This document shows positions 1 through 31,276 of a DNA stretch of 31,276 bases, piece by piece. This DNA is from a virus. Its lineage: Duplodnaviria > Heunggongvirae > Uroviricota > Caudoviricetes. The stretch is from the IMG/VR virus record IMGVR_UViG_2534682222_000020, positions 1 through 31,276 of that record, one strand, 5' to 3'. The notes beneath the pieces were generated by a model. It was not told where the DNA came from and ran no database searches. It saw only the letters and a list, made by a program, of their open reading frames with translations. Made by a program: the position numbers and the translations under genes. Positions within the stretch are counted from its first letter, which is position 1. Every line of letters starts with the position of its first letter.

Positions 1-396
1 CTATTGTGCGGCCGATTCTTCTGGGCCGCACAATTTCTCGTAATCTTTTGGCGCCGTTCTATCTAAACCTGTGTAAATTTCTTTCCTCATGATTGAGTAG
101 GTTACACCCTTTGAGAAGGCGCCCTTAGGAACCATATTTATTTCTACCAGGAAGGGAGAAAAACCAGCGTAAGCCCCAAACCCATTTTTTGCATTCAGCT
201 GCCCGCATACGATCCCCTTAACCTCACCATCTTTTGTTTCTTCTGTTTGCACAAAACGCATATACCGAAATTTTGCGCTATCTGGATCTCTTGTATCTGC
301 GGCAACCTCTTTCTGCGCCAGTTCAATAGCCTTATCAACACCAGGCTTACACCCTACAAGCCCGATTAATGCCAGTAAAACCATGGTTTTTCTCAT
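1..396 (-). CDS. Putative lipoprotein (host gene or prophage cargo; possible surface/exclusion protein)
   Basis: ORF 1..462 minus; internal ATG at 394..396 preceded by GGGGA RBS gives MRKTMVLLALIGLVGC, a signal peptide with lipobox L-V-G-C. No recognisable phage structural homology. Lies beyond the ogr terminator. Confidence 0.5.
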   Translation of the reverse strand: MRKTMVLLALIGLVGCKPGVDKAIELAQKEVAADTRDPDSAKFRYMRFVQTEETKDGEVKGIVCGQLNAKNGFGAYAGFSPFLVEINMVPKGAFSKGVTYSIMRKEIYTGLDRTAPKDYEKLCGPEESAAQ

Positions 397-460
397 TTTC
401 GTTCCCCACTTCCATTGGTAAGAGCGGTAATTATCATTTTCTGCTGATTGCTTCTCAAGC

Positions 461-486
461 AAAACCCCGCAAATGCGGGGTTTTCT
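461..486. terminator. Bidirectional intrinsic terminator downstream of ogr
   Basis: Seen in sequence: aaaa-CCCCGC-aaat-GCGGGG-tttt; 6-bp GC stem (465..470 / 475..480), 4-nt loop, T-tract on both strands, immediately after the ogr stop (487..489). Confidence 0.55.
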
Positions 487-735
487 TCATACTGCGAGAC
501 TGAGTTGACTGCTTCCATAATGCGAAGCGGGGAAAGCATCTGATGGGATGAAATCAGCCGGTAACTTATCGCGTGGTGCGCGTTTGGTTACCAGCTTCTC
601 AACGCTGTTGAGCGTAGTAAACGTAATACTGCATTCGAAATTCTGGCACTGGTGATAATGCCGGACTGTCATTTCACTAAGATGGCGACTGGTGCGCGTA
701 CGGGCGACGGCACCACAAACAGGACACTTAAACAT
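487..735 (-). CDS. ogr: Ogr/Delta-family zinc-finger late-gene transcription activator
   Basis: 82 aa; MFKCPVCGA...RYHQCQNFECSITFTT matches the recalled P2 Ogr Cys4 pattern (CPxC...HQCQNxxCSxTF). Confidence 0.85.
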   Translation of the reverse strand: MFKCPVCGAVARTRTSRHLSEMTVRHYHQCQNFECSITFTTLNSVEKLVTKRAPRDKLPADFIPSDAFPASHYGSSQLSLAV

Positions 736-780
736 AATGGCCTCCCATGGCGGGAGTTGAACTCGCTCATATTATGGCCG

Positions 781-1935
781 CTATGATTCGGTTTCTGCAA
801 TCCATTCAGGTATTTTTGCTTCCAGTTCCAGCCGCGTTTTAAATCCACTGCTGTCAATAGTGTGGCTTGCCTTGGCAATTATCCAGTCCTGGCCGTCAAT
901 GACGTCTTTGAATTCCGTTACCGTTCCGTGCATCTCCGGATACAGATCCGCGCGCCCGTAAGCCAGGGTTAAAGTGAACTCAGCTGCTCCTCGCTGGAGT
1001 TGTTGCCATTTTGCAGCTGCTGCACGTTGTGCGGCCATCTCACTGCTGTACGTAGTGCGGAGTACAAAAACGTTACCATCTTCACCGGCAATATAGTCCC
1101 CTTCCCGGCTGCTGCTACGCGGCTTTTTGTCTGCGGTTTTCTTCCGTTTTTTAACAGTGACCTTTTTCTTTTTTCCGAAATCCATATCAAGCCAGTACGC
1201 CTGCACGCCAGTGTATGCGTCACGATCTGCAATCCGGAAAGAATGTCGATCTCCGCTGCTGCGCGTGATGGAAAACTCCGGTAACGCTCTGCCGTTTGCA
1301 CTGACGCCACCACCAGGCAGGATGAACAGCAGGTAACCATTTTTCACAGTTGCAATAGCGCCCAGCATTTCCGCCATGCGCGTCAGAAACGACATGTCAC
1401 TTTCTTGTGTCTGATCTGCATGGTCGATCTCGGCGGACATCAGTTGCTCTGAGATGAGAGGTTTTAACTTGTACCGGTGAGCTATAGCAGAGACGATGCG
1501 CTCAACTGTAACGTCATGCCACGACACCTCCCGTTTGACGTTAAACTCATCGCGGAAATCTGCACTTCTGGCCGTGATCTCGATACGGTCCGGCGGCCCT
1601 GAGTGCGCAATTTCATCCACGATGAAAATCCCTTTGTGAACCAGTTTTTCTCCCTGCCAGCCTATCGCTACTGACAATTCTGCACCACGCGGGGGTAACT
1701 CAATATCTCCCTGGCTATCATCAACAGTGATGGTCAGCTCATCAGCATTAAAGCCCCTGTTATCTGTTAATTCTAATGAGACCAGGTTCCCATCCAGCAT
1801 GATCAACGCCTTGCCGCCAAGCATGACGTTAAACGCAGGTACACGTGACAGGTCGCCCGGATAATTTTTGAATTTCTCAGCACCCGCATTCAGCAGGCTT
1901 TTTGCGCTCTCTATTGCGTCAGTTGTCAGTGCCAT
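781..1935 (-). CDS. D: Tail protein D (late control gene D)
   Basis: ORF 781..2016; likely start ATG 1933..1935 (MALTTDAIE) with GAGGAG RBS. Conserved blocks DNRGF, RSADFR, SWHD, HIDQTQESD..FLTR, SGFKT and a Lys-rich linker, as recalled for P2 gpD. Confidence 0.85.
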   Translation of the reverse strand: MALTTDAIESAKSLLNAGAEKFKNYPGDLSRVPAFNVMLGGKALIMLDGNLVSLELTDNRGFNADELTITVDDSQGDIELPPRGAELSVAIGWQGEKLVHKGIFIVDEIAHSGPPDRIEITARSADFRDEFNVKREVSWHDVTVERIVSAIAHRYKLKPLISEQLMSAEIDHADQTQESDMSFLTRMAEMLGAIATVKNGYLLFILPGGGVSANGRALPEFSITRSSGDRHSFRIADRDAYTGVQAYWLDMDFGKKKKVTVKKRKKTADKKPRSSSREGDYIAGEDGNVFVLRTTYSSEMAAQRAAAAKWQQLQRGAAEFTLTLAYGRADLYPEMHGTVTEFKDVIDGQDWIIAKASHTIDSSGFKTRLELEAKIPEWIAETES

Positions 1936-1993
1936 CGCTTTCTCCTCACGCAAATATTTCCATGCGCGCGCGATAGGACAAACAGCCTTTTGT

Positions 1994-2011
1994 TGTCGCC
2001 TTTCTGTGACA
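1994..2011. promoter_or_regulatory. Candidate Ogr-binding dyad (TGT-N12-ACA) between divergent D and FI
   Basis: Seen: tgtcgcctttctgtgaca. P2-type late promoters carry TGT-N12-ACA centred near -55. A GAATAT -10-like hexamer at 2046..2051 puts the dyad about -55 for FI; an AATATT-like hexamer on the minus strand near 1953..1958 puts it at a similar distance for D. Confidence 0.4.
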
Positions 2012-2086
2012 TCCATCGTGACGTGTCTGCCGCCCGGAATTCAGCGAATATCACCATGAACTCACTAAACATGATGGCGGTAGAGT

Positions 2087-3268
2087 ATGACCGACAACTT
2101 TTTCCACGGATCACGCACCAAAGAAAACACCGACCTTCTGGCCGCGATCAATGACATTGATTCAACGGTCATTGGTCTGGTCGCGGTGGCCGATGATGCC
2201 GATCCCCTCACCTTTCCACTTGATACACCAGTCCTGATCACTCGCGTGATTAGCGTGCTGGGTAAGGCAGGCAAGACAGGCTCACTGTATAAATCTCTCA
2301 AGGCTATTTCCGACCAGGTCAGCACGCGCGTCATTGTTGTTCGTGTCGCTGAGGCCAAAGAGGGTGAAGATGAAAAAACACAATCTCAGCTCATTATCGG
2401 TGGCACTCAGGCTGACGGAAGCTATACCGGTATGTTTGCCCTGCTGACCGCAGAGCAGAAAACGGGTTATCGCCCTCGAATCCTCGGCATTCCGATGTAT
2501 GACACGCAGGAAGTAACCGCACAGCTGCGCGTAATTGCGAAGCAACTGCGTGCGTTCTCTTACAGCTATTGTGATGGCTGCGAGACTATTGCCGAAGCGA
2601 AGACCTACCGCGAGCAGTTCGCCGAACGTGAAGGGATGTTAATTTGGCCTAACTTCATCGCCTACAACCCGCAGACCGGCGTTAATGAAGAATTCCCGGC
2701 TGTTGCCTATGCGCTTGGCCTGCGGGCACTGATTGATAATGAGCAGGGCTGGCACAAATCACTTTCTAACGTTGCGGTGAAAAACGTCCTGGGTATCTCT
2801 AAAGACGTGTTCTGGGCGTTACAGGCGGAGGACTCCGACGCTAATGAGCTGAACGCTAACGAGATTACCACGCTGATCAAACGCGATGGCTTCCGGTTCT
2901 GGGGTAACCGTACCACCGACACCGAAGAGTATATTTTCGAGGTGTTCACCCGGACGGCCCAAATTCTTGCGGACAGCATTGCGGAAGCACAATTCACCAC
3001 CGTGGATAAACCGCTTACCCCGGCTAACGTCAAAGACGTTGTAAGCGGGATCAATGCCAAGCTTCAGGCGCTGGTCACTGCTGGCAAGCTGATTGGTGCA
3101 GCGTGCTGGTTTGATATTGTCGACAACCCGACCACTGGTATTCGCCAGGGTAAAGTTGTTATTCGCTACAACTACAGTCCCGTACCACCGCTGGAAAACC
3201 TGACGCTGATCCAGACGTTTACCGATCAGTATTACGAACCAGCCTTTGCATCGCTGGGAGGTGCATAA
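2087..3268 (+). CDS. FI: Contractile tail sheath protein FI
   Basis: 393 aa; ATG at 2087; RALIDNEQGWHKSLSNV, TTLIKRDGFRFWGNRT, YNYSPVPPLENLTL closely match recalled P2 FI. Confidence 0.9.
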   Translation: MTDNFFHGSRTKENTDLLAAINDIDSTVIGLVAVADDADPLTFPLDTPVLITRVISVLGKAGKTGSLYKSLKAISDQVSTRVIVVRVAEAKEGEDEKTQSQLIIGGTQADGSYTGMFALLTAEQKTGYRPRILGIPMYDTQEVTAQLRVIAKQLRAFSYSYCDGCETIAEAKTYREQFAEREGMLIWPNFIAYNPQTGVNEEFPAVAYALGLRALIDNEQGWHKSLSNVAVKNVLGISKDVFWALQAEDSDANELNANEITTLIKRDGFRFWGNRTTDTEEYIFEVFTRTAQILADSIAEAQFTTVDKPLTPANVKDVVSGINAKLQALVTAGKLIGAACWFDIVDNPTTGIRQGKVVIRYNYSPVPPLENLTLIQTFTDQYYEPAFASLGGA

Positions 3269-3784
3269 ATGGCTATTCCTAAGAAACTCCGCCTGTTCAC
3301 GATGTTTGTCGATGGCGACAACTACATCGGGAAAATACCCAGCGTCACGCTCCCGAAAATCACCCGTAAAACGGAAGATTACCAGGGTGGCGGTATGCTT
3401 GGCTCTGCTGCTGTTGATCTCGGCCTTGATTCAGGTGCACTGGATGCATCAATGATTGTTGGTGGCATGGTCGAGGAGCTGATCCTGAAATGGGGTGGGG
3501 ATATTGACGAACTACGCACGCGCTTTGTCGGTGAGATCTACAGCGGCGGTACAAGCTCCCTGCTTGAGGTCGAGATGCGCGGACGTATTACCGAAGTCGA
3601 CCAGGGCGAAGCCAAGCAAGGTGATGACACCAATCATACTTATGCGCTCAAAAATACGTATTACAAGCTGTCCGTGGATGACAAACCTCTGCTGGAAATC
3701 GACCTGCTGAACTTCATCTACAAGCGCAACGGTAAGAGCCTCTACCCGGATCGCATTGCGTCCGCTCTGGGCCTCGGCCAGTAA
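3269..3784 (+). CDS. FII: Tail tube protein FII
   Basis: 171 aa directly after FI stop (TAA 3266..3268) with GGGAGGTG RBS; size and position as P2 FII. Confidence 0.85.
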   Translation: MAIPKKLRLFTMFVDGDNYIGKIPSVTLPKITRKTEDYQGGGMLGSAAVDLGLDSGALDASMIVGGMVEELILKWGGDIDELRTRFVGEIYSGGTSSLLEVEMRGRITEVDQGEAKQGDDTNHTYALKNTYYKLSVDDKPLLEIDLLNFIYKRNGKSLYPDRIASALGLGQ

Positions 3785-3805
3785 CCTTTTTTAACCACTA
3801 CAAAT

Positions 3806-3824
3806 GGCGGCCAGTCTGGCCGCC
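3806..3824 (+). other. Intercistronic stem-loop between FII and E
   Basis: Seen: GGCGGCCAG-t-CTGGCCGCC, perfect 9-bp inverted repeat; no downstream T-tract. Confidence 0.4.
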
Positions 3825-3837
3825 CGGAGAAAGAATA

Positions 3838-4137
3838 ATGTCAGTAACTCTCAGCCAACCCATTAAACGCGGCGATCAGGAAATCAAATCCGTCTCAATC
3901 ACCGACACAATCAAGCAGGCTGGCTCACTGCGCGGGCTGCGTCTGGTTGATGTTCTCAACTTCGATTATGACGCGGTATCAACTCTGCTGACTCGCGTAA
4001 CCACGCCCCAGCTGACAACTGCCGATATTTCCTCAATGGCGACCGGCGACTTTACGGCCCTGTGCGAAGAAATCACGCCTTTTTTGACGAAAGCGGCGCC
4101 GTCCGCACCGAGCGAGGCGGCAACGGCGAGCAAGTAA
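3838..4137 (+). CDS. E: Tail assembly chaperone E
   Basis: 99 aa; position after tube gene and before tape measure; contains the slippery heptamer near its 3' end. Confidence 0.8.
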   Translation: MSVTLSQPIKRGDQEIKSVSITDTIKQAGSLRGLRLVDVLNFDYDAVSTLLTRVTTPQLTTADISSMATGDFTALCEEITPFLTKAAPSAPSEAATASK

Positions 4138-4310
4138 GAGAGGCAGTATTCAGCGATGTCGACGATCTGATCGCCGATATCGCTGTGATATTTCACTGGC
4201 CGCCCTCCGAAATGCACAGCATGGAGTTGCGCGAGCTGATGGCCTGGCGCGAACGGGCGGCCATCAGAAGCGGCAACCATGATAAGGAGGATGACGACGA
4301 TGGATCTTAG
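3838..4310 (+). CDS. E': E+E' fusion chaperone made by programmed -1 ribosomal frameshift
   Basis: Slippery heptamer T TTT TTG at 4080..4086 in the E frame (cct ttt ttg); the -1 frame continues open as FFDESGAVRTERGG... to a stop at 4308..4310, overlapping the T start. Same arrangement as P2 E/E'. Confidence 0.7.
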
Positions 4311-7239
4311 TATTCGCGTTGCGTTCAGTGCAATTGACAAGCTCACCCGCCCGGTCAGCGCCGCCAGTAAAGCTATTGGCGGCCTTTCCGACTCCCTCAA
4401 AAAAACTCAGTCCTCCATCAAAGACCTGGAAAAAAGCGCAACATCATTTGATAAGTTACGCTCGCAAGCCAATGACACTGCGCAGAAGCTGAAAAGCACC
4501 CAGCGGGCATTTAACGGTCTAAACCAGAAGCAACGTGAAGGCGGCCAGCTTACTGAAGCCCAGACGGCACGGCTTGAGTCACTTCGCACCAGGCTTTCCC
4601 GGCTGACGGAAACCTACGGCAGGCAAACGACGCAGCTGCGCACAGCAGCGCAGGCTGTGCGCCAGCATGGCGTTAATCTCACCACCGGTAGCGGCGCCAT
4701 CCAGAGTGCCATCAGGCGTACGGAACAATACAACCAGGCACTTGAGCGCGAACGTCGTCAGCTGGCTGCTACCCAGAAAGCCCAGGCCAGATACGAACAG
4801 GCAAAAGAGACTGCGGGTAAACTTCGCGGTGCAGGCATGGGGATGATGCTTGGCACTGCTGCTGCGGGCTACGCTGGCGGATCATTCCTTGCGCCTGCGA
4901 TTGGTTTCGACGAGGAAATGTCACGCGTCCAGGCCTTAACCCGCCTTAATAAAGACTCTTCCCAGATGGGAGATCTGCGCGCGCAGGCTAAAAAACTCGG
5001 TGCAGAAACTGCATTCACCTCTCGCGATGCAGCCAGCGGGCAGGCGTTTCTTGCAATGGCTGGCTTTACTCCAGAGGCCATTCAGGCGGCATTGCCCGGC
5101 GTTCTGAATATGGCGCTGGCCGGTGGCATGGATCTTGGTGAAAGTGCCGATATCAGCTCCAACATTCTTTCGCAGTTCCGCCTTGATCCAAAGGAAATGG
5201 ATCGGGTCAGTGATGTTTTGACCGCAGCATTTACCCGTACTAACACCGATTTAATGAACATCGGTGAGGCGATGAAGTATGCAGGAACCGGGATGGCTGG
5301 TCTTGGCGTTGATGTTGAGCGCACAACCGCCATGATCGGTGTAATGGCCAACGTTGGCCTGCGGGGTAGTATTGCAGGTACTGGCCTACAAACCACCTTT
5401 TCACGTCTGGCCGCACCAACAGGCAAGGCTCAGGCAGCCCTGAAAGAATTGGGCGTTTCTGTTGCTGATGCCACCGGAAAAATGCGACCGGCCGAAGTGG
5501 TCTTGTCTGATATTTATAAATCTATCAAAAAGTACGGCGATACAGACCAGCTTTCATTCTTCAAAGATATCGCTGGCGAGGAGGCAGCAAAGTCATTTCA
5601 GGCGCTGGTTAGATCGGCTGGTAGCGGTGAGCTGCAAAAACTCCTTGCCGATTTGCGCGGCTCTCAGGGTGAAGCGCAGAAGGCAGCGAAGGTCATGGCT
5701 GACAACCTCAGCGGTGATCTGAAAAACCTGGACAGCGCATGGGAGGGTTTCCGCATTCAGATTGAGGAGACTGCCGACGGCCCTCTGCGCTCTCTCACTC
5801 AGGGGCTTAGCGATATGATCACCGCCGCCAGTACCTGGGTAAAAGAAAACCCCCGACTGACACAAACAATCATTCTGGTTGTCGGTGGGACACTTGCACT
5901 GGTGGCGGCAATTGGCGCTGCATCACTGGCGATGGGTATTCTTATTGGCCCCCTCGCCAAACTTCAGCTCGGCTTTTCACTGCTGACCGGTGGTCGCGGG
6001 CTACTCGGCACCATTGCAGCTTTTCGCACTCTCGGCACTGTCGCGGGCCCGGCCATGGCAAGTGTCAGAGGATGGTCCGTCGTACTGTCAGGAATCGCCC
6101 CTAACCTGGGAAGAATTTCAGCTATTCTCCCTGCGGTTCGCTCTGGTCTGCTTACTGCATTCCTGTCTCCTGGCGCACTTGTGGGATCGCTGACTAAAAA
6201 CATTGGCATGCTGCTGCTTCGCCTCACTGGCTTACCAGCAATCTGGGGCATGATCACCGGTGCGATATCTGTTCTTGGTGGGGCTTTATCTTTTTTACTC
6301 AGTCCAATAGGCCTGATTGGTGCCGCGTTTGTATCTGCGGGATTGCTAATCTGGCGATACTGGGAACCCATTAAGACATTTTTCCTCGGTATGTTTACCG
6401 GAGTTATGCAGGCGATCTCCCCTCTCAGGGATGCCTTTGCCACCTTTTCCCCCATCTTTGACATGATCAGCAATGGGGTGAAATCCGTCTGGCAGTGGTT
6501 TACAAACCTTTTGTCGCCAATGCAGACCAGCAAAGAGACGCTTGATAAATGCGCGAGCGCTGGCGTGATCTTCGGTAATGTGCTCGGCGGTGCGATTAAT
6601 CTCGTCCTGACCCCAGCCAGGATGCTACTTGATACTCTGGGCTGGATACTTGAAAAACTTGGTGTACTACCTGATGAAGCAGAGAGGGCGCGCAAGAAAA
6701 TTGAGGATGCGCAACGCACTGCCCTCCTTCAGGATAAGGTGGCTTTCCTTGCCGGTGATATGGCTAAAGTCGCCCCCAAAAAAGCAGAGTCGCCAGTTAC
6801 TACTGCTGCACCCGCTGCGGCCTCGCCGCTATCAGGAAATACCGGTACGCAACGACGCCTGCAAAGCATCGCAGACAATACAAAAGCAACCGCTGACAAC
6901 ACCAAGAAAGTCGGGCCGGGTGACATTATTTTCAAAAACCTGCCGCGCGCTCTGGCTTTACGTGGCGCATACCAGGAAGCGCGTGTTACACCGCAGTCAG
7001 TGCCGCGAGTGGCAACGCCCGCCGCTGGCGGCATTATTTCCGCGACAGCAGCCACTCAGGCACCGGTATCGGCCCCCGTTACCGCGCCCACCGGCAATGC
7101 TCCAGTGTTTAACATTACCTTTAACGATGTTGGTAAGCGCACGGATCAGGAGCTGGAAAGAATGGTACGCAATGTTGTGCGTGATGCGATGGCCAGTACC
7201 AACAGAAATAACCGTGGTTCTTTCCGCGACAGAGATTAG
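4300..7239 (+). CDS. T: Tail tape measure protein T
   Basis: ORF 4279..7239; preferred start ATG 4300 with AAGGAGG 9 nt upstream. About 980 aa, coiled-coil N-terminus, long hydrophobic Gly/Ala-rich middle, between E' and U. Confidence 0.85.
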   Translation: MDLSIRVAFSAIDKLTRPVSAASKAIGGLSDSLKKTQSSIKDLEKSATSFDKLRSQANDTAQKLKSTQRAFNGLNQKQREGGQLTEAQTARLESLRTRLSRLTETYGRQTTQLRTAAQAVRQHGVNLTTGSGAIQSAIRRTEQYNQALERERRQLAATQKAQARYEQAKETAGKLRGAGMGMMLGTAAAGYAGGSFLAPAIGFDEEMSRVQALTRLNKDSSQMGDLRAQAKKLGAETAFTSRDAASGQAFLAMAGFTPEAIQAALPGVLNMALAGGMDLGESADISSNILSQFRLDPKEMDRVSDVLTAAFTRTNTDLMNIGEAMKYAGTGMAGLGVDVERTTAMIGVMANVGLRGSIAGTGLQTTFSRLAAPTGKAQAALKELGVSVADATGKMRPAEVVLSDIYKSIKKYGDTDQLSFFKDIAGEEAAKSFQALVRSAGSGELQKLLADLRGSQGEAQKAAKVMADNLSGDLKNLDSAWEGFRIQIEETADGPLRSLTQGLSDMITAASTWVKENPRLTQTIILVVGGTLALVAAIGAASLAMGILIGPLAKLQLGFSLLTGGRGLLGTIAAFRTLGTVAGPAMASVRGWSVVLSGIAPNLGRISAILPAVRSGLLTAFLSPGALVGSLTKNIGMLLLRLTGLPAIWGMITGAISVLGGALSFLLSPIGLIGAAFVSAGLLIWRYWEPIKTFFLGMFTGVMQAISPLRDAFATFSPIFDMISNGVKSVWQWFTNLLSPMQTSKETLDKCASAGVIFGNVLGGAINLVLTPARMLLDTLGWILEKLGVLPDEAERARKKIEDAQRTALLQDKVAFLAGDMAKVAPKKAESPVTTAAPAAASPLSGNTGTQRRLQSIADNTKATADNTKKVGPGDIIFKNLPRALALRGAYQEARVTPQSVPRVATPAAGGIISATAATQAPVSAPVTAPTGNAPVFNITFNDVGKRTDQELERMVRNVVRDAMASTNRNNRGSFRDRD

Positions 7240-7248
7240 GTGACGATT

Positions 7249-7737
7249 ATGATGATGGTTTTTGGAATGTTCGTTTTTATGCTGCGCACCACGCCCTACC
7301 AGCAACTCCAGCACTCGCAGGAGTGGAGGCACGTTAAAAACGAGCGCGTTAACCAGTCAGCAGGCTGGCAGTACATCGGCACTGGTGATGACAACATAAC
7401 CCTTTCAGGTGTTCTTTACCCGGAGATCACGGGGGGAAACCTCTCGCTATCCGCCCTTGAAACTATCGGCTATGCGGGGCGCCCATGGCCGCTTATTGAT
7501 GGTACGGGACGTATTTATGGTATGTACGTTTTAACACGGCTGGAGCGAGGTAAATCCGAATTCGATCAATTTGGGAATCCCAAAAAAATTGAATTTACCC
7601 TCAGCCTGAGCCGTGTCGACGCGGATTACAGGGAGAAGCTGCAAAGCTCGACCGTCAGCGACGCCCTTGCCGGGTTAAAGACGAGTGCAAATAATGCGAT
7701 AAACCAGGTGAAAGACTCGCTCAACGGTCTGTTTTAG
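7249..7737 (+). CDS. U: Tail protein U
   Basis: ORF 7240..7737; ATG run at 7249 (MMMVFGMFVFML) with AGGTGA RBS; WRHVKNERVNQSAGWQY, ITLSGVLYPE, KIEFTLSL match recalled P2 gpU. Confidence 0.8.
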   Translation: MMMVFGMFVFMLRTTPYQQLQHSQEWRHVKNERVNQSAGWQYIGTGDDNITLSGVLYPEITGGNLSLSALETIGYAGRPWPLIDGTGRIYGMYVLTRLERGKSEFDQFGNPKKIEFTLSLSRVDADYREKLQSSTVSDALAGLKTSANNAINQVKDSLNGLF

Positions 7738-7744
7738 CAGTGGC

Positions 7745-8313
7745 TTAAACCCCTTCATGTTCCCTTCTTCTTGAAGGGAACTTCTTGTAAAGCGTCGATA
7801 TTCCGACATCAAAAATAATAGCCACCTGCTGCCGTTTTTCCCCTGCGGCGATCAGCCTTCCCGCCTGTTCCCATTGCTGCTTTGTCAGTTTTGGCCGCCT
7901 CCCGCCTATTCTTCCTTCTGCGCGGGCAGCCGCCAAACCGGCGCGGGTACGCTCAACGATCAATTCTCTCTCCATTTCTGCCAGCGCCCCCATGACGTGA
8001 AAGAAAAAGCGCCCATGGGTGTTGAGGTATCAATGCTGTCTGTCAGGCTGCGGAAGTTAACACCGCGATTGCGTAGCTCTTCGATCATTGTCACCAGGTG
8101 GCGCATGCTCCGCCCAAGACGATCAAGCTTCCAGACAACCAGCGTATCACCCTCCGATAAGGTCCGTAATAAACGCTTAAGCCCCGGCCTTTCCGCTTTA
8201 GTGCCGCTTATTTTGTCTTCAAATATTTGTTCACATCCTGCGCTTACCAGCGCATTTCTTTGCAGCGCAGTGTTCTGGTCATTTGTTGACACCCTTACAT
8301 AGCCGATCAGCAT
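7745..8313 (-). pseudogene. Hin/Gin/Pin-family serine DNA invertase, apparently frameshifted (1-nt deletion) or sequencing error
   Basis: N-terminal ORF 7960..8313 (MLIGYVRVSTNDQ..., active-site Ser) reads correctly to ...STPMG then goes out of frame; the adjacent frame reads GRFFFHVMGALAEMERELIVERT...GISTLYKKF (HTH domain) to a stop at 7745. The break maps to the C-run at 8012..8014. Confidence 0.6.
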
Positions 8314-8420
8314 AAAAATCCCCTTTTATTTAGATGTCATAGTCCCTCGCATTGTATCGAGCATCGTCATTTCTGGCTGTACTGCAGGTCTGGTACCGCA
8401 CCGTCAGAAGTAACCATGTC

Positions 8421-8446
8421 TTCCGGAAAACGTTGGTTTGGGAGAA
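8421..8446. repeat. Left inversion crossover site (gix/hix-like), invertase-proximal
   Basis: Seen: ttccggaaaacgttggtttgggagaa; 22/26 identical to the reverse complement of 10268..10293; AAACC...GGTTT architecture of Gin/Hin sites. Confidence 0.6.
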
Positions 8447-8767
8447 GCGGCGAAAAGGAATGTGGGGACTGGGGCGAATCAGATACCAGACATGTCAGCT
8501 TATTCATCAGGATCTGGCTGGCAAAAATTGCCTGATGGTTCAATTGAACAGTGGGGACGAATTAATTTCCCGACTAACGCCGCGGCGGTATCTACAAATG
8601 TGACTTTCCCCATTCCTTTTACGCAGGAGCCAGACGTAGTGATTGTATATGACGGCGGTTTTGGTGATGGGAATATGTGGGGCGCAACTAACTGGACGCG
8701 AACAGGATTTGTTGCGCATTGTAACTATGGATTTGAAGGTGGAGCTTTCTTTGCGAAAGGGCGTTAA
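8438..8767 (+). CDS. Promoterless alternative tail-fibre C-terminal domain (Sv'-like cassette)
   Basis: Open frame begins inside the left crossover site (...[15 protein letters not shown]...), has no ATG or RBS of its own, and is followed 2 nt later by a tail-fibre assembly gene; would fuse in frame to the H constant region after inversion. Confidence 0.55.
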
Positions 8768-8769
8768 TT

Positions 8770-9210
8770 ATGAAATATTTATATATTGATAATCTGGCGT
8801 ACCCTTACGCCCTACAGTCTGTTTACGCTGCAAAAGGGCAATGGCCAGAAGGAAAAGGCGTAGACATAGACGAAGCTATTTTCAGGGAATATTTCCATGA
8901 CACGCCGCCCGAAGGTAAGCGCAGAATTACCGCAGGCGACGGAATGCCAGCTTGGGCAGATGTTCCTCCACCAACACGTGAAGAACAAATTGCATCAGCC
9001 GAAACTAAAAAGCAGCAATTGATTAACCAGGCCAACGAATACATCAACAGTAAACAATGGCCAGGTAAAGCATCAATTGGTCGTCTGAAAGGTGAGGAAC
9101 TGGTGCAATATAATTTGTGGCTGGATTATCTGGACGCACTGGAACTGGTCGATACTTCCGGTGCGCCAGATATTGAATGGCCTACGCCTCCGGCAGTTCA
9201 GGCCAGATGA
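8770..9210 (+). CDS. Tail-fibre assembly protein, alternate copy (Tfa')
   Basis: 146 aa; ATG 8770 right after the cassette stop; C-terminal ...LVDTSGAPDIEWPTPP resembles the C-terminus of the minus-strand Tfa (...TDTSTAPDVIWPELP). Confidence 0.7.
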   Translation: MKYLYIDNLAYPYALQSVYAAKGQWPEGKGVDIDEAIFREYFHDTPPEGKRRITAGDGMPAWADVPPPTREEQIASAETKKQQLINQANEYINSKQWPGKASIGRLKGEELVQYNLWLDYLDALELVDTSGAPDIEWPTPPAVQAR

Positions 9211-9784
9211 CGTCCGGCGCTGTGCTGGTATCTGTTGCCGTCACCGCGTCAATGTAATCCAGCACAGCGTTAAGTCGGGTGTTTTCTGGCTGCGTCAGCT
9301 TCCGCCCGGCCTGTAATTTCAGTTGAATCAGACTGATGGAAGCCATTGCTGCATTAATCAGTGACTGGCGCTGTGCTTCTGCCGCGTCTAGTGCGGCGCT
9401 ATGCTGTGCCTCGGTATCCGTCACCCATTTCTCACCATCCCATTTATCGTATGGCGTTAATGGGGCGATAGTGGTTGTATTTTCAGGGTAATCACCCGGA
9501 ACTGTGATTTCTTTGGTATCTCCCGTTTCGGTACTATAGACAACTTCACCGCGATGGTCTGGCACATATTCCCATGAATTTAAATCTACAGAGCGACAGA
9601 TTGCATAACCAGCTTTATGTGTACCTGGTGCATCCAGACAGGAACATGCCGGGATACCGACGCCGACAGCGAGATATTCAGTTGATGTAGAAATATATTC
9701 CCGCGTTTCGCCATCATAGTTATGTACGATGATTTCCCCATCATTTAAAGCGTAACCGTCTTTTCCCAAAATAGCCTGTTCCAT
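9182..9784 (-). CDS. G: Tail-fibre assembly protein G (active-orientation copy)
   Basis: 200 aa immediately downstream of H (H stop 9785..9787, ATG 9782..9784); conserved Tfa C-terminal motif. Confidence 0.75.
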   Translation of the reverse strand: MEQAILGKDGYALNDGEIIVHNYDGETREYISTSTEYLAVGVGIPACSCLDAPGTHKAGYAICRSVDLNSWEYVPDHRGEVVYSTETGDTKEITVPGDYPENTTTIAPLTPYDKWDGEKWVTDTEAQHSAALDAAEAQRQSLINAAMASISLIQLKLQAGRKLTQPENTRLNAVLDYIDAVTATDTSTAPDVIWPELPEA

Positions 9785-10888
9785 TTATGCAGCCCTCACA
9801 ATGTAGTTAAATGCAATGTTTCGCGGGCTACCATCACCGGCGCCGGAACTGACATGATTGGTTCTATCCATTCGTTTACTGTCATTTGTTGTTCCACTCC
9901 CATCCTTCCACGAATACAATAACCCGCCATCGCCAATGCTCAACTGCACCGCAAATACGGATGAACCGGATGAATAAACATCTCCAGCCATGAGTGGGTT
10001 CCCTGTCCATCCATGCATTTCATGGTTATGTTCAAGGATAGATGCTGCCTGACTTGAAAGCAGCAGTCTCGCGGAATCAACACCTCGCCCATCATCCCAC
10101 CCGCGAATAAACTCACCGCGCAAATCCGGTAATTTTAACTTTGGGTAAGCCTTTGCCAGTTTTGGGTACTTTTCGGCAGAAAAAGGTGCACCGTTGCATT
10201 TCAGCCAGCCTGTTGGTGGTGTGGCTGAAGGCCACGGAACAGGCACACCAACGGGTAACGCTGAGCCTTCTCCCAAACCAAGGTTTTGGAGAACCTGATT
10301 TACCAGCCCAGCATCAACCATTTCTTTTAATGCATTAGCTATCAGTGGGTATTGCTTGTGCGGATTTGCAGCAGCTACGTGCTTTTTCATCACATCATCG
10401 GCGTATGCCTTAACTTCAATAACGGCATCATCAACATATTTACGGGTTGCCAGCACCACTGACGGATCGATTTTCAGCGTCACAGCCTCGGTGCTGCTGA
10501 CGATCAGGATCACGCGAATAACCTGCACGCGCCCGCTACCTTCCTGCAACTGCGGTTTATAAGTCTCTGCACAGTTGGCAACCGCAATCATATCGCCGTC
10601 TTTATCAAACAGGCCAATCTCACGGATCCACCATCCGCCCGCGTCTTCCGGTATAACCTGTTCCGCAATGATCTGATTGGTGTTTACCGGGTCAACAGTC
10701 AGCATGTTCAGCTGCGCGCGGCGCAGCTCATGCACGAGGGCGGTTTGGGCCGGATTGGGTGTCGGCAGCGCGCCGTTACCATCACCGACGGCCATTTGGG
10801 TGATCTCAACCTGCGCACCCAATGCCGTGGCGTTTGCCAGTTTTGCCGCCCCGATATTGGTTAACAGGGCAAAATATTTAGTCGCCAC
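9785..10888 (-). CDS. H: Tail fibre protein H (constant N-terminus plus variable C-terminus in the invertible segment)
   Basis: ORF 9785..10909; likely GTG start at 10886..10888 (VATKYF... aligning with recalled P2 H MSTKFK...) with GGAG RBS. IGAAKLANAT, QMAVGDGNG, GGWWIREIGL, YVDD match the P2 H N-terminus. Crossover site lies in-frame at 10268..10293. Confidence 0.8.
   Translation of the reverse strand: MATKYFALLTNIGAAKLANATALGAQVEITQMAVGDGNGALPTPNPAQTALVHELRRAQLNMLTVDPVNTNQIIAEQVIPEDAGGWWIREIGLFDKDGDMIAVANCAETYKPQLQEGSGRVQVIRVILIVSSTEAVTLKIDPSVVLATRKYVDDAVIEVKAYADDVMKKHVAAANPHKQYPLIANALKEMVDAGLVNQVLQNLGLGEGSALPVGVPVPWPSATPPTGWLKCNGAPFSAEKYPKLAKAYPKLKLPDLRGEFIRGWDDGRGVDSARLLLSSQAASILEHNHEMHGWTGNPLMAGDVYSSGSSVFAVQLSIGDGGLLYSWKDGSGTTNDSKRMDRTNHVSSGAGDGSPRNIAFNYIVRAA
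10268..10293. repeat. Right inversion crossover site inside the H coding sequence
   Basis: Seen: ttctcccaaaccaaggttttggagaa, internally near-palindromic; encodes VLQNLGLGE in H. Confidence 0.6.
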
Positions 10889-11492
10889 TTGCGATCTCCA
10901 CGGTATCAATTAAATGGACTGCCGCGCCGGTGTAGTCGCCACCGCCCACGGATATGGTTTCAGGAAAATAGGGGTAAACGGTCAACGTATCGCCGATATA
11001 ACACCCCGCTCCGGCTTCGATATACCCCTGCGTCTGAAGCGAAAGCGAAAGGCCGGTAAGGTGGCGGCTTCTGGGTTTCGCGTCATCAATCAGGCGTTCA
11101 AGCTCCTGATATGTTTCCTCGGTTATCCCTTCGTCCTGAATGCCAATTTCAAGCTTGAAAGTGCCGGGCTCCTCGCCGCTCTGCCACCACTCAATCACCC
11201 TCAGCAAATAGCCGAAAGGTTCAACAACGCGCCTCAACGCCGAAATCGTGCCTTTGTGGCGATGGACAAGCCACGAGGCTTTAATTACCTGCCTTTTGGT
11301 CTGTTCAGACCAGCGCTTATCCCAGCGATCAACAGACAACGCCCAGGCCAGATAGGGTAAAAACTCCACGGGGCATTCATCCGGATCCCAGAGCTTTCGA
11401 AGGTCGACAGGAATACCGCTGATCCGCGCCGTCGGTTTCTCCGCATTCCGCATGAAATTGCTGGCTGAAGGCGGCAGGAGGTTGTTATTCAT
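10878..11492 (-). CDS. I: Baseplate assembly protein I
   Basis: 204 aa; LWDPDECPVEFLPYLAWALSVDRWD, VVEPFGYL, RLIDDAKPRSRHL match recalled P2 gpI. Confidence 0.85.
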   Translation of the reverse strand: MNNNLLPPSASNFMRNAEKPTARISGIPVDLRKLWDPDECPVEFLPYLAWALSVDRWDKRWSEQTKRQVIKASWLVHRHKGTISALRRVVEPFGYLLRVIEWWQSGEEPGTFKLEIGIQDEGITEETYQELERLIDDAKPRSRHLTGLSLSLQTQGYIEAGAGCYIGDTLTVYPYFPETISVGGGDYTGAAVHLIDTVEIASGD

Positions 11493-12381
11493 CCGTTCCC
11501 CCTACGCTGATGGTGTGCGAAATACACCGTGCAGCCTGGGTATCATCGATCACGATATCTTCCAGAGGGTTCAGCAAGACGACGCGCTGCACCCCCTGAA
11601 CATGCAGAGCGGCCATAATGGCCGAACGCGCAACATCGCGACCGATTTTCCCCTGCGCTCCCAGCCATGCCTGCAATGCATCATCTGCCGCGCTCAGGAT
11701 CGGCTCAGATTCCGGCCCCGGATAGAGATAAAGCAGAGCGTTAATTTCATAATTCACAATCTCCGCTGACTGGACGGTGAGCCTGTCAGCGACAGGCCGC
11801 TTATCATCCGCTGAGAGCGTGTCGTTTACCGTTGTGATCAGCTCGGCGCTCGCCGTGCCATCTCCTTCGGTAGACAGAATGGATACGACGACGACAGCGG
11901 GAGAAGGACTGGTTGCTTTGGCGTCTGCAACTTTACCGCTGGCGCTTTTCGCAAAATATTCATAAGCCCCGGTAGGACCGGCAACGCTCAGCCCTTCAAA
12001 AGCGGATTGTGCACGCAAACGCAGTGCTGTATCGCTTTCCATCTCCGCATCAGTGGTTTCCGTAGCAGGAACACGAACCAGGCGTTCGGTGTTCAGGTTG
12101 CCAGCAAGGTTATCAAGGTCAGTGGATACGGAATGGCTTAACATGCAGGCCGCAGCGCCCTCATTGATTCGCTGACGCAGCATTAATTCCCGGTAGGCAA
12201 TTACCTGCGCCAGTATGGTCAGGGGTTCAGACTCAAGTTTTAACGCAGCGGCAACAGAAGCCTGCTGTTCATCAGGGAAAGCCGCGATCATGACGGCTTT
12301 GACATCCGCCAGGATCACTTCAAAATCCAGCACTTCAATAATTTGCGGCGGTGGTAACTGCGCCAAATCAACTGTTGCCAT
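11485..12381 (-). CDS. J: Baseplate assembly protein J
   Basis: 298 aa; size and position between W and I; overlapping stop/start with neighbours. Confidence 0.8.
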   Translation of the reverse strand: MATVDLAQLPPPQIIEVLDFEVILADVKAVMIAAFPDEQQASVAAALKLESEPLTILAQVIAYRELMLRQRINEGAAACMLSHSVSTDLDNLAGNLNTERLVRVPATETTDAEMESDTALRLRAQSAFEGLSVAGPTGAYEYFAKSASGKVADAKATSPSPAVVVVSILSTEGDGTASAELITTVNDTLSADDKRPVADRLTVQSAEIVNYEINALLYLYPGPESEPILSAADDALQAWLGAQGKIGRDVARSAIMAALHVQGVQRVVLLNPLEDIVIDDTQAARCISHTISVGGTDE

Positions 12382-12736
12382 TGCTGCTTTTCCTGAGTGT
12401 TAAAGTTGTCTTCTGCTGTTCCATGGATTCTGTCAGCGAGCCTGATAATCCCGCTTCCACTGCCCCGGACTGAGAAAAGCGTACATCCACGGCGCTCAGA
12501 GTGATCCGTGGTTCCCATGTCGCCAGCGCAATCACCACCGCGCTCATCAGCTGCATACGTGTAACGTCGTTTTGCGGGCCATCAATCAGGTCAGGAACAA
12601 GAGAGCCGTAATCACGGCGCATGAGCCTTGAGCCAATCGGGGTGTTAAGAATGTCACTGGCTGACTGCCACACGTGGGCGGCGTCCGTCAGCGTTCCCGT
12701 GCCATCAGGATTCATCCCGGTATAGCGCACCGTCAT
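12368..12736 (-). CDS. W: Baseplate protein W (gp25/GPW family)
   Basis: 122 aa; MTVRYTGMN...GSRLMRRDYGSL matches recalled P2 gpW (MTARYLGMN...GSRVMRRDYGSL). Confidence 0.85.
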   Translation of the reverse strand: MTVRYTGMNPDGTGTLTDAAHVWQSASDILNTPIGSRLMRRDYGSLVPDLIDGPQNDVTRMQLMSAVVIALATWEPRITLSAVDVRFSQSGAVEAGLSGSLTESMEQQKTTLTLRKSSNGNS

Positions 12737-13317
12737 TTCGTGCCCTCCGTCCAGCTTCCGCCACGCTGTACAGCACCATGACCATGATCATCAACCTGCA
12801 CACCGTTTGAGATGAACGCACCGCCTGTGTGCGTAAAGTCCCCCTGCATTTTGCCGCCTTCCGTAACGGTGAAGTTTTTGGTTTTCAGCATCTCGGTACA
12901 CTCGACCAGCGGCGTTTTCAGTAAGACCTTAACCGACGCCTCAATCGTTGCTGATTTGATGCCACTGACCTGCAAAGCCCCTGCCTCTGCGTCATAGCGA
13001 AACTTCGCGCCATCCGGCGCGGTCACGATCATTTCTTTTGTCGATGCGCCTGGCGCCGGATTGTCGTTGCTGTAAAGACTTCCCCCGATGATCGCAGCGG
13101 TTGTATTCCCCCCCAGACTCAGGAACCAAACCTGCTCGCCAACAGACGGCGGCACCCAGACGCTGAAAGCGCCTGCACGCTGTGCATTCCAGCGCAGCCA
13201 GGTGGAATCCAGCTCTCCGCTTTGTACCCGTACCCGCCATTTTTTCTCGTCAATCTCCGTCACCGTACCGGTGCGAACGATGTTTTCCAGCAGGCGGATG
13301 ACCTCAGCCAGATCCAT
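12733..13317 (-). CDS. V: Baseplate spike protein V
   Basis: 194 aa; position upstream of W; size and glycine-rich C-terminus consistent with P2 gpV. Confidence 0.75.
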   Translation of the reverse strand: MDLAEVIRLLENIVRTGTVTEIDEKKWRVRVQSGELDSTWLRWNAQRAGAFSVWVPPSVGEQVWFLSLGGNTTAAIIGGSLYSNDNPAPGASTKEMIVTAPDGAKFRYDAEAGALQVSGIKSATIEASVKVLLKTPLVECTEMLKTKNFTVTEGGKMQGDFTHTGGAFISNGVQVDDHGHGAVQRGGSWTEGTK

Positions 13318-13958
13318 CAGCTCACCCCCAGAGAATCAATGACCTGTCTGGCGATAGCCATGCGGTCCGCTTTGCTCAGGCCGAGCAACTCACGGCGCGG
13401 ATAACTCGCCATCGCTCCGCTGTCGTTAACCCTGTCCCGTAACCCGTACTGGTGAACACGGGCGATGCGGGCAGCTGCACCAGAGAAACCAACTACAGCC
13501 CCCTCAGAAGTCGCTCTTGCTTTCAGAAAACGGGTTGTGCGCAGTCGGCGAAACATAGGATCACTTTTTGTGGTATCGCGGCGCGTCTCGCTGAAACTGA
13601 TATCAAGATAACGCTCAATATCAGAGCGATAGAACGAGCGAACAGCCCCCTTACCCTCATCAAAGCCTGTCAGCATGCGTCCCCGGCTTCCACGGCTTGC
13701 CCGCCAGTTTCGCAGGCGACGCTCCTCACCCTGCCAGATAAACCCGATCCCAGCCTGGGAGCGTAAGACACGGCGGCGACGCTTCGGGTATTTTGTGCCA
13801 TCCGGAGCTGTCTGTTTTCCGATGCGCTGGCTCTGGCTACGGCGTAATGTAGTCGCTATTCCGCGCGCTGTACGCAACCGGCCCGCTGGCGCCATTGCGG
13901 AAAGGATGTCTGCAAAAACCTGATCGAGCTGATGAAACAGCGCTGCATCACCGGTCAT
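13317..13958 (-). CDS. S: Tail completion / virion morphogenesis protein (S-like)
   Basis: ORF 13317..13991; preferred ATG 13956..13958 overlaps the R stop (ATGA); Arg-rich basic protein in the S position between R and V. Confidence 0.6.
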   Translation of the reverse strand: MTGDAALFHQLDQVFADILSAMAPAGRLRTARGIATTLRRSQSQRIGKQTAPDGTKYPKRRRRVLRSQAGIGFIWQGEERRLRNWRASRGSRGRMLTGFDEGKGAVRSFYRSDIERYLDISFSETRRDTTKSDPMFRRLRTTRFLKARATSEGAVVGFSGAAARIARVHQYGLRDRVNDSGAMASYPRRELLGLSKADRMAIARQVIDSLGVS

Positions 13959-14404
13959 GCCAGCTCTCCTCCGCCAAATACTACCTCCCACTCACCGCCA
14001 TAGATGCGAGGGCGGTCTTCACTCAGGTGTTTCGCGACTGGCTTCCCGTCAACGATTTCCACCATGACGCGCTCCCAGACCGGCACCTTGAAGAGAAGAT
14101 CAGCCAGGTCATCGCTGATAATGTCGGCGTCAAACTCCACCTTGCGGTTATTGTCAGGATTCAGCAGTAAATCCGGCTGATATTGCCAGGCCCAGGCCAT
14201 AATCGGCAGCATCAGGTCATCAACCGCCCCGGGGAACTCCACGGCGAGAACATTGATGGTGTAGAGATACATGAATGACGGTTCGCCGGTCGCTTCAATC
14301 CCGATATTGCCTTTTTCCACCCAGACGGTGATTTGCTCCGGGTTGGCCTTACACCAGGTGTTACCGGCTATCAGGGCTTCACGCATCAACTCTGCTTTTT
14401 TCAC
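13955..14404 (-). CDS. R: Tail completion protein R
   Basis: 149 aa; position and similarity to recalled P2 gpR (MLPIMAWAWQYQPDL). Confidence 0.7.
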   Translation of the reverse strand: MKKAELMREALIAGNTWCKANPEQITVWVEKGNIGIEATGEPSFMYLYTINVLAVEFPGAVDDLMLPIMAWAWQYQPDLLLNPDNNRKVEFDADIISDDLADLLFKVPVWERVMVEIVDGKPVAKHLSEDRPRIYGGEWEVVFGGGELA

Positions 14405-14697
14405 TTTATCCCCCTGGCAATTCGCCGCAGTTCCAGCTCTCTGATACCCGCCTTATCGGCGTTGCATGTGTCCAGCGCATCCAGCAGCGCATCGGACCAC
14501 GGAGCGAGACTCCCGTATGTCATTGGTTTTGGCGGTGCTGGCGTTTCAGTTTTTGCCGTCAGGCTTTCCGGCAAAGGTTCCTGAATAATCACCGGCGCTG
14601 ACTTCGGCGGCTCGCTGGTACAGGCTGTCAGCCACACGGTCAGGCACAGGCACAGCGGCACATTTATCACCGGCCAGCTCAGTTTTGATATTTTCAC
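14401..14697 (-). CDS. lysC: o-spanin (LysC/Rz1-like outer-membrane lipoprotein)
   Basis: Alternative-frame ORF overlapping the 3' end of the i-spanin gene; GTG start; signal peptide with lipobox L-T-A-C; Pro-rich mature part. Confidence 0.55.
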   Translation of the reverse strand: MKISKLSWPVINVPLCLCLTVWLTACTSEPPKSAPVIIQEPLPESLTAKTETPAPPKPMTYGSLAPWSDALLDALDTCNADKAGIRELELRRIARGIK

Positions 14698-14941
14698 GGC
14701 GCTTTTCCCCTGTATCGCTACGCTTCTGAGCCAGTGTTTTCAGACCGACGGCCACTTCGTTTACGTCGTTACGTAACGCCCTGACCTCGGCCAGCACTTC
14801 ACCGGTTTGCTTAAGCCTCTGGTTGGCTTCTCCAAGGGCCTTCTCTGCGGCCTCTCGTTTACTGCTCTCCAGCGTCAGCCTGACGCCTGCGATGACCAGC
14901 AGAAGGGATATAAAAACGGAAAATACACCCAGCGCTTTCAT
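14546..14941 (-). CDS. lysB: i-spanin (LysB/Rz-like)
   Basis: 131 aa; N-terminal TM helix (VFSVFISLLLVIAGV) then coiled-coil; directly downstream of the endolysin. Confidence 0.7.
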   Translation of the reverse strand: MKALGVFSVFISLLLVIAGVRLTLESSKREAAEKALGEANQRLKQTGEVLAEVRALRNDVNEVAVGLKTLAQKRSDTGEKRRENIKTELAGDKCAAVPVPDRVADSLYQRAAEVSAGDYSGTFAGKPDGKN

Positions 14942-15489
14942 TTCGCCCCCTTCAGCTCAGGCTCTGACAGGCACCAGTCCCGAAACTCTTCCCGACGCTT
15001 TACCAGCCCCGGCAGACGTTTTCCGCCGGAGTTAACAAAGTCTGTGAGCCGCTCGCAAACGCCCCGCCAGTTACCATCCTGTGCATTGCGCCAGATTGTT
15101 GTTCTGACCTTCTGGCCCCTTTTGTTGGTGTACCAGCCAAGACCACCACAACCGACGTTAAATGCGCCATCAGTCAGCGCTTCGAAAACACGTTGTGGTG
15201 CAGCTGCGCCATTAAACTCGCGGTTTACGCATTTCTCAGCACGAAACAGGTCATTCACCCATCGCTCGGCGATCTCGCGCTCGGCGTATTCGCGGTTCTG
15301 CACGTTACTGGTCGACCCCATGCCTACGGTCAGCACACCCGCCGGGCAGTAATACGGCGTCTTTCGACAATCCTCGTATTTCGCCATCTTCAGCTGCGCT
15401 TCAGGACTTGTACGCAGCGTCTGCGGCCAGAGTGCCGCTGCGAGAGAGACAATCGCCGCAACAGAACAGGCAATAATTCCTCTTTTCAT
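14938..15489 (-). CDS. SAR-endolysin (T4-lysozyme-like muramidase with signal-anchor-release domain)
   Basis: 183 aa; weakly hydrophobic N-terminus GIIACSVAAIVSLAAALW; catalytic E...D...T spacing (YEDCRKTPY...GVLTVGMG). Confidence 0.8.
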   Translation of the reverse strand: MKRGIIACSVAAIVSLAAALWPQTLRTSPEAQLKMAKYEDCRKTPYYCPAGVLTVGMGSTSNVQNREYAEREIAERWVNDLFRAEKCVNREFNGAAAPQRVFEALTDGAFNVGCGGLGWYTNKRGQKVRTTIWRNAQDGNWRGVCERLTDFVNSGGKRLPGLVKRREEFRDWCLSEPELKGAK

Positions 15490-15767
15490 CGCGGTGACTC
15501 CCTGATAGTCCGGATTAACTCCTTCACGTCCTGCCGGTTCTCGGTATCGTCCCGAATCGCATCGATCAATTCATTCAGCAGAACATTATTGGTTTCATGG
15601 ATGCGGGACATCCGGCGGCGATGGAGTTCACCCAGCACGGCAACCACGATCCCGGTGAGCGCAGCAATGAAAGCCAGCCAGTCCTTCTGCGTCATCATGC
15701 CTACGCCCGTCAGCAGCATCGACCAGAGGTATACCGTCCAGTTCCAGAGGCGGTTTATCAGCTCCAT
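15486..15767 (-). CDS. Holin (two TM helices; possibly pinholin partner of the SAR endolysin)
   Basis: 93 aa; two hydrophobic segments and a charged C-terminal tail; immediately upstream of the endolysin with ATGA overlap. Confidence 0.65.
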   Translation of the reverse strand: MELINRLWNWTVYLWSMLLTGVGMMTQKDWLAFIAALTGIVVAVLGELHRRRMSRIHETNNVLLNELIDAIRDDTENRQDVKELIRTIRESPR

Positions 15768-15958
15768 AATTGAACAGTCTCCTTTGTCGCAGAGGTGTCG
15801 ACGTCAGGCAGTTCAACTTCCTGCCCTGCATCAAGGAAGATCTGACCGGCCAGCGCATGATTCGCAGCCAGTACGATCTCGGTCACGCCCTGGGTGATGC
15901 CGTAGTGACGCTGACACAACAAATCCACTGTATCGCCCTGCAATGCCTTCACTTTCAT
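15758..15958 (-). CDS. X: Tail protein X
   Basis: 66 aa between L and the holin, as in P2; LysM-like small protein. Confidence 0.7.
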   Translation of the reverse strand: MKVKALQGDTVDLLCQRHYGITQGVTEIVLAANHALAGQIFLDAGQEVELPDVDTSATKETVQLWS

Positions 15959-16455
15959 CAGAACGCCTCCGCAGAGTTACGGACCACACCCTGAATATCC
16001 GAGATAGCCCAGCGCGCATCACGCCAGTGATCATTCGCCTGGGTTGCGAGTGCGGCGGCGCGCTTCTCGCCCGCGTCGCCCGTGGTGTCAACATCGCGGA
16101 AAGTCTCGATCAGCAGGGCACGCGAGATGCTGTAAACTGCGCGGCGCCAGCGATATACCTTTACGCTCTCGTCGTTTATCACCATGGCCGGTACGGCGGC
16201 CAAACTGGTATATCCGGCCCCAATCTGTTCAGCCTGCCATTGCTTCAGCTGGTCAGCAGTGTGAGCTACGGCTTCGATGACCACCTGCTTTAAACGCGAA
16301 GTGGTAACCGCACCGGTGATCCGCATCTCCTTACGGACGTTGCTCAGCACTATCTCGGGCCAGAACTCCCCGGCGGTGACTTTCTCTCCGCCGTCATCCA
16401 CGTCCGGCACATCCTCCGCAGAGGGGGTAACTGTGCGAGGGGCCACAAGGCTCAT
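15958..16455 (-). CDS. L: Head completion / capsid stabilisation protein L
   Basis: 165 aa; position after the terminase small subunit. Confidence 0.75.
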   Translation of the reverse strand: MSLVAPRTVTPSAEDVPDVDDGGEKVTAGEFWPEIVLSNVRKEMRITGAVTTSRLKQVVIEAVAHTADQLKQWQAEQIGAGYTSLAAVPAMVINDESVKVYRWRRAVYSISRALLIETFRDVDTTGDAGEKRAAALATQANDHWRDARWAISDIQGVVRNSAEAF

Positions 16456-16558
16456 CGTGTAGTCTCCAGAAAAGGTTGGCGGTGAGCGGACGGAGAAAAG
16501 CTAACGCGATGCGTTGCAGATCTCCGCCCGCGCCGCCAGCGCACGGGGCGCAAGTCGG

Positions 16559-17422
16559 TTATTTTTTATCGGCGGTGCTCTTTTTCGTCGTTGTTTTGCG
16601 GGCCGCCGTTTTACGTGTTGTGTTGCCAGGGTTGCTTTTGGTGGCTGGCTTTTTGGCAGCTGGCACCGTCACTTCCGGCGTTGCTGCAGCCTGATCATTA
16701 CCCCCTTCGCCCCCGCTCTGGTCTGCGCCCTCACTGTCTGATGCATTTTCCGCAGAGGCCTTTTTCACCTGCCTGGCAAGCTTATCGATCAGTTTTTTCA
16801 CCCCGGCGCCGGAGTCGAGATTCAGCGCACGGCGCAACAGCTCCAGCGCAGTCGCCTGTTCATCCGTTGTGCCGTTGCACAATGCAAAAGCGCGGGCTTT
16901 ATACAGCTTGGCCCGGACAACGTCTGGCATATCGCTGTTTTCAGTGATCTCCTGGACCTCATCGAGCACCGCCAGATATGGCTTAACATCAGTGCTGTCA
17001 TCCGCCTTGACCTGCAACAGAATGGGATCGCAAATCTCATCGACCAGCGCTGTCGCTGCCGTGCGGTTAAACCGGTCTGGCATTGCCAGATTGTGCGCGA
17101 TGACATACCGACCGATGCGGACGGCCAGTGGATAATCACGAATATCAATCGCCCAAATCATCAGTCGCGTGATCACTTCATCCTGTCGCCCGCTGTCTCC
17201 CTCCAGCGTTCCTTCAATCCACCCCTCGTAATTGGGTAGCAGCTGGCGTTTAAGCGCGGCTTTTGCCTGTTCGCCCTGAATTTTCTTCAGCGCACTCATA
17301 TCCATACGCATGCGATGCAGAATTTGCTCGTGCGCAGTACGCGCTGTTTCTGACAGATCATCTGCCTTGCCATGGCGTTCAGCCATGACGCGTTGAAAAT
17401 GTCGTTGTGCCGGTGTCAGCAT
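16559..17422 (-). CDS. M: Terminase endonuclease (small) subunit M
   Basis: ORF 16559..17512; preferred ATG 17420..17422 (MLTPAQRHFQRVM); downstream of capsid gene N; Lys/Thr-rich low-complexity C-terminal tail. Confidence 0.75.
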   Translation of the reverse strand: MLTPAQRHFQRVMAERHGKADDLSETARTAHEQILHRMRMDMSALKKIQGEQAKAALKRQLLPNYEGWIEGTLEGDSGRQDEVITRLMIWAIDIRDYPLAVRIGRYVIAHNLAMPDRFNRTAATALVDEICDPILLQVKADDSTDVKPYLAVLDEVQEITENSDMPDVVRAKLYKARAFALCNGTTDEQATALELLRRALNLDSGAGVKKLIDKLARQVKKASAENASDSEGADQSGGEGGNDQAAATPEVTVPAAKKPATKSNPGNTTRKTAARKTTTKKSTADKK

Positions 17423-17468
17423 TGTTTCTTCCCCGATGAACGGCGGGCCGAAGCCCGCCAGTGTGCGG

Positions 17469-18518
17469 TTATGCGCCGCCTGCCGGCGCCTCGGCAAAGG
17501 TAATGCCGTCAATGAATGCGACGTTGCCGTAGTCCTCGATCACAAAGTCATCATTCGATGACTGATAAGTCGCAATACGGTTGTATTCCGGCTCCTCCTT
17601 GATCGTCCGGCGCAGTCCACCGCGCTGGTAGTACACGGACAGGTTTTTAAACGGCGTGATCAGTACGCCATTGACCGGGAAGTACGGCGCGATGAAGGTC
17701 GGCATGTTGCCGACACGTTCCTGCGCAACAATCAGCTGACCGGCCAGCATTTCGGTGTTCGGGTTGGTCTGGCTCATGGCGTTAATCGCCGGGAAGTTGC
17801 CGGTGGTCAACAGGTCGCCCGCCAGGATCACCACGTTGTCAGGATTACGTTTGTGCCATTCATCCATCAGGCTGTTTTTGGCGTCGTACACCGCCGCACC
17901 CAGGTTGCCGTAAGTCCCTTTCGCAATAACCTTGTTATCTTCATCACGGGAAGTGATCGTGACGCCGGAAATCACGCGGTGTGAGGCTTCAGTACGGATT
18001 TTCTCCAGCCAGCCAATGCCACAATCCTGCAACAGTGGGTTAGCCGCGCGGTCTGATGGATCGCTGTATTTGGTGCCGTTGAAACCGATCATGATGCGGT
18101 CAAGTGACATCTGACGAGCCATCGCCTTGCTGATTAGAGGCTGGAATTCCGGCATGTGCGCCCAGGCATCAAGCTGTTCATAGCTGATCCCGTAGTCGTA
18201 GTTGACCTTGCGGCACATGTAATCAAACGGCTCCATTGAATGGTTAGCACCTGGATTACGACGGTTGGTGGTGCTGTTGTTAACGCCAGCCATCGGGCCT
18301 TTGCTGCCAATCAGCACTTTCTGACCAATCTGCTGGTTAACGCCAAACACGTTAATTTTGCTCAGGAAAGAATCACTCTCCTGTGCGGCCTGCTCCAGGC
18401 GTTGCTGACGCGCCGGGTCTACCGCAAATTTCGCAGCGACTGCCGCAGTCGATACGCCGTTTAACTGCGCCTGGCGCGCAATGTACTGATCAAACAGCTG
18501 GCGGGTATTGTTTTCCAT
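17469..18518 (-). CDS. N: Major capsid protein N
   Basis: 349 aa; QSLDRIMIGFNGTK, SDRAANPLLQDCGIGWL, EMLAGQLIVAQERVGNMP match recalled P2 gpN. Confidence 0.9.
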   Translation of the reverse strand: MENNTRQLFDQYIARQAQLNGVSTAAVAAKFAVDPARQQRLEQAAQESDSFLSKINVFGVNQQIGQKVLIGSKGPMAGVNNSTTNRRNPGANHSMEPFDYMCRKVNYDYGISYEQLDAWAHMPEFQPLISKAMARQMSLDRIMIGFNGTKYSDPSDRAANPLLQDCGIGWLEKIRTEASHRVISGVTITSRDEDNKVIAKGTYGNLGAAVYDAKNSLMDEWHKRNPDNVVILAGDLLTTGNFPAINAMSQTNPNTEMLAGQLIVAQERVGNMPTFIAPYFPVNGVLITPFKNLSVYYQRGGLRRTIKEEPEYNRIATYQSSNDDFVIEDYGNVAFIDGITFAEAPAGGA

Positions 18519-18541
18519 GTTCTCTGCTCTCGTAGTGGATA

Positions 18542-19375
18542 TCAGTAATCAGCCAGCTGCGCGTTGGCGCCGCCGTTCGCAGGTGGTCGCTGACTGAAGG
18601 AAGCTTCAGTGCTCCCCAGCTTCTGGCGCAGCTCCGCAAGCTCAGTGGTCAGCTTCTGGATAGCGGCCTTATCCTCCTTGCGCTCCTGCTCTGCGGCACT
18701 GAATCGATCAATTTGCTCGGATTGCGATTGCGCCACGGCCTCAACGACCTGATGCATCTGATTGAAGCGCTGATCGTCCGTTTTCTGACCTTTGCCAATA
18801 ATGCTCATCACGCGATTAAACCACTTGGCACCTTCATCGCTGCGCTGGGCTGTCAGCTCGATCACCTCTGCTTCAAGCGCTTCGGTGAACATCGGCGCCT
18901 CACCCTGCTGGTTATTGAAGGCCATCACCGATGCACGCTGCTGTGAGGCAAATTTAAGACGCTCAGTGCCCAGGCTCGCCGGGGTGTCGGTCATTGCCAG
19001 CCCGACAACATAGGCTTTGCCGTTGAGGGCAAACTGCGGATGCAGCTCAATACTGGAATAGACTTTTTGCCCTTTGTCGGTCATCTGCACCATGCGCTCG
19101 GATGGTTCGATTTCGGCATAAAGCGCGGTGCGCCCCGCCAGTGCACCTTCGGTGATGTCTTCAGTGCTGAGGGCTACCACATCTCCCATCGCCCCAAAAT
19201 CACTATTCGGGAACATAGAGAGATAGTGCTCAATGTTGACCCGCGCGCCATACACCTCAGGGTTGTAATTTGCTGCTGCATCGCGAAGGTGCTGCGGTTG
19301 AATTTCGCGCCCATCAACGGTATTTCCGGAGACGGCCACGCGAAACTTCTTACGTGGTTTTGCTGTGCCTGCCAT
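18542..19375 (-). CDS. O: Capsid scaffolding protein O
   Basis: 277 aa; first gene of the minus-strand late operon, divergent from P; coiled-coil C-terminus. Confidence 0.8.
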   Translation of the reverse strand: MAGTAKPRKKFRVAVSGNTVDGREIQPQHLRDAAANYNPEVYGARVNIEHYLSMFPNSDFGAMGDVVALSTEDITEGALAGRTALYAEIEPSERMVQMTDKGQKVYSSIELHPQFALNGKAYVVGLAMTDTPASLGTERLKFASQQRASVMAFNNQQGEAPMFTEALEAEVIELTAQRSDEGAKWFNRVMSIIGKGQKTDDQRFNQMHQVVEAVAQSQSEQIDRFSAAEQERKEDKAAIQKLTTELAELRQKLGSTEASFSQRPPANGGANAQLADY

Positions 19376-19451
19376 GTTCGTTTACTCGCTTGTTTTCTGA
19401 GTTCCCGGAGATGATGGCAGGGGGACGCATCCCCCCTCAACGCGTTGTTGT

Positions 19452-19469
19452 TGTGAGCGGAGCACTACA
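19452..19469. promoter_or_regulatory. Candidate Ogr-binding dyad (TGT-N12-ACA) in the O/P divergent late-promoter region
   Basis: Seen: tgtgagcggagcactaca; centre about 55 bp upstream of a plausible P transcription start (GTTAAT -10-like at 19503..19508). Only perfect dyad in the 160-bp intergenic region. Confidence 0.4.
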
Positions 19470-19535
19470 ACCTAAAGCGAGCGCAAGGGTACGCGCGCGC
19501 GGGTTAATCTCCCCGGCAGGAAGCGAGGAGGATTA

Positions 19536-21257
19536 ATGGCGATTGAAGAAGCATTCATCATGCAGCGTGCACGACAGCTTTACTGGCAGGGCTACCCGCC
19601 AGCAGAGATCGCACGCCTGATGGGGATCAACCAGAACACGGTTTACTCATGGAAAAAGCGAGATGAATGGGACACCACACCGCCGATCCAGCGCGTGACA
19701 ACATCCATTGATGCCAGGCTAATTCAGCTCACTGGCAAAGACAAAAAGACCGGCGGTGATTTCAAAGAGATTGACCTTCTCACCCGTCAGCTGAAAAAGC
19801 TGGATAACGGCACAGCAGCCACCCAGCCGAAGAAAAAGATCCGCAAAAAGCAAAACTATTTCTCAGAGTCGCAGATTGCCGCGCTGCGGGAGAACATTCT
19901 CGGCTCTCTGCACTGGCACCAGAAAGGGTGGTATGACAATCACCACTGGCGCAACCGTATGATCCTGAAAAGCCGTCAGGTTGGTGCGACGTGGTATTTC
20001 GCGCGTGAAGCTCTGGTGCGCGCCCTGTCTGAGGATGTGAAATACAAGCATCAGCGCAACCAAATCTTTTTATCGGCAAGCCGCCGCCAGGCGTACCAGT
20101 TTCGCAGTTTCATTCGCTCGGCCGCCGAAGAAGTTGATGTGGAGCTTAAGGGCGGCGACATGATCCAGCTGTTCAACGGCGCCGAGCTGCATTTTCTTGG
20201 CACGTCAGCGGCTACCGCTCAGTCATACACGGGCAACCTGTATTTCGACGAATTCTTTTGGGTAGGCCAGTTTGCCAACCTGAAAAAAGTCGCGGGCGCT
20301 ATGGCAACGCTAAAAGGCCTTACGCGTACCTATTTCTCCACCCCTTCAGCCGAAAGCCATGAGGCTTATCCATTCTGGACAGGTGAAGCATTTAACAAAG
20401 GTCGCAGCCATGGCAAGCGCATTGAGTTTGATACATCCTGGAAAACACTTAACAGCGGCCTGATGTGCCCGGACAAGATCTGGAGGCAGATTGTCACGTT
20501 GCAGGATGCTATCGACCATGGATGGGATCTGACTGATATCGACGAAATCCGGGAAGAGAACAGCCCGGAAGAGTACGACAACCTGTACGGATGCCAGTTC
20601 ATCAAAAGCGGTGAAAGCGCCTTTGACTATAACAGGCTACTGGCATGCGGTGCTGATGGTTATGACGACTGGCCCGACTGGCGGCCATATGCGGCCCGCC
20701 CTATGGCTGATCGTCCCGTCTGGATTGGCTACGACCCGAACGGCGCCAGCGGCAAGGGGGACAGTGGAGCCATATCCGTTAACGCTGTGCCGATGGTGCC
20801 CGGCGGCAAGTTCCGCACGATTGAGACACTACGCATACGAGGGATGGAGTTCGAAGAGCAGGCCAATCTCATTATCGGCATGCTCACCCGGTACAACGTG
20901 CAGCACATTGGGATCGATGGCACCGGTATTGGTGAAGCGGTTTATCAGCTGGTTAAAAAGCATTTCCCGGCAGCGGTTTGTTACCAGTTCTCACCGTCCA
21001 GCAAGCGAATGCTCGTTCTGAAGATGCAACAGCTGATTCGTGGCGGGCGCTGGGAGTTTGATCGTGGTGAGCTTGACCTGGTTGGTGCATTCAACTCTGT
21101 CCGCAAGATCGTTACCCCTGGCGGCGTTGTCACTTACGACACGGACCGCTCTCGCGGCGTCAGTCATGGCGATCTCGCATGGGCGACGATGCTTGCCACC
21201 ATTAACGAACCGCTGGGACAAGAAGGCGGCAGCAGTATGACAGTTACGGAGTATTAA
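19536..21257 (+). CDS. P: Terminase ATPase (large) subunit P
   Basis: 573 aa; divergent from O; GAGGAGG RBS before ATG 19536. Confidence 0.85.
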   Translation: MAIEEAFIMQRARQLYWQGYPPAEIARLMGINQNTVYSWKKRDEWDTTPPIQRVTTSIDARLIQLTGKDKKTGGDFKEIDLLTRQLKKLDNGTAATQPKKKIRKKQNYFSESQIAALRENILGSLHWHQKGWYDNHHWRNRMILKSRQVGATWYFAREALVRALSEDVKYKHQRNQIFLSASRRQAYQFRSFIRSAAEEVDVELKGGDMIQLFNGAELHFLGTSAATAQSYTGNLYFDEFFWVGQFANLKKVAGAMATLKGLTRTYFSTPSAESHEAYPFWTGEAFNKGRSHGKRIEFDTSWKTLNSGLMCPDKIWRQIVTLQDAIDHGWDLTDIDEIREENSPEEYDNLYGCQFIKSGESAFDYNRLLACGADGYDDWPDWRPYAARPMADRPVWIGYDPNGASGKGDSGAISVNAVPMVPGGKFRTIETLRIRGMEFEEQANLIIGMLTRYNVQHIGIDGTGIGEAVYQLVKKHFPAAVCYQFSPSSKRMLVLKMQQLIRGGRWEFDRGELDLVGAFNSVRKIVTPGGVVTYDTDRSRGVSHGDLAWATMLATINEPLGQEGGSSMTVTEY

Positions 21258-21259
21258 CC

Positions 21260-22312
21260 TTGAGCAAACAAAGACCCACACGCGGCAGGAAGTATGCCAG
21301 GGAGCAGGCAGATCTCGCCGCCTCACTGAAAGCGTCACCGGAGCTGAACTCATTCACCTTCGACGGCCCATGGCCGGTGAGTGGTGCCAGCGACCTGCTT
21401 GATAACATGTATTGCGCAGACAACGGGCGATACTACGAAACCCCCATTGACTGGTATGGCCTCGCCCGTCAGTTTGGCTATGCAAGCTGGCACCAGTCGG
21501 CGCTTTATTTCAAGCGCAATGTCCTTGCCGGATGCTTTATCCCGCACAAACTTCTTTCCCGCCAGGTGTTCTCCGCCTTCGCGCTGGACTGGTTTGTCTT
21601 CGGGAATGGCTATCTTGAGATGCGAAAAAACCGGCTTGGTGGTTCCTTTGGCTTTCGTCACTCGCTGGCGAAATACACACGACGTGGTTCTGACCTGGAC
21701 ACTTACTGGTTTATTCAGGCCGGGCTACAGGATCACATGTTTTCAACGGGCTCGGTATGTCACGTTCTCAGCCCGGATATTCACCAGGAAATATACGGCA
21801 TGCCTGAGTATTTCGCTGGCCTGCTGTCTGCAAACCTGGCCCATTCTGCTGACAAGTTCAGAAAGCTCTACTACGACAACGGCTCGCACGCTGGCTGCAT
21901 CGTCTACGTTAACAGCGCGATGGCCGACCAGGAGAGCCTTGATAAGCTCAAAAAGACGCTGACGGATACCCGGCGGGGCGGTGCGTTTAAGAACATCCTT
22001 CTGCACGCACCTAACGGCGGCAAAGACTCCGTGCAAATACTGCCATTCAGCCAGATATCGGCTAAGGATGAGTTTGTGGGGGTGAAGTCTTCCACCCGCG
22101 ATGACATGCTGGCAGCGCACCGGGTGCCGCCGCAACTGATGGGAGCCATTCCGGAAGGGAACGGTTCATTCGGTGATATTGAGAAAGCGGCTCGCGTGTT
22201 CGCCGTCAACGAGCTGACACCCTGCATGGAAGCCATGAAGCATGTTAACGACTGGCTGGGTGAGGAGGTGATTCGCTTCAACCCTTACGCATTGCTTGAA
22301 CCCACGAAGTGA
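21260..22312 (+). CDS. Q: Portal protein Q
   Basis: 350 aa directly after P; start codon uncertain (TTG at 21260 in the ORF track). Confidence 0.75.
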   Translation: MSKQRPTRGRKYAREQADLAASLKASPELNSFTFDGPWPVSGASDLLDNMYCADNGRYYETPIDWYGLARQFGYASWHQSALYFKRNVLAGCFIPHKLLSRQVFSAFALDWFVFGNGYLEMRKNRLGGSFGFRHSLAKYTRRGSDLDTYWFIQAGLQDHMFSTGSVCHVLSPDIHQEIYGMPEYFAGLLSANLAHSADKFRKLYYDNGSHAGCIVYVNSAMADQESLDKLKKTLTDTRRGGAFKNILLHAPNGGKDSVQILPFSQISAKDEFVGVKSSTRDDMLAAHRVPPQLMGAIPEGNGSFGDIEKAARVFAVNELTPCMEAMKHVNDWLGEEVIRFNPYALLEPTK

Positions 22313-22545
22313 TCTCCTGGCCGCATCGTCATTTCTGGCGGTGCGGTACCACCCGCAGCACCATCATTTCCGTCCATATCGGCCACTCACGAAACACAAA
22401 TAAATCACTCCCCCTGTCAGACGCAGCCAGCGCGCTTCTGGCGCGACTTCTCTCGCGCTACCGCTTTGTTCAGCCATCAACATGAGCGCCCGACAGACGG
22501 CGAATGGCAGAGGATATGACCCCCTGCCTGACCCCCTTTGCGCGC

Positions 22546-22565
22546 GCTTGCTCCCCCGCCTCGCC
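22546..22565. other. Candidate cos site (cohesive-end region)
   Basis: Reverse complement of gcttgctcccccgcctcgcc is ggcgaggcgggggagcaagc; first 12 nt match my recollection of the P2 cohesive end (GGCGAGGCGGGG...). Located just after Q, as in P2. Confidence 0.5.
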
Positions 22566-22703
22566 TGCGCGCTAAACCGACCTCTTTTTGTGCACTTTGT
22601 GCAGGCCGCCCAGGCCCCGCCAGCGCTGGGGCGGCATGGAAAAAACGTTGTTTCAAAAATTGTGCAAATTTGTGCAACTTTTTGCATCCGCGCGGCCCCA
22701 TTT

Positions 22704-23402
22704 TTACACCTGATCAACCTCGCCGAGCGCCACCATAATCGCCAGGCGCTCAGCAGGCGGTAACGCTGCAAATTTTTCCTTCCAGCGCTGCGCCTTTCGC
22801 TTGATTCGATAGCGATCATTGTAATTTTTACCTGCAAAAGTATGCGAATAAGCGCGCCCCTCCTGGTAGTTCATCCAGATCTTCTCTGTCCTCACCCCGC
22901 CGCGCGTCATTGCCTGAAACTCTCGGGCGCGCCAGTCATGTAACATGCGGTCATAAAATCCTGACGGATAGCCCGATAAAATTACGCTGACGTTATCCGG
23001 GAGATCGCGTAAACGCGTCAGCAATCGTTCATGGTCTTTAACAGAATACTCGCACCGATAGCGCGCAGAGCTGCTTCGCGTTTCATGCAGATAAGGCGGA
23101 TCAGCGTAGATCAGCACCCGGCCAGCATAAGAATAATCAAAGCGCTCCAAAAACGTCACCGCGTCACCGACGTCAATAAACAGACTATCGCCCAGAGCAT
23201 CCAGAAATTCATGATTACTCTGGTTAAATGCCTCAATGGTCAGCGGATCAATATCAATCCCCCAACTGACTTTCGCCGGTGGCTTACGTAGCATGACAGC
23301 GCCACCGCCCAAGTGAGTTTCGATGTACGTGTCATGCGGTGGCATCTCGGCAATAATTTTTTGATAAACACCGCTCGCCGCTTTGCTTCCCAGATAGCTC
23401 AT
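22704..23402 (-). CDS. Orphan Dam-class (D12) N6-adenine DNA methyltransferase, short form, in cos-proximal cargo position
   Basis: ORF 22704..23438; preferred ATG 23400..23402 (MSYLGSKAA); motifs YLGSK, THLGGGAV (SAM binding), DPPY (catalytic). No adjacent restriction endonuclease candidate. Confidence 0.7.
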   Translation of the reverse strand: MSYLGSKAASGVYQKIIAEMPPHDTYIETHLGGGAVMLRKPPAKVSWGIDIDPLTIEAFNQSNHEFLDALGDSLFIDVGDAVTFLERFDYSYAGRVLIYADPPYLHETRSSSARYRCEYSVKDHERLLTRLRDLPDNVSVILSGYPSGFYDRMLHDWRAREFQAMTRGGVRTEKIWMNYQEGRAYSHTFAGKNYNDRYRIKRKAQRWKEKFAALPPAERLAIMVALGEVDQV

Positions 23403-23514
23403 AACTTTCTCGTTCCCAAAAAAACCAACCTGCAGCACCGCCTAAAATGACGTTGCTCGATAGAATGGCCAGAACCGTCAAAAGCGACCATGGCTGACCA
23501 TCTCACTCACTGCT

Positions 23515-26154
23515 TCAATCCTGTCTTTTTCGTTTAGCCGCCTTCTTCCAGCGCGTGACCAGGTCACACACCGCCACGTATTCAGACGTCGGTTTATCTT
23601 TCTCACCGGCACGCCATGCCTTCACTTCCTGCAACCGGCCATTATTCATGGCGAGCAGTCCGCCGCCGTGGCGAACGCGGGCACCGCCAGCAATCGACCT
23701 CACAACATCATCGCTGACGAAAATCCTGCAACTACGCAGCTGCGCGCCGATGCTGGCGATGGTTTCCTGGCTGACCCCGCCTTGTTTCGCAGCCTCTCTT
23801 TTCTGTACCTGCCGCAGCGCCGCTTCGGCTTTTTTCTTCTGGTATTCCGCAACTGCGGCGGCATAGTTATCCGCACGCAGCTCCGCTTCGGTCCGCAGCT
23901 GTTGTCGCCAACGCTGTTCTGCCTCTTCTGGTGTCAGGCTCATATCTTTCGCTGCGGCCACTTTTGGCCCCCACGTCAACGCAGTTTCATCATCAACAGA
24001 CGTGCGCAGACCGCGCGCGGTACGCTCGAAGGCTTGATCTGAGCTTTCGCGGCCAAAGTTTTTCAGTCTGCTGGTGATTTCCTGCCGTTGCTGGCGTGAA
24101 TATCGGCGCAAATCTTCGATATTCAGCGGAAGTTCTGTCATCTGACTGTCCGGGTGATCAATACCGGCATGCATCGTCGGTTTTGACGGTGTGGTACCAG
24201 CTGGCACCGCCACTTTTAACGGTGGTTTTTCGTCCGTTCCGGAGCGCCCCGTACAGTTATTGACAGAACTCCGAGGGGCCGCTGCGCGGCCTTCTAAGGT
24301 CAAAATCTCGACCGGCGACGGCTTACGCTTCGGCACAATCTTGTAATCGGTGGTGCGGGTAAAAATGACTGATTCGCTGCCCGTATAAGGGCAATAAACG
24401 CCAGTAATTTTGGCGACCGTGTCCCCATAATCATTGCCATTTTCGGTGAATTCATAGTTAAGCCGAACGCGCAGGCAATCGCGCGCGACAAATGGCCCGC
24501 CCTGAGCGTTGGTGTATCCCGGCCAGTCTGGCGCATCGGCTGCTGCCCGTGCCGCTTCCAGTTCCGGATGTAATACCAGCTCGCGACTACCTAACCGGCG
24601 CAATTCGCGCCAAGTGGTAACGGGCGCACCGCCAATCTGCTGAAACTGGCGGATATTCCAGCGTGAAGCCCAGGCGCGTACACGCTTTGCCATCTCCCTG
24701 ACCGGCTGGCCTGACTCAAGATCCACTTCACCATCCATGCCGTAGCCATCGATGTTTTTCGAGATGTATTTCGCGATATAGCCTGTTGCAGACCCAAATT
24801 GCTCGTCCATCGGCGTAACAGTAAAACGGTGCTCTGAAGCACCTTTCTCGTTACCGTCCTCTTTCATGGCGTGTTTGCGGAAAATGGCTGTTGCATACTC
24901 TACTTCCTCAGGACGGAGGAAAAGCAACAGATGCCAGTGAGGGGTTCCATCGTGGTGAGGCTCTGCAACACGAAAACCAAACGTGCGAATACCTTCGCGA
25001 CTCCATTTGGCTCTGACGCGCGCCCAGACTTTGCAAAGGTATTTTTGCGTCTGACGCGGGCTGGCGTGCTGGTACTTATCGTTTCGTCTGCCTGACTGGA
25101 CATGTGTTGAGTGGTAACGCGACGGCGCTGTCAGCGTGTAGAACATGCCAACCAGCCCCATTTCATTCGCCATATCCTCAAACCCGCGCATGCGCACCAT
25201 CAGCTCATGCCGCGCGATCTTCGGGTTGGAAACACTACCCATCACCTTATCCAGTAATGAGCTGCGCTCGCCGGTGTCCTGGTCTTCCAGCTCCATCGCC
25301 TGAAGGAATTCGAAGTTCGCTTTTTTCTGCGCAACCCATTCCCTGAAGCATGGATCAGAGCAATATGGTGAAGCCACTTTGCTGACATAGCCGGTCGCGA
25401 TCATAAGATGTTCGCGCCAGCAGTCATGGATACGGCGGATTTTGTTAAGCCACCATTTTTCGGAATGAAGTCTGCCAGCGGCACGCAGCGCCTCGTCGGC
25501 GTCCAACTCTTCATCGCAATAACGCGCCCATCCGGGGATCGCGATATTGAGCGTCGCCGCCTTGCTCGCTATAGCCCCGTATGCGTAAATCGACGAAAAC
25601 TCAAGATCGGATGTTTGTTCATACTGAAAATCAAACTCGCGCATAAACTCGCTTTTCATCAAGTTCGCAAGCTTATACGCCAGTCTTTTCAGGCGCTTTT
25701 TGTCCGCCCACGGCAGCAGGTGAAATTCATCACGCAGCGGAAGAAGAAGCGCCGGGAGCGTACTTTGTGGGAGGTATTGCGCGTTAACCGCATCAACACG
25801 GCGTAAGACATGCCGCTCAAACGTACCGAACAGCCAACGCACGACGTCTTTTGGCTTGCTGCGTTCGAGGTTTTCAAGGTGCTGCGAGAAGCGCTTACGG
25901 ATAAACGCCGGGAGCGTTTGCACCCGGCGGCGGAGGTAGTTAGCGCGGCCATTTCGATCAAATGCCTCACGCGCATCGCCCTCGCGCGGGCGCAATGGCG
26001 CGCGGTATACCGTATCAACCAGATCACCATAAGCGAGCGCCCTGCGCTCGCCTTTCGGTGTCAGATACTCAATGGCTGAACTTTCGGTTTTATGGGGGTT
26101 GATGGCCTGCCGTTTGGTATTCCATTCCCATGCTAAGGCGGTGAGATCTGACAT
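23515..26154 (-). CDS. A: Replication initiation endonuclease A (rolling-circle, HUH type)
   Basis: 879 aa; HUH-like motif TPHWHLLLF and tyrosine region GYIAKYISK; AGGTGG RBS before ATG 26154; last large gene of the early operon. Confidence 0.85.
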   Translation of the reverse strand: MSDLTALAWEWNTKRQAINPHKTESSAIEYLTPKGERRALAYGDLVDTVYRAPLRPREGDAREAFDRNGRANYLRRRVQTLPAFIRKRFSQHLENLERSKPKDVVRWLFGTFERHVLRRVDAVNAQYLPQSTLPALLLPLRDEFHLLPWADKKRLKRLAYKLANLMKSEFMREFDFQYEQTSDLEFSSIYAYGAIASKAATLNIAIPGWARYCDEELDADEALRAAGRLHSEKWWLNKIRRIHDCWREHLMIATGYVSKVASPYCSDPCFREWVAQKKANFEFLQAMELEDQDTGERSSLLDKVMGSVSNPKIARHELMVRMRGFEDMANEMGLVGMFYTLTAPSRYHSTHVQSGRRNDKYQHASPRQTQKYLCKVWARVRAKWSREGIRTFGFRVAEPHHDGTPHWHLLLFLRPEEVEYATAIFRKHAMKEDGNEKGASEHRFTVTPMDEQFGSATGYIAKYISKNIDGYGMDGEVDLESGQPVREMAKRVRAWASRWNIRQFQQIGGAPVTTWRELRRLGSRELVLHPELEAARAAADAPDWPGYTNAQGGPFVARDCLRVRLNYEFTENGNDYGDTVAKITGVYCPYTGSESVIFTRTTDYKIVPKRKPSPVEILTLEGRAAAPRSSVNNCTGRSGTDEKPPLKVAVPAGTTPSKPTMHAGIDHPDSQMTELPLNIEDLRRYSRQQRQEITSRLKNFGRESSDQAFERTARGLRTSVDDETALTWGPKVAAAKDMSLTPEEAEQRWRQQLRTEAELRADNYAAAVAEYQKKKAEAALRQVQKREAAKQGGVSQETIASIGAQLRSCRIFVSDDVVRSIAGGARVRHGGGLLAMNNGRLQEVKAWRAGEKDKPTSEYVAVCDLVTRWKKAAKRKRQD

Positions 26155-26160
26155 ACACCA

Positions 26161-26335
26161 CCTAAACCGTCACTGTGTCACCGGGCTGAACCTGGCGAGC
26201 ATCTTTTTCGGTATCACGGATAATGGTCGTACGGCTGTACCTGCCCCAGCTCAACACCTCCACCTCAACGATCCAGAAATGGCGGTATGGGCGAACGTCG
26301 AGCACGCGAGTGATCACTGCATCAACTGTGTTCAT
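26161..26335 (-). CDS. Small hypothetical protein (57 aa), translationally coupled
   Basis: Not in ORF track (below cutoff). Hand translation: MNTVDAVITRVLDVRPYRHFWIVEVEVLSWGRYSRTTIIRDTEKDARQVQPGDTVTV; ATG overlaps the upstream stop (ATGA at 26332..26335); stop 7 nt before A's RBS. Confidence 0.45.
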
Positions 26336-26538
26336 CGGGTGGCGACCTCCCGAATCTCTTCGATTGAGTCAAGCAGCAGTCGACGGCGGGTATGTTCGGC
26401 AAAGTGACGTTTGCCGGTGTCTTTCCGGTAGCACTCTGTCTTGCCGACTACCCACATGGATTCCGTCTGGTGCAACTTCTTGCGCTGCGGGCCGTCTTTG
26501 GTAATAACGATGCCCGTATGAGTCTTTTTAATGGTCAT
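26332..26538 (-). CDS. Small hypothetical early protein (68 aa)
   Basis: ORF begins at the Dam stop and ends in the ATGA overlap with the next small ORF; basic; no recognised motif. Confidence 0.45.
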   Translation of the reverse strand: MTIKKTHTGIVITKDGPQRKKLHQTESMWVVGKTECYRKDTGKRHFAEHTRRRLLLDSIEEIREVATR

Positions 26539-27503
26539 CAGAAAGGCTCCTGCGTTTCACAGCCCTTGGCAGGGTCGAAGCCTAAAAACATCTCGCCGTA
26601 AGTCGCATTCCCCATTACCGGCCCACAATCCGGGCAGCAACCACCGCCAGCACGATCGCAGCCATCACACACGCGAAGAACGCCAATAACCTCGCCAGCC
26701 ATATCGCGGCTTTTGGCGCTCACAGAGCGGCGGACACTCAGGGAGTGAAGGTTGAAGGCGGAATAAATTTCGCGAGTTTCAGGCGTGTCGCTGTTTGAGA
26801 TGATCGAGCGGGTGGCGTACTGACGGTTAACAGCCACAAGAGCCGCTACCAGAGCGCGATGATCAACCAGGGTAAAGGGTTTGCCGTAAGCGGTGAAATT
26901 GGCGGTATCGCTCGCAGGAATATAGGGCGGGTCACAATAAATCACCGCGTCATGCGCGAGTTGCATAACGTCAGGGATAGATTGGCGGAAATCACTATGG
27001 ATAAAGACCGCTTTTGTGTCGCTGGCCTTTTCGGCGAATAAGCGCATTTCCGCTTCAGGAAAGTAAGGCTCGGCATACTTACCGAATGGAACGTTGAATT
27101 CGCCCTTCTGGTTAACGCGATACAGACCGTTATAGCCATGGCGATTCAGATACAGGAAATACGCGGCATAAAGCATTGCTGCGTCCGGATCAGAGTCAGC
27201 CTGGCGGGCCAGTGAATTGAACTCTGTGCGCCGTCTGTAGTATTCCTCCGCACTGTTTCCGCCTTTGAAAGCCCAGCGGCAGGCGGCAATAGCGTCTTCT
27301 TTGCGGCCGGTTAATTGTCGGAAAAAATTAATCAGTGCGATATTGCTGTCGCAGAGAACGTAGCGGCGGTAATCCGTGTTCATAAACACAGTTCCACTAC
27401 CCACAAACGGCTCAATCAGACAATCCGCTTTCGGCAAATGCTTAAGCAGCTGCGGCATAACGCGGGTTTTTCCTCCCGCCCATTTGATTGGCGATCTGAT
27501 CAT
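26538..27503 (-). CDS. dam: Dam-family DNA adenine methyltransferase with Cys-rich C-terminal extension
   Basis: 321 aa; PIKWAGGK, EPFVGSGTV, LYLNRHGYNGLYRVN, FNVPFG, YCDPPY align with recalled E. coli Dam along its length; about 45 extra C-terminal residues with CDGC...CCPDC; ATG 27501..27503 overlaps the upstream stop. Confidence 0.85.
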   Translation of the reverse strand: MIRSPIKWAGGKTRVMPQLLKHLPKADCLIEPFVGSGTVFMNTDYRRYVLCDSNIALINFFRQLTGRKEDAIAACRWAFKGGNSAEEYYRRRTEFNSLARQADSDPDAAMLYAAYFLYLNRHGYNGLYRVNQKGEFNVPFGKYAEPYFPEAEMRLFAEKASDTKAVFIHSDFRQSIPDVMQLAHDAVIYCDPPYIPASDTANFTAYGKPFTLVDHRALVAALVAVNRQYATRSIISNSDTPETREIYSAFNLHSLSVRRSVSAKSRDMAGEVIGVLRVCDGCDRAGGGCCPDCGPVMGNATYGEMFLGFDPAKGCETQEPF

Positions 27504-27727
27504 TTGCGAAACTCCTGGTTGTAGGTTTCATGGGTCATGAGTCGCCACTGAGCGCCGCCGTTTTTGCTAAGCAAGCGCCAGCGACGGCCAATGCGGATCA
27601 CGAGATAGGCGTGCGGTTTGACGCGGGAGAAGTTGTGCTGACCACGTGAAAAACATTTCAGGGCGGCAATCGCCCTGGTGCATACAGGCAATGGCGCGCT
27701 GCAAACGATTGAAAGACGCGGATGCAT
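27500..27727 (-). CDS. Small hypothetical early protein (75 aa)
   Basis: ORF 27500..27739; preferred ATG 27725..27727 (MHPRLS...) with GAGGG RBS; basic, Arg/Trp-rich; stop overlaps the Dam start. Confidence 0.45.
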   Translation of the reverse strand: MHPRLSIVCSAPLPVCTRAIAALKCFSRGQHNFSRVKPHAYLVIRIGRRWRLLSKNGGAQWRLMTHETYNQEFRK

Positions 27728-27735
27728 GGTGGCCC

Positions 27736-28284
27736 TCACAATGTTTCAAGGTGAGGGGAGGTCAGACGTTGCCATATCTCGCAGGCTTGCTCGGCTTGAT
27801 AGGCAGCATCGGTCAACATATAGGTAGCCGTTGACCTACGTGGATGGGGGGCATAACCGGTAACGCCTGCCAGCATGATCAGAGAGGCAAGGCAACGCAG
27901 TTTGAATGCGACGAATTGATGTCCCAAATCGTGCCTTCTTGCCGCATGGATTAACCACTGCGGCACTCGAGCAGAGCCCACAGTCCAGCAATTCAACTCG
28001 GTATGCAGGGAAGCATTTTCGCGAATGAAGGAAAAAAGCCCCGCTACCGCATTAAGTTCAGTGCATGTCGCAGAGATAACCTCTGCTCTTTGATGGGCAT
28101 CTCCTTTAAGCAGCTCCAGCACTGCTTCTGGATCGATATATTCAACAGTGCGAAGGTCTACAGCCCGATAATATTGCGGGCCTAACTTTCCTGTTGATGG
28201 CTCGAAGAAAACACACTCAATAGCAAAGATTGGCGAATCTGGCGCTTTCCCCAGCGCTCGAATATCTAACATGAAGTTATTCAT
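27736..28284 (-). CDS. Hypothetical early protein (182 aa), possibly degenerate DEDD-type exonuclease fold
   Basis: ATG 28282..28284 with GAGGA RBS, ATGA-coupled to the upstream ORF. Weak motif resemblance only (AIECVFFEPSTG; Y-x3-D in YMLTD); function unassigned. Confidence 0.4.
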   Translation of the reverse strand: MNNFMLDIRALGKAPDSPIFAIECVFFEPSTGKLGPQYYRAVDLRTVEYIDPEAVLELLKGDAHQRAEVISATCTELNAVAGLFSFIRENASLHTELNCWTVGSARVPQWLIHAARRHDLGHQFVAFKLRCLASLIMLAGVTGYAPHPRRSTATYMLTDAAYQAEQACEIWQRLTSPHLETL

Positions 28285-28505
28285 TGTTTGTTATCCTCGT
28301 TAATGGTTAATTCGCGGCTTGCGATCCACCGCTCGACTGATGAATAAATCTCTTCTGGTGTGGCGCTTTCCTTTTTCAGCTGGCCGACAAAAATACGAAG
28401 CAACCCCAAAAGGTGGGCGCGTTCGTGTTTTCGTGCGTTGGTGCTTATCTCTACAAACTCCGGATCACTTATTTCGCCATCCAGCTTTATTGACTTAACC
28501 GACAT
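28281..28505 (-). CDS. Small hypothetical early protein (74 aa)
   Basis: ORF 28281..28526; preferred ATG 28503..28505 (MSVKSIKLDGE) with CAGGAGG RBS. Confidence 0.45.
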   Translation of the reverse strand: MSVKSIKLDGEISDPEFVEISTNARKHERAHLLGLLRIFVGQLKKESATPEEIYSSVERWIASRELTINEDNKQ

Positions 28506-28572
28506 GCAACCTCCTGAAAAAGGCAAAACGAATCCCCGGCAAAATAAATGCCGTTAATTTAAGCCTGCTTAA

Positions 28573-28845
28573 TTAGTGGTTAGGGCGAGGTTTTCTTTTA
28601 ACCTGTTTAAACAACCTTTCGTGCCAGTAATAAAGAAAATCAATAAAGGTCATTCGCGCACGCTCGTGATTACCTCGGATTGTTTTCTCCAGCCCGTAAA
28701 TAATCAGATCAATAGACGGGCTATCTGGCGCAATGATAATGCGATTTCCGTTTTTCAAAATTACTGTAAAACCCTGCTCCGCATTTTCTACCGCCTCGCG
28801 GATCAGCATTTCCCGTTCCCACGATGTTTTCTCTTCAGTAAACAT
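28573..28845 (-). CDS. Hypothetical early protein (90 aa)
   Basis: ATG 28843..28845 with AAGGGG RBS; no recognised motif. Confidence 0.45.
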   Translation of the reverse strand: MFTEEKTSWEREMLIREAVENAEQGFTVILKNGNRIIIAPDSPSIDLIIYGLEKTIRGNHERARMTFIDFLYYWHERLFKQVKRKPRPNH

Positions 28846-28862
28846 GTAAGCCCCTTTTCTTG

Positions 28863-29090
28863 TTACAAGAGTTTTTTAAATGCTCTTGCCAGGGTAGCCA
28901 GCACGCCTTTATTTATCTTTTTTGTATAAATAAAAGGTTTGCTCATTTCCTTAACAAAACGAACCTTATTAGGCTCCGGCTTAAAGAAACGCCCGTCCGG
29001 GCATTCAACCCAGCCCCGCGTATTACGGTAGTGTGTAACCTGACAACCATTTTTCAGGAGGCTTGCAAGTGATGGGATCTCTTCGTTCAT
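28863..29090 (-). CDS. Hypothetical early protein (75 aa)
   Basis: ATG 29088..29090; basic C-terminus; no recognised motif. Confidence 0.4.
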   Translation of the reverse strand: MNEEIPSLASLLKNGCQVTHYRNTRGWVECPDGRFFKPEPNKVRFVKEMSKPFIYTKKINKGVLATLARAFKKLL

Positions 29091-29102
29091 ATCGTATACC
29101 TG

Positions 29103-29276
29103 TTAAAGTTGCCCGCGTGCTTTGCGCTCTACTTCTTCCCGGCGCGCTTTAAATTCTGATAAGGCTTTTTCTCTTTTCTGCCTAACTTTCTTGCAGTGCA
29201 ACCTGATTAAAAGCTGAATCAGGCTTATTACTGCGATAGAAAAAATTAAGAGCCCAACAATCATTTCAAGCTTCAT
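29103..29276 (-). CDS. Small single-pass membrane protein (about 57 aa)
   Basis: ORF 29103..29285; preferred ATG 29274..29276 (MKLEMIVGLLIFSIAVISLIQLLI, one TM helix) followed by a strongly basic/charged tail. Confidence 0.45.
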   Translation of the reverse strand: MKLEMIVGLLIFSIAVISLIQLLIRLHCKKVRQKREKALSEFKARREEVERKARGQL

Positions 29277-29481
29277 ATTTTTCACCGCGCTTTAATCTAT
29301 CAATGGTCACCATTGCCTCTGCAAACGCAAAATCAATACCGAAATAGCAGCCGCCGTGCGTAATCTGATATCGCTGGCGGCTGTATGGTTTTTTGCGTGG
29401 GAGTTTCAGAATGGTAAAGCCACGGTAAAGGCTGGTTTTACTATTCAGCTGCGTCACCGCTCCGCCAAATCCACTTTTCAT
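29266..29481 (-). CDS. Small hypothetical early protein (71 aa)
   Basis: ORF 29266..29523; preferred ATG 29479..29481 (MKSGFGGAV...) with GGGAGGGGG RBS; first gene after cox. Confidence 0.45.
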   Translation of the reverse strand: MKSGFGGAVTQLNSKTSLYRGFTILKLPRKKPYSRQRYQITHGGCYFGIDFAFAEAMVTIDRLKRGEKYEA

Positions 29482-29507
29482 GTTCCCCCTCCCTGAAGCG
29501 GTTCGCA

Positions 29508-29780
29508 TTAAAGCCCCATCCACAACAACCAGGCATCACGCTGTTCTACCGGGCGGTTGTAATACGCCTCACGCACAGCACGATTGAACTCAGGGATGTA
29601 AACCCAGCGCTCACCGGCGCGTGCGTTCGGTTTGGTTGGGTCGCGCAGTTCAATCACTGGCAGCTTTCGGGCTTTGATCATTTCTTCTACTGCGGTCTTA
29701 GGTTTGCCGATCAGCTCGGCGAACTTCTCCACATGGACAGCATCAAGCGGATATTTGATTGCGTAATCGCTCGCTTCCAT
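29508..29780 (-). CDS. cox: Cox (excisionase and lysogeny-promoter repressor)
   Basis: 90 aa; FAELIGK..AV..MI...KLPVIE..DP....RAGE.WVY.P..N.......RP.E.RD.WL.W.GL matches recalled P2 Cox; divergent from C. Confidence 0.85.
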   Translation of the reverse strand: MEASDYAIKYPLDAVHVEKFAELIGKPKTAVEEMIKARKLPVIELRDPTKPNARAGERWVYIPEFNRAVREAYYNRPVEQRDAWLLWMGL

Positions 29781-29932
29781 CGTTCACGCTCCTGTTAGCT
29801 CGTGTTAATCTCGTAAGATCCAGCCCTTTCTAAACCGTTTGAAAACGTTCTAGCGGCTGGCTTTCACTCCTCGCAAGGTTCCATAAACGAACCTTGATGA
29901 GGCAAATCTAGTTCTAATTTGGAACTCTGTCA
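29781..29932. promoter_or_regulatory. Immunity switch region (expected face-to-face early and repressor promoters with operators)
   Basis: 152-bp AT-rich intergenic region between divergent cox and C; short inverted repeats gttc-N7-gaac (29911..29925), ggttc-N7-gaacc (29877..29893), and near-palindrome ctaaaccgtttgaaaacgttctag (29830..29853). Promoter hexamers not confidently assigned. Confidence 0.5.
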
Positions 29933-30226
29933 ATGACCTTTGAAGAGAAGCTAAAGCTGATCCGCAGTGCGGAAGAGATCAACCAAGCACAACTTTCTGA
30001 TATGACTGGAATTTCATTAAGTACGTTGAAGAAGATTGAGGCTGGGTATCACGATCCGGGCTGGAATGTTTTAAGCAAGATCACTCAACATCCCCGCTTT
30101 CAGAAATACACGCTATGGCTGATGACTGACAAAACCTCCCCGCAGGCTGGTCAGATTGCACCGGCCCTCGCGCACATTGGGCCAGACTCGCCGGAATCAG
30201 ACCAATCCGAGAAACAGACTGGCTAA
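29933..30226 (+). CDS. C: Immunity repressor C
   Basis: 97 aa; Q.T.P.F.KYTLW.MT....P..GQIAPALAH.G matches recalled P2 C repressor; followed by int on the same strand. Confidence 0.85.
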   Translation: MTFEEKLKLIRSAEEINQAQLSDMTGISLSTLKKIEAGYHDPGWNVLSKITQHPRFQKYTLWLMTDKTSPQAGQIAPALAHIGPDSPESDQSEKQTG

Positions 30227-30245
30227 CAGTTTATAAACATTACAT

Positions 30246-30274
30246 TTTCACTATTTGTTACCAAGATAGTGAAA
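30246..30274 (+). other. Perfect 9-bp inverted repeat between C and int
   Basis: Seen: tttcactat-ttgttaccaag-atagtgaaa; 21 nt upstream of the int ATG; no T-tract. Confidence 0.4.
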
Positions 30275-30295
30275 TCTGCGCCGGAGGGCTTTCTT

Positions 30296-31276
30296 ATGTC
30301 GATTAAGAAGCTCGATGATGGTCGCTACATGGTGGACATTAGACCGCGCGGGGCAGCAGGACGCCGCATCCGCAAGACGTTTGACAGAAAGGCAGAAGCT
30401 ACCGCGTTTGAGCAATACACGATAGCGAACGCCAGCCAAAAAGAATGGGCTGGTAAGCGCGCCGACCGGCGGCCTTTAAGTGAGTTGCTCGATGCCTGGT
30501 GGCGGTATCACGGGCAAAACCATGAAAACGGCAAAAAGGAATTCAATCACCTTTTGAAAACAATAAGTGGCCTCGGCGATCCCGCCGTTAGCCGGTTAAG
30601 CAAAAGGGATTTAATGGATTACCGCTCAAGCCGTTTGAATGCCGGGATCAAGGCATCAACGATTAATCGCGAGATGTACCGATTATCCGGCATGTTTACG
30701 AAGTTAATACAGATAGAGGAATTTAGCGGGCAACACCCTGTTAACGGGCTTCCACCACTGGCGGAAGAAAACCCGGAAATGACATTCCTGGAGCGGGAAG
30801 AGATCAACAGTTTGCTGAGCGTGCTGGAGGGGGATTATCTGTTAGTTGCCCTACTGTGCCTGAGCACCGGCGGAAGATGGTCAGAGGTCGCCACGCTTAA
30901 GCGGTCGAATATCGTTAACTGCCGCGTCACGTTCCTGAAGACCAAGAACGGGAAAAAGCGAACGGTGCCGATCTCTGAAGAGCTGGAAAACAAGGTGAAA
31001 AAAGAGGCCAGCGGGAAGCTGTTCAAAGTGGATTATGAAAGGTTCTGCAAGATACTGCGGGCGGTGAAGCCGGATATTCCGGAAAACCAGGCAACACACA
31101 TCCTGCGACACACCTTTGCAAGCCATTTCATGATGAACGGCGGGAATATTATCGCACTGCAACAGATTCTGGGACATGCGAATATTCAGCAAACGATGGT
31201 CTATGCGCACCTGTCGCCTGACTACCTGCAAAACGCGGTTACACTGAATCCATTGCAGGGAGGAATTGCGGCATAA
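30296..31276 (+). CDS. int: Tyrosine integrase (P2 Int family)
   Basis: ORF 30269..31276; preferred ATG 30296 (MSIKKLDDGRYMVDIRP) with GGAGGG RBS; C-terminal catalytic region HILRHTFASHFMMNGGNI...LGHANIQQTMVYAHL with the nucleophilic Tyr; stop at 31274..31276. Confidence 0.9.
   Translation: MSIKKLDDGRYMVDIRPRGAAGRRIRKTFDRKAEATAFEQYTIANASQKEWAGKRADRRPLSELLDAWWRYHGQNHENGKKEFNHLLKTISGLGDPAVSRLSKRDLMDYRSSRLNAGIKASTINREMYRLSGMFTKLIQIEEFSGQHPVNGLPPLAEENPEMTFLEREEINSLLSVLEGDYLLVALLCLSTGGRWSEVATLKRSNIVNCRVTFLKTKNGKKRTVPISEELENKVKKEASGKLFKVDYERFCKILRAVKPDIPENQATHILRHTFASHFMMNGGNIIALQQILGHANIQQTMVYAHLSPDYLQNAVTLNPLQGGIAA

Follow-up and report, generated by a model that had tools for sequence, protein, structure and literature searches.

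Tail genes FI to U run opposite to D and ogr as an ordinary gene order in a large branch of P2-like phages

In P2-type phages, the late genes FI, FII, E, E', T, U, D and ogr form one co-directional unit in which U overlaps D. The initial annotation of the DNA studied here had described FI to D as co-directional in P2, and the P2-type phage Wphi bears this out. The P2 late-promoter consensus and operons have been stated previously (PMC3931495). We compared this arrangement with the corresponding genes in a 31,276-nt stretch of DNA, which we refer to as the window. P2 and Wphi (Peduovirus) share with the window the genes of the FETUD operon, the E/E' frameshift and the Ogr activator, as well as a late promoter with TGT-N12-ACA that precedes FI by a similar distance. 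At the protein level, FI, FII, U and D are only 46-50% identical between these phages and the window, and E and T less than that. In contrast to the P2-type unit, FI-U is inverted in the window and D-ogr stands alone.

Several described phages come closer. Klebsiella phage 3LV2017 (Peduoviridae, Reginaelenavirus; NC_047817 / KY271397) resembles the window in its whole late-gene layout, with U-T-E-FII-FI opposite to D-ogr. Its gpD and FI are 83% and 90% identical to those of the window at the protein level, and its D/FI spacer of ~153 bp shares the dyad and -10-like elements described below, but it carries other tail-fibre genes and lacks both an invertase and an invertible fibre segment. In a rough BLASTN comparison of the two, the aligned fraction was 0.75 and identical bases amounted to ~0.57 of the window length, a figure that is not a VIRIDIC value and that derives from what may be a partial prophage. 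Genus assignment in ICTV practice calls for ~70% or more nucleotide similarity to the type species across the genome; the observed value falls below this, so the window and 3LV2017 may not belong to the same genus under such a rule. P88-type Xuanwuvirus (LR595891, NC_049344) and Reipivirus ST16-OXA48phi5.4 (NC_049450) have FI-U inverted in the same way, with a spacer of ~154-157 bp between D-ogr and FI. These phages are more distant from the window (gpD 56-74%, FI 70-76%), their dyad reads TGT-N12-AGA and their early regions differ, while in Xuanwuvirus an invertase abuts U convergently as it does in the window. Serratia phage KSP20 (AB452988), a partial record of only 6 kb deposited in 2009, has a gpD-like orf2 opposite to the gpFI-, gpFII-, gpE- and gpT-like orf3-orf6.

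The inverted layout can thus be read from the annotated records of 3LV2017 (Reginaelenavirus), KSP20, P88-type Xuanwuvirus and Reipivirus, and the inversion is already known through deposited, annotated public genomes, since 2009. A literature search on P2-like phages, KSP20, Reginaelenavirus, Xuanwuvirus and Ogr promoters found no paper discussing it. A further group of systems bears on the window through its invertase gene. The Gin/Hin/Cin/Pin invertible segments, which include the G segment of Mu, the C segment of P1 and the P segment of e14, have a serine invertase gene beside an inverted stretch of tail genes, and the window likewise has one beside its inverted tail genes.

In the window we recognize a P2-like prophage (Peduoviridae) that sits beside fieF in E. 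coli. Pfam matches together with the slippery site indicate that the gene content of its P2-like tail module is complete (FI, FII, E/E+E', T, U, D and Ogr/Delta), the E+E' product being of the -1 frameshift type found in such modules (Table 1). The initial annotation had described FI to U as inverted relative to D/ogr and to the other late genes, and both the ORF listing and Pfam agree: FI, FII, E/E', T and U (2087-7737) are on the plus strand, opposite to D-ogr (1935-487) and the remaining late genes on the minus strand. There is no co-directional FI-FII-E-T-U-D operon and no overlap of U with D. The divergent gap between D and FI measures 151 bp, as had been reported. At the other edge of the block, the stop of U (7737) and the stop codon of the invertase gene (7745-7747) are convergent and 7 bp apart, again as first described. 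Downstream of U, a terminator-like hairpin lies inside the convergent invertase gene, at its 3' end. Beyond the invertase, the minus strand carries tail-fibre genes (H), followed by I, J, W, V and S.

The D start codon is an ATG at 1935 preceded by its own Shine-Dalgarno sequence, GAGGAG; a longer D ORF that reaches 2016 was rejected as the true start in favor of this ATG. The start of gpD is conserved from residue 1 among 80 IMG/VR loci, and the D gene of a 99.9% identical prophage is annotated in RefSeq as an identical 1155-nt coding sequence. In the window ogr lies directly downstream of D, and in every locus examined it is on the same strand as D. RefSeq annotation places the starts of T and U at the equivalents of 4300 and 7249, respectively. 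Because no upstream co-directional late gene reaches D, and D is cut off from every co-directional late operon, D requires a promoter of its own, in line with what the initial annotation had argued.

Table 1. Features of the window discussed in the text, with the evidence for each.
Feature	Position	Strand	Basis
ogr, zinc-finger late activator	487-735	-	Pfam Ogr_Delta, E = 1.9e-18
D, baseplate hub, 384 aa	781-1935	-	Pfam Phage_GPD
D/FI divergent control region	1936-2086, 151 bp		alignment of 74 distinct spacers
Extended -10-like element TGnNANNAT, putative PD	1954-1962, hexamer 1959-1954	-	spacer alignment
Near-invariant alternating CG tract CATGCGCGCGCG	1961-1972		just upstream of putative PD -10
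Ogr-type activator dyad TGT-N12-ACA	1994-2011, centre 2002.5		motif search; alignment
-10-like hexamer GANNAT, predicted PF	2046-2051	+	43.5-48.5 nt from dyad centre
FI, tail sheath	2087-3268	+	Pfam Phage_sheath_1, Phage_sheath_1C, Gp18_domIII_N
FII, tail tube	3269-3784	+	Pfam Phage_tube, E = 2.4e-46
E	3838-4137	+	Pfam Phage_TAC_7 (chaperone)
E+E' frameshift extension	3838-4310	+	slippery TTTTTTG 4080-4086
GpE domain coding stretch	4167-4310	+	Pfam Phage_P2_GpE, E = 1.5e-20
T, tape measure	4279-7239	+	Pfam PhageMin_Tail
U, tail protein, final gene of inverted block	7240-7737	+	Pfam Phage_P2_GpU, E = 5.5e-42
Terminator-like hairpin with T-rich tail, downstream of U	7759-7781	+	consensus scan only
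Serine DNA invertase pseudogene	7745-8313	-	Pfam Resolvase and HTH_7 split across two ORFs
Invertible element, tail-fibre C-terminus and assembly-gene segment	8422-10292		inverted gix-like sites

We examined how widely this order is shared. With 700-9000 as the megablast query, one uninterrupted alignment spanned the D/FI junction in E. coli chromosomes that match with 99.9% and 93% identity, and the matching E. coli prophages were all inserted beside fieF. The junction was also contained in a single alignment piece for 3LV2017 and for KSP20, the latter with 76% DNA identity. Scanning IMG/VR with the window gpD returned 429 contigs, and when the window proteins were compared by tblastn with the best 80 of these, whose gpD is 78-98% identical, FI-U was opposite to D-ogr in every case (80/80). 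A GTDB scan with a gpD alignment, taking one genome per species, returned 80 loci; the order was inverted in all loci with gpD identity of 57-98% (62/62) and canonical in all loci with gpD identity of 52% or less (18/18). Inverted loci spanned more than 25 genera of Enterobacterales, among them Yokenella, Klebsiella, Raoultella, Kosakonia, Enterobacter, Serratia, Pectobacterium, Brenneria, Erwinia, Pantoea, Salmonella, Citrobacter, Edwardsiella, Providencia, Morganella, Photorhabdus, Xenorhabdus, Hafnia and Yersinia.

The initial annotation had proposed a synteny comparison with P2-like relatives and had held that the arrangement would be unremarkable if it proved to be the standard one of a lineage already described. 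This comparison set an inverted clade apart from Gegevirus, Wadgaonvirus and Wphi, which keep the canonical P2 order, and the inverted order is indeed standard in Reginaelenavirus, Xuanwuvirus, Reipivirus and Serratia phage KSP20. The window shows the features of this clade, with FI-U opposite to D-ogr and a divergent spacer within ~150-157 bp. As every sampled member of the clade has the identical fixed order, the inverted arrangement is ordinary in this branch of P2-like phages, which is large and has already been sequenced.

Neighbor-joining trees of gpD and of FI each contained one branch that parts 63 inverted from 17 canonical loci, the latter being the nearest canonical relatives only, and the window fell on the inverted side in both trees. 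Since a single branch separates the two arrangements in each tree, the simplest reading that fits these sequences is that one ancient inversion has been passed down through a large clade; independent inversions may have occurred elsewhere in Peduoviridae, beyond the sampled canonical relatives. We consider it very probable that the block was inverted once in the ancestor of the clade and then fixed, with PF moving along with it and D-ogr becoming a separate unit, and with one dyad possibly serving both.

The position of the activator dyad suggests how this inversion might have proceeded. In the window, the dyad centre precedes the FI ATG by 84.5 nt and the D ATG by 67.5 nt, and in canonical relatives a TGT-N12-ACA motif precedes the FI start codon by 80.5-86.5 nt. 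The similar distance to FI argues that PF moved with the block, which in turn would place one breakpoint upstream of the PF activator site, after the end of the tail-fibre/invertase module, and the other at the U/D overlap. The ancestral segment would then have consisted of the PF promoter, FI, FII, E/E', T and U, flipped in one event, after which the end of U would face the fibre/invertase module convergently and the PF region would stand back-to-back with D. D would have gained a ribosome-binding site of its own together with an N-terminus specific to the lineage, and D-ogr would have become a separate transcription unit. We also considered an ancestral inversion carried out by an invertase at a pseudo-site, and set it aside because no trace of it remains and most members of the clade have no invertase beside the block.

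We aligned 74 distinct D/FI spacers from three genera and KSP20, whose length is conserved at 151-157 bp. The dyad reads ACA in 71/74 of these spacers and AGA in 3/74, and TTGTTGT is invariant. On the FI side, 74/74 spacers have a GANNAT hexamer, which takes either of two adjacent registers: 43.5-48.5 nt from the dyad centre, or one base further. On the D side, the element TGnNANNAT occurs at a fixed distance in 74/74 spacers, with zero indels between it and the dyad while neighboring bases vary, and in the window its hexamer lies 43.5-48.5 nt from the dyad centre, the exact mirror distance of the PF hexamer. These -10-like hexamers were picked after viewing the alignment. No sigma-70 consensus promoter was found in the D/FI spacer by a consensus scan of 400-8500, which fits dependence on an activator.

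Activator dyads of P2 late promoters are centered at about -55. Applied to the window, this spacing predicts starts ~55 nt from the dyad on either side, at ~2058 for FI and ~1947 for D. The predicted FI start coincides with the beginning of a conserved FI leader, GAACTCAC..., at ~2058. With a single symmetric dyad and a -10-like hexamer on each side, one bound activator could serve both promoters, and one Ogr-type activator on this dyad would drive both PF and the new PD. The window contains a comparable region elsewhere: perfect TGT-N12-ACA sites were found in the D/FI spacer and in the P/O spacer (19452-19469), which we predict to be late promoters, and the P/O spacer has a single dyad, apparently serving both P and O, with -10-like hexamers placed symmetrically on both sides. 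PF and PD thus appear, as judged from these motifs, to form a bidirectional Ogr-activated promoter pair like that of P/O. In P2, read-through from PF into ogr gives late positive feedback, and read-through from PD into ogr would preserve this feedback in the inverted arrangement. The sharing of one site by two late promoters has a precedent in the annotation of phage Smp131, where one TGT-N12-ACA site is assigned to both PP' and PO' (PMC3931495).

Two features sit less easily with a shared dyad. The predicted PD leader starts at the Shine-Dalgarno sequence and, at only ~12 nt, is unusually short. Moreover, the CATGCGCGCGCG tract, the most conserved part of the D-proximal spacer, has no role in a model in which the dyad alone is shared. 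Both features favor an alternative in which the inversion is fixed as described but D is driven independently of Ogr, or by another factor acting on CATGCGCGCGCG, with the PF dyad not shared, since a near-invariant tract is needless under Ogr control and the short leader is a product of the shared-dyad model. We nevertheless think this alternative unlikely. No sigma-70 consensus promoter was found in the spacer, and none of the 74 spacers has an indel between the dyad and the extended -10-like element, which mirrors the PF hexamer exactly in its distance from the dyad. In addition, a CG tract also precedes the -10 of the P promoter, which is known to be Ogr-dependent in P2 (PMC3931495). This second tract, CGCGCGCG, lies just upstream of the -10 of the P (terminase) promoter at 19492-19501, and its distance from the P dyad is similar to that of CATGCGCGCGCG from the D/FI dyad in all three genera. 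On this evidence, the CG tract resembles a component shared by certain late promoters more than it does an alternative control.

Returning to a dyad shared by PF and PD, a more specific proposal can be made tentatively, and we put it forward as a possibility that we do not yet favor. The D/FI spacer might be a second bidirectional late control region, brought about by the inversion, whose PD side (dyad, ~20 nt, CG tract, -10) copies PP, in which case the CG tract would be an unrecognized element shared by some Ogr-dependent promoters, and D-ogr would be autoactivated by Ogr and uncoupled from sheath and tube synthesis. An origin of PD as a duplicated copy of PP was also considered; the similarity is restricted to the shared motifs, and we do not claim homology.

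An invertase gene, with its stop at 7745, abuts the right-hand border of the block, which raises the question of whether FI-U could be a live invertible segment, flipped by this neighboring serine invertase and sometimes co-directional with D. Invertases of this family flip DNA that adjoins the invertase gene, and here the tail-fibre segment is flipped in this way. For FI-U, however, we regard a live switch as extremely improbable. The alternative orientation was seen in 0/142 related loci (80 IMG/VR and 62 GTDB), and the inverted arrangement is present where there is no invertase at all, as in 3LV2017 and Reipivirus. The invertase of the window is itself frameshifted, a defect that the initial annotation of the block had not mentioned. 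Nor did the block edges contain the sites that such a switch would use: aligning 1900-2100 locally with the reverse complement of 7690-7820 gave a best score of 17, with a shuffle mean of 15.2 and 111/500 shuffles scoring as high, and a repeat search of 1-11500 found no inverted repeats above chance linking the two edges. When the whole window was scanned for gix-like sites with its own two crossover sites as models, only the fibre-segment sites scored, a weak 16/26 match at 7781 being at background level. FI-U therefore lacks all three hallmarks of a serine-invertase switch, namely crossover sites, both orientations and a functional recombinase in cis. Unlike the Gin/Hin/Cin/Pin segments, it has a single orientation, and only 8422-10292 behaves as they do. 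The initial annotation had reported no gix-like site near 1936-2086, which holds and extends to significant inverted repeats at either edge of the block, and had judged the inversion to be probably an old fixed rearrangement rather than a live switch, a view that the single orientation of 142/142 related loci and the absence of flanking inverted repeats and gix sites bear out.

The invertase belongs to the tail-fibre module, outside the inverted block, and adjoins U for this reason; its adjacency to U is incidental, and it serves the fibre switch at 8422-10292. In Wadgaonvirus, which has the canonical order, the tail-fibre module occupies the equivalent position directly upstream of PF-FI, and in most of the inverted clade an invertase is missing from that position. 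Alignment with an intact 189-aa homologue located the frameshift in the window to a 1-nt deletion in the run at 8012-8014, and the gene is intact in the 93% identical relative L004. The fibre segment, by comparison with FI-U, has both crossover sites and two observed orientations. Its gix-like sites (8422-8447 and 10267-10292) match each other at 22/26 positions, its ends form a 21-nt inverted repeat that is 95% complementary, and it is oppositely oriented in the 99.9% identical prophage of strain PCP06171.

The PCP06171 prophage carries the same invertase defect, for which RefSeq gives the note 'frameshifted', and its fibre segment has the opposite orientation despite this defect. Between the window and PCP06171 the fibre segment is 94% identical, with a cassette at 8448-8944 unmatched, while the flanks are 99.9% identical.

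An assembly artefact, or a recent rearrangement confined to this strain, has nothing in its favor as an explanation other than the departure from the P2 reference order, and can be dismissed almost with certainty, as identical junctions occur in independent complete E. coli chromosomes, sequenced phages and metagenome contigs, and the genomes that share them range from 99.9% down to ~57% protein identity across more than 25 genera.

These results make the inverted order a stable marker for one widespread branch of P2-like prophages in Enterobacterales, a branch that includes loci in Xenorhabdus, Photorhabdus and Pectobacterium. In practice, this synteny character can help to classify P2-like prophages, and a gene order unlike that of the P2 reference should not be taken as evidence of misassembly. 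A point of modest biological interest is that D and ogr have been split from the sheath/tube operon, with one symmetric activator site apparently reused in both directions.

The serine DNA invertase gene beside gene U is a pseudogene in the window. One nucleotide is missing from a run of G (CCC when read on the plus strand), which leaves two ORFs, 117 aa and 82 aa long, whereas a relative at 93% identity (L004) carries an intact gene of 189 aa. The prophage in strain PCP06171 (L003), which is 99.9% identical, shares the frameshift. While the invertase is thus defective in cis in both prophages, the tail-fibre segment bounded by gix-like sites (window 8422-10292) is oppositely oriented in PCP06171 (L003 12728-14628). 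Moreover, the two fibre segments are only 94% identical, compared with 99.9% for their flanks, and a cassette at 8448-8944 is unmatched. Together, the opposite orientations, defective invertases, unmatched cassette and contrast between segment and flanks suggest that flipping occurred in trans, or earlier than the frameshift, and was accompanied by cassette exchange.

Features and their positions in the window
Feature	Position	Strand	Remark
153-aa ORF	1-462	-	ogr on one side, fieF flank of the chromosome on the other
Alternating CG tract CGCGCGCG, D/FI spacer	1961-1972
Serine invertase pseudogene	7745-8313		1-nt deletion in run at 8012-8014
P/O divergent spacer	19376-19535
Alternating CG tract CGCGCGCG, P/O spacer	19492-19501

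At the prophage end, the 153-aa ORF had no match in Pfam, and in L004 it is replaced by a different hypothetical gene in the opposite orientation. This ORF is likely a cargo gene.

A Firmicute-labelled contig (L117; NZ_JBQPOM010000071.1, 'Vagococcus sp. WN89Y') holds an enterobacterial-type P2-like prophage with the inverted arrangement, in which FI-U run opposite to D-ogr, and a gpD 73% identical to that of the window; this assembly is probably contaminated or mislabelled. In Escherichia phage 520873 (L087 31638-34782, Xuanwuvirus), an IS100 (IS21-family) element interrupts the sheath gene and gene D is fragmented, and the deposited 'phage' therefore looks like a defective prophage.

The P/O spacer contains only one perfect TGT-N12-ACA, the Ogr-type late activator site (19452-19469), with the -10-like hexamers TAATCT and CATCAT placed symmetrically 44.5-49.5 nt to each side. 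Given this symmetry around a single dyad, the two late promoters may share one activator site. In the D/FI spacer the alternating CG tract lies towards D, and in the P/O spacer towards P (terminase); in each case it sits directly upstream of the -10-like hexamer, some 31-40 nt from the centre of the dyad. The FI and O sides lack it. Across the window, L001, L085, L086 and L087, the tract is kept in three genera.

Follow-up and report, generated by a model that had tools for sequence, protein, structure and literature searches.

A conserved symmetric dyad as a predicted shared Ogr site between the divergent late genes D and FI of a P2-like prophage

Gene content and order of the prophage

Searches by tblastn with all P2 proteins, together with Pfam, showed the window, that is, the whole stretch of viral DNA that was analyzed (31,276 nucleotides), to be a P2-like prophage (family Peduoviridae) that is nearly complete. 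Its nearest genome contig comes from Yokenella regensburgei ATCC 49455, with a D protein 98% identical, and the nearest named phages are Klebsiella phage 3LV2017 (Reginaelenavirus) and Serratia phage KSP20, at ~77% DNA identity. No Rfam family was found anywhere in the window.

Along the plus strand, the window starts with ogr (487–735, minus strand), D (781–1935, minus strand), the FI-FII-E-T-U block (2087–7737, plus strand), and a tail-fiber switch region. Beyond this region lie G-H-I-J-W-V-S-R...X-L-M-N-O, all on the minus strand with O at 18542–19375, and past O are found P-Q (19536–22312, plus strand), A and cox (both minus strand), and C and int (both plus strand). The first gene of the leftward unit, D, was recognized as the tail/baseplate hub gene by Pfam (PF05954 Phage_GPD, E 1.3e-15) and by its 48% identity to P2 gpD, and the first gene of the rightward unit, FI (2087–3268, plus strand), as the tail sheath gene by its Pfam sheath domains and its 50% identity to P2 FI in tblastn. 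Encoding a tail hub protein and a tail sheath, both are morphogenetic (late) genes. Downstream of D, ogr codes for an 82-aa homolog of the zinc-finger late activator (PF04606 Ogr_Delta, E 1.9e-18; 41% identity to P2 Ogr).

The switch region, of the Gin/Cin type, lies between U and H (7745–9784). Its serine invertase is distributed over two overlapping minus-strand ORFs, one carrying the Resolvase N-terminal domain (7960–8313) and the other the resolvase C-terminal end and an HTH_7 domain (7745–7993), which suggests a frameshift or a pseudogene. An alternative fiber C-terminus (8438–8767, plus strand; Gp53-like_C) is followed by a tail-fiber assembly gene (8770–9210, plus strand), and these plus-strand fiber genes converge on the active assembly gene (9182–9784, minus strand).

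Comparison with the annotated P2 record revealed that the orientation of the FI-U block is flipped. The F operon of P2 (FI FII E E′ T U D) ends with D, and late transcription continues past it into ogr, whereas here D lies on the other strand; the inversion thus separates D and ogr from the F operon, with D and FI reading away from each other over a 151-bp spacer (1936–2086). U still immediately precedes D, as in P2, in distant Burkholderia and Roseibium relatives (D identity of at most 43%), which identifies the inversion as the derived state. Divergent D and FI genes were present in all the intact Enterobacterales loci recovered (D identity of at least 67%), as well as in phages of three genera, Reginaelenavirus, Novemvirus, and Reipivirus.

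The D start codon (CAT at 1933–1935) is invariant across the relatives. A longer D frame (ORF 781–2016, with an ATG at 2016) was considered and ruled out, as the region upstream of the D start is non-coding: among the relatives, positions 1936–2086 display 1-nt indels and no triplet periodicity.

Conserved elements in the D/FI spacer and before ogr

The D/FI spacer holds a predicted Ogr-type activator site, the TGT-N12-ACA dyad TGTCGCCTTTCTGTGACA (1994–2011, center 2002.5), whose left arm extends to TTGTTGT (1990–1996). A preliminary description of this DNA had reported it as the sole perfect dyad of the spacer, together with a GAATAT hexamer at 2046–2051 and another perfect dyad at 19452–19469 in the O/P spacer, and all three were recovered at these positions.

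The dyad is weak evidence when a single sequence is considered. Four perfect dyads were found in the whole window where 5.9 are expected, hence no enrichment, and a perfect dyad appears in 3.2% of the shuffled versions of the D/FI spacer and in 2.4% of those of the O/P spacer. Two of the four sit in the two divergent late spacers; the remaining two, in the coding sequences of FII (3303–3320, where the extended arms GATGT...ACAAC are also matched) and N (17873–17890), are probably chance matches. The case for the site therefore rests on its position and on its conservation over 41 relatives. The same holds for GCGCGCGC and GAACTCA, two motifs that, like TGT-N12-ACA, show no window-wide enrichment, so that only their position and conservation count.

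To follow this conservation, D/FI spacers were taken from 43 loci of many enterobacterial genera (D identity 67–98%) and aligned, giving 41 distinct sequences, which share ancestry and are therefore not 41 independent tests. The TGT half-site is invariant (41/41), and the TTGTTGT arm is invariant or nearly so. The central N12 is always 12 nt long and occurs as 30 different sequences, while the right half-site reads ACA in 19 spacers, AGA in 20, and AGG in 2. An invariant TGT, a fixed length, and a free N12 are together the signature of a putative protein-binding site.

On the FI side, the predicted −10 hexamer GAATAT (2046–2051, plus strand) lies 34 nt past the dyad, with A2047, A2050, and T2051 invariant in the 41 relatives. 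On the minus strand, an extended −10 can be predicted for D, composed of TG (1962–1961), a G, and the hexamer AAATAT (1959–1954), likewise at a distance of 34 nt; none of the 41 relatives departs from the TG, from A(−11) at 1958, or from T(−7) at 1954. The single dyad is thus equidistant from two divergent predicted promoters (34/34 nt). Applying the rule observed in P2, where transcripts start 7 nt after the hexamer, would place the FI start at G2058 (plus strand) and the D start at a G at 1947 (minus strand), each 55.5 bp from the dyad center. The predicted D leader would then be only 12 nt long (12–16 nt in the relatives), beginning within the Shine–Dalgarno sequence GAGGAG. The earlier proposal that both hexamers lie ~55 bp from the dyad applies to these predicted starts and not to the hexamers, which are 34 nt from the dyad ends and ~46 bp from its center. 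Likewise, the minus-strand −10 had been placed at 1953–1958, approximately right but one base away from the best-supported AAATAT. A consensus promoter scan found no sigma-70 −35/−10 pair in 1936–2086, as expected of activator-dependent promoters.

The spacing is kept on both sides of the dyad. A GAnnAT hexamer is found 34 nt from it on the FI side in 40 of the 41 spacers (35 nt in the other one), and an nAnnnT hexamer on the D side in 39 (35 nt in the other two), with A(−11) and T(−7) invariant in both hexamers. Most of the D-side hexamers of the relatives are weak (AACCAT, GATCCT, or AATCAT, for example). What drifts is the distance from the hexamer to the start codon, with values of 18–22 nt for D and 29–39 nt for FI. 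Since indels are present in the spacer and absent only from the dyad-hexamer intervals, the distance to the dyad appears to be constrained in both directions, although part of this constancy might be due to additional conserved blocks in these intervals rather than to a coupling with the dyad.

Such blocks were found on each side. An alternating GC block, GCGCGCGCG (1964–1972), stands 4 nt upstream of the D hexamer and is at least 90% conserved in the 41 relatives; a similar block, also conserved in relatives, stands 3 nt upstream of the P hexamer (19492–19500), and CGCGGGGCGCG occupies a comparable place in the P2 PP promoter. On the FI side, GCGTG (2021–2025) is conserved. The predicted +1 of FI, 7 nt after the hexamer, opens the heptamer GAACTCA (2058–2064, plus strand), which is 90–100% conserved in the 41 relatives and recurs at the predicted +1 of O (19404–19398, minus strand), where it is nearly invariant too. 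By eye, GAACTCA could be taken for a sigma-E −35 element; this was discarded, as it has no matching −10 and leaves no room for one before the FI start codon. The GC block and GCGTG fall outside what a shared activator site would explain. Like GAACTCA and the elements before ogr described below, they do not contradict it and suggest extra control.

We also searched for a second activator site, as additional degenerate sites could have accounted for each promoter separately. No further dyad turned out to be conserved. A TGC-N12-ACA sequence with one mismatch, at 1963–1980, was rejected, being present in only 5 of the 41 relatives and having no hexamer at the right distance. Other dyads with at most one mismatch are sporadic, the commonest offset being shared by 6 of the 41 relatives, and over half of the spacers lack them altogether.

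Further conserved elements were identified around ogr. A candidate ogr promoter on the minus strand consists of TTGCAG (800–795), an 18-nt spacer, and CATAAT (776–771), the last three bases of which (AAT) are invariant in 44 relatives; the annotated ogr promoter of P2 is at the same place. It was not listed by the consensus scan because its −35 matches at only three of six positions. Between this promoter and ogr lies a conserved near-palindrome, GAGTTCAACTC (764–754, minus strand), and a hairpin (CTCCC at 756–752 with GGGAG at 746–742, minus strand) covers the ogr ribosome-binding site. The hairpin is conserved in the relatives with compensatory changes (CCCC/GGGG, CCCCG/CGGGG, and ACTCC/GGAGT), and this leader may exert a translational control on the late activator. 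Past ogr, an intrinsic terminator (CCCCGC-ATTT-GCGGGG-TTTT, 461–484, minus strand) occupies the place of the P2 ogr/F-operon terminator. Beyond it, an ORF of 153 aa without any Pfam match (1–462, minus strand) may be host DNA or prophage cargo beside the attachment site.

Comparison with the late promoters of P2 and with the O/P spacer

P2 Ogr binds inverted repeats at about −55 and needs the RNA polymerase alpha subunit (PMC3152322). In the P2 RefSeq record (NC_001895), a single "activator binding site; pO, pP promoters" is entered at 3057–3087; on its two sides, the P start was mapped at 3016 (minus strand) and the O start at 3127 (plus strand). Reading the P2 sequence, we found a TGT-N12-CCA dyad at 3063–3080 whose center (3071.5) is 55.5 bp from either start. 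A hexamer lies 34 nt from this dyad on each side, TAGCCT for P and GAAACT for O, and the start is 7 nt after the hexamer. As the P2 P/O spacer is too divergent to be aligned with those of the clade analyzed here, the geometries were compared through coordinates. Both D/FI hexamers stand 34 nt from their dyad, exactly as at the mapped PP and PO of P2, the starts at ±55.5 bp being mapped in P2 and predicted here.

The D/FI spacer is, as far as its sequence predicts, a copy of the P/O design: one inverted repeat midway between divergent late promoters without −35, and an Ogr-family activator. The repeat is imperfect in P2 (TGT-N12-CCA) and a perfect TGT-N12-ACA in the window. The gene pair also differs, as the P2 site separates P-Q from O-S whereas this one separates D-ogr from FI-U, and P2 has no D promoter, in contrast with the one predicted here with its invariant extended −10 TG. 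In position as in sequence, the FI-side promoter is homologous to P2 PF, which consists of a TGT-N12-CCA dyad, a 35-nt gap (34 nt in the window), GAAAAT (GAATAT in the window), and a start mapped at 17626, 7 nt after the hexamer; ACTCAC is found near the start in both. The PF site of P2 is one-directional, with fun(Z) and a terminator upstream.

The second predicted shared activator site of the window (19452–19469) is the homolog of the P2 pO/pP site and is conserved in 51 related O/P spacers. The hexamers TAATCT (19505–19510, plus strand) for P and CATCAT (19416–19411, minus strand) for O are each 35 nt from it. Both control regions were read in four genomes, and in each of them the P/O and D/FI sites carry one and the same half-site variant: ACA at both sites in the window and in 3LV2017, AGA at both in phages phiT5282H and ST16-OXA48phi5.4. 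This match fits with one protein reading both sites, with a weight limited by the shared ancestry of the two pairs. A comparable proposal was made for the Stenotrophomonas P2-like phage Smp131, where one 18-nt TGT-N12-ACA-like sequence (nt 4381–4398) was assigned to both PP′ and PO′ and where the authors remarked on rearranged tail operons (PMC3931495); that case is a prediction only and concerns P/O, not D/FI.

S (13317–13991, minus strand) abuts V (12733–13317, minus strand), so that no spacer separates the two genes and, in contrast to P2, no V promoter is apparent; the same junction is annotated in 3LV2017, phiT5282H, and ST16-OXA48phi5.4. A search around the S/V junction found no V promoter; the nearest one-mismatch dyad (13433–13450) was rejected as an equivalent because it has no nAnnnT at 34–35 nt. 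The genes from O through G may form one operon of ~10 kb.

Proposed control of D and FI and alternative readings

We consider it probable that the dyad at 1994–2011 is the binding site of the prophage Ogr and is common to two back-to-back late promoters lacking a −35 element. The prophage's own Ogr-family zinc-finger protein would bind the dyad and recruit RNA polymerase, via its alpha subunit, on either side, the symmetry of the site allowing the polymerase on each side to meet the bound activator alike. In P2, the action of Ogr is blocked by the rpoA109 mutation (alpha L290H). Each promoter would combine the alpha contact with a weak −10 hexamer at the 34-nt distance and start at G2058 or at G1947 (minus strand). 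Rightward transcription would cover FI-FII-E-T-U, and leftward transcription D and probably ogr, stopping at the terminator (484–461). The inversion of FI-U would then have cut D-ogr from the F promoter and brought the D start beside the F activator site. That one symmetric site might serve both divergent promoters had been put forward in the preliminary description, and the conserved dyad, the fixed spacing, and the mirror geometry of P2 argue in its favor. The shared-site design already exists at P2 PP/PO, so that the principle is known and does not constitute a new mechanism. CRP, a symmetric dimeric activator contacting the alpha subunit, can also activate polymerases on both sides of one site; the analogy is mechanistic only, the protein being unrelated and the site different.

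The dyad might instead serve FI only, with D (and ogr) transcribed from an Ogr-independent extended −10, TGgAAATAT, adjacent to it by chance. Extended −10 promoters can function without a −35 element or an activator, the TG at −15/−14 is invariant in the 41 relatives, and an Ogr-independent route to ogr would help to start the late cascade. We nevertheless regard this reading as unlikely, because the 34-nt distance on the D side is kept in 39 of the 41 relatives despite the indels located just downstream, because the D-side hexamers are mostly weak, and because the same mirror geometry exists at PP and PO of P2, both of which are known late promoters. Moreover, D codes for a structural tail protein needed late, and ogr apparently has its own conserved promoter, so that D need not be expressed without Ogr for the cascade to start. 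The invariant TG could, under a shared site as well, give the D promoter some activity without the activator.

It is far less probable that D has no promoter in the spacer and is transcribed from a start within or beyond FI, in antisense, or from another upstream source, the minus-strand elements serving otherwise. The predicted 12-nt leader is indeed unusually short; however, the minus strand upstream of D carries 5.6 kb antisense to FI-U, and the invariant TG, A, and T match a −10 exactly, 18–22 nt from the invariant D start codon. We give even less credit to a fortuitous dyad, or to one bound by an unrelated protein such as CRP or PpsR/CrtJ. The lack of window-wide enrichment would fit with this, as would the use of the same TGT-N12-ACA string by PpsR/CrtJ in phototrophs, but those proteins belong to phototrophic bacteria and not to Enterobacterales. 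All 41 relatives have the dyad at this position, the same motif at the homologous P2 site is annotated as an activator site, an Ogr gene is present in the window, and, from one genome to another, the two control regions change their half-site variant together.

With one Ogr site shared by D and FI, the clade would possess a second control region of the P2 PP/PO type, made by the FI-U inversion and conserved over several enterobacterial Peduoviridae genera. In the literature searched, which covers older phage papers thinly, we found nothing on the D/FI arrangement or its promoters, and no transcript mapping, binding, or reporter results for this phage or its close relatives. The inversion would have needed no new activator site, as the symmetric site of the F operon could be read from its other side in the way the P/O site already is, and the result would be a compact regulon of two sites and four predicted promoters. 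This would be a case of a phage regulatory circuit outlasting a genome rearrangement.

A more tentative possibility, on which we would not insist, is that the whole late program of this clade combines two symmetric bidirectional Ogr sites, an ogr feedback through the D promoter, and an additional layer of late-promoter control. P-Q and O-to-G may be transcribed from one site and FI-U and D-ogr from the other, with no separate V promoter. If so, the D promoter would put ogr under direct positive feedback, with the invariant extended −10 of this promoter providing the basal expression needed to set the loop going. The GC block, GAACTCA at +1, and GAGTTCAACTC with the hairpin over the ribosome-binding site would then mark a control layer undescribed for P2.

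The arrangement described here provides a rule for late promoters in Peduoviridae prophages, namely a dyad followed at 34–35 nt by nAnnnT, with the transcript starting 7 nt after this hexamer. It also fixes the start codons of D and FI, which are set too far upstream in several public records, so that the annotated coding sequences cross the control region. In KSP20 (AB452988), D is annotated at 838–2268 and overlaps FI; the annotated FI start is 45 nt early in phiT5282H and 126 nt early in ST16-OXA48phi5.4, leaving a "spacer" of 28 bp in the latter. Homology-based starts give a D/FI spacer of ~150 bp in all three alike.

Follow-up and report, generated by a model that had tools for sequence, protein, structure and literature searches.

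We found that the DNA invertase gene next to the tail-fibre cassette of an E. coli P2-like prophage is broken by a single-base frameshift, that this allele is widely distributed, that the two crossover sites of the cassette are intact, and that both orientations and many variants of the cassette occur among the carriers of the frameshift. The explanation that we consider clearly probable is that a recent loss-of-function deletion, GGGG to GGG, has left an orphaned switch whose cis-acting parts are intact and which can still be flipped by Din-family invertases acting in trans. Flipping after the frameshift would then have been done by such trans enzymes. In a cell without a compatible invertase, the cassette would stay in its present orientation, with the Collar tip expressed. 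In a cell that holds another Din-family invertase (e14 PinE, or the enzyme of a Mu-like or another P2-like prophage), it could be flipped in trans.

The window, that is the whole stretch of 31,276 nucleotides that was analysed, is a complete P2-like prophage, which in E. coli PCP06171 is inserted between fieF and cpxP. Reading along the window, ogr and D come first (minus strand) and are followed by FI, FII, E, E', T and U (plus strand), then by the invertase gene (minus strand) and the invertible cassette, beyond which lie H, I, J, W, V, the lysis genes and the head genes (minus strand). The FI-FII-E-E'-T-U tail block (2087-7737, plus strand) is inverted with respect to the canonical P2 order, with the invertase gene placed between U and the cassette, and minus-strand blocks stand on both sides of it (1-1935 and 9182 onward). 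The same inverted tail-block layout is found in 94%-identical relatives that have an intact invertase.

By comparing the window with the prophage of PCP06171, we found 99.9% identity in the tail half (1-17340) outside the cassette and 97.5-98% identity in the head and early half (16977-31276), where about 500 bp (23005-23511) are unmatched. On this comparison the prophage genome is mosaic. Beyond ogr, the first 500 bp of the window (1-502) are replaced in two metagenome contigs (L108 and L109) by DNA bearing two different tyrosine integrases; therefore, the frameshifted phage occurs in more than one chromosomal context. In the PCP06171 locus (L001, 11269-12249), PGAP calls H an incomplete pseudogene. 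The H'-Gp53-like fusion ORF is intact there, with 326 aa, and the pseudogene call is an annotation artefact caused by the invertible cassette.

The broken gene, a pseudogene of a Gin/Pin-family (Din) serine DNA invertase, occupies 7745..8313 on the minus strand and has 569 nt instead of the 570 nt of an intact gene. It is read as two ORFs, both on the minus strand. The first one (7960..8313, 117 aa) is a catalytic-domain fragment with the Ser9 nucleophile motif YVRVSTNDQ and an out-of-frame tail of 16 aa: its translation has MLIGYVRVSTNDQ at the start, is correct through DSIDTSTPMG and then continues with AFSFTSWGRWQKWREN up to the stop codon. The second one (7745..7993, ATG at 7993, 82 aa) lies in the adjacent frame, opens with MGALAEMERELIVERT and closes with a helix-turn-helix, so that it holds the C-terminal part of helix E and the HTH_7 domain. 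For this HTH ORF, PGAP sets the start at the TTG at 7963, giving 72 aa; the TTG overlaps the TGA stop of the catalytic fragment (TTGA, 7963..7960), with GGAGAGAG upstream. Pfam identified Resolvase in the 117-aa ORF (E 6.6e-38) and HTH_7 in the 82-aa ORF (E 1.3e-14), and with tblastn residues 1-109 and 101-189 fall in neighbouring frames. A single ORF with Resolvase, helix E and HTH_7 is thus lacking, the domains being split across two frames, and on these matches the split-frame similarity to invertases is far beyond chance. The original prediction, in which the catalytic domain is correct up to STPMG and then shifted, with the expected continuation and the C-terminal HTH in the neighbouring frame, agrees with both translations.

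By aligning the DNA with that of intact 189-aa homologues (the 570-nt genes of E. coli 6409 and C236-04A, 94% identical), we found a single 1-nt gap, ATGGG-CG versus ATGGGGCG, at alignment column 300. The frameshift site is at 8012..8014, CCC on the plus strand and GGG on the coding strand, one base short of the four found in intact relatives. The lost base, which had been predicted to be missing from exactly this CCC, is one G of the ATGGGGCG run, and the break falls after codon G101, immediately before helix E. Because the break precedes helix E, the product is without both the oligomerisation helix and the DNA-binding domain. The loss of the DNA-binding domain had been foreseen and is borne out by the Pfam split; helix E is missing too. 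Judging from the structures of Gin, Hin and gamma-delta, a truncated product without helix E and the HTH domain would support neither dimerisation nor site binding nor recombination. When the missing base is restored, the protein has 189 aa with Resolvase at 3-135 and HTH_7 at 138-181 (Pfam), and residues 1-185 align collinearly and without a gap to Mu Gin (3UJ3, 4M6F).

Compared with the 6409 allele, the N-terminal part has 10 synonymous and 2 non-synonymous codon differences and the C-terminal part 16 and 5, respectively. Such counts are a trace of past purifying selection only and are uninformative on the time since the frameshift. The deletion also changes CCCATGGGG to the perfect palindrome CCCATGGG (8012-8019). 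Among relatives of the invertase, P0002 has lost RFFF in frame at the lesion spot, an independent event, and P0131, from Enterobacter kobei, is an HTH-only fragment of 76 aa derived from another invertase allele. Invertases of this group seem to have decayed more than once.

The allele with the frameshift greatly outnumbers the intact one. NCBI, ENA and Logan assemblies contain its exact 117-aa product (P0121) on 249 contigs, the collection lists this product in 356 blocks, and looking up the 82-aa ORF gave ten further carrier loci. E. coli PCP06171 has the same 1-nt gap; its sequence is identical and is labelled 'frameshifted' by PGAP/RefSeq (NZ_CM129872.1). E. coli 541-15, a 2012 assembly, also carries the allele, and the 12.3 kb compared show 100% identity to the window. 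A scan with a variable-gap pattern accepting both lengths added one JGI metagenome contig with the deletion allele; it matched neither allele in GTDB species representatives or IMG/VR, and it did not find the G4 allele with these flanks in the three DNA collections. The intact protein is recorded on single contigs only: the repaired 8012..8014 sequence translates to the exact 189-aa protein P0122, known from one contig (Enterobacter cloacae), and P0140 is P0122 with one substitution. Among the 21 related carrier loci, which were retrieved via their truncated products, all have G3. The 569-nt pseudogene is identical in 20 of the 21 other carrier loci, and the remaining locus has a single substitution. 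The pseudogene is thus free of further mutations, which makes the lesion a recent one.

The original prediction had left room for a homopolymer error in sequencing or assembly, in which case the gene would really be intact. It is true that a short run of G/C holds the lesion, that the 541-15 assembly dates from 2012 and that the exact intact protein is recorded elsewhere. However, the same deletion is found in independent assemblies spanning more than a decade, among them separate Logan runs (Illumina-based), ENA and JGI metagenomes and a RefSeq chromosome, and a run of three or four bases is atypical as an error site. The 249 NCBI, ENA and Logan contigs together with the JGI contig do not fit an artefact of one assembly or platform, and the identical allele in PCP06171, 541-15, Logan assemblies and ENA/JGI metagenomes refutes the error, to which we give next to no chance. 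As these records stand, the lesion is real, inherited and recent. Phase-variable contingency genes have a long mononucleotide tract, typically of at least 7, whose length often varies between close relatives; the tract here is G3 versus G4, which does not fit this class.

The cassette that the invertase would have served, 1.85 kb long (8435..10279), lies between two inverted 26-bp crossover sites with identical 2-bp cores (TT/AA) and holds two alternative sets of fibre tip and chaperone. The proximal site, on the invertase side, is at 8421..8446 (TTCCGGAAAACG TT GGTTTGGGAGAA, core 8433-8434). The distal site is at 10268..10293 (TTCTCCCAAACC AA GGTTTTGGAGAA, core 10280-10281), inside the tail-fibre gene H, where it encodes the LQNLGLGE junction. 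Both sites agree with the Sandmeier consensus quoted in PMC4134206. In addition, the core and inner arm (TTGGTTTGGGAGAAG) are identical to those of the P-segment (pix) sites of e14, and this e14 sequence is the reported site of PinE/PinQ inversion (PMC12529663).

The sites stand at the boundary between the constant and variable parts of the fibre, with both tip and chaperone sets in frame. In the orientation of the window, the expressed gene H (9785..10888, minus strand, 367 aa) consists of the constant N-terminal part fused to a Collar-type tip, and the assembly chaperone for this tip (9182..9784, minus strand, 200 aa) has the domains Caudo_TAP_N and Caudo_TAP. The silent set is on the plus strand and comprises the alternative Gp53-like_C tip (8438..8767) and a chaperone of 146 aa (8770..9210). 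Both fibre/chaperone sets are open, and the two Caudo_TAP chaperone genes converge. Upon a flip, the Gp53-like tip is predicted to fuse in frame, which would give an H' of 313 aa followed by the 146-aa chaperone. The exact 146-aa chaperone is present in 904 blocks of the collection, and the ten places shown span several prophage backbones.

In Din-family systems the Fis enhancer is located in the 5' part of the invertase gene, and this part is unchanged among the carrier loci. The Fis-dependent enhancer is described about 100 bp from the proximal site (PMC3798978). With a crude Fis-motif scan, we found a motif common to the window and e14, GTGTCAACAAATGAC (8278-8292); the window's only pair at a spacing of 46-50 bp omits this shared motif, and e14 gave no pair. 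The cis-acting parts of the switch look intact, with the Fis enhancer as a putative element.

We then have, in 21 loci with the same frameshift (L001, L004-L013 and L107-L116), the comparison with related prophages that the original prediction had called for. Their flanks are 99.8-100% identical, and L001 and L004-L013 have 0-7 flank mismatches per 6 kb, none of them less than 600 bp from a crossover core. The cassette between the cores is 81% to 100% identical and is present in either orientation, such that the expressed position is taken by a Collar tip in some carriers and by a Gp53-like tip in others. L007 and L008 have the same cassette inverted, with six scattered mismatches and one 110-bp patch. 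L007 and L011 have opposite orientations, and their flanks do not differ at any position in 9.5 kb. In L111 and L114 the cassette is of the window's type (99%) and flipped, and L013, whose gene H is identical to that of the window, has the same orientation as the window. No pair of carriers is separated by pure inversion alone, orientation being confounded with cassette replacement, and some orientations may have arrived with imported cassettes. Both orientations, near-identical flipped cassettes included, are thus found among these related frameshift carriers; therefore, the caveat of the original prediction, that a paralogue might act in trans, becomes the best-supported reading.

The cassettes also differ in content: in the lineage as a whole, one and the same outer half-site is followed, at the left core, by at least ten sequences. 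Mu-like, e14-like, other P2-like and lambda-TMP-type prophages (L015-L024) share the window's cassette (8427-10295) at 98.7-99.7% identity. Their invertase genes show only 72-77% identity, their outer half-sites differ, and the homology ends at the 2-bp cores. Judged from the loci compared, cassette turnover within the lineage is far faster than point mutation. By parsimony, the frameshift would have preceded the diversification of the cassettes, and therefore recombination at the sites would have continued after the cis-encoded enzyme was lost. That the crossover sites are ports for the exchange of whole cassettes, beyond inversion, is a suggestion that we put forward tentatively and hold to be somewhat doubtful.

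In L006, L012 and L107, DNA that is not site-like is joined exactly at the core (equivalents of 8434 and 10280 in the window). The junction partner is an internal part of the chaperone gene in L012 and a segment with a 484-aa ORF in L107. Such junctions resemble what a serine invertase would leave by acting at quasi-sites or by deletion; quasi-site products are described for Cin in work to which PMC4134206 refers. Several metagenome contigs end 23-87 nt beyond the core, and in 346 of the 904 blocks the 146-aa chaperone is solely on contigs of less than 2 kb. Contig ends were not accepted as evidence that the cassette inverts within a sample, since assemblies would break likewise if a second prophage had the same cassette.

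Enzymes that might act in trans are frequent: at least one DNA homologue of the invertase is present in 3556 of 5426 complete E. coli genomes. In E. coli PCP06171 itself, one more place resembles the invertase and two more resemble the cassette; with a chimeric query (E<=1e-150), the additional invertase-like place was not pinE-like. Inversion in trans has published precedents in EC958 Phi4, Fels-2 Fin and PinQ of Qin. The original prediction had raised the possibility of a switch frozen in its current orientation, unless a chromosomal paralogue acts in trans. If the switch were truly locked, the host would have no inverting enzyme and the phage would make the Collar-type fibre alone. This would fit the broken cis-encoded invertase, the orientation shared by the window and L013, the roughly one third of complete E. 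coli genomes in which no DNA homologue of the invertase was found, and the e14 pinE and pinE pinQ mutants that are reported to be locked (PMC12529663). However, carriers whose flanks are almost the same show both orientations and many cassette variants, the silent half has open frames throughout and is predicted to fuse in frame, and compatible invertases are common. We regard a locked switch as unlikely: the idea holds only for a cell without a compatible invertase, and it agrees poorly with the carriers in which near-identical flanks enclose the cassette in both orientations.

The pseudogene might also be less dead than it looks. A -1 P-site slip of tRNA-Phe on a U5 run (GCU UUU UCU), within the candidate frameshifting stretch CCCAUGGGCGCUUUUUCUUUC, could produce a low level of full-length invertase with one change, R to A (MGAFFFH for MGRFFFH). 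The U5 run follows the lesion at a distance of one codon (three nucleotides), and re-pairing on it would be perfect. Invertases are effective at very low expression, as known for the family; also, the allele with the frameshift is much more frequent than the intact allele, and its carriers still recombine at the sites. Yet the X XXY YYZ heptamer of a programmed -1 frameshift is absent, the downstream RNA structure is no greater than that of shuffled sequences (z = +0.76) and the 94-97% identical homologues are in a single frame, while a recent deletion spreading with a successful phage or clone accounts equally well for the abundance of the allele. We rejected recoding as the main explanation because the downstream RNA structure is not unusual, and consider it very improbable.

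It is improbable as well that the second ORF yields, by stop/start coupling, a DNA-binding protein of 72-82 aa which would occupy the sites and damp or block inversion in trans. The overlap of TTG and TGA (TTGA), with GGAGAGAG before it, would allow such coupling, and the fragment contains the whole HTH_7 domain. In the related enzyme Hin, a peptide of the C-terminal 52 residues alone reportedly binds hix half-sites. These C-terminal 52 residues are the DNA-binding domain of Hin (PMC4122451). Against this, the candidate peptide is known from its sequence alone, both orientations persist among carriers, and the arrangement is an accidental outcome of the deletion. We retain an orphaned switch operated in trans as the preferred reading.

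The locus is best filed as an orphaned Din-family (Gin/Cin/Pin/Hin) tail-fibre switch, most like EC958 Phi4. As far as sequence can tell, it has every cis-acting feature of such a switch for which the outcome was clear, and it lacks the intact recombinase. Like EC958 Phi4 (Forde et al. 2014, PMC4134206), it is a prophage fibre switch with 26-bp sites and an adjoining HTH-less invertase. In EC958 Phi4, the invertase is severely truncated, the core is TC and the segment has 3.1 kb, whereas in the present locus the loss of one base has split the gene into two halves that can still be read, the core being TT/AA and the cassette 1.85 kb long. Also, inversion was observed for the segment next to the truncated, HTH-less invertase of EC958 Phi4 and credited by the authors to the invertase of another prophage acting in trans (PMC4134206), whereas here orientations were compared among related loci only.

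The P segment of e14 has an identical core and inner arm, the same layout (Sv-Tfa / Tfa'-Sv') and, in PinE, an enzyme 85.6% identical to the repaired protein, and PinQ of Qin inverts it as well (PMC12529663). In contrast, e14 is a cryptic remnant with an intact pinE, and the present locus belongs to a complete P2-like prophage with a broken invertase; moreover, the cassette of K-12 (e14) is only about 85% identical to that of the window. The likeness extends to Gin and the G segment of Mu, Gin (3UJ3) being collinear with the repaired protein over residues 1-185. In Mu, the invertase is outside the segment, beside one site, and the switch swaps fibre tips and chaperones; gin mutants of Mu are complemented by Pin or Cin. 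Mu has a different backbone, whereas the backbone here is P2-like and the invertase inactive. Fels-2 Fin of Salmonella is likewise the invertase system of a P2-like prophage, and the repaired protein shares 86% identity with a cluster called 'serine-type DNA invertase Fin'. Fin acts in trans on a heterologous segment (H/hix), inverting the H segment without Hin (PMC4122451). However, Fin is intact and is the donor of activity, whereas here the P2-like phage would be the recipient.

The lesion in itself is ordinary gene decay, an event of a known kind, in a pseudogene already flagged in RefSeq. For annotation, it is a true pseudogene and no 'repair' is warranted, and the orientation of a prophage fibre cassette is unpredictable from the state of the adjacent invertase alone. 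What the locus offers is a widespread and datable case of an orphaned invertible switch. A lesion this recent, in a lineage whose cassette has turned over many times, suggests that host range can change fast through invertases acting in trans and through the movement of cassettes from one co-resident prophage to another, which is relevant to prophage tail-fibre typing and to host-range engineering. If the junctions at the cores come from site-specific recombination in trans, a phage with a defective invertase would go on diversifying in host range with an enzyme and cassettes that are both borrowed from prophages in the same cell.

Follow-up and report, generated by a model that had tools for sequence, protein, structure and literature searches.

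Tail-fibre switching driven by DNA invertases is a textbook mechanism, established with Mu, P1 and e14; related invertible systems, in which P2-like prophages or tailocins obtain alternative fibre C-termini, are represented by Fin of Salmonella Fels-2 and by carotovoricin Er; Hin/Fin and Gin/Cin/Pin invertases are known to cross-complement. The e14 inverted repeat has been reported to undergo inversion through PinE, acting in cis, and through PinQ, acting in trans, the latter being 99% identical to PinR and only 38% to PinE (PMC12529663). Invertases frequently adjoin the tail-fibre genes of P2-like phages (bioRxiv 10.1101/2024.10.15.618418), and invertible tail-fibre loci have been described in the P2-like prophages of EPEC E2348/69, where sequencing and PCR confirmed inversions of about 1.8-2.2 kb (Goldberg et al. 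2014, PMC4272514). The mechanism is not new, inversion having already been shown experimentally in these prophages, and the novelty that the preliminary description of the present locus had seen in it, on the ground that canonical P2 lacks such a segment, is consequently small.

In this work, we analyse a stretch of 31,276 nucleotides (positions 1 to 31,276 of the IMG/VR virus record IMGVR_UViG_2534682222_000020), hereafter called the window. The P2-type genes found in it (Ogr, D, sheath, tube, tape measure, U, I and V/spike), along with P2-family capsid, terminase and lysis genes, a GPA replication protein and an integrase, indicate a P2-like prophage (Peduoviridae), apparently complete. The FI-U operon lies on the opposite strand with respect to its position in P2; this layout is common to the related prophages L002 and L004, and is a trait of the lineage. 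Our overall reading is that the prophage probably carries an invertible tail-fibre cassette of the Pin/Gin/Cin/Hin family, whose own invertase is dead and which is flipped in trans.

The predicted invertible segment spans 1,849 bp from core to core (8433..10281), a size nearly equal to the 1,797 bp reported for the e14 P segment. It is made of two convergent modules, each including a C-terminus for the tail-fibre protein H and its own Caudo_TAP chaperone; the layout is shared with e14, where the stf C-terminus and tfa are followed by convergent tfa' and stf' C-terminus. Gene H, as presently assembled, occupies the minus strand (9785..10888, 367 aa; PF12571 Phage_tail_fib, 4e-64; PF07484 Collar, 2e-14), running from a GTG at 10888 to a TAA at 9785, and comprises a constant N-terminus (10282-10888, minus strand) and a variable collar-type C-terminus, Hv (9785-10267, minus strand), about 50% identical to e14 StfE. 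The tail-fibre assembly gene of the current orientation is also on the minus strand (9182..9784, 200 aa; PF02413, 6e-31; phrog_105) and encodes a TfaE-like chaperone, with 86.5% identity to e14 TfaE. The plus strand carries the silent alternatives. H'v (8447..8767, 106 aa; PF21882, 4e-10) is a gp53-like alternative C-terminus of H, headed by a crossover site and devoid of a start codon of its own; the corresponding silent module is StfP-like in e14. Tfa' (8770..9210, 146 aa; PF02413, 5e-30) is an alternative assembly gene, which overlaps the 3' end of tfa by 29 nt on opposite strands, and whose C-terminal half is 69% identical to e14 TfaP. The presence of one assembly gene per orientation, claimed in the preliminary description, is therefore borne out, both products being Caudo_TAP proteins. 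Neither the fibre nor the chaperone proteins received a name from a search of NCBIfam.

The same description had interpreted the plus-strand frame as a promoterless one, turned by inversion into an alternative C-terminus of H. Inversion performed in silico at the core dinucleotides joins H'v to constant H in frame, producing an open H' of 313 aa, and the stops that would have spoken against this interpretation are absent both from the simulated fusion and from the natural H-gp53 fusions of three sister loci (L003, L010 and L013). No promoter-like site was found upstream of H'v; the promoter and terminator scan of positions 7600-11000 did no better than on shuffled sequences, and lends the term "promoterless" only weak support. 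Since the alternative C-termini differ in fold, Collar (PF07484) in one case and Gp53-like_C (PF21882) in the other, the two orientations would be expected to differ in adsorption and host range.

The segment is delimited by two 26-bp crossover sites, both 12-2-12 palindromes: an invertase-proximal one at 8421..8446 (site 1, TTCCGGAAAACGTTGGTTTGGGAGAA), with core TT at 8433-8434, and one within gene H at 10268..10293 (site 2, TTCTCCCAAACCAAGGTTTTGGAGAA; reverse complement TTCTCCAAAACCTTGGTTTGGGAGAA), with core AA at 10280-10281, so that the two cores are opposed. As previously noted from the letters alone, in the inverted comparison the sites are identical at 22 of 26 positions (mismatches at positions 4, 5, 6 and 12) and share exactly their final 14 nt; direct comparison confirmed this, and an inverted-repeat search returned the pair as the top inverted repeat of the region (21 nt, 95% complementary, arms 1,819 nt apart). 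A chance origin of the pair is unlikely: the probability of at least 22 matches out of 26 is 2.9e-10 per position, so that 1.8e-5 matches to site 2 are expected over the whole window, inverted 21-mers matching at 20 of 21 positions are expected about 0.007 times anywhere in it, and none of the shuffled sequences reached even a 3-mismatch match to site 2. Site 2 was also correctly placed in frame inside H, where it encodes LQNLGLGE on the minus strand; the QNLGL motif is encoded by the crossover site in the same frame as by gix in Mu S. At site 1, the flank homology of the sister prophages comes to an end.

Both sites match experimentally defined crossover sites, with identities of 24/26 and 22/26 for e14, 22 and 20 for P1 and 20 for Mu; site 2, in particular, is 24/26 identical to one of the e14 sites, 22/26 to cixR and 20/26 to gix. 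The inner half-site of site 1, GGTTTGGGAGAA, recurs unchanged in the inner half-sites of the e14 sites, the two systems having the inner half-sites TTCTCCCAAACC in common, and the repeat TTGGTTTGGGAGAAG of the window coincides with the e14 inverted repeat at 15 of 16 nt. On these alignments, both sites belong to the Hin/Gin/Cin/Pin type. With a half-site weight matrix the two sites score 36.9 and 27.9, while the next best position in the window scores 10.4; the matrix was built from the window, e14, Mu and P1 sites, and, as the window's own sites are included, these scores mainly indicate the absence of a third site. A third crossover site, or sites flanking the opposite-strand FI-U tail block, had in fact been considered, and the weight-matrix scan of the window returned two sites only.

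The segment is adjoined by a Pin/Gin-family serine DNA invertase pseudogene on the minus strand (7745..8313; phrog_125 DNA invertase), which the preliminary description did not mention. A 1-nt deletion within a G run, seen on the plus strand as CCC at 8012-8014 in place of the CCCC of its relatives, splits the gene into an ORF of 117 aa (7960-8313) and one of 82 aa (7745-7993), over which the domains PF00239 and PF02796 are spread; the protein is cut after residue 101, ahead of helix E and of the DNA-binding domain. The repaired protein, of 189 aa, shares 85.6% identity with PinE and 78% with Gin, matches the Gin crystal structure (PDB 3UJ3) over residues 1-185 with E=5e-95, and features the VRVS motif with Ser-9. 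It also carries K46, R47, R50, Q150, R153 and L154 (residue numbering is that of Hin minus 1), at the positions of the residues described as unique to Fis/enhancer-dependent invertases, K47, R48, K51, Q151, R154 and L155 in Hin (PMC3798978).

We consider the frameshift to be real, since 356 indexed blocks of public assemblies contain the truncated ORF in exactly this form. The ORF was read in 24 contigs from independent Logan, ENA and NCBI assemblies, a recurrence on account of which an assembly error was rejected, and the RefSeq genome of E. coli PCP06171 has the identical ORF, PGAP likewise calling a frameshift. With the adjoining gene a frameshifted pseudogene, the switch lacks the intact invertase frame that would make it self-sufficient.

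The 5' end of the invertase gene probably retains a Fis-dependent recombinational enhancer. This putative element (8224..8295, minus strand) was assigned by homology to invertase gene nt 19-90: a gapless alignment matches the stretch 8295-8224 with the annotated P1 enhancer (cin nt 19-90) at 56 of 72 positions, and the stretch is identical to the corresponding stretch of Mu gin at 60 of 72, with conserved terminal 15-mers GTGTCAACAAATGAC and GCGCAGGATGTGAAC. Homology was used in place of a strict search for Fis sites, since scanning the window for two G-N13-C Fis-like 15-mers exactly 48 bp apart yielded none. Lying upstream of the frameshift, the enhancer is intact.

The Mu G/P1 C architecture invoked in the preliminary description holds as far as layout and sites are concerned: in the Mu G segment/Gin and P1 C segment/Cin systems a constant Sc is similarly followed by opposed Sv-U and U'-S'v, and 26-bp sites are likewise accompanied by an enhancer in the 5' end of the invertase gene. 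The Mu G and P1 C segments are, however, 3 and 4.2 kb long, with variable parts much longer than those of the window. The comparison with Mu S/S' and U/U' suggested at that stage gave little: the variable fibre domains have no detectable similarity to Mu S or S', and only a weak match of Tfa' to Mu U' (29% over 73 aa) was found. Judged by sequence, the e14 P segment/PinE is a nearer relative than Mu or P1, and the nearest one known. Here too there are differences: e14, whose pinE is intact, is defective and retains a Mu-like or lambdoid remnant of a tail, whereas in the window the invertase is frameshifted and an apparently complete P2-like prophage bears the cassette, joined to its P2-type H N-terminus. 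The EPEC E2348/69 loci can be likened to the present one by their description, as an invertase and inverted repeats generate alternative tail-fibre C-termini; however, their invertases work, while that of the window is dead, and one of them features three repeats and four variants, as opposed to two sites only.

These features suggest the following mechanism. The late V-W-J-I-H operon, on the minus strand, would be read through the crossover site inside H, and in the current orientation would produce H with a collar-type receptor-binding C-terminus, along with the TfaE-like chaperone, while the gp53-like C-terminus and its own chaperone, facing the wrong way, would be silent. With the aid of the Fis-bound enhancer lying at the invertase gene's 5' end, a serine invertase would introduce cuts at the central TT/AA dinucleotides of both 26-bp sites; flipping of the 1,849-bp segment would then fuse the alternative C-terminus in frame, switch the chaperone and alter adsorption specificity. 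As the prophage's own invertase is dead, and both sites and the enhancer are intact, flipping would have to depend on a related invertase supplied in trans. Such an enzyme might come from another resident prophage, PinE, PinQ and PinR being possible examples; in its absence, the segment would be locked. The action of PinQ on e14 and the Hin/Fin and Gin/Cin/Pin cases provide precedents for flipping by an invertase encoded elsewhere in the genome; in those precedents the segment's own invertase is also functional, while in the window it is dead.

Natural loci were found in both orientations. Ten loci feature the frameshifted invertase and flanks 99.7-100% identical to those of the window, one of them (L019, contig AJWQ01000257.1 of GCA_000264115.1, from which the window probably derives) being 100% identical to it over 8.35 kb. 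H is fused to the collar type in six (L011, L014-L017 and L019) and to the gp53 type in two (L010 and L013), as well as in E. coli PCP06171 (L003). In L003, L010 and L013 the orientation is opposite to that of the window, the flanks are 99.7-99.95% identical and the junctions fall exactly at the sites. The clearest pair is formed by L013 and L014, which contain essentially the same 1,895-nt cassette, cleanly inverted: the cassettes differ by 26 mismatches, 20 of them within one patch of about 110 nt, and the flanks at 4/4473 and 1/1986 positions. Both orientations thus occur across natural isolates of a single prophage lineage with a dead invertase.

Most sister loci carry different cassette alleles, 82-93% identical and bounded at the sites, for which reason many of the orientation differences could reflect cassette replacement, and not simple flipping. 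Two variants, L012 and L018, have lost the inner half-sites and one module. The cassette of the window, in turn, shares 99.7% identity with the one carried by an e14-like element of E. coli ST536 (L001): this identity begins and ends inside the two sites, and the flanks have no homology beyond the 26 bp. Among 5,426 E. coli genomes, the gp53-type module adjoins an invertase in 21 and the collar-type one in 414; both arrangements are common, but this census mixes many lineages and was not used as proof of flipping. An exact-pattern scan for the invertase-proximal junction gave 0 matches in the genome-contig collection and two metagenome contigs, which have intact invertases and diverged cassettes and are uninformative on orientation.

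These observations may be read in other ways. It could be argued that the cassette is a frozen relic, that flipping ended with the invertase, and that sister loci differ by wholesale replacement of cassettes, the orientation being imported from the donor. The frameshift, the divergence of most sister alleles, the near-identity with the cassette of an unrelated e14-like element and the losses in L012 and L018 are all in line with this proposal, which we nevertheless consider unlikely, because L013 and L014 have the same allele cleanly inverted between near-identical flanks, and both sites and the enhancer are still intact. Moreover, since donors such as L001 share no flank homology beyond the sites, ordinary homologous replacement is difficult to envisage, and an exchange occurring at the sites would itself imply invertase activity.

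The opposite proposal, a fully autonomous switch in which the prophage still makes its own invertase, the frameshift being a sequencing artefact or being bypassed, appears highly improbable. It is true that the deletion affects a short run of G (GGGG to GGG), that the two partial ORFs show no other damage, and that the lineage would seem to flip in nature, to judge from L013/L014. The lineage is, however, too young (flanks at least 99.7% identical) for the absence of further decay to be informative, and an artefact is hardly compatible with the recurrence of the truncated ORF in independent assemblies and in PCP06171. As for a bypass, a -1 ribosomal shift at AUG-GGC would bring back the wild-type protein, yet the deletion site contains neither a slippery heptamer nor a long homopolymer, and we infer that programmed frameshifting is unlikely. 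Finally, inversion might mainly serve the bacterium, for instance through a chimeric fibre fragment blocking the adsorption of other phages, as has been reported for the homologous e14 P segment (StfE2), under PinQ control (PMC12529663). We give this exapted host function very little credence for the present locus, where H is part of an intact P2-type late operon in an apparently complete prophage, and where the P2 H N-terminal baseplate-attachment domain is found in both products, each of them a full-length fibre.

Trans flipping by resident Pin-type invertases is therefore, in our opinion, the most economical explanation for the presence of both orientations. Candidate enzymes are found in relevant genomes. 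In E. coli EC09, a P2-like prophage that has the sites but lacks an invertase (L002) coexists with an e14-like element whose invertase is intact (H93). In the sister genome PCP06171, a Rac remnant contributes an intact pinR, the only trans-invertase candidate found there; neither e14 (at icd) nor the tRNA-Pro element is present, which counts against trans flipping in view of the low identity between PinE and PinQ, the near-twin of PinR. A broader proposal, which we regard as possible without favouring it, is that this widespread P2-like lineage represents an "orphan" switch, flipped in trans, and that the invertases also recombine its sites with those of unrelated prophages. Such recombination would explain the near-identical backbones, the many cassettes and the breakpoints inside the sites; were the proposal true, the crossover sites would be portable docking points, by which host-range modules are swapped between phage families.

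In terms of annotation, H'v and Tfa' should not be regarded as independent genes, and the invertase is here a pseudogene; in the inverted state, it is H that PGAP mis-calls as a pseudogene. The point of biological interest is a modest one, namely that a lineage with a dead invertase still shows both orientations, and a heavy turnover of cassettes bounded by the crossover sites. If this is confirmed, the host range of the prophage would depend on the invertase repertoire of its host cell, and the crossover sites would act as junctions for the exchange of modules between prophages.

A complete P2-like prophage occupies the window; its gene set comprises ogr, D, sheath, tube, tape measure, U, I/J/W/V and integrase genes, along with a P2-type capsid, terminase, replication protein A and a Dam-type methylase. 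Two 26-bp crossover sites, site 1 at 8421-8446 (TTCCGGAAAACGTTGGTTTGGGAGAA, core TT) and site 2 at 10268-10293 (TTCTCCCAAACCAAGGTTTTGGAGAA, core AA), delimit, core to core, a cassette of 1,849 bp (8433-10281). As stated in the preliminary description, one is an inverted copy of the other, matching at 22/26 positions, the final 14 nt being identical; each site is an imperfect palindrome (12-2-12), and the central dinucleotides, TT and AA, orient them toward each other. Their similarity is not due to chance: the probability of at least 22/26 matches is 2.9e-10 per position, random sequence would give about 0.007 inverted 21-mers at 20/21 across the window, and no shuffle matched site 2 at 3 mismatches or fewer. 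By a half-site weight matrix, which includes the window's own sites, these score 36.9 and 27.9, while the next best position reaches just 10.4, so that a third site is absent from the scanned window.

The tail-fibre gene H, on the minus strand from 10888 (GTG) to 9785 (TAA), encodes 367 aa; its N-terminal fibre domain is of the P2 type (PF12571), and the C-terminal part carries a Collar domain. Site 2 lies in frame within it, encoding LQNLGLGE, and the active assembly chaperone (9182-9784, minus strand, 200 aa) is located downstream. Facing them are two plus-strand modules: a start-less alternative H C-terminus with a Gp53-like_C domain (8447-8767), which begins directly at site 1, and another assembly chaperone (8770-9210, 146 aa), each orientation having an assembly gene of its own, as had been claimed. 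Inversion in silico, cutting at both cores, produces an open alternative fibre protein, H', of 313 aa, with ...QNLGLGE joined to AAKRNVGTG... at the junction; the open frame at site 1 does become an alternative H C-terminus, free of stops. The earlier observation of an invertible tail-fibre switch is confirmed and its interpretation supported, with one correction: the invertase, a gene which it did not mention, is a pseudogene.

This serine DNA invertase pseudogene, recognized by Pfam and PHROGs, is flanked by gene U and site 1 (7745-8313, minus strand) and is split into two ORFs of 117 aa (catalytic domain) and 82 aa (helix E remnant and HTH). Alignment with intact relatives shows that one base has been lost from a G run, the window featuring CCC at 8012-8014 (plus strand), where four bases are found in Mu gin, pinE, an e14-like element of E. 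coli ST536 (L001) and the related loci L004, L005 and L006. Restoring the base yields a 189-aa invertase that shares 85.6% identity with e14 PinE and 78% with Mu Gin, and that matches the Gin crystal structure 3UJ3 over residues 1-185 (E=5e-95). It contains K46, R47, R50, Q150, R153 and L154, aligned with Hin K47, R48, K51, Q151, R154 and L155, reported as specific to Fis/enhancer-dependent invertases (PMC3798978). An assembly error was rejected as the origin of the frameshift, since the exact truncated ORF recurs: it is indexed in 356 blocks of a public assembly collection, was read in 24 contigs from Logan, ENA and NCBI, and is present, with a frameshift annotation, in RefSeq E. coli PCP06171. 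In the metagenome contig OIHO01000001.1 (L006; 5990-6190 and 7793-8337), a second invertase-like match, 76% identical to window 8113-8313, is separated by about 1.7 kb from the first such gene; this contig may thus hold two invertases at one locus.

The P1 GenBank record places the Cin enhancer at nt 19-90 of cin. In the window gene, the corresponding nucleotides (8295-8224) give gap-free alignments, identical to P1 at 56/72 positions and to Mu gin at 60/72, both terminal 15-mers, GTGTCAACAAATGAC and GCGCAGGATGTGAAC, being conserved. Lying upstream of the frameshift, this putative enhancer is intact although the enzyme is dead; both crossover sites are likewise intact.

Other features of the prophage deserve mention. 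The sheath-tube-tape-measure-U operon (FI at 2087-3268, FII, E, T at 4279-7239 and U at 7240-7737, all plus) lies on the strand opposite to D (781-2016, minus)/ogr and V-W-J-I-H, while in P2 all of these are co-directional. The same layout is present in the related prophages L002 (E. coli EC09) and L004, and no crossover-like sites flank the FI-U block. A hairpin with a 9-bp stem and a T-rich tail (7759-7781), placed between the U stop (7737) and the invertase 3' end (7745), is plausibly a terminator for converging transcripts. On each side of replication gene A there is a minus-strand ORF resembling D12-class adenine methyltransferases, one with a weak, partial match (22704-23438, 8e-5), the other with a strong one (26538-27503, 2e-57).

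Both orientations occur across natural isolates of this lineage. E. coli PCP06171 (L003) carries the same prophage and the same dead invertase; its flanks are 99.89% identical, with their limits precisely at 8447 and 10267, and its segment has the opposite orientation, the left junction being exactly the predicted inversion product and H continuing in frame into a gp53-like C-terminus. There (11229-12209) RefSeq/PGAP calls H "incomplete, missing C-terminus" and lists the gp53-like part as a CDS on its own; the fused frame is open from the GTG at 12209, and the split call seems to be an artefact of annotating the inverted orientation. Ten further contigs, found via the truncated ORF, have flanks 99.7-100% identical to the window, L019 being identical over 8,354 nt. 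The collar type is fused to H in six (L011, L014-L017, L019) and the gp53 type in two (L010, L013); most carry different cassette alleles, at 82-93% identity. L013 and L014 share the same 1,895-nt cassette in opposed orientations, with 26 differences, and 4/4473 and 1/1986 positions differ in their flanks. The pair represents a clean inversion between both sites in nature, within an invertase-dead lineage. Twenty of the 26 differences fall within a single stretch of some 110 nt (cassette positions about 1523-1630), which suggests a short gene-conversion tract. The remaining two contigs, L012 and L018, are shorter variants, with inserts of 720 and 1,052 nt and one fibre module apiece; outer half-sites and cores are kept, the inner halves are unrelated, and L012 still encodes the LGL motif by different codons. 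They look like locked or replaced versions.

The window cassette (8427-10295) is 99.7% identical to positions 6001-7869 of the ST536 element (NZ_CM174221.1), with three mismatches between 8427 and 10286; it thus resembles the cassette of an unrelated element far more closely than those of its sister prophages. The donor-type element is an e14-like, Mu-type-tail prophage remnant at tRNA-Pro, where an intact 186-aa invertase adjoins the cassette; both limits of the identity fall inside the outer half-sites, the flanks being unrelated.

Among described systems, the e14 P segment is the nearest: the active chaperone shares 86.5% identity with TfaE, the collar-type C-terminus of H about 50% with StfE, and the silent chaperone 69% with the TfaP C-terminus. 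The e14 sites match site 2 at 24/26 and 22/26 positions, with identical inner half-sites, and the window matches 15/16 positions of the published e14 repeat TTGGTTTGGGAGAAGG, which PinE and also, acting in trans, the Qin prophage enzyme PinQ are reported to invert (PMC12529663). The proposed analogy with Mu G and P1 C holds for the architecture, and the Mu gix site within S encodes IQNLGLQE in the frame used in window H; the variable fibre parts, however, show no detectable similarity to those of Mu and P1. Canonical P2 is not known to carry such a segment, in agreement with the preliminary description. The novelty this implied is small, as inversions of ~1.8-2.2 kb had been verified by sequencing and PCR in two EPEC P2-like prophages (Goldberg et al. 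2014, PMC4272514). According to a 2024 preprint, DNA invertases often lie beside tail-fibre genes of P2-like phages (bioRxiv 10.1101/2024.10.15.618418). In a systematic survey of programmed inversions (PMC9881135), the annotations enriched there included "tail fiber protein", "tail fiber assembly protein" and "phage tail protein I".

We consider it probable that this is a Pin-type invertible host-range cassette whose own invertase is dead, while its crossover sites and putative enhancer would still work. Related invertases of co-resident prophages would flip it in trans, and possibly swap cassettes too; wherever they are absent, it would be locked. Classical cross-complementation among Gin, Cin, Pin, Hin and Fin is a precedent, as is PinQ acting on e14 (PMC12529663). 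PCP06171 lacks both e14 and the tRNA-Pro element and has an intact pinR, a candidate trans enzyme; E. coli EC09 combines a P2-like prophage with sites and no invertase, and an e14-like element with one.

The main rival, a frozen relic in which variants arise by cassette replacement only, seems rather improbable to us: the cleanly inverted L013/L014 pair counts against it, as does the lack of flank homology in donor elements. An autonomous switch, operating through a sequence artefact or frameshift bypass, is very unlikely, and an exapted anti-phage role, like that of StfE2, slightly more so. Inversion in P2-like prophages being already known, the mildly novel angle is only the reading favoured here, that of an orphan cassette, which would be operated in trans and may be swapped between elements.

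Follow-up and report, generated by a model that had tools for sequence, protein, structure and literature searches.

Two questions are raised by the DNA that lies downstream of the portal gene Q in the stretch of viral DNA analyzed here (31,276 nucleotides, referred to below as the window): whether it contains the site at which the genome is cut for packaging and, if so, how this site is recognized. A reading of the letters alone (the sequence-only reading) had noted a close match to the cohesive end of phage P2 at this position and had noticed phased copies of TTGTGCA nearby, which it took for possible binding sites of the small terminase subunit. In this study, positions 22537-22686 are interpreted as the cos site of a P2-like (Peduoviridae) prophage together with a packaging-recognition array, a reading that is given a probability of roughly 80%.

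Relative to the standard orientation of P2, the P2-like prophage of the window is reversed. The gene for the large terminase subunit gpP (19536-21257, plus strand; Pfam Terminase_5, HTH_23, Terminase_6N and Terminase_6C) is followed by the portal gene Q (21260-22312, plus strand; Pfam Phage_portal), the 3' end of which faces cos as in phage P2, and the scaffold, capsid and M genes lie upstream of P on the minus strand. M encodes the small terminase subunit gpM of 287 amino acids (16559-17422, minus strand; Pfam Phage_term_smal, E = 1.5e-42; PHROG 74), the start of which was placed at the internal ATG that aligns with the M proteins of P2, 186 and phiCTX. Beyond the cos array lies the replication gene A, encoding gpA (23515-26154, minus strand). 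The element thus encodes P2-type gpP, gpM and gpA, and its cos site has the 3' end of Q on one side and the replication/cargo arm on the other; both the Q-adjacent position and the gene order are the same in P2, 186 and phiCTX. Two methyltransferase-like reading frames were also observed. The first, of 244 amino acids, adjoins cos (22704-23438, minus strand); its match to the D12/PHROG-56 profiles is partial, and it may be either a fragment or divergent. The second (26538-27503, minus strand) is a full D12-class adenine methylase.

For comparison, the ends of the P2, 186, P4 and phiCTX records were joined and aligned on the nick; the records of P2, 186 and phiCTX carry annotations of their cohesive ends, and for P4 the ends of the record were used. 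Eighty close relatives of the window, found through gpQ, yielded 67 distinct cos regions. A set of 154 representatives, which are still mutually related, was made up of these regions, P2-group loci and viral-contig loci matching the cos-core pattern, with right-arm identity kept below 85%. Most phiCTX-group loci were cut off before cos, and three unique cos regions of this group were usable.

By analogy with P2, the predicted cohesive-end sequence of the window (the cosN core) is the 19-nucleotide segment 5'-GGCGAGGCGGGGGAGCAAG-3' on the minus strand at 22547-22565. Its first 12 bases are those of the P2 cohesive end (cosL), GGCGAGGCGGGGAAAGCAC, and 14 of the 19 aligned bases are identical overall, 5 of the last 7 bases of the overhang being different. 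The nick positions are carried over from the ends of the other phages and could be about 1 nt off. The core is nearly invariant among the 67 close-relative cos regions, and the family pattern GGCGNGGCGGGG-N8-GCGCGC, that is, GGCGNGGCGGGG-N7 with GCGCGC beginning one base later, has a single exact match in the window (22540-22565, minus strand) and none in 100 shuffles. The GCGCGC flanks of the core sit at the offsets found in P2, 186, P4 and phiCTX. Taken with the gene context, these agreements bear out the P2-like cos match downstream of Q that had originally been proposed.

The Q-side flank of the nick region, TTTGCGCGCG (22537-22546), contains the GCGCGC element that pairs with 22567-22572. 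It forms the inverted repeat I8 and the direct repeat D4 around the 19-mer and is at least 95% conserved among the close relatives. On the other side, the right-arm sequence that leads from the nick to the first repeat, TGCGCGCTAAACCGACCTCT (22566-22585), is also conserved: its TGCGCGC and TAAAC elements are retained in at least 90% of the close relatives, and right-arm positions +1 to +22 carry 1.19 bits per position across the 154 representatives. On the Q side, P4 and other, possibly satellite-borne, cos loci in which this flank is unrelated lose phage similarity right after GCGCGC, so that the requirements in cis appear to be asymmetric. A direct repeat, TGACCCCCT, was also noted in two copies 12 bp apart on the Q side just before the core (22517-22537); its runs of five C are conserved in the close relatives and are not conserved in P2 or P4.

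The right arm carries the repeat array. Four copies of TTGTGCA on the plus strand (22588-22594, 22597-22603, 22660-22666 and 22670-22676), with spacings of 9 and 10 bp, occur exactly where the sequence-only reading had placed them, and a fifth, degenerate copy that it had not listed (TTTTGCA, 22680-22686) follows 10 bp on in the same phase. However, the repeats do not flank the cos site as it had described; all five are direct, on one strand and on one side of cos, away from gene Q. Including the adjacent bases, the proximal cluster consists of P1, TTTTGTGCA (22586-22594, plus strand), and repeat P2, TTTGTGCA (22596-22603, plus strand), the TGCA cores of which start at +26 and +35 from the predicted nick. 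The distal cluster, which is embedded in A/T tracts, consists of D1, AATTGTGCA (22658-22666, plus strand; TGCA at +98), D2, ATTTGTGCA (22668-22676, plus strand; +108), and the degenerate D3, CTTTTTGCA (22678-22686, plus strand; +118). The two clusters are separated by about 72 bp, or roughly seven helical turns. P1 and D1 are both conserved in about 100% of the close relatives, whereas repeat P2 is conserved in 80-90% and lost in some, and is probably accessory.

Between the clusters lies a GC-rich spacer dyad, CCCGCCAGCGCTGGGGCGG (22616-22634; palindrome I2), with the core CCAGnnCTGG, here CCAGCGCTGG (22620-22629, right-arm +55). Allowing at most one mismatch, this core is found at +55 in 72 of the 154 representatives and anywhere within +40 to +94 in 82, compared with 4 of 154 in a control interval, and the outer arms of the dyad are often complementary in P2-type cos regions. 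A GC-rich dyad is likewise present in the spacers of 186, P4 and phiCTX. The element is not a terminator. It is absent from phage P2 and is therefore not essential for P2-type packaging.

A cluster of short repeats could arise by chance or be a functionless, decaying remnant, and the fact that TTGTGCA is not enriched in the whole window (7 copies compared with 6.25 expected) would agree with this. However, no 7-mer of the window other than TTGTGCA reaches four copies within 100 bp, no 7-mer cluster of this sort appeared in 300 first-order Markov simulations, and the conservation of the repeats is locked to position both in the 154 representatives and in 37 species-level genomes. The simulations and this conservation effectively refute the explanation, and its probability is negligible. 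Separately, an adjacent TTTTGCA-TTGTGCA pair is present on the minus strand at 16876-16889, inside the gpM coding sequence; it is probably due to chance, although it recalls phage N15, in which a remote accessory R site lies within the small-terminase gene (PMC4669245).

The positional conservation was quantified as the start of TGCR relative to the nick in the 154 representatives. A start falls at +25 to +29 in 147, at +30 to +39 in 111, at +95 to +99 in 140, at +105 to +109 in 131 and at +115 to +124 in 126, the background being about 3-6 starts in each 5-bp bin; in these non-redundant P2-type cos regions the occupancy of the slots is thus 72-95%, compared with 2-4% for the background. The distance between D1 and D2 is exactly 10 bp in 114 of 123 cases, and that between P1 and D1 is 71-73 bp in 126 of 135. 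Information amounts to 1.3 bits per position at P1 and to about 0.5 at D1 and D2, falling to 0.17-0.30 bits in the spacers and 0.05 beyond D3. The same elements are found in the known phages: the right arms of P2, 186, P4 and phiCTX contain TGCA-core repeats in two groups, with one or two copies at a distance of about 26-35 bp from the nick and two or three copies, 10 bp apart, at about 98-120 bp. The comparison with P2 and 186 that the sequence-only reading had suggested therefore places TGCA-core repeats at the same positions there, and extends this to P4 and phiCTX. That related functional cos regions might lack the repeats was an outcome that it had named as counting against its proposal; the repeats are instead present in most of the 154 relatives. 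With the GGCGNGGCGGGG pattern at 22540-22565 and array slots at about +26 (P1), +98 (D1) and +108 (D2), the window site carries every feature of a P2-family cos site that can be looked for in sequence.

The cos class of the window is widespread. A scan of species-representative genomes with a loose pattern recovered it in 37, with D1 kept in all 37; the genera include Klebsiella, Enterobacter, Kosakonia, Yokenella, Serratia and Brenneria as well as Pectobacterium, Hafnia, Morganella, Providencia, Photorhabdus and Xenorhabdus. An exact 40-mer search of the species-representative genomes gave no match. In viral contigs, the pattern scan found 118 loci with a cos site of the TTGTGCA class, of which 96 have Q adjoining cos and 21 have too short a flank to be judged. 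The remaining locus, which has no Q (L417, IMGVR_UViG_2924590115_000001), was considered as a satellite and rejected: it is a deleted prophage, in which a fragment of the tail gene D lies directly beside an intact cos array. Its content indicates that the whole block of head and tail genes was deleted while gpA, a methylase and an integrase were kept.

Among the 67 close-relative regions, the core, P1 and the D1-D2 pair show close to 100% identity and the spacer a moderate level, and identity falls to 25-40% immediately after 22686. The conserved module consequently ends exactly at the fifth repeat, D3 being its last conserved element. From 22687 onward the relatives (loci L010-L089) each carry different, unrelated cargo genes, and the position after D3 matches the cos-adjacent variable cargo/defence hotspot of P2-like phages (PMC9122126). 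These neighbours bear on the possibility that the repeats are operators or promoter elements of adjacent cargo genes, or iterons of a replication origin. Direct repeats 10 bp apart do resemble iterons, and the distal repeats of phage P2 lie tens of base pairs upstream of the mapped old-tin transcript starts, where they could overlap a promoter. However, the repeats keep their distance from the nick in relatives whose neighbouring genes are completely different, and the adjacent reading frame of the window ends rather than starts beside them. Furthermore, P4, which has been reported to share only the cos region with P2 and to have no other P2 homology (PMC9122126, PMC9594776), has the P2/186 repeats and carries all five sites. 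In the repeats region of the window neither a promoter-like site nor a terminator over the repeats was found, and the region has no match in Rfam. Owing to these null results, to the reading frame that ends beside the repeats and to the variable neighbours, a regulatory or origin function is considered very improbable, and chance is again unlikely.

The bases next to the TGCA core divide the family into classes. The two bases 5' of TGCA follow the clade, being TG in the lineage of the window, AA or CA in the P2/186/P4 class, and CC or TC in the phiCTX class. The single base 5' of TGCR is uniform across P1, D1 and D2 within a site (71 representatives have AAA, 31 have GGG and 6 have CCC or -CC), with few mixed patterns; the specificity classes represent only about three to five independent evolutionary events. 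In some loci the layout is retained and the motif is another one: CGTCGG (L333 and L334) or TGACGC (L287). The same core and proximal/distal layout were also observed in L256, with GATCC in the distal cluster. These four loci look like natural switches of packaging specificity. As a further observation, the distal cluster of the CATGCA-repeat class (for example L253, L296 and L336) is interleaved with several GATC (Dam) sites, ACGATCCTCAAACGATCATGCGATCTCATGC, and this interleaving may link recognition of the packaging site to methylation state.

These classes are informative as to whether the reader of the repeats is encoded by the host or by the phage. The repeats might be sites of a host architectural protein, or phased bendable DNA, that shape cos for the terminase. 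Host IHF is indeed used by lambda cosB, where it binds between R3 and R2 (PMC4669245), and in the window the A/T tracts around the distal cluster and the 72-bp separation suggest looping or wrapping. However, the hosts are all Enterobacterales, yet the flanking bases differ between clades and change together within each site, and other clades have exchanged the motif entirely with the layout kept, which a conserved host factor would not predict. Concerted change of the motif in all copies among closely related hosts points to a phage-encoded reader rather than a host factor, and the latter is regarded as improbable.

The phage encodes two proteins that could be this reader. gpP has an N-terminal helix-turn-helix (HTH) at about residues 10-45 (nucleotides ~19563-19670), and its first 100 residues match PHROG families named 'terminase small subunit' and 'DNA binding protein'. 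A single-sequence AlphaFold2 model of the gpP N-terminus consists of three helices, with a pLDDT of about 90 over residues 3-42, and this three-helix HTH resembles the DNA-binding ends of the small terminases (TerS) of other phages. Foldseek retrieved assorted HTH regulators for the N-terminus, none of them significant, which defines the fold class only. A putative HTH is also noted for the P homologue in the 186 record. Furthermore, where a locus includes cos as well as the start of P, the dinucleotide 5' of TGCR is tracked by a recognition-helix residue of gpP that precedes the conserved SWK motif: in 117 of 129 site observations Tyr is paired with TG, Gln accompanies AA or CA, and His accompanies CA, CC or TC. 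The divergent lineage L271, the gpP of which is 58% identical to that of the window, also pairs Tyr with TGTGCA, and L273 is an exception in having Tyr in the HTH and yet CATGCA sites. However, the gpM sequences also divide along the clades of the motif classes, and L271 shows its closest relationship to the window in all three of M, P and Q. For the former reason the covariation cannot separate gpP from gpM, and the agreement between gpP and the repeat flanks is suggestive and not decisive.

gpM was modelled with AlphaFold2 from 34 homologues, a shallow alignment in which all sequences are at least 67% identical. The core of the model (pLDDT > 90) consists of ten helices in a TPR-like arrangement, followed by a disordered, basic, Lys/Arg-rich tail of about 55 residues (232-287). 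No recognizable DNA-binding fold, and neither an HTH nor a winged-helix domain, was found in the model; Foldseek returned only TPR-type proteins, none of them significant and again informative on the fold class only, and no significant match to any solved small terminase. gpM has no solved relative. With regard to the proposal that the repeats are sites of the small subunit, the terminase-recognition part remains the likeliest reading, whereas binding by M is not supported, as the gpM model has no recognizable DNA-binding fold and the HTH is on gpP.

The same cos site and recognition array could nevertheless be read by gpM, with the gpP HTH doing something else, such as contacting the nick region. 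It is the small subunit that reads the recognition sites in lambda and other characterized phages (PMC4669245, PMC6893505), gpM is a conserved hallmark of the P2 family whose sequences follow the clades of the motif classes, and its long Lys/Arg-rich C-terminal tail or an oligomeric surface could still bind DNA. However, the model is a TPR-like solenoid without an HTH or winged helix and has no significant match to a solved TerS, and a disordered basic tail would not explain sequence-specific recognition of TGCA plus two flanking bases. Reading by gpM is accordingly held to be unlikely, although far from negligible. The HTH fused to the N-terminus of gpP is put forward as the candidate reader with a confidence that falls a little short of even odds. 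A wider scheme for P2-type terminases is proposed more tentatively still: the site would be read by the TerS-like HTH of gpP, with several copies of gpP brought in by the repeats and gpM as a TPR-like assembly factor, and specificity would depend on one or two residues of the recognition helix, the Tyr, Gln or His before SWK, that match the two bases 5' of TGCA.

A mechanism can be outlined on the assumption that the array is read by the terminase. Staggered nicks made by the terminase around the 19-mer at 22547-22565 would leave 5' cohesive ends, and the five direct repeats (P1 and P2; D1, D2 and D3) would serve, in the manner of lambda cosB, as an array for recognition and assembly. Repeats spaced by one helical turn would be occupied by several copies of the same phage-encoded DNA-binding domain, and the bound domains would face the same side of the helix, in two clusters separated by about seven turns. 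In this way the nuclease would be placed on the nick site, which lies 26 bp from P1, and the DNA would be marked for packaging. The reader would most likely be the N-terminal HTH of gpP, with gpM as an assembly or regulatory partner; several gpP copies would thus be recruited beside the nick, possibly nucleating the multimeric motor, and the right arm would presumably enter the capsid first. Phage P2 is reported to package monomeric circles rather than concatemers, in which it differs from lambda.

The conserved cos core of 55 bp is credited to Ziermann and Calendar (1990) in PMC3931495, PMC5694545 and PMC9594776. The distal cluster, about 100-120 bp from the nick, extends the packaging signal of the P2 family well past this usual core. 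According to PMC9594776, longer flanks around the 55-bp P4 core increased cosmid transduction more than 1000-fold. This gain fits a functional distal cluster, which offers a simple candidate explanation of why longer cos fragments transduce far better. The flanking bases of the distal cluster may, in addition, define classes of packaging specificity. No description of the TGCA repeats was found in the full-text literature searched, a scope outside which lie Ziermann and Calendar (1990), the P2/P4 reviews and the phiCTX papers. For the window itself, the analysis provides a predicted genome cut point and about 150 bp that would be required in cis, which aids prophage annotation and could be used in predicting mobilizable satellites and in designing cosmids or transducing particles for Klebsiella, Enterobacter and Yokenella-type hosts.

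Of the characterized systems, lambda cosB (R3-I1-R2-R1, bound by the TerS gpNu1 and IHF; PMC4669245) offers a functional parallel, as it sets packaging specificity and positions the nuclease. It is also a one-sided array of about 120 bp, with one site near the nick and more beyond a spacer. The one-sided array of the window and its concerted, clade-specific changes of motif would fit an array beside the nick that sets packaging specificity. However, the window array does not belong to the lambda family, and the two systems have no sequence or protein homology. R2 of lambda is inverted relative to R3, with the host IHF site between them, whereas the repeats of the window are all direct and the spacer element is the CCAGnnCTGG dyad. 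The winged helix-turn-helix of lambda is on the small subunit gpNu1 and the HTH of the window is on the large subunit gpP; no winged helix of the gpNu1 type was found on gpM, which has no PDB match at E <= 0.001.

The Pseudomonas phage phiCTX (NC_003278) has the same layout on the same side, with TTTTTCTGCACTTTCTGCG close to the nick and repeats of the form CCCTGCG/CCCTGCA at a distance of about 100 bp, and GACCTCTTTTT, just before its P1 slot, is almost identical to the window. It differs in the motif flank, which is CTGCR, and in its annotated cohesive ends of 21 nt, compared with the 19 nt predicted for the window. Its record annotates a 'region 3; containing R4, R5, R6 repeats' across this region, and these may be the TGCA repeats. 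P2, 186 and P4 share with the window the GC-rich core of 19 nt, the GCGCGC flanks and repeats at about +26, +98, +108 and +118. The repeat flanks differ, being TTGTGCA in the window and AATGCA or CATGCA in P2, 186 and P4, and the second proximal copy follows 9 bp after the first in the window and 6 bp after it in the P2 class. Phage P2 itself has neither this copy nor the dyad, and both elements are therefore probably accessory.

The nearest counterparts have the array of the window itself. Klebsiella phage 3LV2017 (Reginaelenavirus), the closest annotated relative, is about 80% identical over 10 kb and has the same TTGTGCA-type array, although its record does not annotate a cos site and the cargo next to D3 is unlike that of the window. 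The closest genomic relative is a prophage of Yokenella regensburgei ATCC 49455 (L488, NZ_JMPS01000018.1), the cos region of which is almost identical, including beyond D3; this suggests Yokenella or a close relative as the source of the window. Among the known P2-family cos sites, the site in the window is an ordinary feature and a lineage-specific addition.

Follow-up and report, generated by a model that had tools for sequence, protein, structure and literature searches.

The 232-aa protein encoded between gpA and cos in the P2-like prophage analysed here appears, on a modest balance of probability, to be an active, stand-alone orphan N6-adenine DNA methyltransferase reduced to a minimal Dam-type catalytic core. 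Judging from its sequence and those of its relatives, it most likely regulates its own synthesis, has a target other than GATC and is used for anti-restriction. In the window, i.e. the whole stretch of 31,276 nucleotides under study, the following features frame the gene:

22704..23402, minus strand: CDS of the predicted 232-aa minimal Dam-like N6-adenine methyltransferase (ORF, motifs, profiles and AF2 model).
23515..26154, minus strand: gpA rolling-circle replication initiator, the upstream co-directional neighbour (phrog_91, 2.6e-258).
21260..22312: portal, the neighbour on the other side, with the large terminase.
22554..22565, minus strand: core of the P2-type cohesive-end (cos) site, ~140 nt 3' of the methyltransferase stop codon (match to GGCGAGGCGGGG).
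23403..23429, minus strand: T-rich stretch and weak Shine-Dalgarno sequence (GAGAAAG), from the last leader module to the ATG (sequence read directly).
26538..27503: second Dam, a full-length Dam-family protein (TIGR00571, 246 bits; PF02086, 195.6 bits).

The ORF starts with the ATG at 23402, and its product begins with MSYLGSKAASG, followed by THLGGGA and, further in, by YADPPYL. An alternative GTG start at 23438 would yield a protein of 244 aa; it is disfavoured because the alignment of 43 diverse homologues begins at the methionine encoded by the ATG. A single copy of GGCGAGGCGGGG, the 12 nt that open the P2 cohesive end, is present in the window, and no shuffle gave a match. Given this cos core and the positions of gpA and the portal gene, the methyltransferase is the sole gene in the gpA-cos interval. 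It has the same direction as gpA, with 112 nt between gpA and its ATG, and a scan of the minus strand from gpA to the methyltransferase gene revealed no sigma-70 promoter or intrinsic terminator. The window contains no upstream com-like ORF. The initial annotation had described an ORF with YLGSK, FxGxG-like and DPPY motifs between a cos-like site and the end of gene A, devoid of a restriction partner and distinct from the second Dam, and our results agree on all these points. In particular, BLASTP aligns the two proteins only over a local match of 11/36 around DPPY (E = 0.002).

The motifs occur in the alpha-group order X, I, IV, with motif X (YLGSK) at residues 3-7, motif I (HLGGGA) at residues 30-35 and motif IV (DPPY) at residues 101-104. 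Among the 43 homologues, G5, G32, D101, P102 and P103 do not vary, whereas conservation of K7 and Y104 is nearly complete (90% or more). Further conserved positions are H23, R109, Y115, H124, S143-G144-Y145, T166, G169 and E173, as well as R197, I200, K201, K203 and R206 in the C-terminal helix. The latter belong to a family-specific, basic, two-helix extension (residues ~194-231) with the conserved pattern RxRIKRKxxRW...LPxxER, in which no Pfam domain was found.

Profile searches, proposed in the initial annotation as a check, returned methyltransferase families. The protein matches phrog_56 ('DNA methyltransferase') at 5e-38 and PF02086 with 23.2 bits, a small margin over the cut-off of 22, and over residues 93-140 only. 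In PADLOC, the top match is a Type II methyltransferase model of 295 positions, aligned in two pieces, and recognition is limited to the methyltransferase component. With TIGR00571, the Dam family model, the score is 33.5 bits for a threshold of 114.85. A single-sequence search of solved structures gave chance matches only (cupins). The profile built from the 43 homologues, in contrast, matches DpnM (1.7e-10) and E. coli Dam (~2e-6), and both alignments are split into two segments. Residues 5-66 of the query correspond to DpnM 19-78 and residues 64-160 to DpnM 168-265, and the alignment skips DpnM 79-167, ~90 residues that constitute the DNA-recognition domain of Dam and DpnM. Only about 150 residues are alignable to Dams. 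The N-terminal lysine equivalent to K9 of E. coli Dam is also missing.

The AF2 (AlphaFold) model, with a pLDDT of 93.6 and a pTM of 0.87, predicts a plain seven-stranded class-I methyltransferase core with the fold of a Dam-type catalytic domain. Two short helices (residues 53-62 and 64-73) replace the recognition domain in this model, and two additional helices (194-212 and 216-231) form the C-terminus. Dam, DpnM and T4 Dam are the best matches both in structure and by profile. Taken together, these data support the assignment of the protein to the Dam/D12 lineage (PF02086), as a short, partner-less member. The Dam class proposed in the initial annotation thus stands at the level of the lineage, as indicated by PF02086 and the DpnM profile, but not at that of the Dam family proper, because the score falls below the family cut-off and the recognition domain is lacking. 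Comparison with alleles of related prophages gave dN/dS ratios of 0.07-0.21 (median 0.13 over 92 unsaturated pairs); this purifying selection argues that the gene encodes a functional protein.

The exact protein is already present in NCBI, on 193 contigs of E. coli and other Enterobacteriaceae, under the names 'DNA adenine methylase' or 'hypothetical protein'. Homologues that are 70-80% identical, all annotated as DNA methyltransferases, are encoded at the same position, directly after gpA, in at least three genera of Peduoviridae:

Reginaelenavirus: Klebsiella phage 3LV2017.
Senquatrovirus: Salmonella phages SEN4 and SEN5.
Irrigatiovirus: Salmonella phages SI7, SW3 and SW5.

As a gene call it is therefore ordinary, since routine annotation already covers both the exact protein and its homologues in classified phages. 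Full-length relatives in the phage collection are restricted to 21 Peduoviridae records, and the remaining matches cover the catalytic half only. At E <= 1e-3, the subfamily comprises 5901 cluster representatives (defined at 50% identity), a number that falls to 534 at 1e-30; most members have 220-250 aa. Our literature search found no experimentally characterised member. We considered AamA of Acinetobacter as a characterised relative and discarded it, as its paper shows no membership of the subfamily. Although the gene call is known, the protein architecture and the cassette represent an uncharacterised Dam-family variant.

Rousset et al. (2022, PMC9122126) defined the cos-proximal interval between gpA and gpQ as a hotspot for anti-phage systems, and the window gene lies in it. 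In P2, the order is A(+), orf91(+), tin(-), old(-) and cosR, with the tin-old transcript beginning near cos. The tin/old slot is vacant in this prophage. The window gene runs in the same direction as gpA and is thus equivalent in position to orf91; the initial annotation had placed it in the position of tin and old, which is correct as to the interval but not as to the antisense slot occupied by these two genes.

We analysed related loci using an alignment of 10 sequences as the query and one genome per species, which returned 80 loci whose ORFs were clustered. This survey also provided the comparison of locus occupants suggested in the initial annotation: about 30 P2-like prophages of Enterobacterales, Vibrio and Rheinheimera have gpA, sometimes a small ORF, the methyltransferase, variable cargo and the portal, in that order. 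The cargo 3' of the methyltransferase includes Ogr/Delta, HicAB, Fic/Doc, ParE and YafO. Beside the gene, no nuclease family is found repeatedly in the ~80 loci, and none at all in the ~30 P2-type loci. The gene is a long-standing, conserved occupant of the post-gpA slot rather than a cassette in the style of tin/old. The initial annotation had addressed neither this occupancy, the lack of the recognition domain nor the conserved regulatory leader described below.

The enterobacterial P2-borne copies form one clade in a neighbour-joining tree. Co-divergence with the phage backbone was nevertheless rejected, since methyltransferase identity tracks neither gpA identity (Spearman 0.29, p = 0.13) nor portal identity. 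In the Yokenella prophage, which has the closest backbone, gpA is 94% and the portal 100% identical, as against only 73% for the methyltransferase. This decoupling indicates that alleles have been exchanged among backbones. The allele is found in 2 of 5426 complete E. coli genomes (megablast, about 85% DNA identity or more), and P2 itself and several of its relatives do not have the gene; the P2 life cycle can thus proceed without it.

Other types of elements carry homologues, an observation that also goes beyond the initial annotation, as regards both IS66-type insertion sequences and sphingomonad plasmids. Metagenome-assembled genomes contain ~25 loci in which a homologue of 223 aa (~55% identity) is encoded directly upstream of an IS66-family transposase (PF03050, 9e-35) on the same strand. 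One gammaproteobacterial genome contains five copies of a ~2.47-kb unit, 96-99.8% identical, bounded by the terminal inverted repeats GTGAGCTTAAACTG. Target-site duplications of 8 bp flank the unit, AAAGTTTC in L057 and AATTTAAC in L058, and its gene content is the methyltransferase and the transposase, nothing else. It is a bona fide multicopy insertion sequence with its own methyltransferase. We found nothing relevant in the literature on IS66 elements with a methyltransferase. In sphingomonad plasmids, the homologue comes after a zeta-toxin-like gene, and its neighbours code for an ArdC-N/metallopeptidase/Toprim fusion protein, an SprT-like protein and topoisomerase III, a neighbourhood of the anti-restriction or leading-region type. 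Over the ~80 loci, the gene thus travels with its own cis module and, depending on the element, with gpA, the IS66 transposase or plasmid leading-region genes.

In the window, this cis module occupies the 112-nt gap between gpA and the ATG in the form of two units, each composed of an imperfect inverted repeat and a 6-bp palindrome:

23466..23493, minus strand: leader module 1, with the inverted repeat CCATGGTCG-CTTT-TGACGGTTC, then directly TGGCCA (23466-23471).
23430..23461, minus strand: leader module 2, with an ATCGAG box (23456-23461), the imperfect inverted repeat CAACGTCA-TTTT-AGGCGGTG and CTGCAG (23430-23435).

For 32 P2-type loci, we counted hexamers in the 250 nt that precede the gene. 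TGGCCA was observed 27 times (1.2 expected), CTGCAG 26 times (1.07 expected) and GGTACC 25 times (0.83 expected), corresponding to a 20- to 30-fold enrichment. In contrast, TGGCCA and CTGCAG are avoided in the rest of the P2-type phage sequence, with observed/expected ratios of 0.27 and 0.41, respectively. Each P2-type locus has two to six degenerate hairpin-plus-hexamer units in a recurring order; this also holds for the prophages of Vibrio and Rheinheimera, in which enzyme identity is only ~50%. After gpA, the hexamer array is missing from P2-like phages devoid of the methyltransferase, and the array thus belongs to the methyltransferase cassette.

In 22 distinct TGGCCA units, the arms of the 9-bp repeat pair in 83% of cells, versus 24-54% in slid registers. 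Changes on both sides are found for five of the nine pairs, and the covariation score was reached by 6 of 500 shuffles. On the sense strand, there are 36 G.T mismatches versus 13 A.C. Single hairpins are weak, at -3 to -5 kcal/mol, with z-scores of -0.3 to -1.9 that are not significant. A stable RNA or DNA structure in the window leader is therefore unsupported, the z-score of the RNA fold being -0.47. Rfam gave no gathering-score match in four loci and no match at E <= 1 in the region of the window.

Outside P2-type phages, 30 of 46 loci (24 distinct sequences, IS66 copies included) have a near-consensus sigma-70 promoter at about -63 relative to the ATG, of the form TTGACA-N17-TATGCT or TATTCT; the sphingomonad loci are devoid of this promoter module. 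CATAG opens the spacer and CTATG contains the -10 element, and an inverted repeat is thus located between the -35 and -10 elements. We read the P2 units as a degenerate, reiterated form of this non-P2 module, in which ATCGAG would stand for the -35 element and GTGCTG for the -10 element, with a shorter spacer. The two modules of the window are poor sigma-70 promoters, which makes their function in this prophage uncertain.

How might such an enzyme work? DNA would be gripped by the conserved TRGG hairpin, the loop that follows DPPY and the basic C-terminal helices, in which case the target would not be GATC; it is possibly short or relaxed. Assuming read-through from the early gpA operon, the methyltransferase would be produced in time to methylate replicating phage DNA before packaging, and this DNA would then survive restriction in the next host. 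The upstream inverted repeats are candidate operators, by which the enzyme may limit its own synthesis through binding or methylation. An autoregulatory role of the repeat is suggested by the fact that the methyltransferase is the sole protein common to all carriers of the module. In the phages, the tandem units could also damp read-through from gpA. The anti-restriction role itself is inferred by guilt by association.

A rather doubtful alternative is that the protein is a sequence-non-specific or near-non-specific adenine methyltransferase, like Hia5/Hin1523 or M.EcoGII. It would then provide broad, Mom-like anti-restriction, and tight autoregulation together with expression in the lytic phase would prevent it from doing harm. 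All known GATC-reading elements of Dam, namely the recognition domain with its beta-hairpin and the N-terminal lysine, are absent from the protein, in line with such an activity, and the elaborate control region would suit a potentially toxic enzyme. The Hia5-type enzymes are likewise Dam-related and phage-borne, and they are controlled by a com-like zinc-finger gene (PMC3299994); at two of our loci (L015 and L023), the homologue and a ClpX-type zinc-finger ORF overlap by TAATG, which couples their translation. However, Hia5 and Hin1523 are proteins of 281 aa that retain a divergent recognition region of ~90 residues (PMC3299994), and this published description sets them apart from the architecture found here. 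The window protein has 232 aa rather than ~280 aa, no recognition region and no com-like gene. Moreover, the conserved basic C-terminal helices and the TRGG loop could confer true specificity, and a constitutive-looking sigma-70 promoter on the multicopy insertion sequence version would be surprising for a genome-wide hypermethylase. Only tentatively, then, might one regard the protein as the founding example of mini-Dam enzymes with little or no specificity that throttle themselves through inverted-repeat operators, their ~0.8-kb cassette having been captured independently by P2-like phages, IS66 elements and conjugative plasmids as a portable, broad anti-restriction device.

The genomic context could also point to an epigenetic regulator that times the lysis-lysogeny decision, replication or cos cleavage, or that acts on host genes, with no protection from restriction; we consider this unlikely. 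In the phages, the gene is invariably beside gpA and near cos, and the conserved inverted repeat in its own promoter is a possible methylation-sensitive switch. Dam controls the transposition of IS10 and IS50, which the situation of the IS66-borne copy resembles. On the other hand, the gpA and portal types of the carriers are diverse (30-94% identity) and the methyltransferase does not follow gpA, and a gene that is missing in P2 and many relatives and so rare in E. coli is dispensable.

The suggestion of the initial annotation that the protein is half of a system with its partner elsewhere did not fare well. We deem it highly improbable that it serves as the modification component of a defence system (restriction-modification, BREX-like or methylation-dependent) with an effector gene located elsewhere, or that it is itself a hotspot defence gene. 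The gene does reside in the gpA-gpQ defence hotspot, the top PADLOC matches are Type II methyltransferase models, and 'MethyltransfD12 + AAA_15/AAA_21' arrangements have been tabulated in P2 hotspots of E. coli (PMC9122126), a likeness by the D12 label. But there is no adjacent cognate endonuclease or other nuclease, and no ATPase, in the window or in the ~30 P2-type loci, which have toxin-antitoxin or Ogr genes instead. The IS66 unit consists of the methyltransferase and the transposase alone, no nuclease travels with the gene in the ~80 loci, and, in contrast to tin and old, the gene runs in the direction of gpA. Finally, that the protein is not a DNA methyltransferase in vivo but an RNA methyltransferase, or a DNA-binding regulator with a methyltransferase fold, is very improbable: a 'DNA adenine methyltransferase' of Stx phages that reportedly targets 16S rRNA jointly with a partner subunit (bioRxiv 10.1101/2023.09.20.558713) may serve as a cautionary precedent, but the top three matches by structure and by profile are without exception DNA Dams, the invariant DPPY and the SAM motifs argue for catalysis, and there is no conserved partner subunit.

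The favoured reading of a self-regulated orphan methyltransferase used for anti-restriction could explain how P2-like phages move among Klebsiella, Enterobacter, Citrobacter and Salmonella despite restriction barriers. Hia5 and EcoGII are current enzymes for m6A footprinting, and an enzyme of 232 aa could serve the same purpose if its target is new or relaxed. The promoter with its embedded operator and the insertion sequence that carries a methyltransferase could provide small models of self-regulated epigenetic cargo. The distinctive regulatory leader and the unexpected carriage by an insertion sequence are the unusual points.

Compared with known systems, the 232-aa protein has the catalytic fold of Dam, DpnM and T4 Dam and also their order of motifs (N-terminal GxK, FxGxG and DPPY). 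The solved enzymes are 259-284 aa long and have a GATC-reading helical bundle of ~90 residues with a beta-hairpin, which the 232-aa protein lacks, whereas it has an additional basic, two-helix C-terminal extension of ~40 residues. Hia5, Hin1523 and Nma1821 of Mu-like prophages are similarly Dam-related, prophage-borne and devoid of a nuclease partner, and they have been proposed to act in anti-restriction (PMC3299994). Some of the homologous loci have an upstream coupled zinc-finger ORF, reminiscent of com and hia5, but the element of Hia5 is Mu-like and that of the window P2-like.

The gene occupies the same gpA-cos interval as tin and old of P2 and as hotspot cargo, and related prophages carry variable cargo there. 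Tin and old are exclusion genes expressed by the prophage, antisense to gpA, from their own promoter near cos, whereas the window gene is in the sense orientation. In contrast with hotspot cargo, it has no predicted anti-phage effector and has been kept across many P2-like lineages.

Lastly, Type II methyltransferases of the M.SsoII and M.EcoRII type regulate themselves by binding an inverted repeat in their own promoter. The mini-Dam cassette is similar in that its promoter contains an inverted repeat and there is no linked gene for a separate regulator. M.SsoII and M.EcoRII are C5-cytosine methyltransferases with an N-terminal helix-turn-helix, whereas binding by the mini-Dam protein is only putative. 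Unlike in those systems, the repeat is reiterated two to six times in the phage versions.

The tail region of the window harbours a segment, 7960-10909, that looks like an invertible tail-fibre segment. The features of this region are as follows:

781-2016, minus strand, gpD
2087-7737, plus strand, block of sheath, tube, tape-measure and gpU genes
7960-8313, minus strand, ORF of 117 aa coding for a resolvase/invertase N-terminal domain
8427-8447 and 10267-10287, 21-nt inverted repeats, 95% complementary
8438-9210 (plus) and 9182-10909 (minus), alternative tail-fibre C-terminus and chaperone genes facing each other

The inverted repeats resemble hix/gix sites, and the resolvase/invertase ORF is possibly truncated. 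The tail-fibre and baseplate genes of the window are on the minus strand, as is gpD, whereas the sheath-to-gpU block is on the plus strand. Compared with the gene order of P2, this block is therefore inverted.

At its C-terminus, the second, canonical Dam protein (26538-27503) has a tail of about 45 residues that is rich in Cys (CDGCDRAGGGCCPDCG..., residues ~277-319). This tail matches a segment of exonuclease VIII/RecE models (NF007259 positions 526-555; phrog_20376 and phrog_2082).

Homologues of the short methyltransferase, the 232-residue Dam-like protein encoded between gpA and cos, are also found on other types of elements. One of them is a multicopy IS66-family insertion sequence of ~2.47 kb, located at about 5733-8221 in loci L056, L057 and L058, with terminal inverted repeats GTGAGCTTAAACTG and target duplications of 8 bp. 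It contains two genes only, coding for a 223-aa methyltransferase homologue and an IS66 transposase (511-590 aa), and neither tnpA nor tnpB is present. The element also occurs in L037, L040, L042, L044-L051, L052, L054, L055, L059, L061, L072, L074, L077, L078, L081, L083 and L085. We found no published description of such a two-gene element in the literature searched.

In sphingomonad plasmids and contigs (L064-L076), a 261-aa homologue has a zeta-toxin-like gene on one side and a multi-gene block on the other. The latter codes for an HTH regulator, a fusion of ArdC-N, metallopeptidase and Toprim domains (1062-1119 aa), a SprT-like protein and topoisomerase III. As this block is nearly identical in ten species, it suggests a single, widely spread plasmid region.

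In related prophages (L006-L038), the true variable cargo of the gpA-to-portal hotspot lies downstream of the methyltransferase gene and before the portal gene; this slot is empty in the window. The cargo consists mostly of toxin-antitoxin modules (HicAB, Fic/Doc with antitoxin, ParE/RelE with an HTH protein, or YafO) or of an Ogr/Delta zinc-finger activator. In Klebsiella phage 3LV2017 (NC_047817; L001 6001-6697), the methyltransferase CDS is annotated at 576 nt only. The protein match continues beyond it as a second piece, to 6697. This phage record may thus contain a sequencing error or a frameshift close to where the C-terminal extension is encoded.

Upstream of the methyltransferase gene, the leader of hairpin-plus-hexamer units has grown to 5-6 copies in L008 (about 5800-6000), L010, L013, L024 and L027. 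The units have a period of about 36-40 nt, GGTACC and TGGCCA alternate from one to the next, and some arrays contain near-exact unit duplications. In some P2-like prophages, a 116-aa ORF (cluster c44) replaces the hairpin array (L015 5651-6001; same position in L023). It ends with a C-terminal ClpX-type C4 zinc finger. The stop codon of this ORF and the start codon (ATG) of the methyltransferase gene overlap in the sequence TAATG, an arrangement that resembles those of com-mom and comHia-hia5.

Follow-up and report, generated by a model that had tools for sequence, protein, structure and literature searches.

The window analyzed here, a stretch of 31,276 nucleotides of viral DNA (IMGVR_UViG_2534682222_000020:1-31276), encodes ten ORFs on the minus strand between the genes cox (29508-29780) and A (23515-26154), both also located on the minus strand. 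In gene order the ORFs comprise 71, 57, 75, 90, 74, 182, 75, 321 (Dam), 68 and 57 aa and are termed O1 to O7, Dam, O9 and O10; the positions and sizes that a preliminary description had given for the ORFs of 71 to 57 aa around Dam were reproduced exactly. The first gene of the operon, cox, matches PF10743 (E 1.5e-26), is under strong constraint (dN/dS 0.03) and its product is 51% identical to P2 Cox. The last gene encodes the replication initiator gpA (PF05840, E 3e-104), which shares 47% of its residues with A of 186 and 39% with A of P2. Divergent from cox lies the gene for a helix-turn-helix repressor (C, 29933-30226, plus strand), beyond which the integrase gene follows from position 30269. 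A Pe-like early promoter (29905..29933, minus strand, TTGACA-17-TAGATT), recognized by consensus match only (10/12 positions), points toward cox and overlaps the start of the C gene, an arrangement that equals the annotated Pe/C layout of P2. Of the features by which an early operon of the Peduoviridae is recognized, a Cox-type switch gene in first place, a divergent repressor with an integrase, and the rolling-circle initiator gpA in last place are found. An E. coli prophage located between int and cpxP matches the region at 99.6% identity, and its RefSeq/PGAP ORF calls are the same as in the window. The segment 28001-30000 of the window is AT-rich (0.44-0.48 compared with 0.53-0.59 elsewhere). 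Very probably, an ordinary early (lytic) operon is present here, belonging to a prophage of the P2/186-like type (Peduoviridae) that is integrated next to cpxP, in agreement with the temperate-phage early operon proposed before on the basis of the sequence.

The genes are closely packed. Measured from the stop codon of one gene to the start of the following one, with negative values denoting overlaps, the gaps are +26 (cox/O1), -11 (O1/O2), +12 (O2/O3), +17 (O3/O4) and +67 nt (O4/O5) in the upstream half, -4 (ATGA, O5/O6), +8 (O6/O7) and -4 nt (ATGA, O7/Dam) in the middle, and -1 (TGATG, Dam/O9), -4 (ATGA, O9/O10) and +7 nt (O10/A) in the distal part. The several ATGA stop/start overlaps reported earlier thus amount to three, accompanied by one TGATG overlap and one overlap of 11 nt. 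Good Shine-Dalgarno sites had likewise been noted for most genes, and an anti-SD duplex energy of -5.9 kcal/mol or stronger was obtained for 10 of the 12 starts (cox and A counted), the mean over all 62 ATGs of the region being -3.55. As some of the ORFs are just 57-75 aa long and the sites of O2 and O3 are weak (-4.6 and -3.8 kcal/mol), it could be supposed that these are not genes and that the reading frames arose by chance in a densely packed operon. The probability of this is practically negligible: every ORF matches a PHROG family, the PGAP calls are identical, several ORFs are found again in other phage lineages, and the ORFs are beyond chance because their orthologues from 5-20 diverged related loci each show median dN/dS values of 0.04-0.21 (comparisons made at dS 0.2-2.6). 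All ten ORFs are real genes under purifying selection.

Promoter-proximal genes and the conserved spacer

O1 (29266-29481) matches phrog_2492 (E 7.5e-26) and is found in nearly all related loci with a dN/dS of 0.21. Its match to PF15958 (DUF4761; E 2.3e-5, 24.9 bits) lies under the Pfam gathering cutoff of 27, and its orthologues carry the name DUF4761 in PGAP and UniRef, suggesting a DUF4761-like backbone gene. O2 (29103-29276; phrog_19198, E 4.7e-22; dN/dS 0.12) is predicted to be a single-pass membrane peptide whose tail is basic, as already described, with a hydrophobic stretch at approximately residues 5-26 in the hydropathy analysis and 12 K/R compared with 5 D/E in the tail. It is restricted to loci carrying Fil (12/12).

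O3 (28863-29090) is assigned by homology to the Fil family, the cell-division inhibitor family of phage 186. It matches PF10893 (Fil) with an E of 9e-20 and 70.6 bits at a gathering cutoff of 25, it matches phrog_816 ('cell division inhibitor'), and hhalign gives 92% probability with the 186 Fil family, the sequence being just 31% identical to 186 Fil. The GenBank record of 186 states for Fil that 'overexpression blocks cell division', and by analogy to this phenotype O3 would also act as division blocker.

O4 (28573-28845; phrog_12038, E 1e-55) is the most constrained backbone gene (dN/dS 0.04). It has no Pfam match, and its homologues are all at least 67% identical and all from Enterobacteriaceae. 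The AF2 model (pLDDT 72.6) shows an alpha-beta-beta-alpha-alpha arrangement with no match in the PDB. The comparison with the 186 Dhr family in hhalign reached 39% probability (P 3e-4) over 29 aligned columns only, which is the top of 57 profile comparisons with the exception of Fil-Fil, and a Smith-Waterman shuffle test gave p = 0.002; O4 and Dhr belong to separate PHROG families. As O4 furthermore occupies the position of dhr in 186, after fil and before a non-coding gap, it is possibly a distant relative of Dhr, a link that is weak.

This gap is represented in the window by an intergenic element of 67 nt between O4 and O5 (28506..28572, minus strand), which is nearly invariant among 21 distinct related sequences. 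It contains a 5-bp hairpin, CGGCA(N7)UGCCG, with a U-rich tract behind it, as well as a possible SD-sequestering hairpin, and its position corresponds to those of annotated terminators in P2 (after B) and 186 (tR1). The element fails a terminator scan on the operon strand, and shuffled sequences fold at least as well; as a terminator it is not convincing.

Distal genes O5 to O10

O5 (28281-28505) matches phrog_12723 (E 2e-40; dN/dS 0.21), and its phage matches are confined to Klebsiella Peduoviridae. An assignment as DUF2732 was dismissed, hhalign giving 2.6% only.

O6 (27736-28284) had been described as a 182-aa protein with only weak exonuclease-like motifs. It matches the family of Rv2179c-like 3'-5' exoribonucleases, PF16473, over the full length (E 1.3e-17, 64.5 bits compared with a gathering cutoff of 27; residues 2-171 align with profile positions 1-177) and shares D7, W100 and the L-x-D-A-x-x-Q-A motif with it. 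Its active-site positions are D7, R9, V107, T154 and D159 and read D-R-V-T-D instead of the canonical D-E-D-H-D, with exchanges at three of the five (E9R, D107V, H154T); the canonical set is intact in 85 of 92 distant PF16473 representatives. The loss of E9 co-varies with a clade-specific exchange of G23 to Glu, which possibly constitutes a relocated Glu. Other P2-like prophages carry active-type alleles at the position of O6, and active relatives often form the C-terminal domain of 500-900-aa proteins with a RecE N-terminal region. O6 (dN/dS 0.11) is best described, by homology, as a DEDDh domain of the Rv2179c-like type whose active site is non-canonical, and the label '3'-5' exonuclease' is hereby corrected for a protein without three of five catalytic residues.

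O7 (27500..27727, minus strand), located 8 nt downstream of O6 and ATGA-coupled to Dam, matches Pfam ParE_like and has the RelE/ParE toxin fold with no cognate antitoxin gene alongside, i.e., none lies between O6, O7 and Dam. From the fold and the Pfam match, a type II toxin-antitoxin pair serving in addiction or abortive infection might be suspected, with O7 as the toxin and a neighboring gene encoding the antitoxin, and some relatives indeed carry an extra ORF of 64-79 aa directly downstream in HigB-HigA order. This ORF is missing from the window, where Dam directly follows O7, and it has no PHROG family match. Moreover, O6 and Dam are both retained in loci without O7, so that neither serves as a dedicated antitoxin, the gene is located in a lytic operon that is repressed in lysogens, and distant relatives are solo genes as well, for example in phage Sortsne. 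A toxin-antitoxin pair is accordingly regarded as very unlikely. The best functional analogy for the solo O7 is the T4 endoribonuclease RegB, an early phage RNase with RelE/YoeB fold and no known antitoxin that inactivates mRNAs (PMC3014915). R51, K55, H66 and Y69 are invariant in O7; because its catalytic residues were not mappable on RelE or YoeB, with no residue-level alignment obtained with solved toxins, O7 may alternatively be a non-catalytic binder. Relatives of O7 are found beside methylases, in the order Dam-O7-Dcm in SI7 and, in Serratia phage BZS1, in the vicinity of an MT-A70 methylase.

Dam (26538-27503) matches PF02086 (E 1.6e-57) and TIGR00571 (246 bits, cutoff 115), its translation contains EPFVGSG (SAM-binding FxGxG) and CDPPY (catalytic DPPY), and PADLOC assigns it to orphan MTase/type II methyltransferase models. 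These matches identify a Dam family (D12 class) N6-adenine methyltransferase, presumably with GATC specificity. A Cys-rich tail of approximately 45 aa is appended to its C-terminus (26541-26675, minus strand). It shares 63% identity with a motif inside long lambdoid exonuclease proteins, in which the motif stands upstream of active Rv2179c-like domains; the tail is missing in some orthologues, and four such loci retain O6.

O9 (26332-26538; phrog_1226, E 1e-33; dN/dS 0.06) has no match in Pfam or PDB but shares 77% identity with a small ORF of Stx2a phages, and in one record (VT2phi_272) the start of the O9-like ORF lies 4 nt upstream of where a PAPS-reductase-like gene ends, suggesting that O9 is mobile between P2-like and lambdoid phages. 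O10 (26162-26335) matches phrog_8110 (E 8e-9; dN/dS 0.17); longer variants in relatives end in ...DFADEDELPF, a tail that is absent from the O10 of the window.

About half of the ten small genes belong to known families. The preliminary description had found none of the ORFs assignable, which holds for O2, O5, O9 and O10, members of recurrent phage families, whereas five can be placed as Fil, Rv2179c-like, RelE/ParE fold, DUF4761-like and possibly Dhr-like.

Mosaic layout and proposed working

A presence/absence table and a gene-order listing were compiled for approximately 30 related prophage loci of a type that is common in Enterobacteriaceae (E. coli, Klebsiella, Enterobacter, Citrobacter and Yokenella). 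O1, O4, O5, O6 and Dam are nearly always present, whereas O2, Fil, O7, O9 and O10 are variable. In all likelihood, the operon is a mosaic and not one module, consisting of the fixed backbone cox-O1-O4-67-nt spacer-O5-O6-Dam-gpA and three slots with interchangeable cassettes. In the window, slot 1 contains O2 and Fil, slot 2 O7, and slot 3 O9 and O10; cassettes in the matching slots of relatives include DUF4754, 125-134-aa proteins, a DnaQ-like exonuclease and Dcm.

It had been proposed that the ORFs form one undescribed module. Such a reading, in which the cluster or an O6-O7-Dam core constitutes a coherent anti-defence/host-takeover module with parts acting together, could draw on the ATGA coupling at O5/O6 and O7/Dam, on O7 relatives beside adenine methylases in the unrelated phages SI7 and BZS1, on the homology of the Dam tail to the motif upstream of active Rv2179c-like domains, on the AT-rich segment and on the variable slots, which are typical of anti-defence loci. 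However, each part occurs without the others, as O7 is missing from 6 of 21 informative loci (retrieved with O6 as query) and locus L014 has O7 without Dam, the SI7 early operon contains no annotated exonuclease gene, and the Dam tail is absent in the four loci mentioned that carry O6. In PADLOC-DB the methylase alone was matched, with zero matches for the nine small ORFs, and no known anti-defence family was recognized among the ORFs. A coherent module is therefore unlikely. Of the host-takeover and anti-defence content expected earlier, Fil and the orphan Dam are present, with PADLOC matching only the latter; as characterized relatives are found for Fil and Dam only among these ORFs, and not for each of them, the earlier claim is deflated rather than refuted.

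While the mosaic pattern, the coupling and reality of the genes and their places in families and folds are established from the sequences, the following working is proposed for the operon, in which every biochemical role, Fil's included, is inferred. By analogy to P2 and 186, lifting of the C repressor would result in a single transcript from Pe that is translated by coupled ribosomes. Cox would set the switch and excision. Division of the host would be blocked by Fil, with possible assistance from the membrane peptide O2, and inhibition of host replication in a Dhr-like manner may be the role of O4. The distal block of O5/O6 and Dam would supply DNA-handling accessories, with Dam methylating GATC on phage DNA. 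Cleavage of mRNA on the ribosome, in the manner of T4 RegB and with no antitoxin involved, may fall to O7. In the last step, gpA would start rolling-circle replication.

The best leads are the solo RelE-like O7 and the degenerate exonuclease O6. It is conceivable, though rather doubtful, that O7 is an early antitoxin-less RelE/HigB-type nuclease, a RegB analogue that occurs solo in many lineages, and O6 a rewired DEDDh domain, so that both would be new types of function concealed by routine annotation. O7, often beside DNA methylases, could then reprogram or shut off translation, and O6, having lost E9, the Exo II Asp and the general-base His and gained E23, could be a nucleic-acid/nucleotide binder or an enzyme with altered chemistry, kept under strong selection where sister phages have an active enzyme. 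Should O7 turn out to act as an RNase early in infection, or O6 to be an exonuclease domain put to a new use, these would be additions to the short list of P2-like host-takeover functions. The main gain is a cleaner annotation of a common Enterobacteriaceae prophage type, in which fixed early genes are told apart from swap-in cassettes and a solo RelE-fold gene is identified inside a lytic operon; overall, the result is useful and unsurprising.

Relation to known phage operons

The gene order of the window parallels 186 apl-cII-fil-dhr-tR1-orf80..84-A and P2 cox-orf78-B-terminator-orf80..83-A. At the level of single genes, the comparison with P2 orf78-83 and B suggested in the preliminary description yielded no significant relative in the window for P2 gpB (helicase-loader), for orf78 or for orf80-83 of P2/186 (BLASTP, Smith-Waterman with shuffling, hhalign). 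With P2 the window shares Cox and A at the identities given above, the divergent C repressor, the integrase and the non-coding break after the first gene block.

With phage 186 the plan is shared, i.e., a switch gene in first place, followed by a homologue of Fil, a small gene where 186 has dhr, the non-coding break, and, before gpA, a run of non-essential DNA-metabolism accessories, among them an exonuclease-like gene of DEDD type and an enzyme of the DNA-modification type; translational coupling into A, noted in 186, is also seen in the window. In contrast to 186, CII is absent and the first gene is Cox-type (P2-like) and not Apl, O5 falls outside DUF2732, the family of the exonuclease-like gene is PF16473 and not that of the DnaQ-like orf82, Dam stands at the place of the PAPS-reductase-like orf84, DksA-like and DUF5405 genes are absent, and O1, O2, O7, O9 and O10 are extra. 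The early accessory genes of P2-like phages have been annotated as non-essential since the sequencing of 186.

Also close are the early operons of the sequenced Peduoviridae ST16-OXA48phi5.4, 3LV2017 and SI7 from Klebsiella and Salmonella. The first two share the backbone genes of the window and their order, the genes being deposited under the labels 'hypothetical protein', 'exoribonuclease' or 'exonuclease' and 'DNA methyltransferase'. SI7 shows a shorter version, cox-hyp-hyp-Dam-O7-Dcm-A. All three differ from the window in being without O2/Fil and O9, with DUF4754 or 125-aa genes instead. Because the early operons of ST16-OXA48phi5.4, 3LV2017 and SI7 have been deposited, the layout is already public at sequence level.

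Gene content, conserved backbone and variable slots

Between cox (29508-29780; PF10743) and the replication initiator gene A (23515-26154; PF05840) the window carries ten ORFs, designated O1 to O10, of which the third is Fil and the eighth is Dam; all lie on the minus strand, and their sizes agree with those listed in the preliminary description. Upstream of cox, a Pe-like promoter sequence (TTGACA-17-TAGATT, 29933..29905, minus strand) agrees with the consensus at 10 of 12 positions. The stop-to-start gaps from cox to A are +26, -11, +12, +17, +67, -4, +8, -4, -1, -4 and +7 nt, with three ATGA overlaps and one TGATG overlap among these junctions. The anti-Shine-Dalgarno duplex energy is -5.9 kcal/mol or stronger at 10 of the 12 starts (cox and A counted), compared with a region-wide mean of -3.55 over all ATGs. 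Pairwise Nei-Gojobori comparison with orthologues in related loci (dS 0.2-2.6) yielded median dN/dS values of 0.21 (O1), 0.12 (O2), 0.10 (Fil), 0.04 (O4), 0.21 (O5), 0.11 (O6), 0.08 (O7), 0.10 (Dam), 0.06 (O9) and 0.17 (O10). Taken together, junctions, Shine-Dalgarno energies and dN/dS therefore establish all ten ORFs as protein-coding genes under purifying selection. A prophage of E. coli PCP06171, sited between an integrase gene and cpxP, shares 99.6% identity with the region, and its PGAP gene calls are the identical ORFs. At least 80% of the region is carried by only 2 of 5,426 complete E. coli genomes, and close relatives are found in Yokenella, Klebsiella, Raoultella, Enterobacter and Citrobacter. 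The GC content is 0.44-0.48 at 28001-30000 (O1 to O5 and cox) and 0.53-0.59 in the remaining prophage. Across the window, scans for Rfam families and tRNAs returned no matches.

For comparison with relatives, every ORF was mapped onto 22 viral-contig loci retrieved with O6 and five genome loci retrieved with O7, as well as onto several annotated phage and E. coli records; one of the O7 loci, a beta-proteobacterial match (L033), was spurious when inspected. O1, O4, O5, O6, Dam and A occur in the same order in nearly all loci and form a backbone interrupted by three variable slots. Slot 1, the O1-O4 interval, contains O2 together with Fil, Fil alone, a DUF4754 protein or proteins of 125-134 aa, and O2 is restricted to Fil-bearing loci (12/12). 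Slot 2, between O6 and Dam, is empty or contains O7, O7 with an ORF of 64-79 aa, or a canonical exonuclease of DnaQ-like type. Among the 21 informative loci retrieved with O6, 15 carry O7. The DnaQ-like exonuclease, found in this slot in one relative (L026:5094-5795, plus strand; 233 aa, LDTETTGL ... HRALYDC), lies directly 3' of that relative's degenerate O6. The interval between Dam and A, slot 3, is occupied by O9 and/or O10, Dcm-type methylases and other genes.

It had been proposed that the ORFs at 26161-29481 form an undescribed module, possibly serving host takeover, anti-defence or exclusion. The ORFs themselves are confirmed, and the proposal stands in part. The operon is a variant of the P2/186-type early operon, and several observations argue against a single module. 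Parts of the cluster occur independently of one another, PADLOC recognised only the methylase, and the layout is already present in public phage records, the deposited Klebsiella phages ST16-OXA48phi5.4 and 3LV2017 and Salmonella phage SI7 having the same plan. Moreover, the operon is lytic, so it is not a place where exclusion functions active in the lysogen would be expected; in P2-like phages such functions map to hotspots adjoining cos (PMC9122126).

Proximal genes and the O4-O5 spacer

O3 (75 aa, 28863-29090) matches PF10893 (E 9e-20) and phrog_816, annotated as 'cell division inhibitor', and aligns with the 186 Fil family at an hhalign probability of 92%, identifying it by homology as Fil. 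O1 (71 aa, 29266-29481) is DUF4761-like with a score under the Pfam threshold, and a literature search on DUF4761 yielded nothing useful. For O2 (57 aa, 29103-29276), O5 (74 aa, 28281-28505) and O10 (57 aa, 26162-26335) matches are confined to PHROG families of unknown function. A relationship of O5 to DUF2732 (P2/186 orf80) was rejected, as hhalign gave 2.6% and Smith-Waterman scores were no better than those of shuffles. O4 (90 aa, 28573-28845) belongs to a narrow family whose members are all at least 67% identical, and it has no Pfam match. The best E-value of its predicted model against the PDB was 0.6, and the fold was left without assignment because the model is only moderate (pTM 0.46). 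Comparison with 186 Dhr (hhalign probability 39%, P 3e-4; Smith-Waterman shuffle p = 0.002), with which the position agrees, gives a weak hint of homology.

The 67-nt spacer between O4 and O5 (28506-28572, minus strand) occupies the position of the terminator in both P2 and 186. Among 21 distinct relatives it is near-invariant and varies less than the coding sequence on either side. It holds a 5-bp hairpin and, after it, a U-rich tract. A terminator scan of the coding strand gave no support for a terminator in this spacer, and a terminator role is not convincing by scan or folding energy. The spacer also contains TTTTGCC twice and a hairpin predicted to be able to sequester the O5 Shine-Dalgarno site.

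Distal genes from O5 to A

O6 (182 aa, 27736-28284) has a full-length match to PF16473 (E 1.3e-17). Its relatives were collected by library-wide phmmer (n=171) and 92 full-length representatives were aligned. The catalytic set D-E-D-H-D is present in 85 of these 92, while O6 has D7-R9-V107-T154-D159. E9 is missing from every collected member of the O6 clade, and its loss (to R or I) co-varies exactly with G23->E, which converts 'AIGAV' to 'AIECV' in a neighbouring segment; E at position 23 is found only in representatives without E9. This co-variation suggests that the active site may be rewired and not simply dead, with E23 as a possible relocated metal ligand. Some other P2-like prophages have active-type alleles (P0060, P0150) at this syntenic position. 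O6 is unlikely to act as a conventional exonuclease, and because of its dN/dS of 0.11 it would keep some role, either in binding or in altered chemistry. No signal was found for a relationship to the DnaQ-like 186 orf82, a literature search for Rv2179c in phages yielded nothing useful, and sequence and profile searches of the PDB with O6, O7, O9 and O10 gave no meaningful match.

O7 (75 aa, 27500-27727) has a RelE fold and no adjoining antitoxin gene. Its homologues adjoin methylases in SI7 and Serratia phage BZS1 and stand solo in other phages, Sortsne among them. Profile comparison with E. coli RelE and YoeB yielded no alignment. The best functional analogy is T4 RegB, an early RNase of RelE fold that lacks an antitoxin (PMC3014915). 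O7 might be an active mRNA nuclease or, just as tentatively, a non-catalytic RelE-fold binder, with other possibilities taking the remaining share. Two sub-features merit experiment, O7 as a solo RelE-fold protein and O6 with its non-canonical active site.

Dam (321 aa, 26538-27503) is an orphan methylase of the D12 class that has the FxGxG and DPPY motifs. Its C-terminal Cys-rich tail (residues 277-321; 26541-26675, minus strand; CxxC-x7-CCPDCGPVMGNATY) shares 63% identity over 30 aa with a motif inside the lambdoid proteins P0164, P0168 and P0174 (539-823 aa), where the motif precedes active Rv2179c-like domains by 70-90 residues; the tail also matches positions 526-555 of the RecE model. 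It is a separable add-on that the Dam proteins of the related loci L007, L009, L015 and L026 lack. An apparent Dam-O10 fusion in a cluster listing is a clustering artefact, since O10 sequence is absent from the protein concerned (P0407). Just downstream of A (22704-23438, minus strand), where P2 has its old/tin hotspot, a second adenine methylase of the D12 class is encoded; it has an ADPPY motif, its Pfam match is partial (E 6.7e-5), and the PGAP orthologue is named 'DNA adenine methylase'. The phage therefore encodes two N6-adenine methylases.

O9 (68 aa, 26332-26538) shares 77% identity with a small ORF found in Stx2a lambdoid phages. In VT2phi_272, the one record examined, the homologue (L114:3501-3704) begins 4 nt before a PAPS-reductase-like gene ends. 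O9 of the window is coupled to Dam, and phage 186 has a PAPS-reductase-like gene, orf84, directly before A. O9 may thus travel with DNA-modification enzymes. The name DUF4222, given by UniRef to one cluster member, has no Pfam support even at E = 10. O9 and O10 gave no signal against DUF5405, a DksA-like protein or P2 orf91, and a match of O10 to HisF in the PDB is a short chance motif. Longer O10 variants in six loci (L013, L019, L020, L022, L025 and L031) end in ...DFADEDELPF, a tail absent from the O10 of the window, and 66-aa slot-3 ORFs after Dam in L007 and L015, unrelated to O10, end in D(D/E)GVPF; these ends resemble the C-terminal tail of E. coli SSB (...DFDDDIPF). Dam in the window ends in ...ETQEPF.

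The A protein, at 879 aa, is longer than its counterparts from P2 (761 aa) and 186 (694 aa). Its Pfam GPA domain spans residues 155-471 and BLAST similarity to the P2 and 186 proteins ends at about residue 646, leaving a C-terminal extension of about 230 aa (about 647-879; 23515-24220, minus strand) without assignment; the phage has no homologue of P2 gpB.

Overall reading and relation to P2 and 186

If the operon works as in P2 and 186, derepressing Pe would produce one coupled transcript. Its AT-richer proximal part would supply the switch protein Cox and host-takeover functions, with Fil predicted to block division, O2 perhaps acting as its membrane partner and O4 perhaps being Dhr-like. 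The distal part would provide the putative DNA-handling accessories O5 and O6 together with Dam, followed by the replication initiator A. The plan of the operon is parallel to apl-cII-fil-dhr-tR1-orf80..84-A of 186 and to cox-orf78-B-terminator-orf80..83-A of P2.

Follow-up and report, generated by a model that had tools for sequence, protein, structure and literature searches.

A Dam-family methyltransferase in the early operon of a P2-like prophage carries a conserved cysteine module also found in RecE

E. coli Dam (M.EcoKDam; PDB 2G1P, 4GOL) is encoded on the chromosome, and its residues K9, Y119, N120, L122, R124, P134 and Y138 contact GATC in the Dam-DNA crystal structures. RecE (exonuclease VIII) is encoded by the Rac prophage, and its catalytic domain, a PDDEXK nuclease, starts at residue 564. 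Efficient linear-linear recombineering requires full-length RecE, and we know of no function assigned over decades to its N-terminal region (residues 1–563). A 2023 review gives the function of this region as unknown (PMC11611040), and for the recombination modules of lambdoid phages a 2025 paper offers no analysis of the "shuffling of partner interaction domains" (PMC12315714). Here we describe a phage-borne member of the Dam family that shares a small cysteine module with RecE. The gene was found in a window of 31,276 nt, by which we mean the whole stretch of DNA that was analysed, and all features given below lie on the minus strand.

A Dam-family gene in the early operon

The gene occupies positions 26538..27503 and is complete, with an ATG start and 321 codons followed by a stop. 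It belongs to a P2-like prophage, where it forms part of the early operon and precedes the replication gene A. The protein matched the D12 methyltransferase family of Pfam (PF02086) over residues 8–260, with an E value of 1.6e-57 and 195.6 bits against a cut-off of 22, and it matched TIGR00571 ("dam") with 246 bits against a cut-off of 114.85. Dam of E. coli K-12 was 45% identical to it over 279 residues (E 3e-73), and the chains of the Dam crystal structures were matched with E 9e-65. These scores and alignments, together with the operon context, bear out the preliminary description of a full-length Dam homologue embedded in an early operon.

The whole length of E. coli Dam can be aligned with the phage enzyme, whose methyltransferase domain (residues 1–277; 26673..27503) was delimited by these alignments. 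FxGxG and DPPY are common to both proteins and aligned with each other. In the phage enzyme they follow the alpha-class order, with FxGxG (EPFVGSGTVF, residues 31–40) first and DPPY (residues 191–194) second. Furthermore, K7, Y124, N125, L127, R129, P139 and Y143 of the phage enzyme align, in this order, with the GATC contacts of E. coli Dam listed above. From this agreement, the phage enzyme is most likely GATC-specific. GATC itself is not avoided in the window, where 160 sites were observed against 118.6 +/- 10.4 expected.

Against the equivalog model of the host Dam, NF008152 (PRK10904), the phage enzyme scored 253.1 bits, under the cut-off of 441. Judged by its scores, it is a member of the Dam family and not an orthologue of chromosomal Dam; E. 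coli Dam is a chromosomal enzyme, whereas this one is phage-borne and encoded in an early operon. The enzyme part is ordinary, because phage Dams are common and the same gene in a nearly identical E. coli prophage is already annotated as "DNA adenine methylase" (WP_000621358.1).

Directly upstream of the Dam gene lies a 79-aa ORF with a ParE-like toxin domain (27500..27739; PF24732, E 1e-18), and the TGA of this ORF (27502-27500) overlaps the ATG of the Dam gene (27503-27501) as ATGA. The ParE-like ORF adjoins Dam in distant relatives as well (L014, L015). Directly downstream, the TGA of the Dam gene (26540-26538) overlaps the ATG (26538-26536) of a 68-aa ORF of PHROG 1226, of unknown function (26332..26538), as TGATG. 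Both overlaps can be read in the sequence, as had been proposed when start and stop were called translationally coupled to neighbouring small ORFs. A 57-aa ORF (26162..26335; PHROG 8110, unknown function) then separates the 68-aa ORF from gene A (23515..26154), which encodes a P2-type replication initiator of 879 aa (PF05840, E 3e-104) in the same operon. A P2-type gene A was found just downstream of every Dam-plus-module gene examined, at gene A identities ranging from 98% to 37%. Two genes upstream of Dam, the operon contains a 182-aa 3'-5' exonuclease, identified by homology as Rv2179c-like (27736..28284). A promoter-like site upstream of cox (TTGACA-17-TAGATT; 29905..29933), recognised by its consensus match only, is likely the early promoter of the Dam operon. 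Rfam families gave no match anywhere in the window.

A second, shorter gene resembling adenine methyltransferases is located between gene A and the portal gene (22704..23402; 232 aa from its ATG). Its likeness to the D12 family is marginal (Pfam E 8e-5; 22.9 bits against the cut-off of 22), and with TIGR00571 it scored 33.5 bits against the cut-off of 114.85. DPPY and a GxG motif are present, while the region used by Dam for GATC recognition is absent in its entirety. By these signs, it is a short, divergent enzyme and not a second Dam. Since it lacks Dam's GATC-recognition region, the two methyltransferases likely have different specificities. A search of the PDB with this protein gave no match. 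M.EcoGII was considered as its identity and rejected, being a beta-class enzyme with the opposite motif order. A pair of such enzymes had been thought unusual for one prophage, but close relatives have the same pair, so this is normal for the phage group; some of them also have a Dcm-type cytosine methyltransferase.

A cysteine module shared with RecE

The alignment with E. coli Dam stops at residue 277 of the phage enzyme, corresponding to residue 269 of 278 in Dam. Residues 278–321 are therefore extra, and these 44 aa account for the extension of about 45 residues noted before. In place of the last 9 residues of E. coli Dam, the phage enzyme thus has a tail made of a Cys4 module and an acidic end. 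The module (residues 278–306, VCDGCDRAGGGCCPDCGPVMGNATYGEMF; 26586..26672) was delimited by its conserved columns and by its matches to RecE and NF007259, and the acidic end (residues 307–321, LGFDPAKGCETQEPF; 26541..26585) finishes with ETQEPF, so that its last residue is phenylalanine.

The module follows the pattern C279-x2-C282-x7-C290-x2-C293, and continues with GPVMGxATYxEMF. C279, C282, C290 and C293 are invariant or nearly so across Dam tails, RecE-type proteins and small phage proteins. The cysteine spacing CDGC...CCPDC put forward in the preliminary description holds for these four residues (CxxC-x7-CxxC). Its remaining residue, C289, the first cysteine of "CC", is variable and is occupied in homologues by C, F, Y, N, W, L or G. 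C314 of the Dam tail also varies among homologues. In the Plesiomonas and Oceanisphaera variants the four cysteines are kept at a different spacing.

Among the 120 best homologues, 95 retain the strict motif. A frame artefact with a stop in related sequences, which had been named earlier as a reason to doubt the tail, therefore does not describe most of them. The tail was found in Dam lineages that are only about 43–57% identical. For distant pairs, dN was 0.13–0.26 in the module and 0.39–0.58 in the methyltransferase domain, and where dS was measurable the dN/dS of the module was about 0.1–0.25. The tail is under purifying selection, and the earlier view that the cysteine-rich tail is a real module is supported by both its conservation and its dN/dS. 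Clean tail-less versions of about 283–295 aa occupy the same operon position, so a phage can do without the tail and still be viable.

Rubredoxin-type zinc knuckles and zinc ribbons (CxxCG ... CPxCG) have the same two CxxC pairs as the module, and the typical G and P positions are found in it as well. They differ from the module in the distance between the pairs, which is only 7 residues here. Because of this signature, the module probably binds one zinc ion. No significant match was obtained between the module and solved zinc ribbons in the PDB or the zinc-finger families of Pfam; in the PDB, the module profile gave non-significant matches with the zinc ribbon of TFIIB (E 0.14) and with the small Cys4 protein of entry 9qtr (E 0.016). 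AlphaFold2 predictions were of low confidence, both for the full protein (65 homologues; mean pLDDT 63, tail below 50) and for the tail alone (37 diverse module sequences; mean pLDDT 57.5, no secondary structure). They lend no structural support to a zinc fold or to an interface.

The same Cys4 knuckle is present in RecE, with the consensus CPDCG(P/A)VMG(D/N)ATYxE(M/T)F. The Dam knuckle and RecE residues 517–544 are 61% identical (pairwise BLASTP, E 4e-12), and the knuckle is also matched by positions 526–555 of NF007259 (E 4.4e-5) and by PHROG 20376 (E 4e-9). Compared as DNA, the copies in Dam and RecE show 65% identity, with matches at only 12 of 28 third codon positions; the similarity has therefore been kept at the protein level, and does not result from recent transfer. 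The setting of the module differs between the two proteins. In RecE it is internal, about 20 residues before the nuclease domain and inside an acidic linker, and no F-terminated end follows it as in the Dam tail; the attached catalytic domain is a nuclease in one case and a methyltransferase in the other.

Further carriers were found among phage proteins. Proteins of about 820 aa from lambdoid prophages, annotated as "exodeoxyribonuclease VIII" or "exonuclease" (PHROG 2082, 20376), consist, from N- to C-terminus, of a RecE-like region, the module and an Rv2179c/DnaQ-like 3'-5' exonuclease domain. This last domain has a homologue in the P2-like prophage of our window, namely the stand-alone exonuclease of 182 aa. 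These proteins differ from the phage Dam in that the module is fused to an exonuclease and in the type of phage. The remaining carriers are nuclease-less RecE-like proteins, and small phage proteins with the knuckle at their C-terminus.

Scans of sequence collections, in which the exact core (C)PDCG[PA]VM was demanded, located the knuckle core in more than 553 viral contigs. Among GTDB species representatives there were 21 loci, all from Enterobacterales except one Oceanisphaera variant and two metagenome bins. As the exact core was required, this apparent restriction to Enterobacterales may be partly due to the search pattern. A search of a 5.8-billion-protein collection with the module profile returned only three short fragments, evidently because its word index fails to pick up the module when it lies within a long protein. 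Of these three, P0132 comes from a lambdoid prophage and is what remains of a RecE-like gene there. No Pfam family covers the knuckle, and searches of Pfam, NCBIfam, the PDB and the literature gave no description of this cysteine module of about 30 residues. Nor were experiments on it found in the literature searched.

Possible roles of the tail

On balance, and with somewhat better than even confidence, we favour the explanation that the gene encodes an early Dam-family methyltransferase, likely GATC-specific, with a portable accessory docking tail. The gene would share the early promoter with the replication genes, and its translation is coupled to that of the adjoining ORFs. In cells where host Dam is scarce or missing, the enzyme probably maintains full GATC methylation of the phage DNA during its rapid replication. 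The tail would be an accessory unit, composed of the Cys4 knuckle of about 30 residues and a short acidic peptide ending in phenylalanine. It is probably a portable docking piece, because the same tail occurs in RecE and other DNA enzymes of phages.

We infer that the knuckle does not read DNA sequence, and that it docks DNA-processing enzymes onto a common partner. The reasons are that the module is acidic (its net charge was 0 to -5 in 25 copies), is embedded in disordered acidic linkers, is conserved more strongly than the enzymes that carry it, and has no phage neighbour in common. With regard to the last point, no neighbour was constant across tail-bearing loci, the ParE-like, 68-aa and 57-aa ORFs and the exonuclease each being absent from some. 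An obligate phage-encoded partner next to Dam was rejected on these grounds, as no neighbour was present at all tail-bearing loci. The common partner would most likely be an Enterobacterales host protein at sites of replication or recombination.

A bolder form of this proposal is possible, and we put it forward only tentatively, since we think it has well under an even chance of being right. Here the Cys4 knuckle would be an undescribed portable docking domain that tethers otherwise unrelated DNA enzymes of Enterobacterales phages to a single hub in the host, located where replication or recombination takes place. The enzymes tethered in this way would include the Dam of P2-like phages, lambdoid RecE, DnaQ-like exonucleases and small early proteins, and in the Dam proteins the F-terminated peptide, with its likeness to the tip of SSB, would assist.

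That likeness leads to a more specific version of docking, which we consider unlikely, whereby the very end of the protein mimics the C-terminal tip of host SSB (DDDIPF-COOH) and the knuckle serves as a scaffold or second contact. Dam would then occupy the pockets in which replisome or repair proteins bind the SSB tail, follow the fork and methylate nascent phage DNA at once; alternatively, its tail would compete with SSB for SSB partners. Acidity and an (E/I)PF-COOH ending are common to the Dam tail and the SSB tip (PPMDFDDDIPF), and F is the last residue in 86 of 95 homologous tails, with EPF in 40, EGF in 29, EAF in 7 and ESF in 5. The tail variants FDNGEPF and FDGAEGF share with FDDDIPF both the acidic character and the spacing F-x5-F-COOH. 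The SSB-Ct hexapeptide is a known protein-docking motif (PMC5872125). Moreover, an acidic end is retained in variants lacking the Cys module (P0050, P0078, P0089), and in P0050 and P0089 it still terminates in F. This persistence suggests that the F-terminated end is a separate selected element. However, the likeness amounts to 4 of 7 residues of a short acidic peptide, on proteins as different as a methyltransferase and an OB-fold protein; the variant in our window has a longer F-to-F spacing, FDPAKGCETQEPF; and the RecE-type carriers of the knuckle lack an F terminus.

Rather improbable, in our estimation, is a role of the tail within the enzyme itself. The tail could be an acidic, DNA-mimicking autoinhibitor that holds the methyltransferase inactive until displaced, or a zinc-dependent dimerisation element that alters processivity. 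The acidity of the module and of the end would suit such a role, the tail is attached directly after the last conserved Dam element by an apparently flexible join, and tail-less enzymes exist, as expected of a regulatory add-on. However, the knuckle also occurs in a PDDEXK nuclease, in a DnaQ-like nuclease and in small stand-alone proteins, so that a role specific to the active site of Dam is hard to reconcile with its distribution. The module sequence is also more conserved than its carriers, and this points to an external, constant partner.

More doubtful still is a zinc-finger DNA-binding domain that changes the choice of target, directing the enzyme to single-stranded DNA, to DNA ends or to a motif longer than GATC. 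The zinc-ribbon-like signature, the weak PDB likenesses given above and the fact that all carriers act on DNA are consistent with this role. Against it, these likenesses are not significant, the charge of the module is neutral to acidic with almost no conserved basic residues and with acidic flanks, and the recognition residues of Dam are complete even when the tail is disregarded.

Finally, a frame artefact or decaying, functionless sequence deserves almost no credence: the region is truncated or scrambled in some homologues (P0048, P0053, P0078, P0098, P0105), but the frame, the four cysteines and GPVMGxATY are kept in Dam lineages down to 43% identity and in unrelated proteins, the enzymes without a tail represent a clean alternative architecture, and conservation and dN/dS have already refuted this reading.

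In summary, a cysteine module of about 30 residues, undescribed in Pfam, NCBIfam, the PDB and the literature searched, connects a phage Dam with RecE and with phage nucleases. Being small, sharply conserved and common to RecE and an unrelated enzyme, it offers a defined handle on the N-terminal region of RecE. If docking to a single host hub proved true, the phage Dam would act as a maintenance methylase coupled to the replisome, comparable to DNMT1 on PCNA in eukaryotes, and the module would explain part of the contribution of the RecE N-terminal region to linear-linear recombination. If the module does recruit its carriers to such a hub, it would also serve as a compact tag by which engineered enzymes are directed there in Enterobacterales.

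Dam-type enzyme and its place in the operon

The 321-aa ORF at 26538-27503 (minus strand) had been described as a full-length Dam homologue with an extra C-terminus, and our comparisons agreed with this. Residues 8-260 matched Pfam PF02086 (E = 1.6e-57), the ORF scored 246 bits against the TIGR00571 dam subfamily (cut-off 114.85) and matched the Dam crystal-structure chains (E = 9e-65), and E. coli K-12 Dam aligned with it at 45% identity over 279 residues (E = 3e-73). This alignment ended at residue 277, the last nine residues of Dam being replaced by residues 278-321 (the tail). The chromosomal-Dam equivalog cut-off was not reached (253 vs 441 bits), and the ORF is distinct from the host Dam equivalog. 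In E. coli Dam, K9, Y119, N120, L122, R124, P134 and Y138 hold and read GATC, as known from crystal structures of Dam with DNA. The ORF kept the residues aligning with these, together with the FxGxG and DPPY motifs, which argues strongly for a predicted GATC specificity. Every testable sequence-level feature that defines the Dam family was present, making the protein a member of it with predicted methylase activity. GATC was not avoided in the window: 160 sites were counted, against 118.6 ± 10.4 expected from dinucleotide-preserving shuffles, none of which reached 160, so that the site is over-represented across the whole window. Two GATC sites lie right at the Dam start (27493-27496 and 27498-27501).

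The window, a P2-like (Peduovirus-type) prophage, has a near-identical copy adjoining cpxP in E. coli PCP06171 (99.9% over 1451 bases), where the counterpart of the ORF carries the annotation 'DNA adenine methylase' (WP_000621358.1). On the minus strand, cox (29508-29780) is followed by several small ORFs (one of them a Fil homologue), a 182-aa Rv2179c-like 3'-5' exonuclease (27736-28284), a 79-aa ORF bearing a ParE-like toxin domain (27500-27739; PF24732, E = 1e-18), Dam, a 68-aa ORF, a 57-aa ORF, and the 879-aa P2-type replication protein A (23515-26154). This order and a good promoter-like site immediately upstream of cox bear out the placement of Dam in the early operon proposed in the preliminary description. 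The translational coupling on both sides could also be read directly: the Dam ATG overlaps the stop of the 79-aa ORF as ATGA, and its TGA overlaps the start of the 68-aa ORF as TGATG. No obvious antitoxin is annotated for the ParE-like ORF; a homologue about 60% identical lies beside Dam in distant relatives (upstream in locus L015, downstream in L014), and the ORF is missing from several other tail-bearing loci. A strong terminator-like hairpin (27659-27677, minus strand; 7 pairs, 6 of them G-C, then a T-rich run) sits within it and, on the coding strand, closely precedes Dam; such sites are about twice as common as expected across 22300-30300 (22 vs 9.6 ± 3.1). In the gene A protein, the Phage_GPA domain spans only residues 155-471, leaving about 400 residues at the C-terminus unmatched in Pfam.

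Gene A and the portal gene flank a second, adenine-methyltransferase-like gene (232 aa; 22704-23402, minus strand) in the cargo position. Its product carries DPPY and GxG in alpha-class order and falls in PHROG 56 ('DNA methyltransferase'), but aligned with the window Dam only around DPPY (31% over 36 residues). Because it lacks the entire segment bearing the GATC-contacting residues of Dam, barely attains the Pfam D12 cut-off and stays below that of TIGR00571, the two enzymes likely differ in specificity. PMC5778455 mentions small, promiscuous phage methyltransferases of the alpha class, among which the second enzyme might belong. Such a pair had been thought unusual, which it is not in this group: the same pair is present in the E. 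coli PCP06171 and C 236-04A prophages and in several Klebsiella phages. A Dcm-type cytosine methyltransferase is additionally found in C 236-04A, in Klebsiella record CP052639 and in the tail-less lineage.

Conservation and composition of the tail

In order to survey the tail, the 120 best homologues (Enterobacter, Citrobacter, Klebsiella, Salmonella and others) were compared. The strict motif C-x2-C-x6-9-C-[PQ]-D-C-G was kept in 95, about a dozen more carried it with point changes, and about ten were clean shorter proteins of 283-295 aa. C279, C282, C290 and C293 were conserved and C289 was variable. The tail is indeed Cys-rich, and the 'CCPDC' spacing first proposed needs a slight correction at its first cysteine. 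Over codons 276-306 a Nei-Gojobori count put dN/dS at about 0.1-0.25 wherever dS could be measured. Taken together, this conservation and selection show that the tail is genuine, and a frame artefact, raised earlier as what would refute the observation, is excluded. In distant pairs dN was 0.13-0.26 for the Cys4 part (residues 278-306, the module or knuckle) vs 0.39-0.58 for the catalytic domain; constraint on the module is at least equal to that on the enzyme.

Clean tail-less Dam genes (such as that of homologue P0083) occupy the same operon position, and the tail is therefore an accessory rather than a requirement. The same tail was found on Dam proteins only 43-57% identical (loci L014, L015, L027, L029 and L039, Hafnia, Trabulsiella and Kosakonia), and P2-type gene A, at identities from 98% down to 37%, lay a short way downstream of the tailed Dam in every viral locus examined. 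Since lineages this divergent have the tail in common beside P2-type gene A, the fusion is old. Between the window Dam and that of locus L008, dS was 0.79 in the methyltransferase part, and the last 46 codons held 3 synonymous and 0 replacement changes; this contrast inside the gene (26541-27503) places a recombination breakpoint near the domain-tail junction. Downstream of Dam, the mosaic comparison with L008 and L009 gave protein identities of 98.5% for the 68-aa ORF and 96.5% for the 57-aa ORF.

Two separable elements make up the tail. The knuckle, with GPVMG(D/N)(A/S)TYx(E/A)M(F/A) after it, comes first; next comes a short acidic end, which takes two main forms, LGFDPAKGCETQEPF and AAAGAFDGAEGF, and finishes with phenylalanine in 86 of the 95 tails (EPF 40, EGF 29, EAF 7, ESF 5). 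In a third set of homologues (P0050, P0078, P0089) the cysteine motif is missing, yet W-IGFDPAxGFDNGEP(F) is retained, so the end is selected independently of the knuckle.

A knuckle in common with RecE and other phage proteins

The tail matched no curated family, and its sole recognisable relative was an unannotated segment of RecE and RecE-like phage proteins. Residues 277-306 locally matched the NCBIfam exodeoxyribonuclease VIII model (E = 4.4e-5), and direct comparison with K-12 RecE 517-544, a region covered by no Pfam family, gave 17 identities in 28 residues (E = 4e-12). At the DNA level these copies were 65% identical with third positions matching in 12 of 28 codons; their likeness is therefore maintained by selection and does not reflect recent cut-and-paste. 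With the 46-residue tail as query, phmmer was run exhaustively over 1.84 billion representatives and gave nine true matches: small proteins of 79-192 aa in which the module lies at or close to the C-terminus, two longer proteins (one of 539 aa, the other RecE-like and of 991 aa) and another Dam. A core-pattern scan of IMG/VR found at least 553 contigs encoding the module core.

Architectures were drawn from the 80 loci retained from the IMG/VR scan. Besides Dam plus module (about 302-328 aa), a RecE-like N-terminal region and the module were followed by an Rv2179c/DnaQ-like 3'-5' exonuclease (about 813-823 aa, the largest group), by a PDDEXK nuclease (about 890-1042 aa), or by a 116-residue tail without nuclease (about 690 aa). 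The last probably correspond to the 'RecE-2' proteins that PMC12315714 mentions. In the long carriers the module is an island amid Q/E-rich low-complexity linkers. The stand-alone 182-aa exonuclease (27736-28284) and the C-terminal domain of the roughly 820-aa lambdoid proteins (loci L018, L092) are of one family, and in those proteins the module is fused upstream of the exonuclease; module and exonuclease family thus recur together in two unrelated phage types. In the Rac prophage of K-12 (L004), 56-aa YdaE (6839-7009), annotated as zinc-binding, is encoded upstream of recE, two genes away, with racC as the intervening gene; it gave weak sub-threshold Pfam matches to metallothionein-like and Rtr1-like families and showed no evident relation to the module.

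Among one-genome-per-species representatives the exact core occurred at only 21 loci, all in Enterobacterales except two metagenome bins and one Oceanisphaera variant. Copies from Plesiomonas (L105, 151-aa ORF) and Oceanisphaera (L107, 196-aa ORF) have rearranged cysteines: they retain CPDCG(P/A)VMGDATYQEM, with C-x6/7-C-x2 before CPDC in place of the first CxxC, hence four cysteines at altered spacing. Neither carrier matched any of five reference domains (the Dam methyltransferase domain, RecE 1-500, the RecE nuclease domain, the 182-aa exonuclease and the gene A protein).

Proposed zinc binding and docking

CxxCG ... CPxCG is the signature of rubredoxin-type zinc knuckles, and the four invariant cysteines suggest that the tail may bind zinc. 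Structural-database matches were weak and of zinc-ribbon type only (TFIIB, E = 0.14; a 68-residue Cys4 protein in 9qtr, E = 0.016), and AlphaFold2 gave no usable model of the tail, either in the full protein or alone. The module is acidic (25 copies had net charges between 0 and -5) with no conserved basic residue, it lies in disordered acidic linkers or at protein termini, its carriers are enzymes of unrelated folds and chemistries as well as small enzyme-less proteins, and it is more conserved than they are. These features point towards docking on a constant partner and away from DNA reading. A phage neighbour is unlikely to be that partner, because each of its candidates (the ParE-like ORF, the two small ORFs of 68 and 57 aa, and the exonuclease) is missing from some tail-bearing loci, and the lambdoid carriers have none of these genes. 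The acidic end offers a more specific lead: some Dam tails end FDNGEPF-COOH or FDGAEGF-COOH, which resembles the SSB tip FDDDIPF-COOH, to which PMC5872125 assigns a docking role. The likeness is short, and we consider this lead improbable. For docking by the module, the simplest candidate partner would be an Enterobacterales host protein, onto which it would bring its carriers.

In summary, the enzyme itself is routine, an ordinary phage Dam, and what is new is the undescribed portable Cys4 module that it carries. The module gives concrete, testable access to the N-terminal part of RecE, which lacks an explanation. It also suggests that phages of both kinds, P2-like and lambdoid, target one common place with different DNA enzymes.

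Follow-up and report, generated by a model that had tools for sequence, protein, structure and literature searches.

P2 is a long-studied model of non-inducible lysogeny. Its int gene follows C in the Pc operon, like the one described here, and is reportedly under post-transcriptional control, a finding said to be that of Yu, Barreiro and Haggard-Ljungquist (1994, J Virol 68:4220). A passage of PMC11789052 cites that work among viral proteins controlled by binding to their own mRNA.

The switches of P2 and WPhi have a small C protein (about 100 aa, with an N-terminal HTH) and a divergent Phage_Cox protein. The gene order is cox, reading leftward, followed by C and int, both reading rightward, and the −35 element of the early promoter, Pe, overlaps the C start codon. 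In WPhi, one repressor site is within the spacer of Pe and the other is downstream, about three helical turns away (PMC1904263, PMC3448106), with O1 and O2 being 34 nt apart centre to centre (PMC1904263). The operators of both phages are non-palindromic direct repeats, GTTTAGAT in P2, 22 nt apart, and TATTGGTGAC in WPhi, 34 nt apart (PMC1904263).

Programmed −1 frameshifting, as in dnaX, IS elements and genes for tail chaperones (P2 E/E′ among them), involves a conserved −1 ORF that lacks a start codon, and yields a minor trans-frame product with a new C-terminus in fixed ratio to the main product. Coupling by overlapping stop and start codons occurs in many bacterial and phage operons. The arrangements are ATGA, TGATG or a stop a few nucleotides past the start. 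The locus described here shares the layout of the P2 and WPhi switches. It also has a conserved −1 frame, without a start codon, that leads from C to the int AUG and ends there, and a minor trans-frame product of the kind just described is predicted from it.

The control region and its candidate operators

The window (the whole stretch of 31,276 nucleotides that was analysed) ends in a lysis/lysogeny control region with the order cox, C, int, the first divergent from the other two, as identified from the ORF list and Pfam. First in the early operon is cox (29508–29780, minus strand), encoding a Cox family repressor/excisionase (PF10743 Phage_Cox, E 1.5e-26) whose homologue in near-identical E. 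coli prophages is annotated as a Cox family protein. The immunity repressor gene C (29933–30226, plus strand) encodes 97 aa with an HTH_3 domain, and int (30296–31276, plus strand) a tyrosine integrase of 326 aa with Int_N and Phage_integrase domains. The int stop codon is the end of the window. An E. coli prophage beside cpxP is 98.9% identical to the region, while Int is 99% identical to that of a Yokenella regensburgei prophage (L005) and about 82% identical to those of a group of E. coli-type relatives. DNA identity of the region (C tail, Int) to P2, WPhi and relatives is 69–77%. The tail of C can be aligned to that of P2 and WPhi C. However, the alignments show the N-terminal half of C and the operators to be specific to this immunity type, which is another one than those of P2 and WPhi. 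The interval is the control region of a P2-like (Peduovirus) prophage of an immunity type so far uncharacterised. That it contains an immunity switch, as the initial annotation had it, is borne out by C and Cox being of P2 type and by Pe, found by consensus, with the layout being as in WPhi. The length given there for the gap between cox and C, 152 bp, is also what the gene coordinates yield (29781–29932). No match to Rfam covariance models was found in 29400–30500 at E up to 1.

A consensus scan of 29700–30400 finds Pe (29905–29933, minus strand) as the sole sigma-70-like site, with 10 of 12 matches: −35 TTGACA (29933–28), a 17-nt spacer and −10 TAGATT (29910–05). Its −35 overlaps the C start codon, and that of WPhi does likewise. 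The lysogenic promoter, Pc, is placed by alignment to the WPhi promoter feature (AJ245959) and would have its −10, GTTAAT, at 29804–29809 on the plus strand; this position comes solely from WPhi homology, the consensus scan misses Pc and its −35 is poor. The Pc transcript would start near 29816–17. Pe and Pc would then face each other within the 152-bp gap, the left half of which would be the Pc/Cox side.

The motif GTTC-N7-GAAC occurs exactly twice in the window, with both occurrences being in the 152-bp gap (0.39 are expected for the whole window). O1, the dyad GTTCTAATTTGGAAC (29911–29925), is between the −35 and −10 of Pe. O2 (29874–29896), found by the motif and by alignment to WPhi O2, is downstream of the Pe start, and its dyad (29878–92) is nested in a perfect 8-bp inverted repeat, CAAGGTTC/GAACCTTG (29874–81/29889–96). 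The two are 33 bp apart centre to centre, about three helical turns, and in the alignment their positions match those of WPhi O1 and O2. The 15-nt pair 29878–92/29911–25 is 73% complementary; by hand count O1 matches O2 at 11 of 15 positions when inverted and at 9 of 15 directly. Both dyads are kept in three diverged lineages of the same C type, with C proteins 74–80% identical, though their inner 7 nt and flanks differ, and other C types have different repeats at the same two positions. The two dyads are very probably the C operators, as judged from sequence comparison, and C would repress Pe through these two 15-bp sites, one in the spacer and one past the start. While the operators of P2 and WPhi are direct repeats without palindromic symmetry, each site here is itself a palindrome. 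Direct-repeat operators describe the two characterised members and may not be a feature that defines the family. If the assignment holds, the immunity specificity is a new one, with a repressor of P2 type that acts at palindromes.

Several short inverted repeats in the gap had been put forward as candidate operator half-sites. The two GTTC-N7-GAAC dyads, conserved and the only two matches in the window, fit that description. A further repeat (29813–25/29855–67, 77%) does not, for its core, CCAGCC (29820–25) and GGCTGG (29855–60) with a 29-nt loop (29820–29860, plus strand), covaries. At least nine variants in other P2-like switches stay complementary at the same place, among them CCAACC/GGTTGG, CCAGACC/GGTCTGG, TCCAGCG/CGCTGGA, CCAGTCCCT/AGGGACTGG, GCCAACCGC/GCGGTTGGC and CAGCCGCC/GGCGGCTG. 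With its covarying arms, the repeat behaves as a base-paired stem and not as a sequence-specific site. Its fold has −12.1 kcal/mol here and −20.5 (z −3.7) in WPhi. With Pc placed as above, the stem would be 3–4 nt from the 5′ end of the C-int mRNA. The Cox-side half of the gap is common to phages with different C types. It has two direct repeats, AAACCGTTT and AAAACGTTC, 10 bp apart (29832–29850), which are candidate Cox boxes only; they would sit in the loop of the covarying stem. One relative (L195) has three GAAnCGTTTA units spaced by 10–11 bp. Cox and Apl bind direct repeats spaced by one helical turn (PMC3936717, PMC7498355).

A reading frame bridging C and int

C and int are on the same strand 69 nt apart, and scanning finds neither promoter-like nor terminator-like sites between them. 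With no promoter of its own, int would be read from the Pc transcript. Rather than being empty, the stretch between them is crossed by a third reading frame, which the initial annotation did not notice. This is the −1 frame of C, which is open from 30130 and has a conserved part (30178–30306, plus strand), WARLAGIRPIRETDWLTVYKHYIFTICYQDSEICAGGLSYVD, that overlaps the end of C and contains the whole of the inverted repeat discussed below. It has two invariant UGG codons (30178–80 and 30220–22), and its stop, UAA (30304–06), is 8 nt into int.

Junctions between C and int of P2 type were compared in a set chosen without bias, 104 distinct ones in all. None of them, that of P2 included, has a stop in this frame between the end of C and int, three apparent exceptions being mis-hits of the motif; of shuffled spacers, about 20% are open. 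The frame ends at +8 in 90 junctions, at ATGA in 10 and at UGAUG in 1 (which includes P2). Substitutions in the spacer, counted along the edges of a minimum spanning tree, are distributed 46/29/77 over the three codon positions of the bridging frame (152 in all; chi-square p 8e-6), and the synonymous share is 44% in this frame but 22% and 25% in the other two. Indels in the spacer are in multiples of three only. The frame thus has a coding-type substitution pattern and is conserved, and its translation is probable on these comparative grounds.

The comparison extends back into C. Both UGG codons are invariant, while the overlapping C codons, all of which end in T, stand for 6–7 different residues. 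No junction of 145 has a stop from one UGG to the other, yet 26 junctions have one immediately before the first. The synonymous share of changes in the C frame falls from 87% to 36% in the tail of C, and in one pair of relatives (L131 against L129) a change synonymous in the bridging frame makes a premature stop in C and is tolerated. However, the synonymous fractions of the two frames in the C tail are similar (36% and 38%), which makes translation of the overlapped part less secure than that of the spacer part. The peptide belongs to no Pfam family and is essentially absent from protein sets of 5.8 billion and 1.84 billion sequences, and in the literature searched there was no mention of a reading frame bridging C and int.

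Other origins for the pattern were considered and rejected. An antisense ORF does not account for the periodicity, as 75 of 77 sequences have an antisense stop at Leu(+1), CTA/TTA, and clades such as L013 use CTA, TTA and TCA as spacer codons. A read-through C-Int fusion is excluded as a general feature: about 90% of junctions have C and int in one phase, and the window has no stop in the spacer in that phase, but only about half of all junctions are open in this way. A bypass like that of T4 gene 60, from GGC-UAA to GAG-GGC, is contradicted by the coding-type substitutions within the would-be gap. Two seemingly natural in-frame fusions of C to the peptide (P0001, P0003) are from single Logan contigs with C, cox or int likewise broken by indels, and are discounted; another candidate (P0002) is a 59-aa NCBI ORF with a chance ATG.

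How would ribosomes enter the frame? In 139 of 143 junctions it has no ATG, GTG or TTG before the second UGG, and since there is no start codon they would have to come from the C frame by a −1 shift. As in programmed −1 frameshifting, junction comparison reveals a conserved −1 ORF that lacks a start and extends past the 0-frame stop. Unlike in those cases, there is no slippery X XXY YYZ and no stimulatory structure 5–9 nt downstream. No such heptamer is in 30175–30226 or in the homologous stretch of other clades, RNAalifold finds no structure common to all clades (40 diverse sequences), and the hairpin between C and int is more than 60 nt downstream of the putative entry point. The most likely entry would be a non-canonical −1 shift at the invariant NNU-GGG (30175–80), where U-GGG-C are the only invariant nucleotides, with perhaps a second entry point at NNU-GGY-stop (30217–26). 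The lack of a start codon, of a heptamer and of a shared structure leaves the entry step without known mechanistic precedent at sequences such as these, and we put entry by a −1 shift from C a little short of an even chance.

Downstream, the int Shine Dalgarno sequence GGAGGG (30283–88) is strong and well placed, with 7-nt spacing, but it is paired. Folding and comparison reveal an initiation hairpin (30282–30317, plus strand) in which this sequence and the AUG (30296) pair with int codons 3–8. The pairs are 30286–91/30308–13, 30293–96/30304–07 and 30282–83/30316–17. In 68 distinct sequences 87.6% of cells are paired, as against 24–55% with partners slid, and five pairs have compensatory changes. 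[A further, long-range pairing of GCCCUC (30164–69) with the int Shine Dalgarno is possible in the window but has no support across clades.] In the proposed mechanism, int would be translated mainly by ribosomes that arrive in the bridging frame, open the initiation hairpin and, after termination, begin anew at the int AUG close by. Through such coupling, Int synthesis would depend on a small part of C translation. The stop/start geometry is that of coupled operons. What differs is the upstream partner, no ordinary gene but a frame without a start codon that overlaps at least the last 15 codons of C in another phase. The balance tips slightly towards int being translationally coupled to the bridging frame, and the frame probably sets the amount of integrase made. 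Independent initiation of int, once the initiation hairpin has opened spontaneously, is conceivable.

The C-int hairpin and competing explanations

A perfect 9-bp inverted repeat was described just upstream of the int ribosome binding site, and it is there: TTTCACTAT/ATAGTGAAA at 30246–54/30266–74 has arms separated by 11 nt, and its end is 8 nt short of the Shine Dalgarno GGAGGG. The window has 41 inverted repeats of at least 9 nt within 25 nt, and in itself this one is not beyond chance. As RNA it extends to an 11-bp hairpin (30246–56/30264–74, plus strand; the whole 30246–30274) with the 7-nt loop GUUACCA and a fold of −10.7 kcal/mol (z −4.9; 0 of 200 shuffles as stable). It is this fold, its retention in relatives and one covarying pair that set it above chance. 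The hairpin is kept in 26–52 distinct relatives, and 89.9% of cells are paired as against 39–56% with partners slid. Its conservation is confined to the E. coli/Salmonella/Kosakonia/Citrobacter clade. Serratia, Yersinia, Xenorhabdus, Morganella and other clades lack it though they retain the bridging frame. A universal spacer hairpin was considered and rejected, as the mean z over 45 spacer representatives is only −0.8.

The hairpin most likely would slow or limit the flow of ribosomes toward int, or else be the element through which the known control of int after transcription acts. That it has a function at all is an evenly balanced proposition. The pairing could be incidental, with the sequence held by the bridging codons, IFTICYQD(S/G)E, or by some other constraint. 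Conservation of the hairpin sequence could indeed be owed largely to the overlapped codons. Clades in which YIFTICYQD is kept together with ACA and GATGA.. (L011, L012, L021) lose the pairing, the number of comparable repeats and the mean z just given fit a functionless repeat, and the covariation is of one pair only (UA in 31, CG in 15, UG in 4), possibly from a single event. Changes that break a pair (AC in 7 sequences, AA in 2, CC/CT in 4) represent about four independent events. Against this stand the z values of −4.9 here and −4.1 in WPhi, and the UA/CG exchange combines a synonymous change in one arm with a Ser/Gly change in the other. Third positions that could change synonymously are near-invariant within the stem, while five of six upstream third positions vary. 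The P2 spacer has a different and unrelated hairpin of similar strength, and in other clades a small covarying hairpin, GAUGA..UCAUC or GACG..CGUC, is just 5′ of the Shine Dalgarno. A functionless pairing is on this evidence unlikely, though to be taken seriously.

Also unlikely, and slightly more so, is that the bridging frame is not translated, its conservation reflecting a constraint on the RNA (binding of Int to the C-int mRNA, or its folding), with int initiating independently from its strong Shine Dalgarno. The missing start codon and canonical frameshift signal are in keeping with this, as are the lack of a Pfam family and the near-absence of the peptide from protein sets. For P2 Int, moreover, an action on the mRNA that encodes it has been reported (Yu et al. 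1994, as cited in a passage of PMC11789052). However, constraints on RNA do not predict indels solely in multiples of three, nor an excess of third-position synonymous changes in exactly one frame. In addition, the spacers of the 104 junctions are not alignable and yet none has a stop in this frame, and the stop always overlaps the int start in one of the three classical coupling geometries. Translation of the bridging frame remains the preferred reading.

The initial annotation offered the repeat as a possible attenuator of int or a protein-binding site. As a DNA site it could be a distal C operator comparable to 186 FL/FR, or a site for Cox, Int or IHF. Its dyad symmetry is perfect, and like FL/FR it is a few hundred bp from the main operators and near the repressor gene; 186 CI uses distal operators, according to a passage of PMC1904263. 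The WPhi version, ATGGTGAA, has TGGTGA in common with the WPhi operator half-site TATTGGTGAC, but this likeness is a coincidence: P2, WPhi and the present phage share the repeat and not the operators. Unlike FL/FR, the repeat does not resemble the operators of its own phage, TTTCACTAT being different from GTTC-N7-GAAC, and it is unchanged in heteroimmune phages with different C and Cox specificities. Nothing similar to the consensus of P2-type Int arm sites, tgTGGaCa (PMC3448106), is inside the hairpin; in relatives (L002, L003, L005) the arm repeats, TGTCCACA, occur twice just past int. No match to WATCAANNNNTTR was seen by eye on either strand of the spacer. Allowing up to one mismatch, TTTCACTAT occurs 8 times in the window, no enrichment over the 4.6 expected, and the U-G intermediates fit pairing in RNA and not a palindrome in DNA. 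A protein-bound dyad is thus very improbable.

Attenuation in the sense of a transcriptional terminator that lowers read-through from C to int, for which the capacity to form a stem-loop of moderate stability between the genes of one operon might speak, is hardly credible, as the stem is A/U-rich with two G-C pairs in 11, is followed by UCUGCGCC with no U run, is in a frame that evolves as coding sequence, and a scan of 29700–30400 finds no intrinsic terminator. The hairpin is neither terminator nor DNA operator. A post-transcriptional role in int expression is the part of the attenuation proposal that stays plausible. By analogy with P2 int control, the initiation hairpin and the spacer hairpin would be natural candidates for the RNA target of such control.

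Implications for P2-type phages

The best overall explanation for the region combines an operator switch, a bridging frame that couples int to C translation, and an RNA hairpin, and to this combination we give about an even chance. Its extension to the family is more tentative, and we would put it below even: all P2-type phages may carry a −1 segment of about 40–55 codons, without a start, that bridges C and int and is entered by a −1 shift at NNU-GGN (UGG = Trp), giving a repressor variant and fixing Int to a small fraction of C, with tuning by hairpins. If so, there would be a minor trans-frame repressor variant in which the DNA-binding domain of C has a new tail rich in W and aromatic residues. 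Ribosomes would be delivered to an int start that is otherwise occluded, Int synthesis would be firmly tied to a small part of that of C, and clade-specific spacer hairpins would tune the flow. Should ribosomes indeed enter by such a shift at U-GGN, recoding signals would prove more varied than is known so far.

For prophage annotation, the gap between C and int in Peduovirus should not be treated as non-coding, and in engineering P2-type integrase cassettes the bridging frame and the initiation hairpin should be kept in mind. How P2 keeps its integrase low, and proportioned to the repressor, from one promoter is to our knowledge understood only in part. With a conserved frame between C and int there would be a concrete and directly testable mechanism for this, and a second repressor isoform is possible as well.

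The P2-type switch and its candidate operators

The final 1.8 kb of the window comprises three genes: cox (29508-29780, minus strand; Pfam Phage_Cox), the immunity repressor gene C (29933-30226; HTH_3) and the integrase gene int (30296-31276; Int_N/Phage_integrase), whose stop codon is the window end so that the att site lies outside. By gene content, Pfam matches, DNA identity to P2, WPhi and other Peduoviruses (69-77%) and relatives adjoining cpxP (3/3 E. coli relatives examined), this is the lysis/lysogeny control region of a P2-like prophage and, as initially annotated, an ordinary P2-type immunity switch with a 152-bp cox-C gap. A prophage of E. coli PCP06171 has 98.9% DNA identity to it, and Int is 99% identical to that of Yokenella regensburgei ATCC 49455. 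In three related loci (L002:4879-4935, L003 and L005:3479-3535) two direct repeats of TGTCCACA, the P2-type Int arm consensus, are directly 3′ of the int stop, within an inverted repeat CCCCGGAGTG..CACTCCGGG that is followed by cpxP. Another, L004:3382-4290 (E. coli CUVET19-1426), has a cox-C gap longer by ~750 bp with two annotated hypothetical genes (3502-3684, plus; 3681-4139, minus), and the extra DNA looks like an insertion within the switch region itself. The very start of the window has a perfect 11-bp inverted repeat, ATTGTGCGGCC/GGCCGCACAAT (3-34), and a terminator-like hairpin, AAAACCCCGCA/TGCGGGGTTTT, is at 461-484.

The sole sigma-70-like site found on scanning 29700-30400 is the early promoter, Pe (minus strand; −35 TTGACA 29933-28, 17-nt spacer, −10 TAGATT 29910-05), whose −35 overlaps the C start codon, as it does in WPhi. 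GTTC-N7-GAAC has two matches in the entire window, one within the Pe spacer (29911-25) and the other just downstream of the Pe start (29878-92). Their centres are 33 bp apart, the geometry of the WPhi repressor sites O1 and O2 (34 nt; PMC1904263), though each site is palindromic and unlike those of P2 (GTTTAGAT) and WPhi (TATTGGTGAC). From sequence comparison these dyads are very probably the C operators, the main argument being the comparative data across C types. Prophages with C 74-80% identical have the presumed recognition region, S(L/V)STLKK(I/V)E, in common and keep both dyads, with differing inner seven bases and flanks; with other C types these two positions hold different repeats, of either direct or inverted orientation. 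When aligned with E. coli C236-04A, the region shows a mosaic break near 29870, left of which the gap is common and right of which the gap and the C N-terminus change together.

Because phages of differing C type share the left half of the gap, that half is assigned to the Pc/Cox side, Pc being the lysogenic promoter. It contains direct repeats AAACCGTTT and AAAACGTTC, 10 bp apart (three such units in one relative), which are candidate Cox boxes since direct repeats spaced by a helical turn are what Cox and Apl recognise (PMC3936717, PMC7498355). CCAGCC (29820-25) and GGCTGG (29855-60) flank them on either side. Counterparts at the same place in other switches include CCAACC/GGTTGG, CCAGACC/GGTCTGG, CCAGTCCCT/AGGGACTGG, GCCAACCGC/GCGGTTGGC and CAGCCGCC/GGCGGCTG, and this retention of complementarity but not of sequence points to base pairing. 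The predicted fold is −12.1 kcal/mol in the window and −20.5 (z −3.7) in WPhi. From alignment with the WPhi promoter feature we infer a Pc start near 29816, which would make the stem (29820-60) the 5′-terminal stem-loop of the C-int mRNA. The gap does contain several inverted repeats, as first noticed, and the suggestion that they are operator half-sites was largely right: it holds for the two GTTC-N7-GAAC dyads, but CCAGCC/GGCTGG behaves as a base-paired stem.

A conserved frame bridging C and int

When the sequence 5′ of int was aligned over 160 loci, the spacer proved to be open in the −1 phase of C. In the window this bridging frame (QNLPAGWSDCTGPRAHWARLAGIRPIRETDWLTVYKHYIFTICYQDSEICAGGLSYVD, 30130-30306) has its stop 8 nt after the int ATG. 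Among 104 distinct junctions, chosen solely for a GQIAP-type C upstream of int, it runs uninterrupted between the C stop and int in 101, ending at +8 in 90, as ATGA in 10 and as UGAUG in 1; shuffled spacers are open in ~20% of cases. The remaining three are mis-hits in Providencia loci with two tandem C-like genes, and the L033 and L158 lineages do show the frame. (In L033, L052 and L158 the proximal of these genes upstream of int ends early, ..AIAHNGLMKII, and the bridging frame continues.) P2 itself has the frame, with a UGAUG ending that overlaps the int AUG; the frame closes there with a basic tail (..PPRKKRLVVAKKHTTRRVF).

Several features are those of coding evolution. Spacer length varies among clades in steps of three nucleotides only. 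Of 152 substitutions counted in the spacer along the minimum-spanning-tree edges that join close relatives, the split over bridging-frame codon positions 1/2/3 is 46/29/77 (p 8e-6), with 44% synonymous in that frame and 22% and 25% in the other two. The peptide has the motif W-A-R-x-x-N-(I/L/V)-x-P-(L/I)-R-x-x-(D/N)-W-L-(T/D/N)-(I/L/V)-(Y/H)-x-x-(Y/F), and its two Trp codons never vary; the overlapping codons of C stand for six or seven different residues and have T as their last base throughout. A stop immediately precedes the first UGG in 26 junctions, and there is none between the two UGGs in 145. In the body of C, 87% of substitutions are synonymous in the C frame; over its last 15 codons 36% are synonymous in the C frame and 38% in the −1 frame. 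The invariant UGGs, the stop distribution and these C-tail fractions indicate that constraint shifts away from the C frame and toward the −1 frame at ~30178. In several lineages the C frame stops prematurely with the −1 frame intact, and in L131, relative to L129, the mutation behind the premature stop leaves the −1-frame amino acid unchanged.

No Pfam family matches the peptide. Searches of 5.8 billion clustered proteins and 1.84 billion representatives yielded only two fusions, discounted since their Logan contigs are indel-ridden, and one 59-aa NCBI ORF, whose ATG arises by chance. Full-text searches, with subscription-era P2 papers (where an old mention is possible) outside their scope, found no report of a C-int bridging frame or of frameshifting in C. 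The SecM arrest motif is W....GIRAGP, and the start of the window peptide, WARLAGIRP.. (30178-30204), loosely resembles it; other clades have W-A-R-x-x-N-(I/L/V)-x-P-(L/I)-R there. A regulatory nascent peptide is conceivable.

C and int of the window share a phase with one stop codon between them and an open in-phase spacer, QFINITFSLFVTKIVKSAPEGFL-M... (30224-30295), so that read-through of UAA 30224-26 would yield a C-Int fusion. Only about half of all junctions keep the in-phase spacer open, so the arrangement is probably not selected.

Hairpins between C and int

The int Shine Dalgarno sequence GGAGGG and the AUG pair with int codons 3-8. In a set of 68 distinct sequences the pairing holds in 87.6% of cells, against 24-55% with partners slid, a control that somewhat favours the hairpin, which was derived from one of the 68. 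Five of its pairs have compensatory changes, e.g. GGGCGC/GCGCUU in Providencia-type sequences.

Farther 5′, within the bridging frame and 22 nt upstream of the int AUG, the reported 9-bp inverted repeat is perfect and exactly at 30246-54/30266-74. Taken alone it is unremarkable, being one of 41 inverted repeats of that size within 25 nt in the window, yet its local fold is unusual (−10.7 kcal/mol, z −4.9) and its sequence is conserved. At the RNA level the hairpin has an 11-bp stem and a 7-nt loop. Pairing is 89.9% of cells, against 39-56% with slid partners, in 26 distinct E. coli/Salmonella/Kosakonia/Citrobacter-clade sequences. At one pair, 52 distinct sequences have UA (31), CG (15), UG (4) or AA (2); a GAT to GAC change costs 7 sequences a pair, and other single changes yield U-G or improve a U-G pair. 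The repeat is missing in Serratia, Yersinia, Xenorhabdus and other clades. In several other clades the bases immediately 5′ of the Shine Dalgarno form a short hairpin, GAUGA..UCAUC (or GACG..CGUC). P2, whose spacer is longer (115 nt), has an unrelated 8-bp G+C-rich hairpin, UGGUGGCU-N7-AGCCACCA (L247:1030-1052, NC_001895 ~25529-25551; −12.5 kcal/mol, z −3.5), and over 45 representatives the mean spacer-fold z is only −0.8.

The proposal that the repeat binds a protein fares poorly: it is identical in heteroimmune phages (the window, WPhi, L007-type and others) and unlike both the window operators, which speaks against a C operator, and the TGTCCACA Int arm repeats just past int in relatives. 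Nor is it a transcription terminator or attenuator, the latter role having also been suggested: its stem is rich in A and U and lacks a following U run, and a scan found no terminators; no Rfam family matched. We read it as a real, clade-specific RNA element, with modest support, and consider the chances that it has a function about even.

A possible route to Int synthesis

Translational coupling is proposed because the int start is occluded, the upstream frame always terminates on or beside it, and that frame is coding-like: ribosomes translating the bridging frame would melt the int initiation hairpin, stop, and then reinitiate on the int AUG. In 139/143 junctions none of ATG, GTG and TTG occurs in the frame upstream of the second UGG, so ribosomes would reach it from the C frame by a −1 shift. 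For 30175-30226 and homologous positions chance would give such absence in about a quarter (a rough estimate); internal starts may be selected against, or their absence may follow from C-frame constraints. Since stops are tolerated up to the first UGG but never beyond, entry would be at NNU-GGG (30175-80), with the second NNU-GGY-stop a possible further entry point. No slippery heptamer or common stimulatory structure for a −1 shift was found. This step, which we infer and which is without known precedent, is the weakest link; speculatively, UGG could be decoded out of phase, re-using the wobble U of the P-site codon. The C-int hairpin could be a brake on ribosome flow toward int, or a handle for a regulator; PMC11789052 lists Yu et al. 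1994 with viral proteins whose control works through binding to their own mRNA.

The interest of the region is thus the conserved bridging frame together with the occluded int start, with which the control of Int synthesis across the P2 family becomes directly testable.
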